The position numbers were made by a program, and so were the translations under genes. Below, in pieces: positions 1 to 36,140 of a DNA stretch of 36,140 bases (its first letter is position 1; the number at the start of each line of letters is the position of its first letter). Below the pieces are notes generated by a model. That model was given only the letters and a program-made list of their open reading frames with translations. It was not told the origin of the DNA and did no database searches. Location: positions 1 to 36,140 of the forward strand of contig JALQXV010000087.1 in the NCBI GenBank assembly GCA_023263015.1. The letters are read 5' to 3'. The DNA is from Candidatus Saccharimonadia bacterium (GTDB taxonomy: Bacteria > Patescibacteriota > Saccharimonadia > Saccharimonadales > 2-12-FULL-41-12).

Positions 1-1384
1 GTCGCTGACCAATAACCGTTCGCACTGTTGACGCGATCAGGAACGGCTCAATACCCATATCAAGTAGACGTGGCAAAATACCGGCTGCAGAGTTGGTGTG
101 TAGCGTGCTAAACACTAGGTGCCCTGTTAACGCAGCCTGAACCGCCAACTGAGCGGTTTCTTTGTCACGGATTTCCCCCACCATTACTACGTCAGGGTCC
201 TGACGCAAGATAGAACGCAGACCTGAAGCAAACGTTAATCCGACTTCGGCATTAACCTGAATCTGGTTAATACCATCCATCTTGTATTCAACTGGGTCTT
301 CAAGGGTAACAATGTTAATTGTGTCGCTTTTAATCTCGTTAAGAAGTGCATACAAGGATGTGGACTTACCTGAACCGGTTGGTCCTGATGTCAGAATCAT
401 GCCATTGGAGTTTTCGAGCCCCTTACGAATTGTGCGTAGTGCTCGACCGTGGTAACCCATATCTTCTAGTTTTAGGCTGGTACCCGACTTATCAAGCAAA
501 CGAATAACTACTTGCTCGCCCCATACCACTGGCGAAATAGAGATACGGAGGTCGACTGCCTTGTTCCCTACTGCAACTGTAAATTGACCATCCTGTGGAA
601 TACGATGTTCATCGATCTTTAGGTTACTTAAAATCTTAATACGAGAAATAAAAGCTGGCTCAATATTCTTTGGCAGCTTCATAATTTCTTTTAGCACACC
701 GTCGATACGACAGCGGATCTTAAGCTCTTTTTCGAGTGGCTCGATGTGAATATCGCTAGCACGACTCTTGGCCGCATACTCAAGAATAGTTGAAAGAGCT
801 TTACTAATTGGCGAGTCCTGAACAATCGTTGTGATCGTCTTATGTTCGTCATTAGCTGGCATTGCCTGCGTTGTCTCGGCTTCAACACTTAGCGAGCTCT
901 TAACATCGTTACCAATCGTCTTAGCTACGTCGGCCTCAACGTCCTCGGCGTACTGCTCAAGTATGTGGCGAATACCCTCTTCACTAGCTGTATAGACCTT
1001 TAACTGCCGTCCAATACGATTAGACAGGAAGTCTACCGCCTGCACGTTATCGGCATCAAGCATAGCAACAACTAGCTTTTGCTGGATCTGGCCAAGCGGC
1101 ACCGCCATATAACGTTCAGCAATATCCTTAGAAAGCAGCCGCAGCACATCCTTTTCAATACGCGCATCAAGTAAGTTCACATATGGTACGTGGTTTACTT
1201 TAGCCATGACTTTTGTCAAAGCCTCATTACTGACCAACTTCTGGTCAACCAAATAGCCAAAGAATGGCTTGCCTTCTTTATCGGCACTCTCTTTAGCAGC
1301 ATTCAATGCTGGCTCAGCAACAATACCCTCACTAACTAAGGTTTCTTCGACTTGTTTCTGGCTCGCTGCAGAAAGAACATTCAC
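1..1384 (-). CDS. pilB: Type IV pilus assembly ATPase PilB/GspE family (3' end runs off the window; C-terminus missing)
   Basis: My own minus-strand translation is open from a GTG at 1384 to position 1. N-terminus VNVLSAASQKQVEETLVSEGIV...RYMAVPLGQ resembles a T2SSE_N domain. Walker A GPTGSGKST is encoded around 362-385. Downstream ...ILRQDPDVVMVGEIRDKETAQLAVQAALTGHLVFSTLHTN is classic GspE/PilB. It is missing from the ORF track because no stop lies inside the window. Confidence 0.9.
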   Translation of the reverse strand, partial: MNVLSAASQKQVEETLVSEGIVAEPALNAAKESADKEGKPFFGYLVDQKLVSNEALTKVMAKVNHVPYVNLLDARIEKDVLRLLSKDIAERYMAVPLGQIQQKLVVAMLDADNVQAVDFLSNRIGRQLKVYTASEEGIRHILEQYAEDVEADVAKTIGNDVKSSLSVEAETTQAMPANDEHKTITTIVQDSPISKALSTILEYAAKSRASDIHIEPLEKELKIRCRIDGVLKEIMKLPKNIEPAFISRIKILSNLKIDEHRIPQDGQFTVAVGNKAVDLRISISPVVWGEQVVIRLLDKSGTSLKLEDMGYHGRALRTIRKGLENSNGMILTSGPTGSGKSTSLYALLNEIKSDTINIVTLEDPVEYKMDGINQIQVNAEVGLTFASGLRSILRQDPDVVMVGEIRDKETAQLAVQAALTGHLVFSTLHTNSAAGILPRLLDMGIEPFLIASTVRTVIGQR

Positions 1385-1397
1385 AACGCAAAGTTAC

Positions 1398-1634
1398 CTA
1401 AAATGGGTTAGCGTTAGCGTCTTCACCAATTTTAATCAATTGTGTTGGGTTGACCGCATCTTTATTGAATACTTTAGGGTCAGCTTCTTTAAACTCTGAA
1501 CTAATTGGCGAAACTTTTTCAACGGTTAGCTTACGATTCTTGTCGCCAGTAAAAAGTTTTTGGGATAAGAACAGCGAGAAAATACCCGCGATAGCGGCAA
1601 CAATTATAATTACTGCAAAGTCTTTTTGTTTCAT
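1398..1634 (-). CDS. Small bitopic membrane protein in the pilus operon (function unknown; occupies the slot where pilP would sit)
   Basis: 78-aa ORF with one N-terminal TM segment (FAVIIIVAAIAGIFSLFL). Its ATG overlaps the TGA of the upstream pilO-like gene (ATGA at 1631-1634). It ends 13 nt before the pilB GTG. Confidence 0.6.
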   Translation of the reverse strand: MKQKDFAVIIIVAAIAGIFSLFLSQKLFTGDKNRKLTVEKVSPISSEFKEADPKVFNKDAVNPTQLIKIGEDANANPF

Positions 1635-2299
1635 TTTGCCCTCTCCGACGTGATATCAAACTTCTTAGGTGGCTGGAAGTATGTTTTTGCGTTCACATTT
1701 AACTTCACACCCTGCGCATTTGACGTTAGGGTTAACTTATTAACCTGGATTGGTCGTATTGATCGCTCAAATAACTTGAGTGCATCTTTACTGGATTGTG
1801 CAGAAGCATCAAGTGTGACACTAAATGGAATTTCTACAACTGTCGGGCTTGAAGATGGCTCTGCAGCCGACTGAGTTAACTCATCGTCGCTACCGGTTAA
1901 GCCCGAAACTTTGTAGTCCTTAAACATCTTAGTAAGGCTAGTTGTTAAGCCTGGGAAGTCATATTTACTTGGTAACGCATCAAGTACGATTCGCGGGTTT
2001 TCGCCATCAAGGTCTCCGGTACCGTCAGCTGCTCCACCAAGAATATTTGTCTTTTGCTCGGCAAAGGCTTGATATGAATTCCTTAGCTTCTCTGCCTCGG
2101 TAGCATTCTTTTTAACTTGCTTTAGCGTAGCCTTTTTCTTGCTTATAACACCCGCTTGGTAACTACTCTGACTTAATAGTGACTTCGATGCTACAAGCGA
2201 AAATACTGTCAAGAATGAAGCAAGCCCAATAACAATAAGAATTGTTGTATTGTCTTTATTAATAGCCAATTGCTTAAGAGATACTCGTTGTGCCGCCAT
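1631..2299 (-). CDS. pilO: PilO-like type IV pilus alignment protein (bitopic, coiled-coil plus C-terminal globular domain)
   Basis: Sits directly after pilN. Has an N-terminal TM (ILIVIGLASFLTVFSLVA), then a K/A/E-rich helical stretch and a C-terminal domain. I prefer the ATG at 2299 (MAAQRVSLKQL) because a GGAGGG Shine-Dalgarno lies about 9 nt upstream. The track start at 2335 would overlap pilN by 35 nt. Confidence 0.6.
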   Translation of the reverse strand: MAAQRVSLKQLAINKDNTTILIVIGLASFLTVFSLVASKSLLSQSSYQAGVISKKKATLKQVKKNATEAEKLRNSYQAFAEQKTNILGGAADGTGDLDGENPRIVLDALPSKYDFPGLTTSLTKMFKDYKVSGLTGSDDELTQSAAEPSSSPTVVEIPFSVTLDASAQSSKDALKLFERSIRPIQVNKLTLTSNAQGVKLNVNAKTYFQPPKKFDITSERAK

Positions 2300-2300
2300 A

Positions 2301-3017
2301 TTATTGACCCTCCTTCTTTTGAGGTTGTGATTCAAACAAGTTAGCCGGCTTTTCTGTCTCTGAGCGGGTTGAAGTAATCTTTGGAACTGTTAAGGTGACT
2401 GCCTCTTGGTTATTTTCTGTTGCAACCTGAGTAAATATTGCTGGTTCGAATGAGAATGTAATACTATATGCTGCTTTATCACTAGAGCCTGTTCCATCAG
2501 GAATGGTATAGCTTGCAAGCACAACGTTCTTAAAGGCTTTTTGTGAAGAGTCACTGCCAGCAACCTTATACTCTGTGAACTTGACTGTATCAACAAATTT
2601 ATTGATCACAATAATGTCTACTGCGTTTCCAGTTATGGTCATTGTACTGCCTTCAAAATCTACAGCCACATCAGATATAGTTGCTTGATTAGGGGTAATC
2701 TTTGTTAGATAGTCCGATAGCCTTGATGCAACAACTTTTTTATCGTGCAGTTCAGGCAAGCTATTCAGTTGATTCTGAATTGTAAGAATCTTATCCAAAT
2801 CTTGAATAGACTGCACTTTTGTAACATTAGTTTTAATGTCTTTGTCTAAGTTCTTAATTTCACGAGTCTGGTTAACTCGTACGAACAAGAATAGGATTAC
2901 AAAGATCGCTAAACACGCCGCTGTGATTATTGCCGATATAAACATAATTAAGCGTTTGCGGTAGCGCGTCTTAATGTATTCAATCTTTACGTCTGGGAGG
3001 AGGTTGAACTGAATCAT
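2301..3017 (-). CDS. pilN: PilN-type fimbrial assembly protein
   Basis: N-terminal IQFNLLPD motif (PilN INLLP signature) followed by a TM (LIMFISAIITAACLAIFVILFLF). Sits directly after pilM. I prefer the ATG at 3017 because GGAGAGGA lies 9 nt upstream; the track start at 3026 abuts that SD. Confidence 0.75.
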   Translation of the reverse strand: MIQFNLLPDVKIEYIKTRYRKRLIMFISAIITAACLAIFVILFLFVRVNQTREIKNLDKDIKTNVTKVQSIQDLDKILTIQNQLNSLPELHDKKVVASRLSDYLTKITPNQATISDVAVDFEGSTMTITGNAVDIIVINKFVDTVKFTEYKVAGSDSSQKAFKNVVLASYTIPDGTGSSDKAAYSITFSFEPAIFTQVATENNQEAVTLTVPKITSTRSETEKPANLFESQPQKKEGQ

Positions 3018-3018
3018 A

Positions 3019-4059
3019 CTATTCATTCCTCTCCGCTAAACCAACAGCAACACCAAAGTGGTTAGACAAGGCCATTAGCTCGTTCTGACGCTCTAGACCG
3101 TACTGAACATTACGCCACGCATTACCAATTTCGACATTAATACCGAATTTGTTCGCGATGTGCAGTGGGAATTCTGGTAGCGCCGATGCACCACCGGTCA
3201 TAATAATTCGTTCAATCTTGGTATTGTTATAGCGAGTCTGGAAGAACTTAATTGATTTATCGATGTCACCCATCAAAAGATCTACCGTACCAACAATCGC
3301 TTGGTACACCTGCCCTTCCAGCTTTTGCTGGCTCAAACCAAATTTAAATACAAATTCTTGAGCTTGCTTATCATCAATATTAAGGTTCTGCTGTGCAGCC
3401 TTAATAATAGCTTCTGAACCAGTTGGGATAGCGCGCGTTAAGCGTGGAATACCTCCCATAACAACTACGATATCGGTGCTCTTGCTACCAATATCGATGA
3501 CCATTTGTGGCTCAGTTGAAAGCGGGTCTGTAACAGAACGAACTAGGGCGAGGTTATCTGACTCAAACGCAATCACATTAAGACCAAGTGACTCTAACAT
3601 GTCTAGACGGTCTTCGATGAACGCGTTAGGTACACTAGAAAGCAATACTTCTACCTTGTTTGGGTCAACTGGTGAATCACCAATATGCGCCCAGTCAAGC
3701 TTTGATTCCGATAGTGGAGTCGGAATCAAGGAGTCGGCTTGGAACTTAATTGTCTTGGCAAGTTCTGCTGCAGATAGTCGTTCAATATCAACCACGGTAG
3801 TGAACACACGTGACGAAGGCAAGCCGACTGCAACGTTTTTTGTAGTGATCTTAGCCTGATCAAGCATAGTTCTGATCTGCTCAGCTATTTTTTGCTGGTC
3901 GGCTTTAGCATCACTTAAGGCAACCTTGCTATCGATTGGAGTCATCGCATAACGCATTAGTTGCTTAGATTTAGGGTTGTTTGTTATTTGGACAGCTCGT
4001 ATAGCACTCGTGCCTACGTCCAAGCCAAAGAATTCAGATACCCCACTCAGTAAACTCAT
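3019..4059 (-). CDS. pilM: PilM, actin-like ATPase of the type IV pilus alignment complex
   Basis: 346 aa. N-terminal FGLDVGTSAIRAV phosphate-1-like motif and a later IDIGSKSTDIVV motif. Length and position upstream of pilN are typical of PilM. Confidence 0.85.
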   Translation of the reverse strand: MSLLSGVSEFFGLDVGTSAIRAVQITNNPKSKQLMRYAMTPIDSKVALSDAKADQQKIAEQIRTMLDQAKITTKNVAVGLPSSRVFTTVVDIERLSAAELAKTIKFQADSLIPTPLSESKLDWAHIGDSPVDPNKVEVLLSSVPNAFIEDRLDMLESLGLNVIAFESDNLALVRSVTDPLSTEPQMVIDIGSKSTDIVVVMGGIPRLTRAIPTGSEAIIKAAQQNLNIDDKQAQEFVFKFGLSQQKLEGQVYQAIVGTVDLLMGDIDKSIKFFQTRYNNTKIERIIMTGGASALPEFPLHIANKFGINVEIGNAWRNVQYGLERQNELMALSNHFGVAVGLAERNE

Positions 4060-4148
4060 TCTTATCTAATCCTATTCTTGCTGCTTTTTCTTCTTTTAAT
4101 GTTATTGGTTACTATTCCCTGTCAGTATATCATACCGCTCATGCTTTT

Positions 4149-7100
4149 CTATAGCACTGGAGCTAAGATCGAGATGTACTGATAGTCACCGCTTGTTTGG
4201 GTACTATTGGCACGGAATACAGGTGGCGAAAGGTAGACTTCTGGGCTGAATTTAAAGGTTTCTGCAGCCTTAGTGTTGTTAGCTTCTTCCCTGAAGAGTG
4301 AGTCACGAAGTGAATAACCAGTTCTGTTAAGAACAACTCTCTGGGCTATAAACGAGCCGTTAACCGTTAGTTGGCGTCGTGGTGATGAGGCAGGATTATC
4401 CTGAGCACCACACTCAGTAAATAGGCTGGTTGGTGCTGTAACTGGGTTATCGCCAGAGCTCTCTAGAGCACATGTATAAATTCGGCCGCTATTTGATCGT
4501 GCATCTGGTTGAGCAATATAGGTCCCATCCAATTGAGTAACATCGTTATCGATATAAATGTTACCTTTTACAACCAATGTGAAGTTAGGAATACTTGCAG
4601 TGCCTGCACCGTAACTTGTCCTGTACATCAAGTTGTTTAAGATAAAGACATCGCCATCTACATACACAGTGTGTCGTCGATCGTACTGAGCAACATTACT
4701 ACCGACAATCCGCAGCTTATTGCCAGATATATTACGCACTGTCTGCTTCTCATTTTCTAGATTGAATGGATCAATACTTGCTGTTGAAGAAGAAACATTC
4801 TTTCTATCGTTCTCAACGAACTGAGTGCTACTGAAGTAGTCTGGCATACACCAACCGTCGCCCGACATGTTTCCACCCAAGAGCGGATCGTTTGACTGCG
4901 CAGGTGCCGAGTTATTGTGTGCAAAAGTTAAACCTTTTGGCTCTTGTACGTTAGGAGGGCCGGTACGTGTACTCGCTGTTGTGTAGCCTCGAATCTCTCC
5001 AAGAGCAAAGGCAGCCAACTGACCACCGGAACCACTCTGTCCGTCGGGGGCACCACTAATGTGGTACTGCATTGGTCGCATGAATGAAAGGATCTTTGAA
5101 TCGGTGCGTCCACAACTAGTTCCAAAACCGCCACCGGCAGCAACGTCACCACCATACGTCCTTATGTATGGCCTATTTACTACAGAAGGAGTTGGGTTAC
5201 AGATTGCACCCGCTTCACAAGGACGACCACAACTATTCGCTTGAGCCGGACCTTCGTTGGCATACTTTCCGTTACCTGGGCCTCGCCAACCATGGCCATA
5301 GTCTAGTGTTATATAAACACAGTAGATATCACCTAACTGGGATGTATTAGCTGGGATGTTATAAGTGTCCGTATAGTCTCTGTTCCCGAAATTCGTTGTG
5401 TCGTTAAATGGTCCAAATGGTATTGGCTGCTCTGCTCCACCCTTTGGTCGCTTATAAAAGTCTCGTCGGGCATTGCTATCGACATCAACTCCACGCTGAG
5501 TAATTGATGTCCGGAACTCAGCCTGCGTAGGGCTTTCTGCATTATCTAATGAACCACGAGCCGCTGCCGTAAAGTCGTATCGCTGATACGCCTCTACTTC
5601 GGTCTGACAAATGCCTCCGAGCGCCATCCTGCCCCAGAAATCAGGGTAGCCTGCTACTGTCGTGACACCTCTTGTCCCTGGTGCAGTAAACGTCATGGTA
5701 GACGTCGCACTACCACCGCGAGGGATATTAAGGTACGGATCATAACTAAAGTCGAATGGTGGATAGTCGTAGTTACCACCTCCATCGGTCATCGTTAGCT
5801 GGTTGCCCCCAAGGGAGTCAGGTATGCCTAGATTCTCGGTTACTGCTTGGCCGGCTAGGCTCCACGTACCGGTACCGCCTCGTGGTTTTTCAGGGTGGTT
5901 ATATACGAATACCGGTATTGCTGCTGCGGGATTATGAATTGTCGCATTCACGTTGAAATTCTCGCCAGCTTTAACGCCCTTATCTGGTGAACCTGGCAAG
6001 TTTTCAATAACGTCTAAGCTACAAGAAGCCTGTAGACAGCCACCTTCAACTTCAGCGCTGTAATACCACCTTGGGTTTGCGTCCCCGCCGTTGCCATTAA
6101 CAACATCGTATGCACCGATATGCATCGCCCATCCGTTATTAGCACCATCTTCGTTGCCCCATGGCCACGGAATCGTATAGCCATCATTTATGTCATCGAC
6201 ATGCCAATCCCAGTTAGCATCGCCGACATCTGCAAATGATTCAACGCCATTGCCATCTACATTTCTATGGAAGAAACGAGCAAACACCTGTAGGCCGTAC
6301 CCTCCGTCTTGAGGATCATCTATGTTCTGTATTGTTACGCCACTACATGTAACGTGAAGCGTGAAGTGAGGCGGAGTCGGTGGAGGCTGACAAGGGTTAG
6401 GGCTTCTACCATAGGTCTCACGGTCTTTTTCATGCCATGCATTCGTTTGCGTATCCTGCACTTCTAGGATGAATGTTATCCTCCCATTTGAGTACGCATC
6501 GTAAATACCAGCAAGACCTGGGACACTATAGTTTTTATATGCAGTTGGGTCCCCTGTATGTGTTCGTTCTGATATAACAGAACTTGTTCCGTTACCGCTA
6601 CTGTTTATGCGACTAACACGTATCTTGGTGTTATCTGTTGGATCCCGATCATAGCCCCTCAAGCGAATATATTCAGATCCCTGCAGGCAAACAACTTTAT
6701 TAATATCACCTTCCGGCTCAGTATTGAACTCACATGAACCATCTGGGTCACGTTCATACGGTGAAACCATCTTAATAGCATTGCCACCGTCGATACCAGT
6801 CCAGCGAACTTCATAACTGTCATATTCCGGCTCCAATCTAATACCAATACGGCCATTCTTCCCTTGACCTCCAACATTATCAACTGGGTCTAGTTTATAA
6901 GGTTTGTTCGAGTTTTTCTTCTTTCTCACTATTTGAATCTTGGCATTCTTATTACGATTGTCGCCGTTGCCATCGTCGGCATCATTCCACTTAAAATAAA
7001 CAACACGTCGAGCCTGCAAATCGCTACATGCTGGATCAAATGTTACTTCATAAGGGCTGCCCGCCCAGACAGTGAATGAGCTATTATCATCCGTACCATT

Positions 7101-7595
7101 AAAATCAGACTCAAACTTACGAGGGTTCTCTAAGGGTGTGATAGTAGAAAGCGGAAGCGGAGATTCAGCGTATACCTTGAAAGGTTGATGACCTTGCCCG
7201 TTAATTTTTCTAGCGACAAGTGTTCGGTTGACTGCTGTATTCTTAAAAATAAGTCCTCGATAATTTTGACCATTATCTCCCCGGTAATTCTCGCAGTCGC
7301 TATTGCTAGATTTCGTAACACCATCATATGTGACTGACATACCGGCAACACCACCAGTTTGGTCGTCACATGCACCATCAACAATGACTGTTGCTCTGTT
7401 AGTATTTTGGCCTTTTATCTTGAGGCGTGTTTCAGTCGCGCTAATATTTGCATTAGGACCTTGGATTGCAACAGACAAAGATCGCCCAAAACTTTCACTA
7501 TAGGCGTACGCAACAGACGTGTTAAGGAACAGCCCTCCTAGCACTGAGACAAATCCAGCGATAAGCAGCTTATGGTATATATTAAGTCGTCGCAT
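4149..7595 (-). CDS. Large (1148 aa) secreted Cys-rich protein of unknown family, encoded directly upstream of pilM
   Basis: Uninterrupted 3.4-kb ORF. N-terminal signal-like sequence MRRLNIYHKLLIAGFVSVLGGLFLNTSVAYA. Rich in G/N/D/Y/W with about 20 Cys. PPPTPP linker encoded near 6365-6398. No prepilin motif, ATPase motif or secretin-like motif recognised. Confidence 0.85.
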   Translation of the reverse strand: MRRLNIYHKLLIAGFVSVLGGLFLNTSVAYAYSESFGRSLSVAIQGPNANISATETRLKIKGQNTNRATVIVDGACDDQTGGVAGMSVTYDGVTKSSNSDCENYRGDNGQNYRGLIFKNTAVNRTLVARKINGQGHQPFKVYAESPLPLSTITPLENPRKFESDFNGTDDNSSFTVWAGSPYEVTFDPACSDLQARRVVYFKWNDADDGNGDNRNKNAKIQIVRKKKNSNKPYKLDPVDNVGGQGKNGRIGIRLEPEYDSYEVRWTGIDGGNAIKMVSPYERDPDGSCEFNTEPEGDINKVVCLQGSEYIRLRGYDRDPTDNTKIRVSRINSSGNGTSSVISERTHTGDPTAYKNYSVPGLAGIYDAYSNGRITFILEVQDTQTNAWHEKDRETYGRSPNPCQPPPTPPHFTLHVTCSGVTIQNIDDPQDGGYGLQVFARFFHRNVDGNGVESFADVGDANWDWHVDDINDGYTIPWPWGNEDGANNGWAMHIGAYDVVNGNGGDANPRWYYSAEVEGGCLQASCSLDVIENLPGSPDKGVKAGENFNVNATIHNPAAAIPVFVYNHPEKPRGGTGTWSLAGQAVTENLGIPDSLGGNQLTMTDGGGNYDYPPFDFSYDPYLNIPRGGSATSTMTFTAPGTRGVTTVAGYPDFWGRMALGGICQTEVEAYQRYDFTAAARGSLDNAESPTQAEFRTSITQRGVDVDSNARRDFYKRPKGGAEQPIPFGPFNDTTNFGNRDYTDTYNIPANTSQLGDIYCVYITLDYGHGWRGPGNGKYANEGPAQANSCGRPCEAGAICNPTPSVVNRPYIRTYGGDVAAGGGFGTSCGRTDSKILSFMRPMQYHISGAPDGQSGSGGQLAAFALGEIRGYTTASTRTGPPNVQEPKGLTFAHNNSAPAQSNDPLLGGNMSGDGWCMPDYFSSTQFVENDRKNVSSSTASIDPFNLENEKQTVRNISGNKLRIVGSNVAQYDRRHTVYVDGDVFILNNLMYRTSYGAGTASIPNFTLVVKGNIYIDNDVTQLDGTYIAQPDARSNSGRIYTCALESSGDNPVTAPTSLFTECGAQDNPASSPRRQLTVNGSFIAQRVVLNRTGYSLRDSLFREEANNTKAAETFKFSPEVYLSPPVFRANSTQTSGDYQYISILAPVL

Positions 7596-8215
7596 TATCG
7601 GGAGCCTCCATCATCACTTTTTACAAATTCTTGGAGTTCAGGGCTTAAAGACTGCAAATCTTTAGGCTCCTTGTTCTTTGGGGCAGAATTTGGATCAGCA
7701 ACATAACCTCTGAGCACCTTTAGTGTTGCGTCCACTGAAGGTATGGCTTCTTTGTCGTCTTGATCTTCACTTGAAACATACAAAGCTCGCAACTGTTCAT
7801 AGCTAGACAATGCTTCAGGATATTGATTTAGCTCGTAATAGCAGCCTGCTCTGTAGCTTACGAGTGATATGTTGTCTGATGGATTGTCGTTATCTGACTT
7901 AGCATCCTTTAGCTTCTCCACTGCAGTTTTGCAGTTCTTCTCATCCATTACTTTTCGCAGCTCTTCTCGACTAATAGTCTTGTTCACGTTACTTGGCTGC
8001 GAATTATCTTGAGACTTTTTATCAAGAACGCCTGTAAGCAATAAAACAATACAAATTGTTGCTAGCGCAATAATTGAAATTCCTAATACAATACGTTTCT
8101 TATACTGTTTTGCTTTTAAATTAAAAGACAAGGTCTTTTTAGAACTACTCGAAGCAGTCTGATCTATGACCTTGTCTTTAGAATCTTTAGCTAGCTTTGT
8201 TTTTCCAAACTTCAT
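7595..8215 (-). CDS. Membrane-anchored protein with TPR-like helical ectodomain
   Basis: 206 aa. K/S-rich N-terminus, one TM (IVLGISIIALATICIVLLLTGVL), then a helical region with a TPR-like segment (YRAGCYYELNQYPEALSSYEQLRALY). Its TAA overlaps the ATG of the 1148-aa gene (TAATG at 7595). Confidence 0.7.
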   Translation of the reverse strand: MKFGKTKLAKDSKDKVIDQTASSSSKKTLSFNLKAKQYKKRIVLGISIIALATICIVLLLTGVLDKKSQDNSQPSNVNKTISREELRKVMDEKNCKTAVEKLKDAKSDNDNPSDNISLVSYRAGCYYELNQYPEALSSYEQLRALYVSSEDQDDKEAIPSVDATLKVLRGYVADPNSAPKNKEPKDLQSLSPELQEFVKSDDGGSR

Positions 8216-8287
8216 TGGTGCCCTTTGAGTATCTAGGGCATATTGTACATGCTTAAAGCGTAAGCAGCAACACCGTTATGTGAACTG

Positions 8288-9376
8288 TTAGCAAATCTTC
8301 TTTGGAGCAGAAGTGAATGTTCTAGAGCCTGACTTCATAACATCACTGCGGCCGTCCGCATTGTGCTGGAAGGTTTGAGATTTCATTGCCACGAAACGAG
8401 ATATAACTTTAACTCGTGCTCGAACGTTCTTTCCGCCGCCTACGCAAACACCTTCTACGTTAGGGATTGTAACTTTTGGCTGGAGGTATTTTTCTGGAGC
8501 CTTATAGCTAAATGATAGTATTTCGGGAAGACTTGTAACGTGGATTACACTGTTACCAACTTGCTTAAAGGCCTTGCCCTTACCTTTACTTACTTGCACG
8601 CTTAGTTCTTGATGACTTTGTCCAACTTTGTCGCAGTACTCTACGCCGCCACCACTCCAAACCTTAGCACTAACAGACTTGTTAGCCTTGTTATAGGTGA
8701 ACGTAGGATTAGGTGTTTGATTCTTAGGATCTTGAGGGCATGTATCAAATAGTGCCTTGCCACTTCTGTCGCCAAGCCACTCATTTGAGCCTCGCAATGG
8801 ATCGCTCTGGAAACTGGCCAATGGACCAGCAGTGCCAGCTGACTTAAGACTAGAAAAATCTACTGCCTTAAAGCTTGGGCAGAAAACTGCATCGGCTTTG
8901 TTACCGTCTTTTAATGTGATCGACTTAAAGCCAATCTTGTAGCTAGTTTTAGAAGGAGCAGGACATACATATGAGACTTGAGTACTTCCATCAGGAAGCT
9001 GTTGGGCTGATTCAACTTTTTGCGTTACATCTGTGCTTACACCAGGGATAGAATTAATCACCTTAGCGCCAAACTGGTCAGTTGTTACAGGATCGCCTAC
9101 CTGAGCGGCTCGTACTGCAGGCGTCAGATCATCTATATATAGGTTAGTTGCACTTGATTCTACTACCTTAGCTGGTGCGGCATTCGCTTTTGATACACCG
9201 ATTGCTGCTGTTGCTGCAAGCGTTGCACCAAGTGCAGACGCTGCTACAAATAATCTATTTTCTGCCAATCCGGCAAAAAGTCCGCGTTCGGCTGTTGCGG
9301 CATCGCCTAAATGTGCTACACTTAAGTCTTGCCCTTGAGTCAGAACAGCTTCGTGGGAAAAGTCTCGTTCATTCAT
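8288..9376 (-). CDS. Secreted or membrane-anchored protein of unknown family (about 362 aa)
   Basis: Has a hydrophobic segment LFVAASALGATLAATAAIGV followed by SKANA-AP, a signal-peptidase-like site. The mature part has 8 Cys and no motif I recognise. I prefer the ATG at 9376 (MNERDF), with AGGAG 8 nt upstream, over the track TTG at 9400. Confidence 0.7.
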   Translation of the reverse strand: MNERDFSHEAVLTQGQDLSVAHLGDAATAERGLFAGLAENRLFVAASALGATLAATAAIGVSKANAAPAKVVESSATNLYIDDLTPAVRAAQVGDPVTTDQFGAKVINSIPGVSTDVTQKVESAQQLPDGSTQVSYVCPAPSKTSYKIGFKSITLKDGNKADAVFCPSFKAVDFSSLKSAGTAGPLASFQSDPLRGSNEWLGDRSGKALFDTCPQDPKNQTPNPTFTYNKANKSVSAKVWSGGGVEYCDKVGQSHQELSVQVSKGKGKAFKQVGNSVIHVTSLPEILSFSYKAPEKYLQPKVTIPNVEGVCVGGGKNVRARVKVISRFVAMKSQTFQHNADGRSDVMKSGSRTFTSAPKKIC

Positions 9377-9458
9377 CTCATGATCTCCTAATATTGTCAA
9401 TTCGCATTATACCAAAGAACTAGTGTTTTGTCAATTTTTCGTAATTGTTACATAATAT

Positions 9459-10112
9459 CTACCACGACAGAGATATATTCTTCATTTGCTCAACAACTTC
9501 ATCATGGTCAGGCAAGGTATTTTCATCGTAATAGTGCGTAATTGGAAAGTCTGATTCGATCATATTGAGACATAGGAAGTTGGAAGATAGGCTTCTTACC
9601 CGCTCCATTACATCCTCAGAACAAAGCGGAGTGGCTATAATTAACTCCTTAGTAAGCACCGGCTTTAAAAAGTCTGCCGCTACATCAAGCGACAAGCCAT
9701 TCGCAATGCCATCCGACACTACAATAACTACATGGCGCTTGAGTAGATTCTTATCAATCACACCGTCTTTACTGATGATTCGGTTTAGTTTTTGGAAGGT
9801 TTCGAGTCGGAGCTGATCAATAACAGTACGAGATTCAACCGACACTACTTCTAGATCCGCCGCAGACATGGCGTGATTATACGTAAAAGTGCCTGCTGAG
9901 CTCATAGAAGCTAGGGGCACTAATTCTCGAGGTAGAGTCAGGTGCTCAACAGTGAGCATGTATAAAGAAGCGTGGATTTTCTTGGCAATCTCGGCCCCTA
10001 CGGCCGCTCCACCTTCTCCAATTGCTAAGACCGCACAATTTAGACGCTGGTAGTCAGTCATCTGTTCGGCAAGTAGCATGCCTGCTTCGGCGCGGTCTTT
10101 AAAGTAGCGCAT
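9459..10112 (-). CDS. Phosphoribosyltransferase-domain protein with a degenerate PRPP loop
   Basis: 217 aa. The N-terminal YFKDRAEAGMLLAEQM is typical of the 'putative phosphoribosyltransferase' family. The PRPP-loop position reads VVIVVSDGIANGLS instead of the usual hhhhDD-G-x-A-T-G-x-T. Confidence 0.55.
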   Translation of the reverse strand: MRYFKDRAEAGMLLAEQMTDYQRLNCAVLAIGEGGAAVGAEIAKKIHASLYMLTVEHLTLPRELVPLASMSSAGTFTYNHAMSAADLEVVSVESRTVIDQLRLETFQKLNRIISKDGVIDKNLLKRHVVIVVSDGIANGLSLDVAADFLKPVLTKELIIATPLCSEDVMERVRSLSSNFLCLNMIESDFPITHYYDENTLPDHDEVVEQMKNISLSW

Positions 10113-10166
10113 AGCATAAGTGTATCATCATGCTTACGCAAAGAATGCTGTGAATTATTTAACAGT

Positions 10167-11069
10167 CTATTTGTTTAGTTCGTGTCCACCGAACTTATTG
10201 CGCATTGCCGCTAAAAGCTTAGTCGCAAAATTAACATCGCCCTTCTGTGAAGCCAAACGTACGTCAAAAGAAGCTTCAATCGCTGGTAATGGTATGCCCT
10301 TCTCTTTAGCAACTTCAATGGTCCAGCGAGCTTCACCAGACTCGGCCACAAAACCGTCGATCCCCTCTAGTGTTGGGTTTTCACGAATTGCATCACGGGT
10401 TAGTTCGTTGAGCCATGAAGTAACGACACTGCGGTGCTGCCAAACTTCTCCGGCGGCGGCTAGGTCTAACCCTTCGTAGGGACCTTCTTTGAGCATACGA
10501 TAGCCTTCGGCAAGTGATTCCATCATGCCGTATTCAATGGCGTTATGAACCATTTTTACGTAATGACCAGAGCCTGAGGGGCCAAAATGCTGGTAAGCGC
10601 CAGTAGGAGCTGCCAACGTTTCAAAAGCTGGCTTAAGCTGGTCAAAAACTAGTTCTCCGCCGCCAATCATCATTGAGAATCCGTTTTGGTAACCCCATAC
10701 ACCGCCGCTTGTACCAGAATCGAGCAAGGTTGAACCTGCTGCTTCAACTTTTTTGGCACGCTGTTGAGTAAGCCTAAAATCGGAGTTGCCACCGTCGATA
10801 ATGATGCTGCCCTGAGGTAGTATGGCTAGCCACTCTTCAAGCTGATCATCAATCGTCTCGGCTGGAACCATAACCCACAGTACTACTTGTTCACCTTCAA
10901 AGGCCGATACAACATGCTGTTTTTCGTAGGCGGCAGTGGCGCCGTAAGTCACTGCTTGATCAACTTTTTCTGAGCTACGGTTATGAGCAATTACATCGTG
11001 GCCACCTTCGGCTAGTTTTCGAGCAATTTGCATGCCCATTCGTCCAAGTCCTGCTACTGCGATTTTCAT
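10167..11069 (-). CDS. gnd: 6-phosphogluconate dehydrogenase, short (about 300 aa) decarboxylating form
   Basis: N-terminal Rossmann motif MKIAVAGLGRMGMQIARKL. Also GGNS..., HYVKMVHNAIEYGMM and the C-terminal ...FGGH pattern typical of the 6PGDH family. GGAGGG SD lies upstream. Confidence 0.8.
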   Translation of the reverse strand: MKIAVAGLGRMGMQIARKLAEGGHDVIAHNRSSEKVDQAVTYGATAAYEKQHVVSAFEGEQVVLWVMVPAETIDDQLEEWLAILPQGSIIIDGGNSDFRLTQQRAKKVEAAGSTLLDSGTSGGVWGYQNGFSMMIGGGELVFDQLKPAFETLAAPTGAYQHFGPSGSGHYVKMVHNAIEYGMMESLAEGYRMLKEGPYEGLDLAAAGEVWQHRSVVTSWLNELTRDAIRENPTLEGIDGFVAESGEARWTIEVAKEKGIPLPAIEASFDVRLASQKGDVNFATKLLAAMRNKFGGHELNK

Positions 11070-11100
11070 GATGGTCGTCCCTCCGGTTAATCACCCCATT

Positions 11101-11128
11101 ATGACATAGTGGCTACCTCTGTTACAAT
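11101..11128 (+). promoter_or_regulatory. Candidate sigma70-type promoter of ychF (ATGACA-16-TACAAT); the -10 ends 8 nt before the ATG
   Basis: ATGACA at 11101-11106, TACAAT at 11123-11128, ATG at 11137. No Shine-Dalgarno lies between them. Confidence 0.45.
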
Positions 11129-11136
11129 AGACCCAT

Positions 11137-12234
11137 ATGAGTCTATCTATTGCTATCGTTGGTTTGCCAAATGTTGGTAAATCAACCCTATTCAACGCCC
11201 TAACAAACAACAATATTTTGGCTGCAAACTACCCGTTTGCCACAATCGAGCCAAACACTGGCATCGTACCGATCCCCGACTTTCGTTTAGATAAACTAGC
11301 CGAACTATACAACTGTAATAAAGTAGTGCCTGCCACTGTGACTTTTGTAGATGTCGCTGGGCTTGTTAAAGGTGCTAGCCAAGGCGAAGGACTGGGTAAC
11401 CAGTTTTTGAGCCACATTCGCAGCTGTAATGCAGTTTGCCAAGTCGTGCGCGCCTTTTCTGACAGCAACGTACTGCACGTAGATGACACGCCTGACCCAC
11501 TTAAAGACATCGACGTAATTAACACTGAGCTAGTTTTAGCCGATCTGCAAACGGTCGAAAAGCGTTTGCCTCGCATGGCCAAAGAATCTAGGGCCAACCC
11601 AAAGTTAAAACCAGAAGCCGATTTTTTGCAGCTCGTTAAAGAAACTCTCGACAAAGACACGCCACTTCACGCAGTGCCAGAAATAGCTGAACACAAATTG
11701 TCCGACTGGCTTCGCCAAGAGTTACAATTATTGACTCTAAAGCCGATTATGTATCTGTTCAACGTCGACGACGATGTGCTCGCAGACCAATCTAAAAAAG
11801 ACGAATTAGCCCAACTCGTAGCCCCCGCCCGTGCCTTATTTGTCAGCGCCAAGCTCGAAAATGAACTACGCGAACTACCCAGCGAGGACTCAGCTGAGTT
11901 GCTCGAAAGTTACGGTGTCACCGAGTCTGGCCTCGTCCAAGTGATCCATAATGCCTACGATATCCTTGGTCTTCAGAGCTACCTTACAGCTGGCGAAAAA
12001 GAAGTTCGTGCCTGGACGGTTCGCCGCGGGGCAACCGCGCCTCAAGCAGCTGGTGTTATTCATGGCGATTTTGAAAAAGGCTTTATTGCGGCATCTGTTG
12101 TCGACTATAACGATCTTATTGCGGCTGGCTCCGAAACTGCTGCTAAAGCCGCCGGAAAAATGCGCACAGAGGGTAAAGACTACATTATGCAACCAGACGA
12201 TGTGGTGGAGTTTAGGTTTAACGTCTCTAAATAA
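11137..12234 (+). CDS. ychF: Ribosome-binding ATPase YchF
   Basis: 365 aa. IAIVGLPNVGKSTLFNALT P-loop, central coiled-coil insert, and a C-terminal TGS-like RAWT...GDFEKGFI motif. Confidence 0.95.
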   Translation: MSLSIAIVGLPNVGKSTLFNALTNNNILAANYPFATIEPNTGIVPIPDFRLDKLAELYNCNKVVPATVTFVDVAGLVKGASQGEGLGNQFLSHIRSCNAVCQVVRAFSDSNVLHVDDTPDPLKDIDVINTELVLADLQTVEKRLPRMAKESRANPKLKPEADFLQLVKETLDKDTPLHAVPEIAEHKLSDWLRQELQLLTLKPIMYLFNVDDDVLADQSKKDELAQLVAPARALFVSAKLENELRELPSEDSAELLESYGVTESGLVQVIHNAYDILGLQSYLTAGEKEVRAWTVRRGATAPQAAGVIHGDFEKGFIAASVVDYNDLIAAGSETAAKAAGKMRTEGKDYIMQPDDVVEFRFNVSK

Positions 12235-12285
12235 CCGTACTATTTCGTACAGCGTTAGCTCAGCAATTAACCGTATACTTAATTT

Positions 12286-12735
12286 ATGACTCATACCAAA
12301 CTAGCCCTTATTGTGGTTTCACTGTTTGTTCTTACCGTAGCTGGATTTGCTCTGTTCCAGCTTGGAAGCAATCCTAAGCCCAAAACTGAACAAGCTGGAC
12401 AATCAGCGCAAGCTCCGCTTGCTCCTAGTGAACAACAATCCGTCACTCCAGAATCTGACTTTAATATAAACGCATTAGAATTTGATCTAGTTGCTTCAAA
12501 TGTTGCATGTACCGGAAACAACGGCGTTAACACCTGTGCCGGTACTATTACCCTAGTAGAAGGCGGCGGCACAAGTGACCGCGGCATCTTTAAAATTAAT
12601 GATGATACTAAACTTTTGCATGATGGCCTGCCCCAAGAATTAATGTCTCTACAAGAACTTGCTCAGGGGCAAACCAAGGTACGAGTCACACTTGTTCAGG
12701 ACTCACTGGACACGCTCAAAGAGATTAGATATTAG
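12286..12735 (+). CDS. Membrane-anchored hypothetical protein
   Basis: 149 aa. N-terminal TM (LALIVVSLFVLTVAGFALF), a low-complexity Q/P/S linker, then a small C-terminal domain. TATACT at 12274-12279 ends 6 nt before the ATG. Confidence 0.55.
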   Translation: MTHTKLALIVVSLFVLTVAGFALFQLGSNPKPKTEQAGQSAQAPLAPSEQQSVTPESDFNINALEFDLVASNVACTGNNGVNTCAGTITLVEGGGTSDRGIFKINDDTKLLHDGLPQELMSLQELAQGQTKVRVTLVQDSLDTLKEIRY

Positions 12736-12744
12736 TTCAGATAA

Positions 12745-12765
12745 ATACTTGACATTATCAAGTAT
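12745..12765. promoter_or_regulatory. Perfect 8-bp inverted repeat (ATACTTGA-N5-TCAAGTAT) overlapping the -35 of the ABC transporter promoter; candidate operator
   Basis: Read directly: atacttga at 12745-12752 and tcaagtat at 12758-12765. It overlaps the TTGACA at 12749-12754. Confidence 0.4.
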
Positions 12766-12778
12766 CCCACGCTATGCT
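12749..12778 (+). promoter_or_regulatory. Candidate promoter of the ABC transporter operon (TTGACA-18-TATGCT)
   Basis: TTGACA at 12749-12754, TATGCT at 12773-12778, ATG at 12787 (8-nt gap, no SD). Confidence 0.45.
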
Positions 12779-12786
12779 ACTCACTA

Positions 12787-13545
12787 ATGTCTGCACTACA
12801 CGTTGATAAATTAGAGAAAACGTATGCATCTGGGACACAAGCACTTAAGGGAATCAGTTTAGATATTCCTGAAGGTTCTTTCTTTGGTCTACTTGGCCCA
12901 AACGGCGCCGGTAAATCAACCCTAATCCACTGCATCATGGGGCTTGCCATGCCCACCGGCGGAAAAGCCGAAGTTTTTGGTCACGATATCGTTAAAGATT
13001 ACCGTGCTGCCCGCTCATTAGTTGGGCTTGCTCCTCAAGATGTAAACCTTGACTGGTTCCTAACCGTAGAAGAAACGCTTGACTATCACGGTGGTTACTA
13101 CGGCATGCCAAAAAAAGAACGTCGTGAACGAACCGACGAACTACTCGAAGCCTTTTCTCTTACGGAAAAGCGTGAATCTCGTGCCATGCAACTTTCGGGT
13201 GGTATGAAGCGCCGAGTCGTTTTAGCCCGTGCGCTCATGCACAAGCCAAAGATGCTGATCCTTGATGAACCGACCGCTGGTGTTGATGTTGAATTACGTT
13301 TAGACCTCTGGAAATACATGCAAAACGTTAATAAAAAAGACAAGACAACAATCTTACTTACCACCCACTATATCGAAGAAGCCGAGCAACTTTGCGACAA
13401 CCTTGCGCTAATTAACCATGGCCAAATCATTAAAACCGGTACCAGCGCAGAGCTTAAAAAACATTACAAGCAAAAAGACCTCGAAGGTGTTTACTTAGCA
13501 TTAATTGGTCGTGACGAAAAAGCTATTAAGGCAGGTAAAAAGTAA
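12787..13545 (+). CDS. ABC transporter ATP-binding protein (ABC-2/DrrA-like exporter type)
   Basis: Walker A GLLGPNGAGKST, signature LSGGMKRR, Walker B MLILDEPTAGVD. The stop overlaps the start of the permease gene (ATG at 13545). Confidence 0.9.
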   Translation: MSALHVDKLEKTYASGTQALKGISLDIPEGSFFGLLGPNGAGKSTLIHCIMGLAMPTGGKAEVFGHDIVKDYRAARSLVGLAPQDVNLDWFLTVEETLDYHGGYYGMPKKERRERTDELLEAFSLTEKRESRAMQLSGGMKRRVVLARALMHKPKMLILDEPTAGVDVELRLDLWKYMQNVNKKDKTTILLTTHYIEEAEQLCDNLALINHGQIIKTGTSAELKKHYKQKDLEGVYLALIGRDEKAIKAGKK

Positions 13546-14315
13546 TGCCCTACGGTCTACTCCCTTTCTGGACAGTCTTGCGCCGTGAGCTAACACGTTT
13601 CTGGGGCATTAAACGCCAAACAATTCTTGGGCCAGTATTAGAAACTTATCTATATATCAGTGTATTTGGAGCATCACTCGGTAGTCGAATCGACCAGCTC
13701 GACGGCCACCGCTACATCGTATTTATTATCCCTGGCTTATTAATGATGAGCTTTGCTATTAACATCTTCTCGAACAACGCGTCATCTATCATGCAGCAAA
13801 AATTGCAGCGCTCAATTGACGACCAGCTAGCTTCGCCAGTTTCCAATACGCAACTACTACTTGCATACGGACTCGGCGGTTTTGTGCGCGCGCTAGTGAT
13901 CACTGGTATTACCTATGTAACCGCCCTACTTCTAATCCATGACTTGCCAATGGCGCATCCATTCTTATTTGCTCTTAGTTTTATATTAATCGGTCTATTC
14001 TTTGCGATGGCCGGTGTGCTAGTCGGTTTACGAGCTGAAAAGTTTGATGATCTTAGCTTGTATCAAACATTCATCTTGCAGCCGCTTATTTTCTTGGGTG
14101 GCGTGTTCTATTCCGCATCGCTACTACCGCACACGTTCCAAGTGTTAACGCAGTTCAATCCAATCTATTACATGATTAACACCGTTCGCTATTCAATGCT
14201 CGGTACAGCCGACGTAAACGTTGCAATCAGCCTAAGCGTGATTGGCGCTTTTGCCTTAGCGCTCTTTGCAGTTAACTACCATCTGTTCAAGCGCGGCTAT
14301 AAGCTTCGTAGTTAA
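13545..14315 (+). CDS. ABC-2 type transporter permease
   Basis: 256 aa with about 6 predicted TM segments. Translationally coupled to the preceding ATPase. Length and topology are typical of ABC-2 permeases. Confidence 0.8.
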   Translation: MPYGLLPFWTVLRRELTRFWGIKRQTILGPVLETYLYISVFGASLGSRIDQLDGHRYIVFIIPGLLMMSFAINIFSNNASSIMQQKLQRSIDDQLASPVSNTQLLLAYGLGGFVRALVITGITYVTALLLIHDLPMAHPFLFALSFILIGLFFAMAGVLVGLRAEKFDDLSLYQTFILQPLIFLGGVFYSASLLPHTFQVLTQFNPIYYMINTVRYSMLGTADVNVAISLSVIGAFALALFAVNYHLFKRGYKLRS

Positions 14316-14318
14316 TAA

Positions 14319-14356
14319 CAAAAAACACCCAGCTGATACGCTCTGGGTGTTTTTTA
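14319..14356. terminator. Bidirectional intrinsic terminator between convergent genes
   Basis: Stem ACACCCAG (14325-14332) pairs with CTGGGTGT (14343-14350), with a 10-nt loop. An A-run lies upstream and TTTTT downstream, so it reads as hairpin plus U-tract on both strands. Confidence 0.7.
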
Positions 14357-14376
14357 TATAGGAGCTGGTTAGTAGC

Positions 14377-15336
14377 TTATGGCTTCATCTCTTTATGGAT
14401 ATCACCAGCTAGCCCAGCAATCTGGCTCCAGCTACCACCATTTGTCATGATAACTACGACATATTTAGTGTCACCATCAGTCACAATTGCTGCATCTTGG
14501 CGAATATTGCCCGATTCGGTTGCGATGTTAGCTACTAAACATGTAGCACCGCAAGACTTGGGTACACCTTCGCGCATCTTTTGACGATACAAGCCATCAA
14601 AGACAACGCGTCGAGCTTTATCGCTTAATACCTGACCATTTTGAAGGCGGAACAATAGATCGCCCGCATCACGAGCAGAAGTACTCTGTTCTTTGTCTGT
14701 GTACTGAGTTTTCTTAAAGCCTTGGTTTGCAATCAAATTATTAGCATTCTTCATATCCGAAGCGCCTTTAAGCGTTGGAAGGCAGTTTGTGTCCTTAGCA
14801 CTTACGACAGACTCAACACAGTTAGCTAATGTCGTTTTGCCATACTTATATGACCAATTCTTTGAAGGCGACTTGGCCTCGAGTGGAATTGCCAAGAAAA
14901 GATTACTTAAGCCAGGAGCCGTTAGCTGCGCATCGGCATTAATGCTCGCCATGCGATCAGACTTTAAGTCACGAATATAGACTGACCACTTCTGTCCGCC
15001 TGGAATATTCTTTAGTTTGCTCTTAACGTCTTTAGCAAGTTGCTCGTCTTCGCGAGCCTTTAATGTTACGTCTTTAAGTTTGTCTTCTTCACTTGATTTC
15101 TGAGTCGTGCTAATCGGCGCAGATTGGCGCTGCAGCGTCGGCGTTTGAGCCGTCGACTGACGCTGTTCTAAAACATGCATGGTGAGCGCACCGGCTCCAC
15201 CGACAATAAATAAAGCCATCAAGCTAGAAGTCAAAGCTCGAAGGCGTGATGTTCGCTTATTCTCTAACACACCATTGCGGTGGTCAAAGTAGTATACTCG
15301 TTTTTCGCGTCTAAAAGACGGTCGTTTGATTTTCAC
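14377..15336 (-). CDS. Membrane-anchored class A beta-lactamase-fold (serine hydrolase-like) protein, catalytic motifs apparently degenerate
   Basis: GTG start and an N-terminal TM (LMALFIVGGAGALTM). The C-terminal domain follows the Beta-lactamase2-like pattern (WSVYIRDL...INAD, ARDAGDLLFRLQNGQVLS, DAAIV..KYVVVIMTNG). The SxxK position reads SNLF, and I do not see a KTG triad (ATESG). Confidence 0.55.
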   Translation of the reverse strand: MKIKRPSFRREKRVYYFDHRNGVLENKRTSRLRALTSSLMALFIVGGAGALTMHVLEQRQSTAQTPTLQRQSAPISTTQKSSEEDKLKDVTLKAREDEQLAKDVKSKLKNIPGGQKWSVYIRDLKSDRMASINADAQLTAPGLSNLFLAIPLEAKSPSKNWSYKYGKTTLANCVESVVSAKDTNCLPTLKGASDMKNANNLIANQGFKKTQYTDKEQSTSARDAGDLLFRLQNGQVLSDKARRVVFDGLYRQKMREGVPKSCGATCLVANIATESGNIRQDAAIVTDGDTKYVVVIMTNGGSWSQIAGLAGDIHKEMKP

Positions 15337-15482
15337 TTTGTATCTCTTTTTGTTATAGCTTTGGTTTTGGACCAGTCATTTTATTTTCGACTGATTTTTA
15401 ACTTTTAGCTTTTTAACGTTTGTATTGTATTTAGTTTTTAAGAGATTTTTATTTTTGTGTTACCGACGCACTTTGCAACAAC

Positions 15483-15511
15483 CGAAAAACACGCAGACTA
15501 TTTTTGTCTGC
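15483..15511 (-). terminator. Possible intrinsic terminator inside a long ORF-free spacer
   Basis: The minus strand reads GCAGAC-AAAAATA-GTCTGC followed by GTGTTTTTCGG. The stem is only 6 bp, so the call is tentative. Confidence 0.4.
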
Positions 15512-15761
15512 CCTTCACCTAGTCACTGCCTTCTAAACGTACAAATAACTACCCCGAATGTAACACACTGTTTTCCTATCATGCAAATGCTTTTTTAAAC
15601 AATGAAGTGGCGAAAGTTATGTGCTCATACTACCGTCAGTGAACACACAAATTAAGCAGTATATTACCCCTGTTATTACTACTTTCTAGCCAGCAAATAA
15701 CATGAGCTACGCACTGGATTAATAACAAGTTTTCCACAGTACCAAAAAATGTAGTCACTGG

Positions 15762-16481
15762 CTATTTAGGCAAAACAGTAAGCAAGTAAAAACGTTCTTT
15801 GTTGCCCTTTTCGCCAATTACCTGGCTATCGGCTTTATTCTGAATTTTAAAAAGATCCTTAGACCAAGCCTCAAACGACTGCAAAATTTCACGGCGAATC
15901 TTTTCGTTTTTGATTACACCCTTGTGTTTTACATTCGTTTTTATTGCCTCGAACTGCGGTTTCACCATTGCAATAATCTTAGTTTGGCGTGCCGACAAAC
16001 GCGCAACATGCGGCAAGATTTCACGAAGCGAAATAAATGAAACATCAATAACCACATAGTCAGGAACTGCACTCAACTTTTTCATATCTCTTACGTCTGT
16101 TTGCTCGTGCAGTTCAACTCGCTCATTAACTCGAAGAGTTGGGTGTAGCTGATTGGTGCCTACATCAACTGCAATCACCTTTTTAGCCTTATGCTGTAGC
16201 GCATAATCGGTAAAACCGCCGGTACTACTGCCAACATCAAACACAACAGTATCTTTAAAATTTAGATCAAACGTTTTAGCAATCGAAGCTAGTTTTAACC
16301 CTGCCCGAGACACATACTGCTCTTTGGCGTTAAAAGAAATGATGTCCGACTCACGAACCGAATAGCCAGGCTTAGATATAACCCGTTTATTGACAGTTAC
16401 TGCTCCCATGCGTATGAAACTCTCGGCTTGGCTGCGAGTCGGCACCACGCCTTGAGCTAGTAACGCTTGGTCTAGTCGCAT
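15762..16481 (-). CDS. tlyA: TlyA-family rRNA 2'-O-methyltransferase (S4 domain plus FtsJ-like methyltransferase)
   Basis: MRLDQALLAQGVVPTRSQAESFIRMGAVTVN is an S4 RNA-binding domain. VFDVGSSTGGFTDY is the SAM-binding motif. I prefer the ATG at 16481, just after the efp stop; the track start at 16511 overlaps efp. Confidence 0.85.
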   Translation of the reverse strand: MRLDQALLAQGVVPTRSQAESFIRMGAVTVNKRVISKPGYSVRESDIISFNAKEQYVSRAGLKLASIAKTFDLNFKDTVVFDVGSSTGGFTDYALQHKAKKVIAVDVGTNQLHPTLRVNERVELHEQTDVRDMKKLSAVPDYVVIDVSFISLREILPHVARLSARQTKIIAMVKPQFEAIKTNVKHKGVIKNEKIRREILQSFEAWSKDLFKIQNKADSQVIGEKGNKERFYLLTVLPK

Positions 16482-16482
16482 G

Positions 16483-17049
16483 CTAATCTTTCTTGCGTTC
16501 GCGGTAAGCACCAGTGGCGGTATCTACGCTAATCACATCACCAGTCTTAATAAAAGCTGGCACTTTAACTGTTACGCCCGTTTCAAGTGTTGCGTCTTTT
16601 GTAATAGCCGAGCTAGTGTCGCCCTTAACGGCATCTTCCGCATAGGTAACTTCAAGGTATACGTTTTTAGGCAGCTCAACATTGATAACTTGCCCGTTAA
16701 AACTTTGGGTCTGCACGCGATCCCCTTCTTTTAAGAAACGTGCTTGATCGCCCACAATCTCTTCGGCAATTTCGTGCTGCTCAAAGCTCTCATCGTCCAT
16801 GAAAAAGTACGTTGTACCATCGTTGTACAAATACTGAGCATTACTATTGCTCACATCGGCTGGTTGCAGCTGTTCGTTGCCTTTAAAGGTTTTATCAAGA
16901 ACTTTGCTGTCAAGTAGGCTTTTGATCTTAACGTTCACAATTGAACCACCGCGACCCATTACTTTCTGGCCGTACTCAAGGACACGATACGGAGTACCTT
17001 CCCATTCAAAAATTGTGCCTTTTTTAAGATCTGTTACGCCTAGCGCCAT
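16483..17049 (-). CDS. efp: Translation elongation factor P
   Basis: 188 aa. DLKKGTIFEWEGTPYRVLEY...GRGGSIVNVKIKSLL, with three OB-like segments typical of EF-P. Confidence 0.95.
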   Translation of the reverse strand: MALGVTDLKKGTIFEWEGTPYRVLEYGQKVMGRGGSIVNVKIKSLLDSKVLDKTFKGNEQLQPADVSNSNAQYLYNDGTTYFFMDDESFEQHEIAEEIVGDQARFLKEGDRVQTQSFNGQVINVELPKNVYLEVTYAEDAVKGDTSSAITKDATLETGVTVKVPAFIKTGDVISVDTATGAYRERKKD

Positions 17050-17064
17050 TCTTGTTCCTTTCGG

Positions 17065-17343
17065 TTACATCTTTCTTAGTTCTTGGACAAAGTGTTCACA
17101 GCGATGCTCTAAACTATGTACATCGTTATGACTCATCACTTCGTGATGGCCTGCTTCTTCTAGAATTGATTGGACACGCTTAACAATATCCTCAATGCTA
17201 TTTGGGTTCTTTTTAACCTGTACAGCGTCTTCGAGGCGCTGTACTTCATCGGTTAGTTTACGCGCGATCGGGCTGTTACGATCATCAATACATTGCTTAA
17301 CATCGATTTGAAAACGAAGTATATCTTTATAAAAATGATCCAT
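17065..17343 (-). CDS. Hypothetical small helical protein (92 aa)
   Basis: ORF with no TM segment, predicted helical and His-rich near the C-terminus (AGHHEVMSHNDVHSLEHRCEH). It is wedged between rpsR and efp on the same strand. Confidence 0.5.
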   Translation of the reverse strand: MDHFYKDILRFQIDVKQCIDDRNSPIARKLTDEVQRLEDAVQVKKNPNSIEDIVKRVQSILEEAGHHEVMSHNDVHSLEHRCEHFVQELRKM

Positions 17344-17364
17344 AGAGGCCCCTTTACGTGTTAC

Positions 17365-17568
17365 TTAGTTAGATGCAACGAATGGAAGCATCGCAAGGTG
17401 ACGAGCACGCTTGATAGCAACACTTAAACGTCGTTGCTGACTTTCAGTAAGACCGGTTTTCTTACGAGTTTCGATCTGACCATACTGATTTACGTAGCGC
17501 TGCAAGGTTTTGAAATCCTTGTAGTCAAAATACGGTACATCTGTCTTGTGTTTAAAAATCTTTGCCAT
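17365..17568 (-). CDS. rpsR: 30S ribosomal protein S18
   Basis: DYKDFKTLQRYVNQYGQIETRKKTGLTESQQRRLSVAIKRARHLAMLPF is the canonical S18 core. Confidence 0.95.
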   Translation of the reverse strand: MAKIFKHKTDVPYFDYKDFKTLQRYVNQYGQIETRKKTGLTESQQRRLSVAIKRARHLAMLPFVASN

Positions 17569-17581
17569 TATATATCTCCTA

Positions 17582-18034
17582 CTAGAATGGAATATCGTCT
17601 AAATTAATTGGTTCGTCGCCGATATCTTCGATAACGACGTCTTTGTTAGTTTTTTGGTTAGATTGAGGCGCTGGTTCTGAACCACCGTTATCTCCACCTT
17701 CGCCACGACCGCCTAAGAATGTTACATCGCTGGCAACTACTTCGAGCTTGCTGCGCTTATTACCATCTTGTTCCCACTGACGGCTCTGCAAACGACCACT
17801 GACGAGCACTGGACGACCCTTAGTTAAGTATTGGGCAACTCGTTCACCGAGAGGACCCCACGCTACTACGTCGACAAAGTCGGTAGCTTCCGACCAGTTA
17901 CCATCTTTATCTTTATAAGAACGGTTAAGCGCAAGACTAAAGCTACATACACTTTGACCACTTGGAATTTGGCGGAGATCAGGATCTCGGGTTAGGTTAC
18001 CCATTAATGTTACTTGGTTGAAACTTCGGGCCAT
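17582..18034 (-). CDS. ssb: Single-stranded DNA-binding protein
   Basis: FNQVTLMGNLTRDPDLR OB-fold start, a Gly-rich linker, and the acidic tip ...LDDIPF. Sits in the conserved rpsF-ssb-rpsR order. Confidence 0.95.
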   Translation of the reverse strand: MARSFNQVTLMGNLTRDPDLRQIPSGQSVCSFSLALNRSYKDKDGNWSEATDFVDVVAWGPLGERVAQYLTKGRPVLVSGRLQSRQWEQDGNKRSKLEVVASDVTFLGGRGEGGDNGGSEPAPQSNQKTNKDVVIEDIGDEPINLDDIPF

Positions 18035-18121
18035 CTGGCTGCTCCTCTTCTGGTTGTTACATCTATTGTACCCTCAACTGTACAAACGGAAGGTTAAATA
18101 ATTCTTAATAGAGTGTAAGAA

Positions 18122-18511
18122 TTATTCGTTTTCAGTAGTTTCGGTTTTTGTGTCGTCAGCTTTTTCGCCGCGGGCCTGCGCCTTTTCAGCTTTTTCAGCT
18201 TTAAGCGCTTCTGCCTTGGCGATTGCCTTAAGGTCTGGGCGTGTAATTAGGTAACGAATAATTTCGTCGGTAATGTTAAAGGTTGCTTCAACTTTTTTAA
18301 CACCTTCACCTGGCATTTCAACTGTGTAAAATACATACACGGCTTGTTCTTGCTTAGCAATTGGGTATGCTAGCTTCTTCTTGCCCCAGTTGTCAGTTTT
18401 AGTAATTTTACCGCCGTTATCAGAGATGATCTTCTCGACTTTGGCCTGTGGCTTACTCAGATCAATTTCTAGATCTGGGTGAAACAACACTGCAATTTCA
18501 TATACATTCAT
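18122..18511 (-). CDS. rpsF: 30S ribosomal protein S6 with a K/A/E-rich C-terminal tail
   Basis: MNVYEIAVLFHPDLE... is a typical S6 start. AAAGGAG SD lies 8 nt upstream of the ATG at 18511; the track start at 18595 adds an implausible 28 aa. Confidence 0.9.
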   Translation of the reverse strand: MNVYEIAVLFHPDLEIDLSKPQAKVEKIISDNGGKITKTDNWGKKKLAYPIAKQEQAVYVFYTVEMPGEGVKKVEATFNITDEIIRYLITRPDLKAIAKAEALKAEKAEKAQARGEKADDTKTETTENE

Positions 18512-18628
18512 GTATGAAACTCCTTTGGTTAACGCCTGCACGCTCATTGGCGGCTGCAAGCTGAGTTGATAGTACGTATATTTTACTAAATTCACCCCTG
18601 TTAGTCAAGGGGCGGCGAACAATGCTCT

Positions 18629-19381
18629 TTAGGCAGCAAGTAGCCTTTGTTCAACAGTGGCTTTAAAATGATGCAATGAATTTGAATTTACCCTTACAAA
18701 GCGTTTAGTAACGTGACGCATCGTTACATGTATATCCGGACGTACATAGCCGTCCTTTTTAAGTTCTCTGTAATGAGCGTCGAGCGGCTCAAGCGATATG
18801 TCCAAGGCAACCCCTAGCATAAATCGTGCCAAAGAAATCTTTTTATCCGGTTGAGTTTTGCTATCAAGGAATTCGTCAATCAATGAGTTATCTATATAGT
18901 CTTCAACGTTCTTGGTTGCGGCATAGTCAGCTATAAAGTCACCAAGGTATCGATGTTTATCAATTTTGGTTACTGTCGGTCTTGTAAGTTTTGAGTAGTC
19001 TGACGAAGATAAATCGACTACTCTATAGCCCCCAAAGCTGGCTACATCTACGGCTTGTTGTGGAACTACTCCTGCTGCTGCCAAAACTGTTTGCCTAAAG
19101 CAATCTGAATTAAGCATTGGTAGCTCTGGCCCCTCAAACAGTCGGTGATAATTATCATGAAGTGTACGGTTAACCATCTGTATACGACTATTTCGTACTG
19201 CTAGTCCAGATACACCGCCGAGCAACAAATGGTTCTTTGGATGAAAGGCATGATGGGCGTCTACTCGATTATCTATACCCCTATTAAAATAAAACAACGA
19301 GCCGCGGGGCTCGTTGGGCAAGATAGGTAATGGGAGTCCGGTAACTTCGCAACTTGGAGCTTTTAACAGTTCGTGTTCCAC
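18629..19381 (-). CDS. Hypothetical protein with an N-terminal HNH/His-Me-finger-like motif lacking the usual Cys ligands
   Basis: 250 aa. Residues about 41-80 read DAHHAFHPKNHLLLGGVSGLAVRNSRIQMVNRTLHDNYHR. The spacing matches HH-x3-P...GG...N...H-x3-H of HNH nucleases. The C-terminal 170 aa are unrecognised. Confidence 0.55.
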   Translation of the reverse strand: MEHELLKAPSCEVTGLPLPILPNEPRGSLFYFNRGIDNRVDAHHAFHPKNHLLLGGVSGLAVRNSRIQMVNRTLHDNYHRLFEGPELPMLNSDCFRQTVLAAAGVVPQQAVDVASFGGYRVVDLSSSDYSKLTRPTVTKIDKHRYLGDFIADYAATKNVEDYIDNSLIDEFLDSKTQPDKKISLARFMLGVALDISLEPLDAHYRELKKDGYVRPDIHVTMRHVTKRFVRVNSNSLHHFKATVEQRLLAA

Positions 19382-19474
19382 TACGCCTATATCTCTGTTT
19401 TGGTTATCTAAAACTAACTATAAGAACAATACGCAACAGACTCAAGTATTTTAAGATGTAGTTATAACAACCTT

Positions 19475-19678
19475 ATGCTTGCGTTAGTGGCAGTATTCTC
19501 GTACTATCGTTCAATGAGCGAAATTGATCACGAACGATACCCAGGAAGCATCCGTCCTGCCGCAGAACTTGATGCAATTTACCTTGATGGCGAACACTAC
19601 CCTGAAATCCCTGAAAAGCCACCAGTAGACACGACTCCAAAACCAATTGTCCACGAAGAGTGGGATCCCCAAGCCTAG
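19475..19678 (+). CDS. Small acidic/Pro-rich hypothetical protein (67 aa, or 54 aa from an internal Met)
   Basis: Divergent from the HNH-like gene. TATAAC at 19463-19468 ends 6 nt before the ATG. The stop lies 1 nt from the ftsK stop on the other strand. Coding status is uncertain. Confidence 0.4.
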   Translation: MLALVAVFSYYRSMSEIDHERYPGSIRPAAELDAIYLDGEHYPEIPEKPPVDTTPKPIVHEEWDPQA

Positions 19679-19679
19679 G

Positions 19680-21923
19680 CTAGCGAGCTAGGTAGTTATC
19701 CCGCGGATTTTCTTCATCCGCCATGTCGTCGTAAACGTCGCCGTCTGGCGCTACTCCAACCTGAGGACTGCCAAACACATCGTCCATGCTATTTACAAGC
19801 ACGTCGCGTGGTCGAGAACCATCTGCTGGCCCAACAATACCCTGCTCTTCCATTGACTCGATTAAGCGAGCTGCACGAGCGTAACCCACGCGCAGGCGGC
19901 GCTGGAGCAAGCTTGTACTCGCTTTACGCCCCTCAATAACGACACGTACTGCGTCACGCCACATATCATCTTCGGCTTCACCGCCGTTGCCCATATCCAT
20001 CACGACCCCACCCTTGCCATTCAACTGGACAGGCTGACTAACAACTTCGTCGTCATACATCGGTGGCTTCTGATCTTTAATGAAGTCGACAACCTTAACA
20101 GTTTCATCATCAGATATAAAGGCTGCCTGAACACGTTTTGGCTTAGGCATATCGCTTGTTAGTAGTAGCATGTCACCCCGACCAAGTAATTTTTCGGCGC
20201 CAACCTGATCAATGATAGTACGTGAGTCGACTTGGCTCGCTACTGTAAAGGCGATTCGAGCCGGTACGTTAGCCTTGATTAAACCAGTAATAACATCTAC
20301 TGACGGACGCTGGGTGGCGAGCACCAAGTGAATACCGGCGGCACGAGCCTTTTGTGCCAAACGTACAATTAACGCTTCAACGTCGCGAGCAGCCATCATC
20401 ATAAGATCGGCTAACTCATCAATCACAATCACGATGTACGGCATACCCTCTTCTTTTTTAAGATCGTTATACTCGGCAATATTGCGCTTATTTACTTCGG
20501 CCATGGTACGCAAACGGCGTTCCATTTCTGCTACTGCCCACTTCAAAGCCGATATACACTTCTCTGGCTCGTTGATAACAGGTGTTAACAAATGCGGCAG
20601 GTCATTGTAAGGAGCAAGCTCAACCTGCTTTGGATCAACTAGGATCAACTTGAGGTCGGCTGGTGAGTTACGATAGAGCAAGCTCGTCAAGATATCGTTA
20701 ATCATAACCGACTTACCAGAACCAGTCTGACCAGCTACTAGCAAGTGGGGCATTTTAGCAAGATCACCAACAATCGGCTGACCAGCAATATCACGGCCAA
20801 TTGCAAATGTTAGCGGGCTTTTACCTCCCGACCATTCACGAGAAGATAGTATGCCGCTCATACGTACAGTGGCTGGCTTAATATTAGGTACTTCAATACC
20901 CACTAAGCGTTTGCCTGGGATTGGCGCTTCAATACGAATTGCATGTGCCGCCAGATCAAGTGCTAGGTTATCCGATAGCGCAGTGATCTTAGTTAACTTG
21001 GCGCCAGCCGGTGGTTTAAGCGTGTACTGAGTCACACGTGGGCCAACATTAGCCCCTTCCATCTCGACATTAATATTAAAGTTATTGAACGTCTCTTGGA
21101 TTGTCTGCGCATTACCCTCAACATCACCGGCGTCGGCTTTATCTTGCTTTTGATCAAGCAGCTTTAGGCTTGGGAATTCCCAGTTTGGATCACTCTGGAT
21201 TGTGAGTGCCTGATGATTTTCGGTTGGTGCCATGCGCTGAGCAGTGTTTTTAAGACTACTCAATCGAAGTGGCTGTTTTGGCGGTTCAGCTGCTGGCTCG
21301 TGACTAACAGTTGGCACACTTTCATTAACTTTGAATTTCTTTTCATCCTTAAGTGTTTGGAGATCGGTGTCTGGTTCACGTTCTGGTCGTTTAAATGGAG
21401 CTATTAACACCTTAAATGGAATATTAAAAGCCAGCATAAACGTGAGTAGCGCAACTACTGCAAACAGTAAGCTGGCCGGAATCTTATCAAGCGCCTGAAG
21501 CACTGTTCCACCGATTATTTCGCCAACTGCCCCACCATTACCGCCAGTAACCGTATCAAAGTTTGGGTCAATTTTTACAAACAGCGTGTGCATTAAGGCC
21601 GAGGCCGCAGCAACAAATGCTAACATACTCAAGCCCTTGCCTAATGGGATCTTTCGATCTTCACCAATAATCTTATAGACACCAAAGAAAACGAGCGCTA
21701 CCGGCGATAGATAAGCCGCGTAGCCGAGCGCATCATACACACCGTTAAACATACCGACTGGCAAGTTACCACCCGTGCCAAAGCCGCCGAGCAACAAGAA
21801 AATGGCTAACAATATCATTAATATTGCGCCGGTAATCGGCCAAAAAGTTGAGCGCTCTTTGACGACTGGCTTAGCGACTGCTCGCTTAGCTTTTGCTTTT
21901 GATTTTTTTCTTTTAGCTGCCAT
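19680..21923 (-). CDS. ftsK: DNA translocase FtsK/SpoIIIE
   Basis: N-terminal TM segments and a P/E/Q linker. Motor domain with LVAGQTGSGKSVMIN Walker A and IVIVIDELADL Walker B. C-terminal winged-helix gamma domain (STSLLQRRLRVGYARAARLIESME). I prefer the start at 21923 (MAAKRKKSK); TGGTATAAT lies 10 nt upstream. Confidence 0.9.
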   Translation of the reverse strand: MAAKRKKSKAKAKRAVAKPVVKERSTFWPITGAILMILLAIFLLLGGFGTGGNLPVGMFNGVYDALGYAAYLSPVALVFFGVYKIIGEDRKIPLGKGLSMLAFVAAASALMHTLFVKIDPNFDTVTGGNGGAVGEIIGGTVLQALDKIPASLLFAVVALLTFMLAFNIPFKVLIAPFKRPEREPDTDLQTLKDEKKFKVNESVPTVSHEPAAEPPKQPLRLSSLKNTAQRMAPTENHQALTIQSDPNWEFPSLKLLDQKQDKADAGDVEGNAQTIQETFNNFNINVEMEGANVGPRVTQYTLKPPAGAKLTKITALSDNLALDLAAHAIRIEAPIPGKRLVGIEVPNIKPATVRMSGILSSREWSGGKSPLTFAIGRDIAGQPIVGDLAKMPHLLVAGQTGSGKSVMINDILTSLLYRNSPADLKLILVDPKQVELAPYNDLPHLLTPVINEPEKCISALKWAVAEMERRLRTMAEVNKRNIAEYNDLKKEEGMPYIVIVIDELADLMMMAARDVEALIVRLAQKARAAGIHLVLATQRPSVDVITGLIKANVPARIAFTVASQVDSRTIIDQVGAEKLLGRGDMLLLTSDMPKPKRVQAAFISDDETVKVVDFIKDQKPPMYDDEVVSQPVQLNGKGGVVMDMGNGGEAEDDMWRDAVRVVIEGRKASTSLLQRRLRVGYARAARLIESMEEQGIVGPADGSRPRDVLVNSMDDVFGSPQVGVAPDGDVYDDMADEENPRDNYLAR

Positions 21924-22033
21924 TGTTTTTAGTATTATACCAGTAGTTTTTATGTTTATGGTTAATCTTAGTAAATTGTAGCACAAAATACTACAAAAGT
22001 CAACCATCGATCTGTTAGACTTGTACAATACCT

Positions 22034-22771
22034 ATGCGCAAAACACTTAGTGAACGAATACTAACTATTCCAAATAAATTATCTGGCGGGCGTGATCGTC
22101 GAGACGACGTTTCTTATGGCCCGCATGAGGACATGAAATACGATGAGTTTCCCAATGATGGACCGATAGTTATGTTCTGGCACGGTGGCAGCTGGACTAC
22201 CGGAAATAAGGAAATGTATCGCTTTGTTGGCAACATGCTGCAAAAACTGGGTGCACACGCTATTGTCATGGGCTATCCTCGCTTTCCAAAGCAAACTTTC
22301 CCAGGCTTTATAGATGATGCTACGCGAGCAATTGAATTTGTGCGCGCACAGTATCCCAACCGCAAAATTTATGCCATGGGGCATTCAGCTGGCGGCCACA
22401 CTGCCCTAATTGCCGCCATGACCCACGAAGTAGATGGCGTAATTGCCATTGCAGCTCCGTGCAATCTTTCTGAACGTTACTGGAGTGAAGTGTTTGGTGA
22501 TAGTTTTAAAGATAAAAAGCATGACCCCCGCACCTACGTTGCTAGCTCAAAAAGACAGCCAAAATTTTTACTTATTCACGGCGCAATTGATCATACGGTG
22601 CTCGTTGCTGATTCTATATCTCTGCACAGACGGCTTAAAAAGAATAAACTCCAGTCTGAGTTATCTGTTATTAAGCTTGCGAATCACTTCACGATACTCC
22701 CCTTGCTCGTATGGGGGCCCCTTTTTAGAACACGAGCAAAGATTAAGCAGTTTATTCTGAGCGAGCGCTAA
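22034..22771 (+). CDS. Alpha/beta hydrolase (esterase/lipase-type)
   Basis: HGGSW oxyanion-type motif, a GHSAGG nucleophile elbow, and a late IHGAIDHTV segment with the putative catalytic Asp/His. Confidence 0.8.
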   Translation: MRKTLSERILTIPNKLSGGRDRRDDVSYGPHEDMKYDEFPNDGPIVMFWHGGSWTTGNKEMYRFVGNMLQKLGAHAIVMGYPRFPKQTFPGFIDDATRAIEFVRAQYPNRKIYAMGHSAGGHTALIAAMTHEVDGVIAIAAPCNLSERYWSEVFGDSFKDKKHDPRTYVASSKRQPKFLLIHGAIDHTVLVADSISLHRRLKKNKLQSELSVIKLANHFTILPLLVWGPLFRTRAKIKQFILSER

Positions 22772-23675
22772 ACGGGACTATCCAGTCTTGATGCTGGTCG
22801 GAATGCTGATCAACAATGTTCTTAAGTGCTTCTGCGAGAGCTGTAGTTACTGGGCGTTCTTTTGGCAGATTGAATTGTTCGATTGTATTAATTGGCGCAA
22901 TTCGAGCGGCGGTACCTGTTAGAAAGGCTTCATTCGCCAGCAGTAGCTCCGAACGATCGATCTCACGTTCTTGGATAGGAATATTAAGTTCGGTAGCAAG
23001 CTCTAAAATACTACGACGAGTAATACCCTCTAAAATGTCGGCAGTTACTGGGGGCGTTATGAGTACGCCGTTTTTGACCATGAAAATATTCATGGCGCTA
23101 CCTTCGGCAACTTTGCCGCGGCTATTTAGAAATATCGCTTCGTCAAAACCGCGGTTTACGGCTTCGGACTTGGCGAGCGCCGAACTAACGTACGTTCCAC
23201 TAATTTTACCTCTTAGCGGGATAGCCCTGTCTTCACTACGAGTCCACGACGCGATACAGCAGGTAATACCATCGCTTGCCATGTAGTCACCCATATAGAC
23301 TCCATACACTAAAACGTCAAAGGCAACGTCATGTAGCTTTGGTACCACGCCTAGTTCCGAAGCATACACTAGTGGTCGTACGTAGTACGGCTTATCGCTT
23401 GGGTTAGCTGCAATAAAGTCTGCAACTTTGCTCGCAATTTCATCTTCTGTAATATTAGCGCCTAGCAGCTTAGCACTTTCGCTCAGACGCTTAAAGTGAA
23501 GCTCTGGACGAAACAATGCCATGTGGTTAGGGCTTTTAGCATCTGGTTGCGCTCGCATGCCGGCAAAGGCGGCAGTTCCATAATGCAGCGCGTGTGTTGC
23601 GACCGATACGTTCGCGTCTTCGAATTGAACAACTTTATTTTGCAGGTACGCAAACGGTAAAAATTGGTCGCTCAT
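22752..23675 (-). CDS. ilvE: Class IV (branched-chain type) amino acid aminotransferase
   Basis: Family pattern ...YGTAAFAGMRA..., EAIFLNSRGKVAEGSAMNIFMVKNGVLITPP, GITRRSILELA. I prefer the ATG at 23675, which overlaps the chorismate mutase TGA (ATGA). Confidence 0.85.
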   Translation of the reverse strand: MSDQFLPFAYLQNKVVQFEDANVSVATHALHYGTAAFAGMRAQPDAKSPNHMALFRPELHFKRLSESAKLLGANITEDEIASKVADFIAANPSDKPYYVRPLVYASELGVVPKLHDVAFDVLVYGVYMGDYMASDGITCCIASWTRSEDRAIPLRGKISGTYVSSALAKSEAVNRGFDEAIFLNSRGKVAEGSAMNIFMVKNGVLITPPVTADILEGITRRSILELATELNIPIQEREIDRSELLLANEAFLTGTAARIAPINTIEQFNLPKERPVTTALAEALKNIVDQHSDQHQDWIVPFSARSE

Positions 23676-23947
23676 TTTGATAAGGCCTCCCCTTCTAGCT
23701 TTAGAAAATACTGGTGCATAGTATGCCAAATTGCCTCGACTACGTCTGGATCAAGCTTATTGTCGGTAGCTCGTTGGCGACATTTATCAAGTACCGCTTG
23801 GAATCTAGCTGGCTGTAGCGGTGCCATATTATGTTCAGCTTTATAGCGAATAACACCTTCAACCTCGGCTTTTCGTGCTGCGAGCAGGTCAATAATCTGC
23901 GCGTCAATTACGTCGATTGCTTGTCGGTGTTCGTCTAATGTACTCAT
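23672..23947 (-). CDS. Chorismate mutase, AroQ class (monofunctional, 91 aa)
   Basis: LDEHRQAIDVIDAQIIDLLAARKAEVEGVIRYK is the AroQ helix-1 pattern. Size and all-helical character fit. ATGA overlaps occur with both neighbours. Confidence 0.8.
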   Translation of the reverse strand: MSTLDEHRQAIDVIDAQIIDLLAARKAEVEGVIRYKAEHNMAPLQPARFQAVLDKCRQRATDNKLDPDVVEAIWHTMHQYFLKLEGEALSK

Positions 23948-25530
23948 GAACTCATCCTCATTACTTCAATTTTATTCGCTTCGATTTGCTTGATAATTAT
24001 TTCGTTCCTTGGGTCGTTGCTCGGCAAGTCGAGCCGTATATAAAATACGTACAACCCAAGCTTTACACGACTTGGGCGCGATTCGATTTGCGAAAGATTT
24101 ATGCCGTGCTGCTTAAAAATGGTCAGTAGATCATGCAGTAACCCAGGTTGATCCGAACTTGGCATTAATGCCAAGAAGACAAATGGCAACACAACTGCCT
24201 TAGGTTCTTTGGCAACGACAAAAAAGCGGGTCTGATTACCGGCTTCATCTTCGATACTTCGTTCAATTGTTTTTAGCTTATACATATCAGCAGCAAACTG
24301 AGGTCCGATCGCAAGCGCTTGCATATCTTTTTGGTCGCTAATAATTTGCATGGCGGCTGCAGTACTGGTGGTTGGCACAAGCTCGGCTTGCGGGAAGTGC
24401 TCACGTAAATATCGTCGCGATTGTCCAAGTGCCTGCGGGTGTGAATAGACCGTTTTAATAGTTGCTGGATCGATACTTTCTTCCAGACCACAGAGACTAT
24501 GGTGAATGTCCAGCGTTAGTTCATCGGTTACAATAAGCGCTTGCTGATGCAAGGTGTCCAATGTCTCAATAACCACTCCCTGAATTGAATTCTCAAATGG
24601 AACAATGGCCTGTTCTGCGGATCCATTGGCAACATTTAATAATGCTTCTTGGATTGTTTTAGCATAACTTGGTGTGTCACCAGCTAAGTACTGTCGTGAT
24701 GCTTGATCGCTATATGTACCCGCTGGGCCAAGGGTGATTGTCTGGCTACTATTTACGACATCTTGCTTAACCGGATTAGCCACAATAGCTTCAGGTACGC
24801 GCCATAGGTTAGCCGCCTTGTTAAAGGTTTGCTTGAATGACTCTTCATCCTTATTAAGAACGGCATCGGCTAATAGTTTCGTATTGGCTTGGTGTTGTTC
24901 AAGAACCGTTTTAAAGTGTTCATTTTCAAACTGTAACTCTGCCCAGAGCTCAGGCTTTTGGCTCATAATACGCTCAATTGCGTAACGATTAAGTCGGAAC
25001 GTGACTGAGGCAAAGTTATAGAACTGTTCTCTGCTGTATCCAGATTGTTCCAACGACATGCTAAAAGCGATTGAATTGAATTGAGACAAACACTGGATCA
25101 ATGACATGAGTTCGTCGTGCTCTTTAGGGTTTGATAGCGTTATGTTGGCCCCTAGCTTTTCAAAGCGGCTACGAATATGTTGAGCAATTTTGTGTTCTGT
25201 TTCGCCAGCAATAATGACATTCTGACTCGTTAGAGTTGTAATGTCCGGTCCGTACATTGGATGTACATACAAAATTGGTAAATTCAGCGAGGTCAGCTTA
25301 GCGCCATGACCCATATAAGACCACAAGACAACTAGCAGCTTATCCGTTAGACCATCGAGGCGCCTAATAATGTCGTCACTACTGCTCGGAGGTGTTGCAA
25401 TAACTATACAGTCCGCATCAGCAAGTTCGGTCTCTCCGCCCTCTCGGCCAACGTACGAAATATCTGCGCCACTAACAGTACGGGCAAACGATTTACCCAT
25501 GCCACCTTTACCAATGATTACTGTTTTCAT
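23944..25530 (-). CDS. Fusion protein: prephenate dehydrogenase (TyrA) N-terminal half plus prephenate dehydratase with ACT domain (PheA) C-terminal half
   Basis: N-terminal half: VIIGKGGMGKSFA dinucleotide fold, VHPMYGPD (TyrA HPMFGP signature), KPELWAELQFEN. C-terminal half: ITLGPAGTYSDQA (PDT start), NQTRFFVV (TRF motif), IESRPS (ACT/ESRP motif). Confidence 0.8.
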   Translation of the reverse strand: MKTVIIGKGGMGKSFARTVSGADISYVGREGGETELADADCIVIATPPSSSDDIIRRLDGLTDKLLVVLWSYMGHGAKLTSLNLPILYVHPMYGPDITTLTSQNVIIAGETEHKIAQHIRSRFEKLGANITLSNPKEHDELMSLIQCLSQFNSIAFSMSLEQSGYSREQFYNFASVTFRLNRYAIERIMSQKPELWAELQFENEHFKTVLEQHQANTKLLADAVLNKDEESFKQTFNKAANLWRVPEAIVANPVKQDVVNSSQTITLGPAGTYSDQASRQYLAGDTPSYAKTIQEALLNVANGSAEQAIVPFENSIQGVVIETLDTLHQQALIVTDELTLDIHHSLCGLEESIDPATIKTVYSHPQALGQSRRYLREHFPQAELVPTTSTAAAMQIISDQKDMQALAIGPQFAADMYKLKTIERSIEDEAGNQTRFFVVAKEPKAVVLPFVFLALMPSSDQPGLLHDLLTIFKQHGINLSQIESRPSRVKLGLYVFYIRLDLPSNDPRNEIIIKQIEANKIEVMRMSS

Positions 25531-25572
25531 ATTGTAATCATTATAGCTAACTATAGTTGGATATCTAAAAAG

Positions 25573-27630
25573 CTAGTCCGTGCGAGCATCTTGGTTCAAA
25601 AGTTTGGCGCGCATATTTGCAAAGCGTTTTTGCATATCCTGAGCTTCTTGCTCTGGAGATTTTTGCTTAGGCTGCTGATTATTATTCTTTTGACCGCCAT
25701 TATTTCCGCCAGATTTTCCGCCGCCAACAACGTTAACAACAGGGATAACAATTGGGGCACGGCCAGTCTTTTCGTACAAGAAATGCGTAACGTGTTCTTT
25801 GAGTTCGACTTTAAAACGATCAAGTTCAACACGCTTAAAGCGTTGCGCAACGGCACGTTTAAGTTCTGCACGGAATAAGCCCATAAGCTCTTCCTGATCT
25901 TTCATGTAAATGAAACCACGGCTAATAATGTCGGGGCTTGTCATGAGCTGGCCTGAACGCTTATCAACAGTTAGCACAACTGCCACAAGACCTTCGTTGC
26001 TAAGCATTAAACGATCTTTAACAACTACGTTACTAACTGTGGCACCAGTTTGGTCAACTAGAATTGTGCCGTGAGGAACTTTACCAATGATCTCCATCTT
26101 GTCAGGGGTAAAGGCAATAATATCACCGTTATCGGCGTTAACCGTATTCTTACGAGGTATCCCCTCTTCAACCGCGATCTCGATATGTTGACGCTTTGAA
26201 GTGTAGTCACCCATAACCGGTACGAAGAATTTTGGCTTAGTCATGCTAATCATATCTTTGTATTCGTCAACGCTAGCGTGACCTGAAACGTGCAACGGAC
26301 CATGCCCATCTAGCTCACGATTAATGTGCTGGAAGACATGAACATTTTTGCGGTGCAGATCATCTACCATTGAGCGTACTTTCGCGTCGTTACCAGAATA
26401 TGGGATTGGCGTGCTCGACAGAATCACTGTGTCCTGTTCTTTAAGCTTAACGTGACGGTGCTCACCGTTACTCATACGTTGCAAGGCTGAGCTTGGCTCA
26501 CCCTGCGAACCAGTACAGACAATAACAAGGTCTTCGTCTTTCATGCCACCAATATTTGCAATCGGTACAAAGGTACCTTTTGGTATGCGAACAAAACCAT
26601 TGCGCACGGCCATTTCAAGTGTACTCACCATTGAACGACCATCCATAACGATCTTTTTGTTATGGTGTACTGCGGCATTGATAATCATTTGTACACGGTT
26701 CATGTTGGTACTAAACAGACCTACAAAAATACGACCTGGTGCGTTATCCATAATGTCGATAAAGGTTTGTTCAATGGTTGACTCACTTGGAGTTCGTCCA
26801 GGACGTTCAGTTGTAGTACTCTCCGATAGAAGCGCCAGAACTCCTTCGTTGCCTAGTTCAATAAGACGCTCTGTATCGGTACGCTCATGATCAAGTGGGT
26901 TTGGGTCTAAACGGAAGTCACCAGTGTTAATAATACGTCCAACTGGAGTATCAAGGACAATACAGGTACTACCAGGGATTGAGTGCGTTACGCGTACAAA
27001 CTCGAGGAAGAATTCGCCAATCTTGAGTCGTTCATGAGTATTTTCGTTCATGATAACGGTTTTGAGCTCAAAGCCTTCTGGCATAGGTAAACCAAAGTTT
27101 TCAAAAATTTCTTCGACACGACCTACACTAAATCGACTGCCGTAAACTGGCGCCGGAAATAGTGGCAAGATATGAGGCAAACCACCAATGTGGTCAAGGT
27201 GTCCGTGCGTAATAATGTAACCTTTTAACTTGTGCTTCACAGACTCTAGGTATGCCATATCAGCGATACCGTAGTTAATACCAGGCAGATCAACACCTAA
27301 GTCAGAACCGCAGTCCATAATAACGACGTCATTTTTGTACTCAACAAGAATAGTATTCTTTGAACCGCCACCGTCAAAACCACCTAAACCAATAATCTTA
27401 AGGCGTGGGCTATCATCTATAAAGTTAGCTCGTACGTTTTTGTCAGTGCTTACAACACTTTCAGCCGTAAGGTACTGGCTTGCAATACGCTGTGCGTCTT
27501 CGTTGGCACGCTTCTGAGCGCGAATTGCCGCACCGCGGCTAGCTCGACTTGGGCCGTTATTTGATTTCTGATTTCCGCCGTTGTTATTGTTATTTTGCTT
27601 TGGCGGTTTTGGTTTAGGATTGTGTACCAT
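25573..27630 (-). CDS. rnj: Ribonuclease J with low-complexity N- and C-terminal tails
   Basis: Metallo-beta-lactamase HGHLDHIGG motif and a beta-CASP region. GAAGGAG SD lies upstream. N-tail KPKPPKQNNNNNGGNQKSNNG, C-tail GGGKSGGNNGGQKNNNQQPKQK. Confidence 0.9.
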   Translation of the reverse strand: MVHNPKPKPPKQNNNNNGGNQKSNNGPSRASRGAAIRAQKRANEDAQRIASQYLTAESVVSTDKNVRANFIDDSPRLKIIGLGGFDGGGSKNTILVEYKNDVVIMDCGSDLGVDLPGINYGIADMAYLESVKHKLKGYIITHGHLDHIGGLPHILPLFPAPVYGSRFSVGRVEEIFENFGLPMPEGFELKTVIMNENTHERLKIGEFFLEFVRVTHSIPGSTCIVLDTPVGRIINTGDFRLDPNPLDHERTDTERLIELGNEGVLALLSESTTTERPGRTPSESTIEQTFIDIMDNAPGRIFVGLFSTNMNRVQMIINAAVHHNKKIVMDGRSMVSTLEMAVRNGFVRIPKGTFVPIANIGGMKDEDLVIVCTGSQGEPSSALQRMSNGEHRHVKLKEQDTVILSSTPIPYSGNDAKVRSMVDDLHRKNVHVFQHINRELDGHGPLHVSGHASVDEYKDMISMTKPKFFVPVMGDYTSKRQHIEIAVEEGIPRKNTVNADNGDIIAFTPDKMEIIGKVPHGTILVDQTGATVSNVVVKDRLMLSNEGLVAVVLTVDKRSGQLMTSPDIISRGFIYMKDQEELMGLFRAELKRAVAQRFKRVELDRFKVELKEHVTHFLYEKTGRAPIVIPVVNVVGGGKSGGNNGGQKNNNQQPKQKSPEQEAQDMQKRFANMRAKLLNQDARTD

Positions 27631-27740
27631 TGGTTGATACTCCTTCGGTTATGTTATTAATAGTTTTCAATCGAATATAGTTTGTTAATAAACTGAGATT
27701 TCATAATTATTTAATCTATCTTAGTCTGGTGATTGTTCCG

Positions 27741-28325
27741 CTATGCGGTCTTTAGCTGCGTCATCACTGATGGCACGCCAGCAAAATCGTCTAGCAGAGT
27801 CTGCTTGAGATCCCTGTTATAAATTGCTGCTGCCGGATGATACAACGGCATGATGACCAGTTTTGTGTCGCCAAAGACGACTCGTTTAGGCTGGCCATGG
27901 GCTAGGCTAATCTTAGCATTGGGCAAAAAATACTCCATGCTATGGCGACCAAGGGTCACAATTAGCTTAGGCTTGATGATCTGCAATTCGCGGACCAAAA
28001 ACGGCCAAAAAGCACGCTTTTCTTCCGGTTTCGGGTCACGATTGCTTGGCGGACGGTACTTCACAATGTTCGTAATATAGATGTCACTCCTGACAAGTTT
28101 GGCTTCGGCAAGCATCTCATCAAGAAACTTACCCGCTGCCCCAACAAATGGAATACCTTGAAGATCTTCGTTTTTGCCAGGCGCTTCGCCAATAAAGACA
28201 ATGTCGGCGTTAGAGTTGCCATGCCCCATTACGAGTTGTGTGGCCGTCTCGGCCAACTCTGGACAGGTATTCGCTTTTAGAATATCTGCCTTAAGCTGGT
28301 CGAGTGCGGCCAACGTATCGCTCAT
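27741..28325 (-). CDS. udg: Uracil-DNA glycosylase, family 4
   Basis: GEAPGKNEDLQGIPFVGAAGKFL (family 4 motif A) and a late LYHPAAA (motif B). Confidence 0.9.
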   Translation of the reverse strand: MSDTLAALDQLKADILKANTCPELAETATQLVMGHGNSNADIVFIGEAPGKNEDLQGIPFVGAAGKFLDEMLAEAKLVRSDIYITNIVKYRPPSNRDPKPEEKRAFWPFLVRELQIIKPKLIVTLGRHSMEYFLPNAKISLAHGQPKRVVFGDTKLVIMPLYHPAAAIYNRDLKQTLLDDFAGVPSVMTQLKTA

Positions 28326-28519
28326 TTTTTAAGTTGCAACCTCATTGCATTCACAAGGTTTACGACCGCTCCGATAAATAGAATAACGGTCAGTGCGTAG
28401 ATAAACATATTCGCGGTATCAAGCGCGACTGAACCTACAAAATACACCGCAATAAGTTCCACCAAACCAAAGACAAGGTAACCTTGCTTGGTCTTGTGAA
28501 ATTCATGCACCTTATTCAT
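28322..28519 (-). CDS. Small two-TM membrane protein (65 aa)
   Basis: Two hydrophobic segments (YLVFGLVELIAVYFVGSVAL; MFIYALTVILFIGAVVNLV). Starts 3 nt after the pnp stop and overlaps the udg ATG (ATGA). Confidence 0.5.
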   Translation of the reverse strand: MNKVHEFHKTKQGYLVFGLVELIAVYFVGSVALDTANMFIYALTVILFIGAVVNLVNAMRLQLKK

Positions 28520-28522
28520 TAA

Positions 28523-30655
28523 TTAGTCTTTCTGATCTCGCTTGGCTGCTTTGATACTTAACTGCAAACGACCGCGATCATCAATCGCAACGAGCTTAAC
28601 AGTAACTTTATCGCCTTCTTTAACAACATCAGTTGTCTTTTCAACGCGGTCTTCGCTAAGTTCACTAATGTGCACTAATCCTTCTTTACCAGGCAAAATT
28701 TCTACAAACGCTCCAAAATCGAGCGTGCTAACAACACGGCAATTTTCGTAGATCTTCCCTACTTCTGGGTCGTCAGTAATTTGTCTGATCCACTGAATTG
28801 CTCCATCAATGCTGCGCTTGTCAGGGCTGGCAATCATTACCGTACCATCATCTTTAATATCAATTTCAGCACCGGTATCCGCAATAATCTTATTGATCAT
28901 TTCACCACCCTTACCAATAACGTCGCGAATCTTATCTGGGTTAATAGTGATTGATTCGACGCGTGGAGCGTATGGACTAAGTTCTTCATTAGGGCGACCA
29001 ATGGTAGTTAGCATGTGCTCAAGAATATGTGCTCGACCTGATTTACCTTGCATTAGCGCTTCTTTAAGCACATCAACAGGTAAACCGTGAACTTTCATAT
29101 CCATCTGCAAGGCAGTAATACCCTTTGCAGTACCAGTAACCTTAAAGTCCATATCGCCAGCAAAGTCTTCGGCATCCGCAATGTCACTCAAAATAACTGG
29201 TCGAGTACCGTCCATCATGAGGCCCATTGCAATACCGCTTACTGGAGCTTTGAGTGGAACACCTGCATCCATAAGCGCTAGAACTGCCGAACAAGTAGCC
29301 GCCATACTAGTGCTACCATTCTGGCTCATAATTTCGGTAACTGAACGAATTGCATACGGGAACTCAGCTTCAGTTGGTAATACTGGCTCAACCGCACGTT
29401 CTGCAAGGTATCCATGACCAATTTCTCGGCGACCAGGGCTACCAAGACGTTTCACTTCCCCAACCGTATAACCAGGAGCATTGTAGTGGTGCATGTAACG
29501 ACGCTCAGTTTCTCGTTCCATTGTATCTACGAGCTGCGCATAGCTGAGTGGCGCCAAGGTTACTACGTTAAGTGCCTGTGTCATACCACGAGTAAATAAA
29601 CTTGAACCATGTGTCCGCGGCAAAATACCAGTCTCACTTGATAAAGTGCGAATTTCAGTTGTGCCACGACCATCTGGGCGGATGCCGGCTTCGATGATTC
29701 CTTTTCGAACATCTTTATGGAGCGCTGACGTAAACGCATCATCGTACTCGCGCCGCACATCGGCAAATTCTTCACCAATTTCTGCAGCAAAGTAGACTTC
29801 CATCTCGTCACGAAGGTCACGAACCATTTCGTTGCGTTCTGGATATGGTTTACGGAGTACTTCGCCAAGCTTGCCGTCTACCCATGCATCAACACGTTCT
29901 TGGATGCTTGTATCAGGTAATAATACGGTGAACTCTTGTCGTTCAATACCTAGTTTTTCAATAAGTTCATTTTGCAGATCAATAGCTGGCTGAATCTCTT
30001 CATACGCAAAGCCGAGTGCATCAGCAACCTGTTCCTCGGTAACTTCGTTAGCGCCAGCCTCAACCATCATAATTCCGTCGGCGGTACCAGCGACAACAAG
30101 GTCTAGCTTACCGTTATGAAGCTCTTCTGGCTTCATAAACGCTTTAAAGCTGCCGTGTTCATCCATACCAATACGCAAACCTGCCACAGGGCCGTCAAAC
30201 GGTGCTCCGGTTAGCATAAATGCCGTGCTCATGGCGACCATCGCTACCATGTCAGGACGGAACTCTGGATCCATACTTAGAACTGTTGCAACACCCTGAA
30301 CTTCTCGTCGGTAACCTTTTGGCCATAGCGGACGAATTGGACGATCAATTAAACGACCGATTAAAATGGCGTCGTCACTTGGGCGCCCTTCTCTTTTAAT
30401 AAAACGGCTGCCGCTGATTTTACCAGCTGCATACATTTTTTCCTCATAGTCGATACTGAGCGGAAAGTAATCAAAGCCTTCAAGCTCTTTTGAACCGACC
30501 ATAGCGGTGCCAAGCACGACAGTCTCGCCGTACTTAACAATTACGCTGGCGCTACTACGAAAGCCAACGCGCCCGACTTCTAGGGTTAATGTACGACCAC
30601 AAAATTCAGTGCTAACACTGATGATGTCTTTGCCGAACGGATTAATAGTACTCAT
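28523..30655 (-). CDS. pnp: Polynucleotide phosphorylase
   Basis: 710 aa. Two RNase PH-like domains, then a KH domain (IRDVIGKGGEMINKI) and an S1 domain (GAFVEILPGKEGLVHISEL). Confidence 0.95.
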   Translation of the reverse strand: MSTINPFGKDIISVSTEFCGRTLTLEVGRVGFRSSASVIVKYGETVVLGTAMVGSKELEGFDYFPLSIDYEEKMYAAGKISGSRFIKREGRPSDDAILIGRLIDRPIRPLWPKGYRREVQGVATVLSMDPEFRPDMVAMVAMSTAFMLTGAPFDGPVAGLRIGMDEHGSFKAFMKPEELHNGKLDLVVAGTADGIMMVEAGANEVTEEQVADALGFAYEEIQPAIDLQNELIEKLGIERQEFTVLLPDTSIQERVDAWVDGKLGEVLRKPYPERNEMVRDLRDEMEVYFAAEIGEEFADVRREYDDAFTSALHKDVRKGIIEAGIRPDGRGTTEIRTLSSETGILPRTHGSSLFTRGMTQALNVVTLAPLSYAQLVDTMERETERRYMHHYNAPGYTVGEVKRLGSPGRREIGHGYLAERAVEPVLPTEAEFPYAIRSVTEIMSQNGSTSMAATCSAVLALMDAGVPLKAPVSGIAMGLMMDGTRPVILSDIADAEDFAGDMDFKVTGTAKGITALQMDMKVHGLPVDVLKEALMQGKSGRAHILEHMLTTIGRPNEELSPYAPRVESITINPDKIRDVIGKGGEMINKIIADTGAEIDIKDDGTVMIASPDKRSIDGAIQWIRQITDDPEVGKIYENCRVVSTLDFGAFVEILPGKEGLVHISELSEDRVEKTTDVVKEGDKVTVKLVAIDDRGRLQLSIKAAKRDQKD

Positions 30656-30673
30656 GCAGGATTATCCTTTCTG

Positions 30674-30724
30674 CTCGTCGTCTCGATTCAGATATACGAA
30701 GTATAGCTGTGTCGATACGACGAG
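30674..30724 (-). promoter_or_regulatory. Long imperfect hairpin in the pnp 5' leader (candidate RNase III/autoregulatory structure)
   Basis: 13-bp arms with one mismatch: plus-strand ctcgtcgtctcga at 30674-30686 and tcgatacgacgag at 30712-30724. An inner tatac/gtata mini-stem is present. The structure ends about 18 nt upstream of the pnp ATG. Confidence 0.5.
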
Positions 30725-30816
30725 TACGTGCTTATGGTTTATCGGTACTTCTTATTATAGTACGTTACCGTGAAATACCTCGATGGAAACGTGCCTAGAC
30801 ATGTAGCTTCTAGATT

Positions 30817-30840
30817 GTATACACCATATGTGGTGTATAC
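30817..30840 (-). terminator. Perfect 10-bp stem, 4-nt loop hairpin just downstream of rpsO (attenuating terminator or processing/stability hairpin)
   Basis: gtatacacca-tatg-tggtgtatac read directly. There is no clear U-tract after it on the minus strand. It is flanked by an 8-bp direct repeat agcttcta (30805-30812 and 30846-30853). Confidence 0.45.
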
Positions 30841-30858
30841 TGTCCAGCTTCTAATGAA

Positions 30859-31125
30859 TTAGCGACGGATACCGAGCTTTTTAATGAGCTCAAGATATGC
30901 TTGGCTATCTTTTTCAGCGATGTATTTAAGTAAACGCTTACGCTTTCCTACCATCTGCAAAAGTCCACGGCGTGCCATGTGATCTTTTTTATTGATCTTT
31001 AGGTGCTCAGTGAGCTCCTGAATACGAGCAGTTAGAATGCCCACTTGAGCAGCTGGATTACCGCTGTCTTTGTCATTGGTTGCTAAATCGGCAACGATTG
31101 CCTTCTTCTTCTCTGTTGTAATCAT
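30859..31125 (-). CDS. rpsO: 30S ribosomal protein S15
   Basis: MITTEKKKAIV...HLKINKKDHMARRGLLQMVGKRKRLLKYI is the canonical S15 sequence. I prefer the ATG at 31125 over the GTG at 31143. Confidence 0.95.
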   Translation of the reverse strand: MITTEKKKAIVADLATNDKDSGNPAAQVGILTARIQELTEHLKINKKDHMARRGLLQMVGKRKRLLKYIAEKDSQAYLELIKKLGIRR

Positions 31126-31133
31126 TGAGAAAT

Positions 31134-31162
31134 ATTTTAGCACATCTGTTACGGTTACGCAA
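31134..31162 (-). promoter_or_regulatory. Candidate rpsO promoter TTGCGT-17-(TGc)TAAAAT; the -10 ends 8 nt before the ATG
   Basis: The minus strand reads TTGCGT (31157-31162), a 17-nt spacer ending in TGC, then TAAAAT (31134-31139). The ATG is at 31125. Confidence 0.5.
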
Positions 31163-31195
31163 ATATCCTACTCGGCTAAAAACACCGTGTATTGC

Positions 31196-32851
31196 CTACT
31201 GCCCGATTCTAACTTCGGCACCATGTAGCTTATCTGCAAAATATGAGTCATGCGATACATATATAACTGCGCCATTGTATTGCTGCAGAGCATTTTCTAG
31301 TTCTTCAATGCTCGGTAAATCAAGGTGATTAGTTGGTTCGTCCAAGATCAGAATTTGTGGATCATCTGCCAACATCTTTATAAGTTGATACCGTGCCTTT
31401 TGACCGCCAGATAACCGATCAAGCGTAATCTCACCGTCGCTCATTGGGTTAAATAGATAATCACTCATCAACTGACGAATGCGAGTATCATTCGCTTTTA
31501 CACCCTTATCAAGCAATACCTGTTCGATCGCATCATACAACTTAACATCCAGTAAGTGGGCCGAAATCTCTTGTTCATATACTCCAATTTTAAGTTCTTT
31601 TTCGGACATAATATGCCCTGCATATTTAGTAAGTGGCAAGGCCTCGCCTGCTGCTTGCGACAAGACGGCTCTGATAAGCGAAGTCTTGCCAGCTCCATTG
31701 CGACCGTGCAAACGAATGCGCTCTCCCTCGCGCAACTGGAATGAGACGCTATCAAATAGTGGTGCTTCGTAGCCAAGACTTAGCTCATGAGCTTCAATTA
31801 GTAGCCGACTACCCGATTCCTGCTTCGACTTCATACGCACCTTAATATTGCGGGCCTTATGGGCGTCATACGAGCTGGTCAACTTATCGTTTAATCCTTG
31901 CAGAGATTCTTGGTCAATCCAGAATGACGGTTTCTCAAGTTTTTGTAACTCTGCGAGCTCAGCACGAGCTTTTTGTTCAAGACTTTTAAAGCGCTGAATA
32001 GTACCTGGATCGCGCGCCTTCTCTTTCATGCGCTGGAAACGCAGTACGTCAGACTTAAGATTCGTAATACGGCTCTGGGTAACTTCGTACTCATTAACTT
32101 CTGAAACAATCTTATTAGTATTAGTCTTAAGGTATTCATCGTAATTACCAGTAAAACTCAGTGCACGTCCGTCTCGGATCTCAATAATACGATCAACCTC
32201 GCGCAGTACATCTCGATCGTGCGTAATAACCAGTACAGCCGCTTGCTCACGCTTAAACCACTCAATAAATGAATCCTTAGCAACGTAATCCATATGGTTG
32301 GTAGGCTCGTCAATTAGCACCAACTCGGCGTTGGCATGTTGCACTTTAACAAGTTCAACAAATCGTTTCTGACCGCCAGATAGCGTACCAATCGTACCAT
32401 TGATCTGTGCTTCACTTAGCTGGTACTGGCGTAGGCTTTCAGCAATCTCGCCCTCTACTTGGTAGTAGCCAAGCGAAGAAAATTGCTCTAAAGCGTCACC
32501 ATACTTATTCATCTTAGAAACACTATCGCCCATAGTCGCTGGATAGGTGTCAAGGATGTGTTTCAAGCTGGCATAGTGCGGCAAGTCTGCCAGTATATAT
32601 TCAAGAACGGGAGTATCTTCAAACGCTTGATGTTCTTGGCGAGAAGCGATCGTAATTAAGTTCTTGCGAAACTGCACTTCCCCGCTAAAGTCTGTGTCAT
32701 CGCCAGTGAGCATATGAAATAGTGTCGTCTTGCCGGTACCATTGCGACCAATCAGACCAACCTTTTCTTTAGGCTGAAGCTGCATTGAAAGATCCTTATA
32801 CAAAATCTTTGGACCAAACGACTTTTCGTGAATGTTTATATTCGCAATCAT
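31196..32851 (-). CDS. ABC-F family ATPase (two tandem ABC domains, no TM domain)
   Basis: GLIGRNGTGKTT / LSGGQKRF / LVLIDEPTNHMD, then a helical K/E-rich linker, then LHGRNGAGKTS / LSGGQKAR / ILILDEPTNHLD. Confidence 0.9.
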   Translation of the reverse strand: MIANINIHEKSFGPKILYKDLSMQLQPKEKVGLIGRNGTGKTTLFHMLTGDDTDFSGEVQFRKNLITIASRQEHQAFEDTPVLEYILADLPHYASLKHILDTYPATMGDSVSKMNKYGDALEQFSSLGYYQVEGEIAESLRQYQLSEAQINGTIGTLSGGQKRFVELVKVQHANAELVLIDEPTNHMDYVAKDSFIEWFKREQAAVLVITHDRDVLREVDRIIEIRDGRALSFTGNYDEYLKTNTNKIVSEVNEYEVTQSRITNLKSDVLRFQRMKEKARDPGTIQRFKSLEQKARAELAELQKLEKPSFWIDQESLQGLNDKLTSSYDAHKARNIKVRMKSKQESGSRLLIEAHELSLGYEAPLFDSVSFQLREGERIRLHGRNGAGKTSLIRAVLSQAAGEALPLTKYAGHIMSEKELKIGVYEQEISAHLLDVKLYDAIEQVLLDKGVKANDTRIRQLMSDYLFNPMSDGEITLDRLSGGQKARYQLIKMLADDPQILILDEPTNHLDLPSIEELENALQQYNGAVIYVSHDSYFADKLHGAEVRIGQ

Positions 32852-32897
32852 GTAGATAGTAGTGTATCACTGACCCTACTGCCTTGAACGGTAATGC

Positions 32898-32926
32898 TTG
32901 CAAAAGTAGCTCTATTTGACTACCAT
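32898..32926 (+). promoter_or_regulatory. Candidate purA promoter TTGCAA-17-TACCAT; the -10 ends 8 nt before the ATG
   Basis: TTGCAA at 32898-32903, TACCAT at 32921-32926, ATG at 32935. No SD lies between them. Confidence 0.45.
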
Positions 32927-32934
32927 GTGGGCGT

Positions 32935-34236
32935 ATGCCAATTACAGTGATCGAAGGTGAGCAGCGCGGAGACGAAGGCAAAGGCCGATTCGTTGATATG
33001 CTAATGCCCGAATATGAAATCGGGGTTCGATTTAATGGCGGCGACAACGCCGGTCACACTGTGGTTGCTCCTGACGGCGAAGTCTACAAATTGCACGGAC
33101 TACCTACGTCAGTTGTTCATGAAGATAAAACGAGTGTCATCGGTAATGGCGTTGTCGTAAACCCTATTAGACTTGTAAAAGAAATTGAAACCTTGCAGGA
33201 CCAAGGAATCGAAGTTGACCCTGCTAGACTACTCATTAGCTCCGCGGCACATCTTACCCTGCCTTGCCACATATCAAGAGACGAGGTTATCGAATCCGGT
33301 TCTGCCCGCCAAGGCAGCACCAAGTCTGGAATTGGTCCAGTATACAGCGATAAAGCTGGACGTTTGGGATTGCAGATGCACATCATTAAGAACAATCCTC
33401 AAAAGCTATTTGAGATTGTTGAACGAGGCTTACTTGACCAACGTCACGTTCGAGTTGAAGAATGGTTACCAAATATTGATGAAGAAGCTGTAGCATTTGA
33501 ATACGTCGAAGCCGCCCAAAAGCTTGGCGCATTTATAACAGACACAACTCGCTACCTCAATGGTGAACTGGCAAAAGGTAGCAATATTTTAGCTGAAGGC
33601 GCACAAGCCTTCTTGCTAGACGTAGACCATGGCATGTATCCATTCACTACATCTTCCTCAACAACCGCAGGAGGTGTAGCCAATGGCCTAGGAGTTCCAC
33701 CTAATGCTGTTACGCAAGTTATCGGTGTTTCAAAGGCCGTACAATCTCATGTTGGTGGCGGACCGTTTGTAACTGAAATTCATGACGAAGACCTACTAAA
33801 ACGACTACACGGCGACATGACTACAGTTGATGCCGAACGAGGCACTACTACGGGCCGAACTCGTAGGCTTGGCTACTTAGACCTAGCGCAGATTAAGCGA
33901 TCACAGATGGTCAACGGAGTTCATGAAATGGCCATTACTAAATTAGACTGGGTTCCACGCTTTGGAGATAACTTACGAGTTTGTGTTGCCTATCAGCGCA
34001 AAGGAAAGATTCTTTCCGATTCTGTAGATAATGCCGACAAACTCAACCAATCTTCACCGTTGTATCGAGATCTCCCAAACTGGACTGGCGACATTCAAGA
34101 TGTTAGGAAATTCAAAGATCTGCCCGATGAAGCTCAGAACTTTATTGGCGTTATTGAAGAAACAACCGGTCGTCCAGTAACCCGAATTGGCGTTGGCCCT
34201 GGGCGCGATCAAGTGATTGATCGAACTAAAGACTAA
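32935..34236 (+). CDS. purA: Adenylosuccinate synthetase
   Basis: GEQRGDEGKGRFVD P-loop, GGDNAGHTV, GTTTGRTRR. The 433-aa length is typical. Confidence 0.95.
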   Translation: MPITVIEGEQRGDEGKGRFVDMLMPEYEIGVRFNGGDNAGHTVVAPDGEVYKLHGLPTSVVHEDKTSVIGNGVVVNPIRLVKEIETLQDQGIEVDPARLLISSAAHLTLPCHISRDEVIESGSARQGSTKSGIGPVYSDKAGRLGLQMHIIKNNPQKLFEIVERGLLDQRHVRVEEWLPNIDEEAVAFEYVEAAQKLGAFITDTTRYLNGELAKGSNILAEGAQAFLLDVDHGMYPFTTSSSTTAGGVANGLGVPPNAVTQVIGVSKAVQSHVGGGPFVTEIHDEDLLKRLHGDMTTVDAERGTTTGRTRRLGYLDLAQIKRSQMVNGVHEMAITKLDWVPRFGDNLRVCVAYQRKGKILSDSVDNADKLNQSSPLYRDLPNWTGDIQDVRKFKDLPDEAQNFIGVIEETTGRPVTRIGVGPGRDQVIDRTKD

Positions 34237-34238
34237 CT

Positions 34239-35705
34239 TTATTTTTTAGTATTAGCGCCGCGCATAAAGCGAGCATTTTCGAATAGATCTGCAGCATTAT
34301 GAGCTCCTTGAGCTGCCATTGAAATCTTCATGCCCATAACATGCTCTTCAATCACGTCGGCAACTGGTCCCTTTAGTGGCACCTGCTTTTCAAAACCTTC
34401 AACAAAAATGATCTTCTTTGGAGCTCCAAAGTTACCGTAACGTGCACGGGCTGCTGCAAAGTTTCGCTGTGCGCGCTCTGATCCCATGCCCCAATATTCT
34501 TTATACTTCACGCCACTCTTATCCGTTAAAATTGGCACCGGCGTTTCGTCAGTACCAGCAAATAGACCACCAGCTTTGATAACCGTAGCTCCTAAGGCGA
34601 GTGCCTTAACACTGTCTGCCGACTGCGAAATACCACCATCAGCAATAATGGCAATATCCGGATTAACGGAGCGTGCACCCTTGGCGACCTCGTAAACTGC
34701 ACTTGCTTGAGGAGTTCCAAAACCTAGTCGATCCGATGAAACACAAATCTGACCCGGACCCTGCCCAACTGATATGCCATCTGGCTCAAGCCGAGCAATC
34801 TGTATAGCAGCCTGTTCGGTTGAAATATTGCCGGCGATAACGTCAATATCAGTATTTTCTTTAATAGCTTTAAGAGTCTCAAGTGCATACTTATGTTCAC
34901 CATGAGATGTATCGATAAAGACTACATCAAGGTACTTACGCATAATTCTAATTCGCTCAAGAGCTTCATCTGGAATGGTTGGGACACTTGCAAACGTAAT
35001 AAGACGCCCGTTTTGATCAACACTGTATTCGTCTGGGTTACTATTAACTTCGCGGAGTATACCCCCCTTAAGGCAGAGCCCGCCAACCCGTCGATCAGTA
35101 TCTAGCAACACAACGCTCGGTGCTCTTTTTTCGCGCATTAACTTATAGACATCTTCGGGCGTCGTACCGTTGTCCGCTGTTACAAACTCACCTAATGGAT
35201 GCATGGCTTCACCGATCTTCACTGTCTCTGCGTCAGGCCCAAATATACTAAACGTAGTGTCATCCATAAGCCCAGTGCAACGGCCATTCTCATCGATAAC
35301 AGGGATAGTTCGAAAATCGTTATCTGCTTTATCGAGCACTTGTAGAACCTCGGCCAACGTCTGATCTTCACGTGCAACAACAGGTTCAGTAATGACACCG
35401 TTTAGATACGTTTTAACTGTCCTAACCATCTTTTTCTGCTCTTCTGGGGTGTTGCAGTGATGAAGAATAGCCCCAGCTCCATTTAAACCAGTGGCAATAC
35501 CCATCTTATCTTCACTGACAGAATTCATGGCAGCAGCAATGAGTGGGTTTTTTAGTATTACATTAGCCGAGACTCGACCAGATATATCAACCTGAGCAGC
35601 GTCGACTTCACTGATACGTTCGGTGCGCAACTGCAGGTCGGAGTAGCCCAAGTAAACATGCTCAACCTCGTGAGCTCTTTCAAAAAATGCTTCTCTCGTG
35701 GCCAT
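34239..35705 (-). CDS. guaB: IMP dehydrogenase (with CBS pair insert)
   Basis: Catalytic-loop region GQGPGQICVSS, IIADGGI and the CBS-like insert. I prefer the ATG at 35705 (MATREAFF), with GGAGGG 4-5 nt upstream, over the TTG at 35717. Confidence 0.9.
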   Translation of the reverse strand: MATREAFFERAHEVEHVYLGYSDLQLRTERISEVDAAQVDISGRVSANVILKNPLIAAAMNSVSEDKMGIATGLNGAGAILHHCNTPEEQKKMVRTVKTYLNGVITEPVVAREDQTLAEVLQVLDKADNDFRTIPVIDENGRCTGLMDDTTFSIFGPDAETVKIGEAMHPLGEFVTADNGTTPEDVYKLMREKRAPSVVLLDTDRRVGGLCLKGGILREVNSNPDEYSVDQNGRLITFASVPTIPDEALERIRIMRKYLDVVFIDTSHGEHKYALETLKAIKENTDIDVIAGNISTEQAAIQIARLEPDGISVGQGPGQICVSSDRLGFGTPQASAVYEVAKGARSVNPDIAIIADGGISQSADSVKALALGATVIKAGGLFAGTDETPVPILTDKSGVKYKEYWGMGSERAQRNFAAARARYGNFGAPKKIIFVEGFEKQVPLKGPVADVIEEHVMGMKISMAAQGAHNAADLFENARFMRGANTKK

Positions 35706-35743
35706 TCTTCCCTCCAATGTCTGCAGTTAGCGAATTGTATATC

Positions 35744-35772
35744 ACCATAGCACGCTCATTTACCAGTATCAA
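35744..35772 (-). promoter_or_regulatory. Candidate guaB promoter TTGATA-17-TATGGT
   Basis: The minus strand reads TTGATA (35767-35772), a 17-nt spacer, then TATGGT (35744-35749). This gives a leader of about 35 nt carrying the GGAGGG SD. Confidence 0.4.
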
Positions 35773-36090
35773 TTAAATCTGACGTAAATTGGTTGTGATT
35801 TTTGCAAAGTCGATTTCGCTCAGATCAATTGCATCTTCAACCACAAAATCTGCCACACGATTACGACGCAAGTTTGCCATGTATGCACCAGTTTGCAGTT
35901 TTTCCCCGATGTCTTGTACGAGGCTGCGTATATAGGTCCCGCTACTCACATCAGCTGAAAATTGCACTAGTGGGTACGAATAATCATCTTGGTGGATATT
36001 ATTTGAATGTAGAGAAGGGTAAGTGGAACCAACGGCAGCCTTACCTTGTTTAACAGGCCACTCACCAAGAGCTGCTGGATCCGGATCTCT
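35773..36090 (-). CDS. truB: tRNA pseudouridine(55) synthase TruB, C-terminal portion (frame closed by an in-frame TGA at 36091-36093)
   Basis: SSGTYIRSLVQDIGEKLQTGAYMANLRRNRV is the TruB motif region. The frame is open upstream of the track Met as far as 36090 (..AALGEWPVKQGKAAV..). Upstream of that the likely continuation (..RAMKRSG) is in a different frame. Confidence 0.65.
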   Translation of the reverse strand, partial: RDPDPAALGEWPVKQGKAAVGSTYPSLHSNNIHQDDYSYPLVQFSADVSSGTYIRSLVQDIGEKLQTGAYMANLRRNRVADFVVEDAIDLSEIDFAKITTNLRQI

Positions 36091-36140
36091 TCATGGCGCG
36101 TACCTTCTTGACTTGGGTTGTAATGGTGACCAATAATTGT

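Follow-up and report, generated by a model that had tools for sequence, protein, structure and literature searches.

Cultured Saccharibacteria cannot sustain their epibiotic lifestyle without type IV pili (T4P; PMC10633639, PMC11623550, PMC9894109), and how members of this group recognize and bind their hosts is still largely an open question. In the stretch of Candidatus Saccharimonadia DNA analysed here (the window; 36,140 nt of contig JALQXV010000087.1), three genes that the original prediction described as encoding unrecognisable secreted and membrane proteins run directly into pilM. The source is an environmental Saccharibacterium, a placement that synteny with the cultured model Southlakia epibionticum supports. 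The locus raises the questions of what these proteins are, whether their association with pilus genes extends beyond this genome, and what they might contribute to the pilus.

Layout of the locus

The genes and the predicted start signal are listed here in order of transcription; the largest of the three uncharacterised genes is called the giant.

9406..9434, minus strand: predicted promoter of the sigma-70 type (TTGACA, 17 nt, TG-TATAAT; 12/12 hexamer matches)
8288..9376, minus strand: gene A (the ORF of the original prediction was 8288-9400)
7595..8215, minus strand: gene B, 206 aa
4149..7595, minus strand: the giant, 1148 aa
3019..4059, minus strand: pilM (PF11104, 1.4e-40; TIGR01175, 3.2e-47)
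2301..3026, minus strand: pilN-like single-pass membrane protein (weak PF05137 match, E 0.015; TM 23-55)
1631..2335, minus strand: pilO-like single-pass membrane protein (weak T2SSM match, E 0.0019; single TM segment)
1398..1634, minus strand: 78-aa single-TM protein, conserved, between pilO and pilB
1..1387, minus strand: pilB, extension ATPase, partial (T2SSE, 3.5e-108; MshEN, 3.2e-14; Walker A GPTGSGKST)

ORF and gap analysis confirmed the arrangement first proposed, in which gene A, gene B, and the giant are co-oriented on the minus strand and run into pilM with gaps of 72 nt between genes A and B (8216-8287) and 89 nt between the giant and pilM (4060-4148). Neither gap contains a terminator-like site, and RNA structure in both is not above background (z-scores 0.17 and −0.17). 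The TAATG overlap claimed for gene B and the giant is present at 7595, where the stop of one and the start of the other have one base in common; overlaps recur in the three closest relatives, with lengths of 4 nt (L001), 11 nt (L002), and 8 nt (L003). This gene arrangement indicates that gene B is translationally coupled to the giant, both here and in the closest relatives.

Two elements can be added to the original layout. One is the promoter ahead of gene A, which is the top-scoring site in 11.2 kb, has the upstream TG, and lies between the stop of a phosphoribosyltransferase-like gene (9459) and gene A; it is the likely start of the operon, as predicted from its sequence. The other is the conserved 78-aa single-TM gene between pilO and pilB, found in essentially every locus reaching that position; its positional counterpart in S. 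epibionticum, SEML1_0107 (228 nt), was scored essential (Table S1 of PMC10633639). By this layout, gene A, gene B, the giant, pilM, the pilN-like gene, the pilO-like gene, the 78-aa gene, and pilB would form one operon driven by the consensus promoter. A second, weak promoter-like site in the gap between the giant and pilM (4151-4124; 9/12, with TG) makes separate transcription of pilM possible.

The pilus genes themselves are identified with varying certainty. PilM scores above both model cut-offs (139.8 bits versus 27 for PF11104; 161.2 versus 133 for TIGR01175), and the reading frame of pilB leaves the window at its end. The pilN-like gene keeps its position after pilM in all loci, and the pilO-like gene is likewise conserved in position, with a weak PF04350 PilO mark in the L001 orthologue. 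No pilin genes were found inside the window.

Gene A had been described as a secreted, Cys-containing protein of 370 aa starting at 9400. The first two properties stand: a hydrophobic segment at residues 41-62, ending in ANA-AP, predicts Sec-type secretion, and all six Cys are invariant in a 3-sequence alignment. The length requires revision, as the most likely start by sequence context is the ATG at 9376, which has AGGAG 8 nt upstream and gives 362 aa; a database record holds exactly this 362-aa sequence. Gene A has no match in Pfam, NCBIfam, or the PDB. Its relatives occur only in L001-L003, the close clade of the window, and its slot in other loci is occupied by proteins without BLAST-level similarity to it. 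The idea of a conserved three-gene cassette is therefore not upheld, gene A being confined to that clade.

The giant and gene B families

The giant is divided into four regions.

7503..7595, minus strand: residues 1-31, Sec type I signal peptide ending AYA (helix 6-24)
5214..7487, minus strand: residues ~37-794, variable all-beta region, tandem beta-sandwich array (AF2 pLDDT 75.8)
4191..5213, minus strand: residues 795-1135, family-defining C-terminal domain, or C-domain (AF2 pLDDT 90.4, pTM 0.90)
4152..4190, minus strand: residues 1136-1148, C-terminal tail ...ILAPVL (family consensus (S/T)LPP(V/I)(L/F) at the free C-terminus)

The description of these proteins as unrecognisable holds for curated libraries only. 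The giant has no sequence match in Pfam, NCBIfam, or the PDB, and Pfam gave none for 44 members of its family; for the giant and gene B families alike there is no curated model, no solved relative, and no description in the literature searched. However, both proteins belong to large uncurated families. Exhaustive HMMER searching with the giant recovered 3194 cluster representatives with E<=1e-3, of which 1977 reach E<=1e-30, and species-representative genomes yielded 61 loci, almost all of them carrying a Saccharibacteria or Saccharimonadales label. By these sequence searches the giant family is very large, uncurated, and close to specific for Saccharibacteria. As originally stated, no prepilin, ATPase, or secretin family was detected in gene A, gene B, or the giant with Pfam and NCBIfam.

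The original prediction had named conserved linkage to pilMNO as a check, and for the giant this linkage was recovered from both directions. Among giant-anchored loci, a sample biased by having been located with two C-domain peptide patterns, pilM is the next same-strand gene in 59/60, at a distance of mostly 8-200 nt (measured between stop-to-stop ORFs, and so an approximate intergenic gap). Among PilM-anchored metagenome loci, a giant family gene ends <=800 nt upstream in 59/64 and slightly further in 3 more; this sample is also biased, being drawn from the 80 PilM sequences closest to that of the window. The adjacency persists down to ~55% PilM identity and ~25-30% giant identity. Most of the environmental Saccharibacteria sampled thus have a large secreted family, often with a TPR partner, directly ahead of pilM. 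Short forms, consisting of signal peptide and C-domain only and found in some genomes, also sit at pilM, and the short form is preceded by its own predicted strong promoter; tandem giant paralogues occur in four loci (L015, L023, L026, L033). In cultured S. epibionticum, YchF lies directly beside pilM with no giant or TPR genes there, and no giant-sized gene was seen among the genes inspected in its other two T4P regions. At least some Saccharibacterial T4P can therefore do without the giant family.

The secretion predicted for the giant also holds: about 60 family N-termini share a K/R n-region, a hydrophobic core, and an AxA type I site, and the G-1/E+5 prepilin motif is absent from them. 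The AF2 model places a low-confidence linker after helix 6-24, ahead of a series of all-beta domains. This N-terminal region returned only generic multi-Ig/macroglobulin arrays in Foldseek (TM about 0.1); against 40 distant members of the family, its identity stays mostly at 11-21% as far as residue 650 and reaches ~0.3 in some later bins. The array is missing altogether from the short forms.

The C-domain is the conserved part of the protein, with a length of ~350 aa and 28-58% identity across the family. Its motifs include PYxRxYGxDV, GSGxQLAA, YVDGDVxI, LVVKGNIYI, LDGLYIAQP, IYTC, and VNGAF, and D817, R1091, and E1112 vary little or not at all. Foldseek comparison of the C-domain model (built with an 80-sequence alignment) with PDB structures gave no match at E<=1e-3, with TM-scores of 0.2-0.37. 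The weak top neighbours are ComZ (6qvi_B; E 0.029, probability 0.47, TMq 0.29) and then ice-binding proteins (E 0.11-4, target TM-scores 0.26-0.37); Pfam gave no match of the giant to the DUF3494 ice-binding profile; tapirins appear at insignificant values (E 4-7), and pectate lyase and tailspike structures are also among the weak matches. Given the strand pattern and these weak neighbours, we read the C-domain as a putative beta-solenoid; the nearest PDB folds, all weak, are pilus-related or adhesin-type solenoids (ComZ, ice-binding-type proteins, tapirins). The tail that follows is modelled with pLDDT < 50 in both AF2 models. It is nevertheless kept in essentially every complete homologue, long or short, and residues P1146 and L1148 are invariant in 44 sequences. 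Its fixed position among the genes, together with the conserved domain and the tail motif, defines this family clearly enough to warrant a profile and a name.

Gene B had been proposed to combine a TM segment with TPR-like repeats. The TM segment was found (~38-68), preceded by a Lys-rich N-terminus predicted to lie inside and followed by a TPR domain predicted to lie outside, as in a single-pass membrane protein. The repeats are evident at the family level: gene B alone matches TPR_2 at E 0.004 (17.6 bits, under the cut-off of 27), whereas a profile built from 26 positional orthologues hits consensus TPR proteins at 1e-20 to 3e-88, as well as Hop TPR2A at 3e-7, and 11/26 family members match TPR_2 themselves (best 1.5e-11). 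At that level, profile comparison establishes gene B as a member of the TPR repeat proteins, with about two motifs; by the same searches its family is large and has no curated model. C95 and C125 are invariant, and conservation does not extend to C55. The neighbourhood check bore out the pairing with the giant in many loci, a B-like ORF abutting the giant directly upstream in 34/54 (26 of them HMM-confirmed). This neighbour accompanies 34/43 long forms versus 0/10 short forms (Fisher p = 5e-6, a value that does not account for phylogeny).

A proposed pilus accessory and competing readings

Gene content and neighbourhood suggest that the giant and gene B families probably represent a component or accessory, so far unstudied, of the pilus with which these very small environmental Saccharibacteria attach to hosts. 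What ties the giant to the pilus is genomic linkage, and from this we infer a possible physical place on or at the pilus, such as the tip or adhesion complex originally suggested. Judged in the same way, the giant would most likely function as an accessory or adhesin of the pilus, exported by Sec and working with a TPR co-factor. In this proposal, Sec would export the giant with cleavage after AYA; the conserved C-domain and tail would dock it to an invariant partner in the pilus system, for which the tip or minor pilins are candidates, as are PilN, PilO, and the small protein through their outside domains; and the fast-evolving beta-sandwich array would project outward as the surface- or host-binding part. 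Gene B, made in step with the giant, may hold or chaperone, outside the membrane, the long N-terminal extension rather than the tail, and gene A may be a recent clade-specific secreted addition. As a whole, this combination of docking, outward array, and holder or chaperone is one to which we give about an even chance. Should binding reside in the variable N-terminal half, that half would obviously be a candidate host-range determinant; should docking to the pilus machine run through the C-domain and tail, the giant would be a new kind of pilus accessory in bacteria without an outer membrane. A bolder version is rather unlikely: that the C-domain/tail family forms a core part, hitherto unrecognised, of the main T4P machine in environmental Saccharibacteria, acting as a fibre primer or cap or as a wall-spanning guide, with the N-terminal array and tandem paralogues as the major host determinant and with loss of the family in cultured oral and mammalian strains.

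Several other readings compete with a docked accessory. The giant could be a structural part of the pilus machine within the cell envelope, such as a ring, collar, or conduit that leads the fibre across the wall or surface layer in a cell without an outer membrane, with gene B as its assembly or anchoring factor, analogous to PilQ with PilF/PilW/Tgl. The near-universal position directly ahead of pilMNO fits such a part, as does the translationally coupled TPR partner; TPR pilotins are known to pair with secretins in diderm T4aP systems, and a C-domain-only short form that keeps its position and has its own strong promoter suggests a core role that is not only adhesive. However, no secretin or other ring-forming family was detected, a highly variable and in some genomes tandem-duplicated N-terminal half would be untypical of a stator or conduit, none of the ten short forms has the TPR partner, S. 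epibionticum has no giant at pilM, and gene B is TM-anchored with two TPR motifs rather than a lipoprotein with about six. We regard a ring or conduit as unlikely. The giant, exported by Sec, lacking its own anchor, and ending in a conserved but unstructured peptide, would also suit the role of a cargo that the pilus pushes through the wall in the manner of a type-II-secretion-like piston, with the tail as loading signal; short terminal peptides are known to dock secreted proteins onto tip minor pilins in TcpF/TcpB and CofJ/CofB. The giant could also be an enzyme built on a solenoid, with peptidoglycan or polysaccharide as its substrate, opening the wall of its own cell for the fibre or attacking that of the host: beta-solenoids occur widely among polysaccharide lyases and hydrolases, structures of pectate lyase and tailspike are among the weak matches, and the conserved D817, R1091, and E1112 are compatible with such a role. 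Cargo or enzyme is nonetheless decidedly unlikely: no catalytic family was found by Pfam, NCBIfam, or PDB sequence search, the top fold neighbours (ComZ, ice-binding proteins) are non-enzymatic, and a long variable beta-sandwich array is more typical of adhesins.

It is very improbable that the giant is instead a general surface or S-layer-type protein, its C-domain binding the cell wall and its adjacency to pilM historical rather than functional. A conserved anchor with a variable exposed part also fits wall-bound proteins, strong promoters are predicted ahead of the cassette, and model strains make pili without the giant. But the same-strand adjacency to pilM (59/60 and 59-62/64) across the divergence of both PilM and the giant, the short gaps between them, and the lack of a terminator in the gap of the window are together hard to explain without selection for co-expression.

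Comparison with known systems

The giant was considered as a type IV pilin or minor pilin, including a ComZ-like one, and this was rejected: PF07963/TIGR02532-type matches are absent from gene A, gene B, and the giant, the family export signals end in AxA sites, and the AF2 model contains no pilin fold. ComZ of Thermus thermophilus (PDB 6qvi), though the best, if weak, structural neighbour of the C-domain, has no sequence similarity to the giant. It contains a beta-solenoid of the ice-binding-protein type and has been proposed to sit at the pilus tip (PMC6561018); however, this solenoid is inserted in a pilin fold with an N-terminal pilin helix, whereas the giant lacks any pilin domain or motif and starts with a Sec signal peptide of the cleavable kind. 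PilX1 and PilX2 of Nanosynbacter lyticus TM7x are, like the giant, large Saccharibacterial proteins encoded at a T4P locus and without a predicted PilD signal, and are proposed tip proteins with glycan-binding C-terminal domains (PMC11623550). Their description, a pilin fold with a jelly-roll or seven-bladed propeller (PMC11623550), would set them apart from the giant. In S. epibionticum, which is related to TM7x, YchF beside pilM leaves no room for the giant.

The pairing of an outside-membrane TPR protein with a large beta-rich exported protein beside pilMNO resembles that of PilF/PilW/Tgl with PilQ. Membership in these families was rejected for both proteins: PF00263 and N-domains are absent from the window protein and 44 family members, excluding the giant as a PilQ/GspD secretin, and gene B has its TM helix after a 37-residue Lys-rich N-terminus, a non-conserved C55, approximately two TPRs rather than about six, and no secretin partner. 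Tapirins of Caldicellulosiruptor offer another parallel. These adhesins, with solved C-terminal domain structures, are secreted non-pilin surface-binding proteins that contain a solenoid and are encoded beside T4P genes in organisms without an outer membrane. Their position and gene partners differ from those of the giant, and we know of no description of a (S/T)LPP(V/I)(L/F) tail or a TPR partner for them.

The PilY1/PilC proteins of the T4aP of Pseudomonas, Neisseria, and Myxococcus share several general features with the giant: they are ~1000-1300 aa long, carry a Sec-type rather than a prepilin signal peptide, join a conserved C-terminal part to a variable N-terminal one, have within-genome paralogues, and are encoded in T4P clusters. 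The giant was rejected as a member of this family, as neither the window protein nor 44 family members match Pfam Neisseria_PilC and the C-domain has no propeller neighbours. PilY1/PilC end in a beta-propeller, which the C-domain model is not, and the giant lies ahead of pilM rather than in a minor-pilin operon and has a TPR membrane partner. As an accessory, the giant would nevertheless follow a logic like that of PilY1/PilC, namely that of a non-pilin protein serving the pilus.

Operon layout and linkage to pilM

As originally noted, three co-oriented minus-strand genes run directly into pilM: gene A, gene B, and the gene for a secreted protein of 1148 aa, here called the giant. The ORF map and junction sequences confirm this arrangement, and the resulting feature list is as follows:

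8288-9400 as first called, minus strand: gene A
7595-8215, minus strand: gene B
4149-7595, minus strand: the giant
Downstream of the giant: pilM (PF11104 at 1.4e-40; TIGR01175 at 3e-47)
Downstream of pilM: genes for pilN-like and pilO-like single-pass membrane proteins (weak matches, conserved positions)
1398-1634, minus strand: gene for a 78-aa single-TM protein, between pilO and pilB
Running off the window end: pilB (T2SSE at 3.5e-108)

The operon previously listed (pilM, pilN, pilO, and pilB) is recovered, pilN and pilO as pilN-like and pilO-like genes, with the 78-aa single-TM gene as an addition. This small protein is kept in essentially every locus examined and has no family assignment; SEML1_0107, the gene at its position in the cultured Saccharibacterium Southlakia epibionticum, is essential by Tn-seq (PMC10633639).

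Genes A and B are separated by 72 nt and the giant and pilM by 89 nt, while gene B and the giant are translationally coupled, one base of a TAATG being common to the gene B stop and the giant start. The absence of a convincing terminator holds on closer inspection: neither gap contains terminator-like sites, and RNA folding of both is no better than that of shuffled sequence. Immediately 5′ of gene A, positions 9434-9406 carry TTGACA, 17 nt, and TG-TATAAT (12/12), the top promoter match in 11 kb. A weaker promoter-like site occurs in the giant/pilM gap (4124-4151, minus strand; TAGAAA, 16 nt, TG-TATACT; 9/12), so that pilMNO could in addition be transcribed from a start of its own.

HMMs for every operon gene were run against the ORFs of all fetched loci. 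In giant-anchored loci, pilM directly follows on the same strand in 59 of the 60 that reach at least 300 nt downstream (L036 is the sole exception), and after it come pilN, pilO, the small gene, pilB, and pilT. One complete relative locus, L001, also has pilin genes, among them that of a 146-aa N_methyl protein (20021-20461). A PilM-anchored sample consisted of 80 metagenome contigs with the PilM sequences closest to that of the window (66-80% identity); a family member ends no more than 800 nt upstream of pilM in 59 of the 64 contigs with at least 400 nt of upstream sequence, three others have one slightly further off, and two have none. Homologues of the giant are clearly not scattered at non-T4P loci, and the family is linked to pilM in near-obligate fashion, as the proposed pilus association of the giant would have it.

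The window order of SSB, S6, EF-P, TlyA, a beta-lactamase-like serine hydrolase, and YchF, followed by pilus genes, is also found around S. epibionticum pilM, where YchF ends only 12 nt before pilM (Table S1, PMC10633639); this spacing indicates that there is no giant-family gene at that site. No giant-sized gene was present among the genes inspected in the other two S. epibionticum pilus regions. The absence from the pilM site is probably the reason that the giant family went unstudied. Saccharibacteria can be naturally transformed (PMC10633639).

Elsewhere on the contig, biosynthetic genes (22752-25530, 32935-34236, and 10167-11069) encode a prephenate dehydrogenase/dehydratase fusion with an ACT domain, a class IV aminotransferase, adenylosuccinate synthetase, and a 6-phosphogluconate-dehydrogenase-like protein. 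Saccharibacteria are usually described with less biosynthetic capacity than this; the organism may therefore be less reduced than cultured strains. Two further ORFs, at 12286-12735 (plus strand, 149 aa) and 18629-19381 (minus strand, 250 aa), have no Pfam match.

The giant family: conserved C-terminus and variable N-terminus

Neither Pfam nor NCBIfam matched the giant, Pfam scans of 44 family members taken singly were likewise negative, and PDB sequence searches with family profiles returned nothing for the giant. Word-indexed protein searches gave 4, 5, and 2 matches, with three relatives for the giant, and by themselves would have suggested an orphan; this was overturned by an exhaustive HMMER search with a profile of those three relatives, which recovered 3194 cluster representatives at E ≤ 1e-3 (1977 of them at E ≤ 1e-30), the majority covering the C-terminal half. 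A genome scan with patterns from the clade-specific N-terminal region confirmed no relative. Nearly all of the 61 related loci, drawn from species-representative genomes, are labelled Candidatus Saccharibacteria or Saccharimonadales. Four loci with a Saccharibacteria-type operon (L034, L055, L008, and L029) come from records labelled Pristimantibacillus, Babeliales, or Parcubacteria, probably because the source MAGs were misbinned or mislabelled.

Compared with 40 distant members, the window giant shows mostly 11-21% identity as far as residue 650 and 28-58% from residue 800, the latter stretch taking in the conserved C-domain (residues 795-1135). Alignments show the strongly conserved C-terminal motifs PYxRxYGxDV, GSGxQLAA, GLTFAN, YVDGDVxI, IPxFxLVVKGNIYI, QLDGLYIAQP, GxIYTC, QLxVNGAF, and AAExF. 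Family members begin with classical Sec signal peptides that carry AxA sites, and no prepilin leaders are present among them. Essentially all complete homologues terminate in (S/T)LPP(V/I)(L/F); a sortase, PEP-CTERM, or similar sorting signal was rejected because this motif is the free C-terminus, with no TM segment or charged tail after it. In a subset of genomes the family is represented by short forms of 340-370 aa, which consist of the signal peptide and C-domain only. Within the N-terminal region, WxDADDGxGDNxNKNA (~6950-7010, residues ~195-218) does not vary within the close clade, and its W-x-D-x-D core is kept widely among long forms. The motif bears a likeness to calcium-binding loops of the DxDxDG type. 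A functional calcium site is likewise present in PilY1.

Tandem paralogues, two or three before a single pilM, occur in L015 (6813-16321), L023 (6144-15609), L026 (6705-11497), and L033 (6365-12178), which fits diversification of the variable N-terminal part. In L047, the homologue is split into three short ORFs (7165-9385) and pilB into two (12179-14034), reflecting either a decaying locus or sequencing frameshifts. The short-form genes of nine loci (L035, L045, L046, L050, L053, L054, L056, L058, and L061) share a 14-nt element directly before the ATG (for example, L053 ~7891-7904), consisting of an invariant TATAAT or TATACT followed by GCTTATGT, with a TTGC/TTGAC box ~17 nt upstream. This looks like a strong promoter giving an mRNA with almost no leader; the window layout differs, with a leader of ~22 nt that includes AGGAG.

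The full-length AF2 model (44-sequence alignment; pLDDT 75.8, pTM 0.44) predicts an N-terminal helix followed by all-beta domains. Foldseek matched this model only to generic Ig/macroglobulin-like arrays at TM ~0.1, which we do not read as homology to complement C3/C5 or alpha-2-macroglobulin. The model of the C-terminal 354 residues (80-sequence alignment) reached pLDDT 90.4 and pTM 0.90, with the last ~13 residues of the giant disordered. No PDB structure matched the C-domain model at E ≤ 1e-3, and a BFVD search returned nothing. Its best PDB neighbour was ComZ, a competence pilin of Thermus (E 0.029, probability 0.47), the matching part of which is an ice-binding-type beta-solenoid proposed to be located at a pilus tip (PMC6561018); several ice-binding proteins followed (E 0.11-4, target TM up to 0.37), with tapirins lower in the list. 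On the basis of the strand pattern and these weak neighbours, we read the C-domain as a predicted beta-solenoid without a close solved relative, and make no family assignment.

Genes B and A

Gene B has a Lys-rich N-terminus, one TM helix (~38-68), and two invariant Cys in its C-terminal part. Its relatives adjoin or overlap the giant start in three close loci, and an iterative HMM search recovered the family in 28. Of 54 loci, 34 (26 HMM-confirmed) have a 120-300-aa ORF with an N-terminal TM that runs up to the giant start. A search with the family profile brings up consensus TPR proteins (1e-20 to 3e-88) and Hop TPR2A (3e-7), and Pfam TPR_2 is matched in 11/26 members. Gene B lies beside 34 of 43 long forms, which carry the N-terminal array, and none of ten short forms (Fisher p = 5e-6, phylogeny-uncorrected), indicating that its presence goes with the N-terminal extension rather than with the conserved tail. 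C-terminal peptides are classical ligands of TPR domains; binding of the giant's tail by gene B is nevertheless now considered less likely, since all ten short forms retain the tail, as do long forms without an adjoining gene B.

Gene A more likely begins at the ATG at position 9376, with an AGGAG 8 nt before it; the resulting 362-aa product is exactly the one on record. Its leader is of the Sec type and ends in ANA-AP, its six Cys are invariant, and it has no match in Pfam, NCBIfam, or the PDB. The three-gene cassette of the earlier picture is not conserved where gene A is concerned: its relatives occur only in the window's close clade (L001-L003), none was found in the 80 PilM-anchored loci, and proteins in its slot in other genomes have no BLAST-level similarity to it. 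Gene A is an addition specific to that clade. In L005, 2316-6576 repeats the upstream gene order of the window: YchF, on the opposing strand, precedes ORFs of 300, 217, and 206 aa, gene B, and the giant. The first two of these ORFs (300 and 217 aa) are identified by size and order alone, and the 206-aa ORF, which is unrelated to gene A and has no Pfam match, occupies the gene A slot.

Possible function and comparison with known systems

The C-domain and tail of the giant are conserved, whereas the N-terminal array is variable, sometimes absent, and sometimes duplicated. Through the conserved part, the giant may dock to a pilus-system partner that is itself invariant; the array would then be an outward-facing binding part, and gene B may hold or chaperone this long extension on the outer side of the membrane. 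Taken jointly, we give this reading about an even chance. A wall-spanning structural machine part, for which gene B would be a pilotin-like TPR partner, appears considerably less probable, and we regard pilus-dependent cargo or a wall-active solenoid enzyme as slightly more doubtful again. That the giant is a general surface protein, its near-obligate linkage to pilM merely historical, seems very improbable.

The original observation is real and more general than could be seen from the window; the function proposed for it stays conjectural. The giant family is nearly confined to Saccharibacteria, a poorly understood phylum, and no prior description of it was found in the literature searched, coverage of which was incomplete. 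Equivalence to PilX1 of TM7x (Nanosynbacter lyticus), described as a pilin-fold protein, is not supported, as YchF and pilM are directly adjacent in the related cultured strain S. epibionticum. Pilus accessory proteins that are not pilins are already known, and the giant family would be a new variant among them; it has neither a curated model nor a solved relative, and it has a distinctive tail and a TPR partner. Though the giant does not belong to the PilY1/PilC family, its workings, as proposed for the docking and docked-array reading, would be like those of PilY1/PilC.

Follow-up and report, generated by a model that had tools for sequence, protein, structure and literature searches.

The window, a stretch of 36,140 nucleotides from a Candidatus Saccharimonadia bacterium (contig JALQXV010000087.1, assembly GCA_023263015.1), has on its reverse strand an intact open reading frame for a protein of 1148 amino acids, here called the giant protein, and its gene is real. 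It lies within a cluster of type IV pilus genes, and the features of the cluster and of the protein are listed in Table 1.

Table 1. Features of the pilus gene cluster and of the giant protein
Feature	Position	Strand	Remarks
pilB-type assembly ATPase, N-terminal 464 aa	1..1393	-	Walker A GPTGSGKS; continues beyond the window
Single-TM ORF between pilO and pilB, 78 aa	1398..1634	-	conserved
pilO/T2SS-M-like gene, 234 aa	1631..2335	-	weak T2SSM match; PilO match in the L001 orthologue
pilN-like gene, 241 aa	2301..3026	-	weak PilN match; position conserved in ~70 loci
pilM, 346 aa	3019..4059	-	89 nt downstream of the giant gene
Giant protein, 1148 aa	4149..7595	-	predicted secreted, multi-domain, all-beta
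Extreme C-terminal peptide YQYISILAPVL, residues 1138-1148	4152..4184	-	proposed docking strand
Family-defining C-terminal module, residues 796-1137	4185..5210	-	from conservation and AF2 model
Beta-solenoid-like core, residues ~961-1100	4296..4715	-	from AF2 model and conservation
Stalk, residues 295-790	5226..6713	-	four consecutive Ig/FN3/MG-like beta-sandwich domains
N-terminal beta domain (head), residues 32-290	6726..7502	-	pLDDT mostly 80-94
Sec-type signal peptide, residues 1-31	7503..7595	-	predicted cleavage between AYA and YS; not a prepilin leader
Partner ORF, 206 aa	7595..8215	-	Lys-rich N-terminus, TM helix at ~residues 42-64, TPR-like ectodomain
ORF of 370 aa	8288..9400	-	signal/TM-like N-terminal stretch; first gene after the promoter
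Sigma-70-type promoter TTGACA-17-TATAAT	9406..9434	-	extended -10 TG; 12/12 consensus match

The predicted promoter is the sole perfect site within positions 1300-9700 and likely starts a transcription unit extending across the giant gene as far as pilMNO-pilB; no terminator has been seen between the giant gene and pilM. The 370-aa ORF has no match in Pfam or NCBIfam, and its relatives (35-39% identity by tblastn) have been found only in the three closest relatives (L001-L003), at the same position. The stop codon of the partner ORF overlaps the start codon of the giant gene (TAATG), with a GGAGG Shine-Dalgarno sequence 9 nt upstream of the ATG. The gene immediately downstream is pilM (PF11104, E 1.4e-40; TIGR01175, 161 bits against a cut-off of 133), as had been assigned in the earlier note. 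The counterpart of the 78-aa ORF in S. epibionticum, SEML1_0107, was scored as essential by Tn-seq. The pilB product is 60-87% identical to those of the other loci, and that of L001 matches MshEN and T2SSE; there the operon runs on to pilT, pilC, a pilin gene, the PilD gene and two more pilin-like genes.

The giant protein has no match in Pfam or NCBIfam, and nothing was found below E 0.1 among PDB sequences. The earlier statement that it belongs to no recognisable family is true of these curated libraries but not of sequence space: an exhaustive profile search matched 3194 representative clusters at E<=1e-3 (1977 of them at E<=1e-30), nearly all from Candidatus Saccharibacteria and none named. 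Judged by sequence, the giant protein is a member of this very large, never-annotated, Saccharibacteria-wide family, whose genes stand first in the type IV pilus operons of environmental Saccharibacteria, and it has the traits that characterise the group, namely a Sec signal, a conserved C-terminal module, a terminal tail and a site upstream of pilM. In 71 of the 74 informative Saccharibacteria loci (96%), the family member is followed directly by pilM-pilN-pilO-(78 aa)-pilB in the same orientation, after a median gap of 147 nt; three loci (L020, L043 and L062) have unlinked copies. The linked loci come from dozens of divergent species-level genomes, with PilM identity as low as 53%, and the association of the family with the pilus system is well supported. 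A small ORF with TM and TPR-like features abuts or overlaps the start of the large gene in 46 of 56 family members, usually with translational coupling, and the two occur as one to three tandem pairs. The window's partner has a sub-threshold TPR_2 match (E 0.004), and TPR matches above the Pfam cut-off have been obtained for the partners in L033 and L047; the window's partner is linked robustly only to those of its two nearest relatives, and homology among all partners is only partly supported.

In the N-terminus of the giant protein, MRRLNIYHKLLIAGFVSVLGGLFLNTSVAYA followed by YSE, a basic n-region and a hydrophobic h-region are followed by an AxA-like site, and the AF2 model places a helix at residues 4-24, which bears out the signal-like N-terminus ending in AYA that had been noticed earlier. 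A Sec-type N-terminus is found in 92 of 101 family members and a prepilin motif in none of the 101, and the giant protein is predicted to be a Sec-exported non-pilin. It has no cell-wall-anchoring signal: a sortase-anchored LPXTG protein was considered and rejected, since the chain ends in LAPVL-COOH (LPP[IV]L in the family), with no transmembrane segment, charged end or anything else beyond. Cysteines number 18, an even number at conserved positions, rather than the roughly 20 counted earlier, and the close clusters described (C520/C525 and C789/C793/C799) are real. The enrichment claimed for G (10.9%), N (8.1%), D (6.9%) and Y (4.9%) is present, but that for W (1.2%) is not.

The AlphaFold model is all-beta, with Ig-like sandwiches followed by a beta-solenoid-like C-terminal module. 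The head carries an invariant acidic motif in the alignment (W-x-DADDG-x-GDN-x-NKNA, with GGNAIKM..PYE), is common in the window protein's form only to the three closest relatives, and its N-terminal motif patterns gave no relative in 185,579 species genomes. The stalk domains extend over roughly residues 295-400, 410-520, 524-660 and 663-790, as delimited by AF2 secondary structure and pLDDT dips at the linkers. PPPTPP (residues 404-409, nt 6369-6386) falls within the hinge range given earlier (6365-6398) and coincides with one such low-pLDDT linker. Foldseek matches of the stalk are MG/FN3 arrays with E values down to 1e-12, and because their TM score is ~0.1 they are generic; one family member, P0024, has a weak CARDB match. 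Arrays of this kind are known in adhesins and phage fibres.

All four C-terminal motifs quoted earlier have been located at nt ~4317-5156: YGGDVAAGGGF is at residues 814-824, VYVDGDVFILNN at 978-989, FTLVVKGNIYIDNDVTQLDGTYIAQ at 1005-1029 and LTVNGSFIAQRVVLNRTG at 1076-1093. The core is composed of the rungs YVDGDVFI, VVKGNIYI, LDGTYIAQ, GRIYTC and TVNGSFIA and carries an invariant Cys pair (C1042/C1062); D817, R1091 and E1112 are also invariant in the module. The model of residues 796-1148 is beta-rich (pTM 0.76, core pLDDT 80-96). Structure prediction and Foldseek search, which had been proposed as a check, have partly supported the impression of a beta-helix-like C-terminus, in so far as the neighbours of the module are all beta-solenoids, but they are all weak (best E 1.7), and no significant structural neighbour exists for it in PDB.

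Conservation rises along the chain: the commonest residue has a mean frequency of 0.20-0.27 across the N-terminal domains, which climbs to 0.49 for the solenoid core and 0.55 for the tail. Of the 150 best family matches, most align only over profile positions ~560-1116, and tandem paralogues are 40-78% identical across the whole C-terminal 340 aa while their N-termini align patchily. From these alignments, the gradient reads as a variable head, a constant anchor and a conserved tail. No part of the protein is more conserved than the tail (3-4.3 bits per position), with its near-invariant consensus Y-D-x-I-T-S-L-P-P-[IV]-L-COOH. This motif stands at the very C-terminus in 96 of 101 family members, is exclusive to them among the 5514 ORFs of the loci, and is disordered in monomer models (pLDDT below 50).

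The core is related to a family of PilX-like proteins of Planctomycetota, as indicated by hhalign (97.3%, E 1.7e-11; 97.0%, E 8e-11 over 122 columns) and by tblastn against loci L079-L083 (E 5e-7 to 8e-5). At the domain level only, these alignments make it homologous to the solenoid of PilX-like pseudopilins, two of which have been named "Tfp pilus assembly protein PilX" by JGI. The two families share the core pattern YxDGxxxI ... VVKGNIYI ... GNIY ... VTVNG, with its rungs VKGNIYI, GxIY and VNG, and a pilus or pseudopilus gene context; the Planctomycetota genes follow one or two prepilin genes. The Planctomycetota proteins differ in having ~475-525 aa, a PilX/GspK-like hydrophobic N-terminus and an end of the form SWREV..P, whereas the giant protein begins with a Sec signal, lacks a pilin-like domain, carries five additional beta domains on its N-terminal side and ends in the LPP[IV]L tail. 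Because of this homology, the earlier impression of a minor-pilin or TadG-like capping protein has a real basis, but the giant protein itself is no pilin. A pilin identity (PilX or TadG/CpaL-like) was rejected: N_methyl (PF07963, TIGR02532), PilX_N and Tad models gave no match, and in the model just one N-terminal helix, of 21 residues, precedes the beta strands. Rank 1 among the Foldseek neighbours of the C-terminal module is ComZ (PDB 6QVI; E 1.7, probability 0.08, TM 0.18), which is also a weak sequence match of the Planctomycetota profile (E 0.5), neither being significant or establishing homology. ComZ is a pilin associated with the tip of the competence pilus of Thermus thermophilus, and its pilin fold contains a large inserted beta-solenoid (PMC6561018). 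This solenoid module of a type IV pilus tip protein parallels the solenoid-like one modelled for the giant protein, from which ComZ differs in being a true pilin that binds DNA.

The genes for the large non-pilin proteins PilY1 and MshQ usually lie beside those of minor pilins. The giant gene lies instead at the 5' end beside pilMNO, and it occurs in a monoderm-like CPR lineage. The earlier note had claimed no homology to PilY1/PilC, and there is none: PF05567 gave no match, no Pfam model matched at E<=1, no PilY1/PilC chain is among the Foldseek matches, and the conserved module is modelled as solenoid-like instead of a seven-bladed propeller. Membership of that family was rejected, but the parallel drawn with it stands in other respects: both are large (~1000-1200 aa), Sec-exported non-pilins encoded in pilus gene clusters, sometimes as several paralogous sets, with a variable N-terminal part (adhesive in PilY1/PilC), a conserved C-terminal part and a conserved extreme C-terminal peptide of ~10-12 residues. 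In PilC/PilY1 this last peptide docks by beta-strand complementation into PilK-type minor pilins, and AlphaFold modelling of MshQ, a proposed functional analogue of PilY1, has its extreme C-terminus donated to the PilK homologue MshP (bioRxiv 10.64898/2026.02.14.705861). MshQ of the Vibrio MSHA pilus (~1200 aa) is like the giant protein in size, non-pilin nature and encoding in a pilus locus; the giant protein differs in its locus position and in having no MshQ-type match among the curated models of NCBIfam and Pfam. In M. xanthus, the small accessory protein TfcP supports PilY1, providing a precedent for a co-encoded helper (PMC8833165). Within the phylum, PilX1 of Nanosynbacter lyticus TM7x (SEML1_0116 in S. 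epibionticum) has been proposed as a tip adhesin with a lectin-like domain (PMC11623550). It shares the pilus system and, like the giant protein, has no predicted PilD-type signal; among the "pilins" of Saccharibacterial T4P locus 1 it is the largest (~384 aa), encoded at the 3' end, with a GspK-like pilin fold and a galactose-binding-like domain. The giant protein, at three times this size, lacks a pilin fold and is encoded at the 5' end, where the model strains have no such gene.

By analogy with these systems, the giant protein is most likely a pilus-associated adhesin with which tiny parasitic Saccharibacteria would grip their hosts. To the more specific proposal, that it is a Sec-exported non-pilin accessory of the Saccharibacterial type IVa pilus and an analogue, in function but not by descent, of the PilY1/PilC/MshQ tip adhesins, we give an even chance. 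The predicted strong promoter heading the pilMNO-pilB operon would drive its transcription, with translation coupled to that of the membrane-anchored TPR-like partner. After export and signal cleavage, the C-terminal module (solenoid core plus invariant 11-residue terminal peptide) would attach to the minor-pilin complex that primes and caps the pilus, probably with the terminal peptide added as a beta-strand to a minor pilin of the PilK/GspK type. Since Pro-Pro is unusual inside a beta-strand, any docking strand would have to lie in the Y-D-x-I-T-S part. Extended or C-terminal peptides are the characteristic ligands of TPR domains, and the partner may act as a chaperone that holds the terminal peptide before hand-over. 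The variable head on its Ig-like stalk would then be shown at the pilus tip and bind the surface of the host bacterium, and tandem paralogues with different heads would widen the target range. Weighing against this proposal are the site of the gene away from the minor pilin genes, its absence upstream of pilM in S. epibionticum and, by description, in TM7x, the unlinked copies at three loci, the non-significant ComZ matches and the limited homology among partner ORFs.

A structural envelope part of the pilus machine, such as a collar, conduit or anchor through a thick wall or surface layer, is an unlikely alternative. The position beside the alignment-complex genes pilM/N/O rather than minor pilin genes, the strong conservation of the C-terminal half and the coupled membrane TPR partner would suit such a part, and the partner would play the part of the TPR pilotins (PilF/PilW/Tgl), which in diderms assemble secretins, a role established for PilQ. 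However, the giant protein has no similarity to secretins, its C-terminal core shares ancestry with a protein of a pseudopilin cassette, and hypervariable N-termini with one to three tandem paralogues of different heads are atypical of a core machine. In S. epibionticum, a cultured species with essential T4P genes, ychF and not the giant gene lies upstream of pilM, and the TM7x locus, by its description, has no room for it; the pili of both are functional and essential. Because these loci are without the gene, the giant protein is dispensable for pilus assembly as such, and its absence from the pilus locus of cultured oral Saccharibacteria is also the reason why it has never been studied.

It is less probable still that the giant protein is cargo or an effector of the pilus system, namely a T2SS-like substrate or cell-wall-acting enzyme whose C-terminal beta-helix, pushed out or released onto the host cell, would bind the wall or resemble a polysaccharide lyase/hydrolase. 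Pectate lyases and phage depolymerases classically adopt the right-handed beta-helix, a pectate lyase of family 3 (E 6.6) and a tailspike (E 9.6) are among the weak Foldseek neighbours, the invariant D817, R1091 and E1112 could be catalytic, and operon linkage fits a substrate equally. Against this, no enzyme is significantly similar in structure or sequence, conservation peaks in the terminal peptide of 11 residues, predicted to be disordered, whereas in an enzyme it would be expected in the catalytic domain, and the homologous Planctomycetota core sits within a PilX-like pseudopilin; a pectate-lyase-like enzyme was rejected, its best Foldseek match being that at E 6.6, with no Pfam match. 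Least probable is a pilus-independent adhesin or surface-layer protein merely co-transcribed with pilus genes: Ig-like arrays and a Cys-rich secreted architecture are generic traits of surface proteins, the pilin motif is missing and three loci have unlinked copies, but pilM linkage at nearly all loci across such divergent genomes, the conserved junction organisation, the homology of the core to a pseudopilin-cassette protein and the missing wall anchor all speak against it.

As for the origin of this putative tip adhesin, we tentatively raise the doubtful but possible scenario that the family is an independent second invention of a large non-pilin tip adhesin, arising when a solenoid minor pilin of the PilX/GspK type underwent fission. 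Both the solenoid and the terminal docking strand would have moved onto a Sec-secreted carrier with interchangeable Ig-stalk and head modules, and a dedicated membrane TPR chaperone would keep the docking peptide until hand-over. If this is true, the host range of environmental episymbiotic Saccharibacteria would be determined by the different heads of their tandem cassettes.

The 1148-aa secreted protein of the window (the giant) is encoded by an uninterrupted ORF (see table), and the signal-like N-terminus reported in the earlier note is organized like a Sec signal peptide (MRRLNIYHKLLIAGFVSVLGGLFLNTSVAYA/YSE). In the AlphaFold2 (AF2) model it has a single signal helix at residues 4-24 and beta structure alone thereafter. 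The composition is rich in G, N, S, T, D and Y (10.9, 8.1, 7.4, 7.3, 6.9, and 4.9%, respectively); the G/N/D/Y part of the reported bias was thus confirmed, but Trp is not enriched (1.2%). There are 18 Cys instead of about 20, and the close clusters noted before are present (C520/C525 and C789/C793/C799). The PPPTPP hinge matches a low-confidence linker of the model, and the four quoted C-terminal motifs were all located.

Since the giant had no match in Pfam, NCBIfam or PDB sequence searches, the impression of no recognizable family was correct for named families, but a large unnamed family was found by exhaustive HMMER. Word-indexed searches with the single protein and with a 45-sequence profile gave three to five relatives (three for the single protein), probably because spurious word matches arising from the G/N/S/T-rich bias crowd the list of candidates. 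With a profile of four sequences (the giant and three relatives) against 1.84 billion cluster representatives, HMMER gave 3194, 2858, and 1977 members at E<=1e-3, 1e-10, and 1e-30, respectively; these representatives (>3000) are clusters at 50% identity. Members are mostly 900-1400 aa and align chiefly at profile positions ~560-1116, corresponding to the C-terminal half. The word-indexed search badly under-reported the family and the exhaustive search was required; “orphan” calls from fast searches are not trustworthy for compositionally biased proteins of this kind. Sampled members with a source name are “hypothetical protein” throughout, no Pfam domain exceeded the cut-off in eight diverse members, and no description of a large non-pilin pilus-operon protein in Patescibacteria was found in the literature searched.

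The search for the C-terminal motif block suggested in the earlier note was conducted on one genome per GTDB species using C-terminal motif patterns (alignment A2 proved too diverse to derive patterns from), and returned 80 loci, 75 of which are of Saccharibacterial type. Sixty-six of the 75 are labelled Candidatus Saccharibacteria, Saccharimonadales or Saccharimonadia, and the rest are labelled Patescibacteria, unclassified, or evidently mis-binned; one of the 75 is a complete genome (CP025011.1). PilM of the window shares 84% identity with its counterpart in a Candidatus Saccharibacteria MAG, which assigns the window to this lineage. In three loci titled Candidatus Dormiibacterota, Candidatus Pristimantibacillus sp. 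and Nevskiaceae bacterium (L035, L039, and L056, respectively), the giant is followed by pilM-pilN-pilO-pilB in the Saccharibacteria-type arrangement, and PilM shares 66-68% identity with that of the window; these labels are probably binning errors. The remaining five loci are from Planctomycetota and match weakly to the solenoid core only.

As claimed in the earlier note, pilM is directly among the genes downstream of the giant, and no terminator was found between the two in the window. The promoter listed in the table is the sole perfect consensus match within 8.4 kb. Of 78 Saccharibacteria-type loci searched by tblastn with the window neighbours, 71 have pilM downstream of the family member on the same strand, with a median gap of 147 nt, followed by pilN, pilO, a 78-aa ORF and pilB; since four contigs stop too early to judge, this corresponds to 71 of 74 informative loci. 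In one locus (L001), the entire operon continues with pilB, pilT, pilC, a canonical pilin (NEGFTIIEV), prepilin peptidase, a 276-aa minor pilin and a 437-aa pilin-like protein.

Features of the giant, its operon and related loci (window nucleotides unless residues or a locus are given)
Feature	Position	Strand	Evidence or remark
pilB-type ATPase, 5' part	1-1393		Walker A GPTGSGKS
Conserved 78-aa single-TM ORF between pilO and pilB	1398-1634	-	
pilO/T2SS-M-like	1631-2335		weak T2SSM match
pilN-like	2301-3026		weak PilN match
pilM	3019-4059		PF11104 E 1.4e-40; TIGR01175 above cut-off
Giant	4149-7595	-	1148 codons
Partner ORF	7595-8215	-	206 aa
370-aa ORF	8288-9400	-	signal/TM-like stretch; no family match; directly after perfect promoter
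Sigma-70 promoter TTGACA-17-TATAAT, extended -10 TG	9406-9434	-	12/12 consensus match
Head domain	residues 32-290		AF2 model
Acidic head loop	residues ~201-213 (6960-6995)	-	
Four beta-sandwich domains	residues ~295-400, 410-520, 524-660, 663-790		AF2 model
PPPTPP hinge	residues 404-409 (nt 6369-6386)		
C-terminal module	residues ~796-1148		AF2 model
Four quoted C-terminal motifs	residues 814-824, 978-989, 1005-1029, 1076-1093		
Long partner ORFs	L012:12517-13524, L014:6081-7124, L016:5413-6306, L020:5749-6663, L053:4687-5631		abut family member
Members without following pilM	L020:6660-9362, L043:1236-2240, L062:4-891		
Members with insertion (examples)	L002:879-4781, L003:2932-6822		
Planctomycetota cassettes	L084:6810-10972, L085:3866-8028		four genes

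In 46 of 56 intact family members, a small ORF, the partner, directly adjoins the start codon or overlaps it. Most partners are 150-215 aa long and a single TM helix is usual; one to three tandem copies of the giant-partner pair precede pilM. In the window, the TAA stop of the partner overlaps the ATG of the giant (TAATG), and GGAGG lies 9 nt upstream of this ATG. The partner is TPR-like: two of ten partners tested exceed Pfam TPR cut-offs and one passes TPR_21, and the window partner has a sub-threshold TPR match (E 0.004). A first iterative search united 40 of the 46 partners, but a control that left out the TM segment and used a conservative database size showed it to be too lenient. In this control, the window partner links solely to its two closest relatives, and single linkage restricted to ectodomains joined 28 of 46 at E<=1e-3, with a strict TPR-type core of 17-20. 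Position, coupling and architecture of the partner are therefore conserved and TPR is confirmed in some partners, while sequence comparison only partly supports common descent of all. A second partner type, ~300-350 aa instead of ~180 aa, forms its own sequence cluster of five.

The full-length AF2 model of the giant (45-sequence alignment; mean pLDDT 80.8, pTM 0.48) consists of a head, a stalk of four beta-sandwich domains and a C-terminal module. Foldseek searches of this model against PDB and BFVD gave Ig/FN3/macroglobulin-type arrays alone (complement C3/C5, A2ML1, phage fibre and minor tail proteins). Because TM-scores were ~0.1, the likeness is generic to a beta-sandwich stalk, and kinship with complement, alpha-2-macroglobulin or phage-fibre proteins was rejected. 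The C-terminal module modelled alone from 28 fragments (pTM 0.76, core pLDDT 80-96) had no significant PDB neighbour (all matches E>1), and its profile found nothing among PDB sequences. Since nearly all of the weak neighbours are beta-solenoids, including gamma-carbonic-anhydrase-type left-handed helices, ice-binding proteins and TPS hemolysin, the earlier impression of a beta-helix-like C-terminus was reasonable, but no solved family can be assigned. ComZ heads this list, also at a non-significant E>1.

A Sec-type N-terminus was found in 92 of 101 family members examined, and a prepilin cleavage motif in none of them. Conservation increases towards the C-terminus, with the commonest residue at a mean frequency of 0.20-0.27 in D1-D3, 0.33-0.36 in D4-D5, 0.40 in the first part of the C-terminal module, 0.49 in the solenoid core (residues ~961-1100 of the giant) and 0.55 in the last 48 residues. 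The exact end, Y-D-[Y/S/A]-I-T-[S/T]-L-P-P-[I/V]-L-COOH, is found in 96 of the 101 members with 3-4.3 bits per position, and has pLDDT <50 in both models. Outside family members and their fragments, this motif was absent from 5514 six-frame ORFs of all fetched loci; a cis version on pilin-like ORFs was likewise sought, and none was found within the fetched flanks. Tandem paralogues of one genome share 40-78% identity along the whole C-terminal 340 aa, and their N-terminal parts are alignable over 59-263 residues only, with 27-46% identity; L055, the complete genome, has values of 78% and 34% (over 59 residues), respectively. The head of the window protein has an invariant acidic loop, W-x-D-A-D-D-G-x-G-D-N-x-N-K-N-A, common only to its three closest relatives, and the motifs YFKWxDAD and GDNxNKNA had no match in a scan of species-representative genomes. 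This loop resembles Ca2+-binding loops, with spacing departing from canonical DxDxDG.

The five Planctomycetota matches are proteins of ~475-525 aa with a PilX/GspK-like N-terminus (e.g., RRRGSVLLTALIGVMVVGALAA...YVAEAGMSEA), and one or two genes of prepilin type lie before them (RRGFTLVE, RAGFTLVE; N_methyl 30.4 bits, cut-off 21.2). Two members of this family were named “Tfp pilus assembly protein PilX” by JGI. In profile comparison, the giant’s C-terminal module matched them with 97.3% probability (E 1.7e-11, 215 columns), and profile-versus-profile comparison gave 97.0% (E 8e-11, 122 columns), with the rungs VVKGNIYI, GxIY and VNG inside. These comparisons indicate that the conserved module is related to the solenoid of a PilX-like pseudopilin, and that the giant shares domain-level homology only with this equally unnamed family. 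ComZ, from the competence pilus of Thermus, has a pilin fold into which a solenoid is inserted (PMC6561018). The Planctomycetota profile matches ComZ weakly (E 0.5) at the transition from pilin sheet to solenoid, and the coincidence of two ComZ signals, each non-significant alone, is suggestive only. Relatives of the solenoid protein number at least 670, source-named ones being almost all “hypothetical protein”. Two cassettes (L084 and L085), not adjoining pilus machinery genes, consist of two prepilin-type genes (185 and 217 aa), a PilX-like solenoid gene (482 aa) and a gene for 502 aa without Pfam match.

PilC/PilY1 is fixed to the pilus tip by its last ~10-12 residues, which complete the beta-sheet of a PilK-type minor pilin; similar docking is predicted for MshQ (~1200 aa), and GspK and CpaL/TadG provide the strand in cis (bioRxiv 10.64898/2026.02.14.705861). 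The Saccharibacterial family is likewise Sec-exported and non-pilin, and has a variable N-terminus and a conserved C-terminus with a near-invariant, apparently unstructured terminal peptide. Its genes lie in a pilus operon together with genes for pilin-like partners, and its conserved module has the kinship with a PilX-like pseudopilin solenoid described above. Because the family shows the same logic as tip-docked PilC/PilY1, we propose that the giant is most likely a functional analogue of PilY1/PilC/MshQ on a different fold; unlike PilY1/PilC it has neither a propeller nor PF05567, it differs from pilins by lacking the prepilin motif, and MshQ models do not match it. The C-terminal solenoid and terminal peptide would anchor the giant to the priming/tip complex, and the Ig-like stalk would project the variable head, which would bind the host bacterium. 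A point against this proposal is the Pro-Pro of the tail, which would limit strand formation to the Y-D-x-I-T-S part. Extended or terminal peptides are typical ligands of TPR domains, and the coupled membrane TPR partner may chaperone this tail. That the giant sits at the tip, docks there, is chaperoned by the partner and binds the host is inferred, as is the function of the family as a whole, so far from sequence, context and analogy only.

The giant gene lies beside pilMNO, not beside minor pilins, which speaks against a tip adhesin. A further point against it is the absence of the gene upstream of pilM in S. epibionticum, where ychF takes this position and T4P genes are essential (Table S1, PMC10633639). 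The published description of TM7x locus 1, with 13 genes, does not include it either (PMC11623550); the giant is therefore regarded as an accessory, not a core part. A structural component of the machine or envelope with a pilotin-like TPR helper is an alternative that we consider unlikely. Still less probable is that the giant is secreted as cargo or is a cell-wall enzyme whose catalytic domain is a beta-helix. A family-3 pectate lyase is among further weak solenoid neighbours, with an autotransporter and a tailspike; the giant does not belong to the beta-helix enzymes. A pilus-independent surface protein has the lowest probability. The genuine exceptions to pilM linkage (L020, L043, and L062) are unlinked copies or relocated paralogues. 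Identity with TM7x “PilX1” was ruled out, as PilX1/SEML1_0116 is 384 aa with a GspK-like pilin fold and lies at the opposite end of the locus; ECOD assigns residues 326-345 of SEML1_0116 to the pilin domain again.

To our knowledge, type IV pili are the sole appendage shown experimentally to matter when ultrasmall episymbiotic Patescibacteria recognize and hold host cells, and all such pilus work known to us is from oral model strains without the giant gene at the locus. What appears new here, judged from sequence and analogy, is a tip-adhesin-like type IV pilus accessory on a new fold in a new lineage, from a very large and wholly unannotated family wired into the pilus operon of environmental Saccharibacteria. 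Its anatomy, a constant anchor with variable heads, has been identified, and the docking hypothesis centres on the 11-residue terminal peptide. If the functional analogue is real, beta-strand complementation of tip adhesins would also apply in a CPR lineage and with a fold other than the propeller, host range might be determined by the variable heads as candidates, and the family would deserve a curated Pfam or NCBIfam model.

Some members (P0002, P0003, P0006, P0018, P0029, P0041, P0050, P0053, P0074, P0110, P0130, and P0139) have an insertion of ~150-190 aa inside the C-terminal module, between LRTxxTLRD and AAExF..PExYL, which is absent from the window protein. It holds three Cys/Trp-rich repeats (C..YE..DP.W....DN[YF]LC, C.SLNNP.E...W.DN..C, and C.NI.E....WG.N..LC), and this three-fold repeat suggests a beta-trefoil-like lectin insert. 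Genes downstream of the family member in L020 include PIN, MFS and PGI. The 370-aa ORF of the window has counterparts with 35-39% identity at the same position in L001-L003 only, and may belong to the cassette as a third component particular to this lineage. The 78-aa ORF has counterparts with 31-58% identity in ~65 loci, nearly all Saccharibacterial loci; the S. epibionticum counterpart is SEML1_0107 (228 nt, “hypothetical protein”), scored essential by Tn-seq, and this ORF is an unnamed, possibly PilP-like core component of the T4P.
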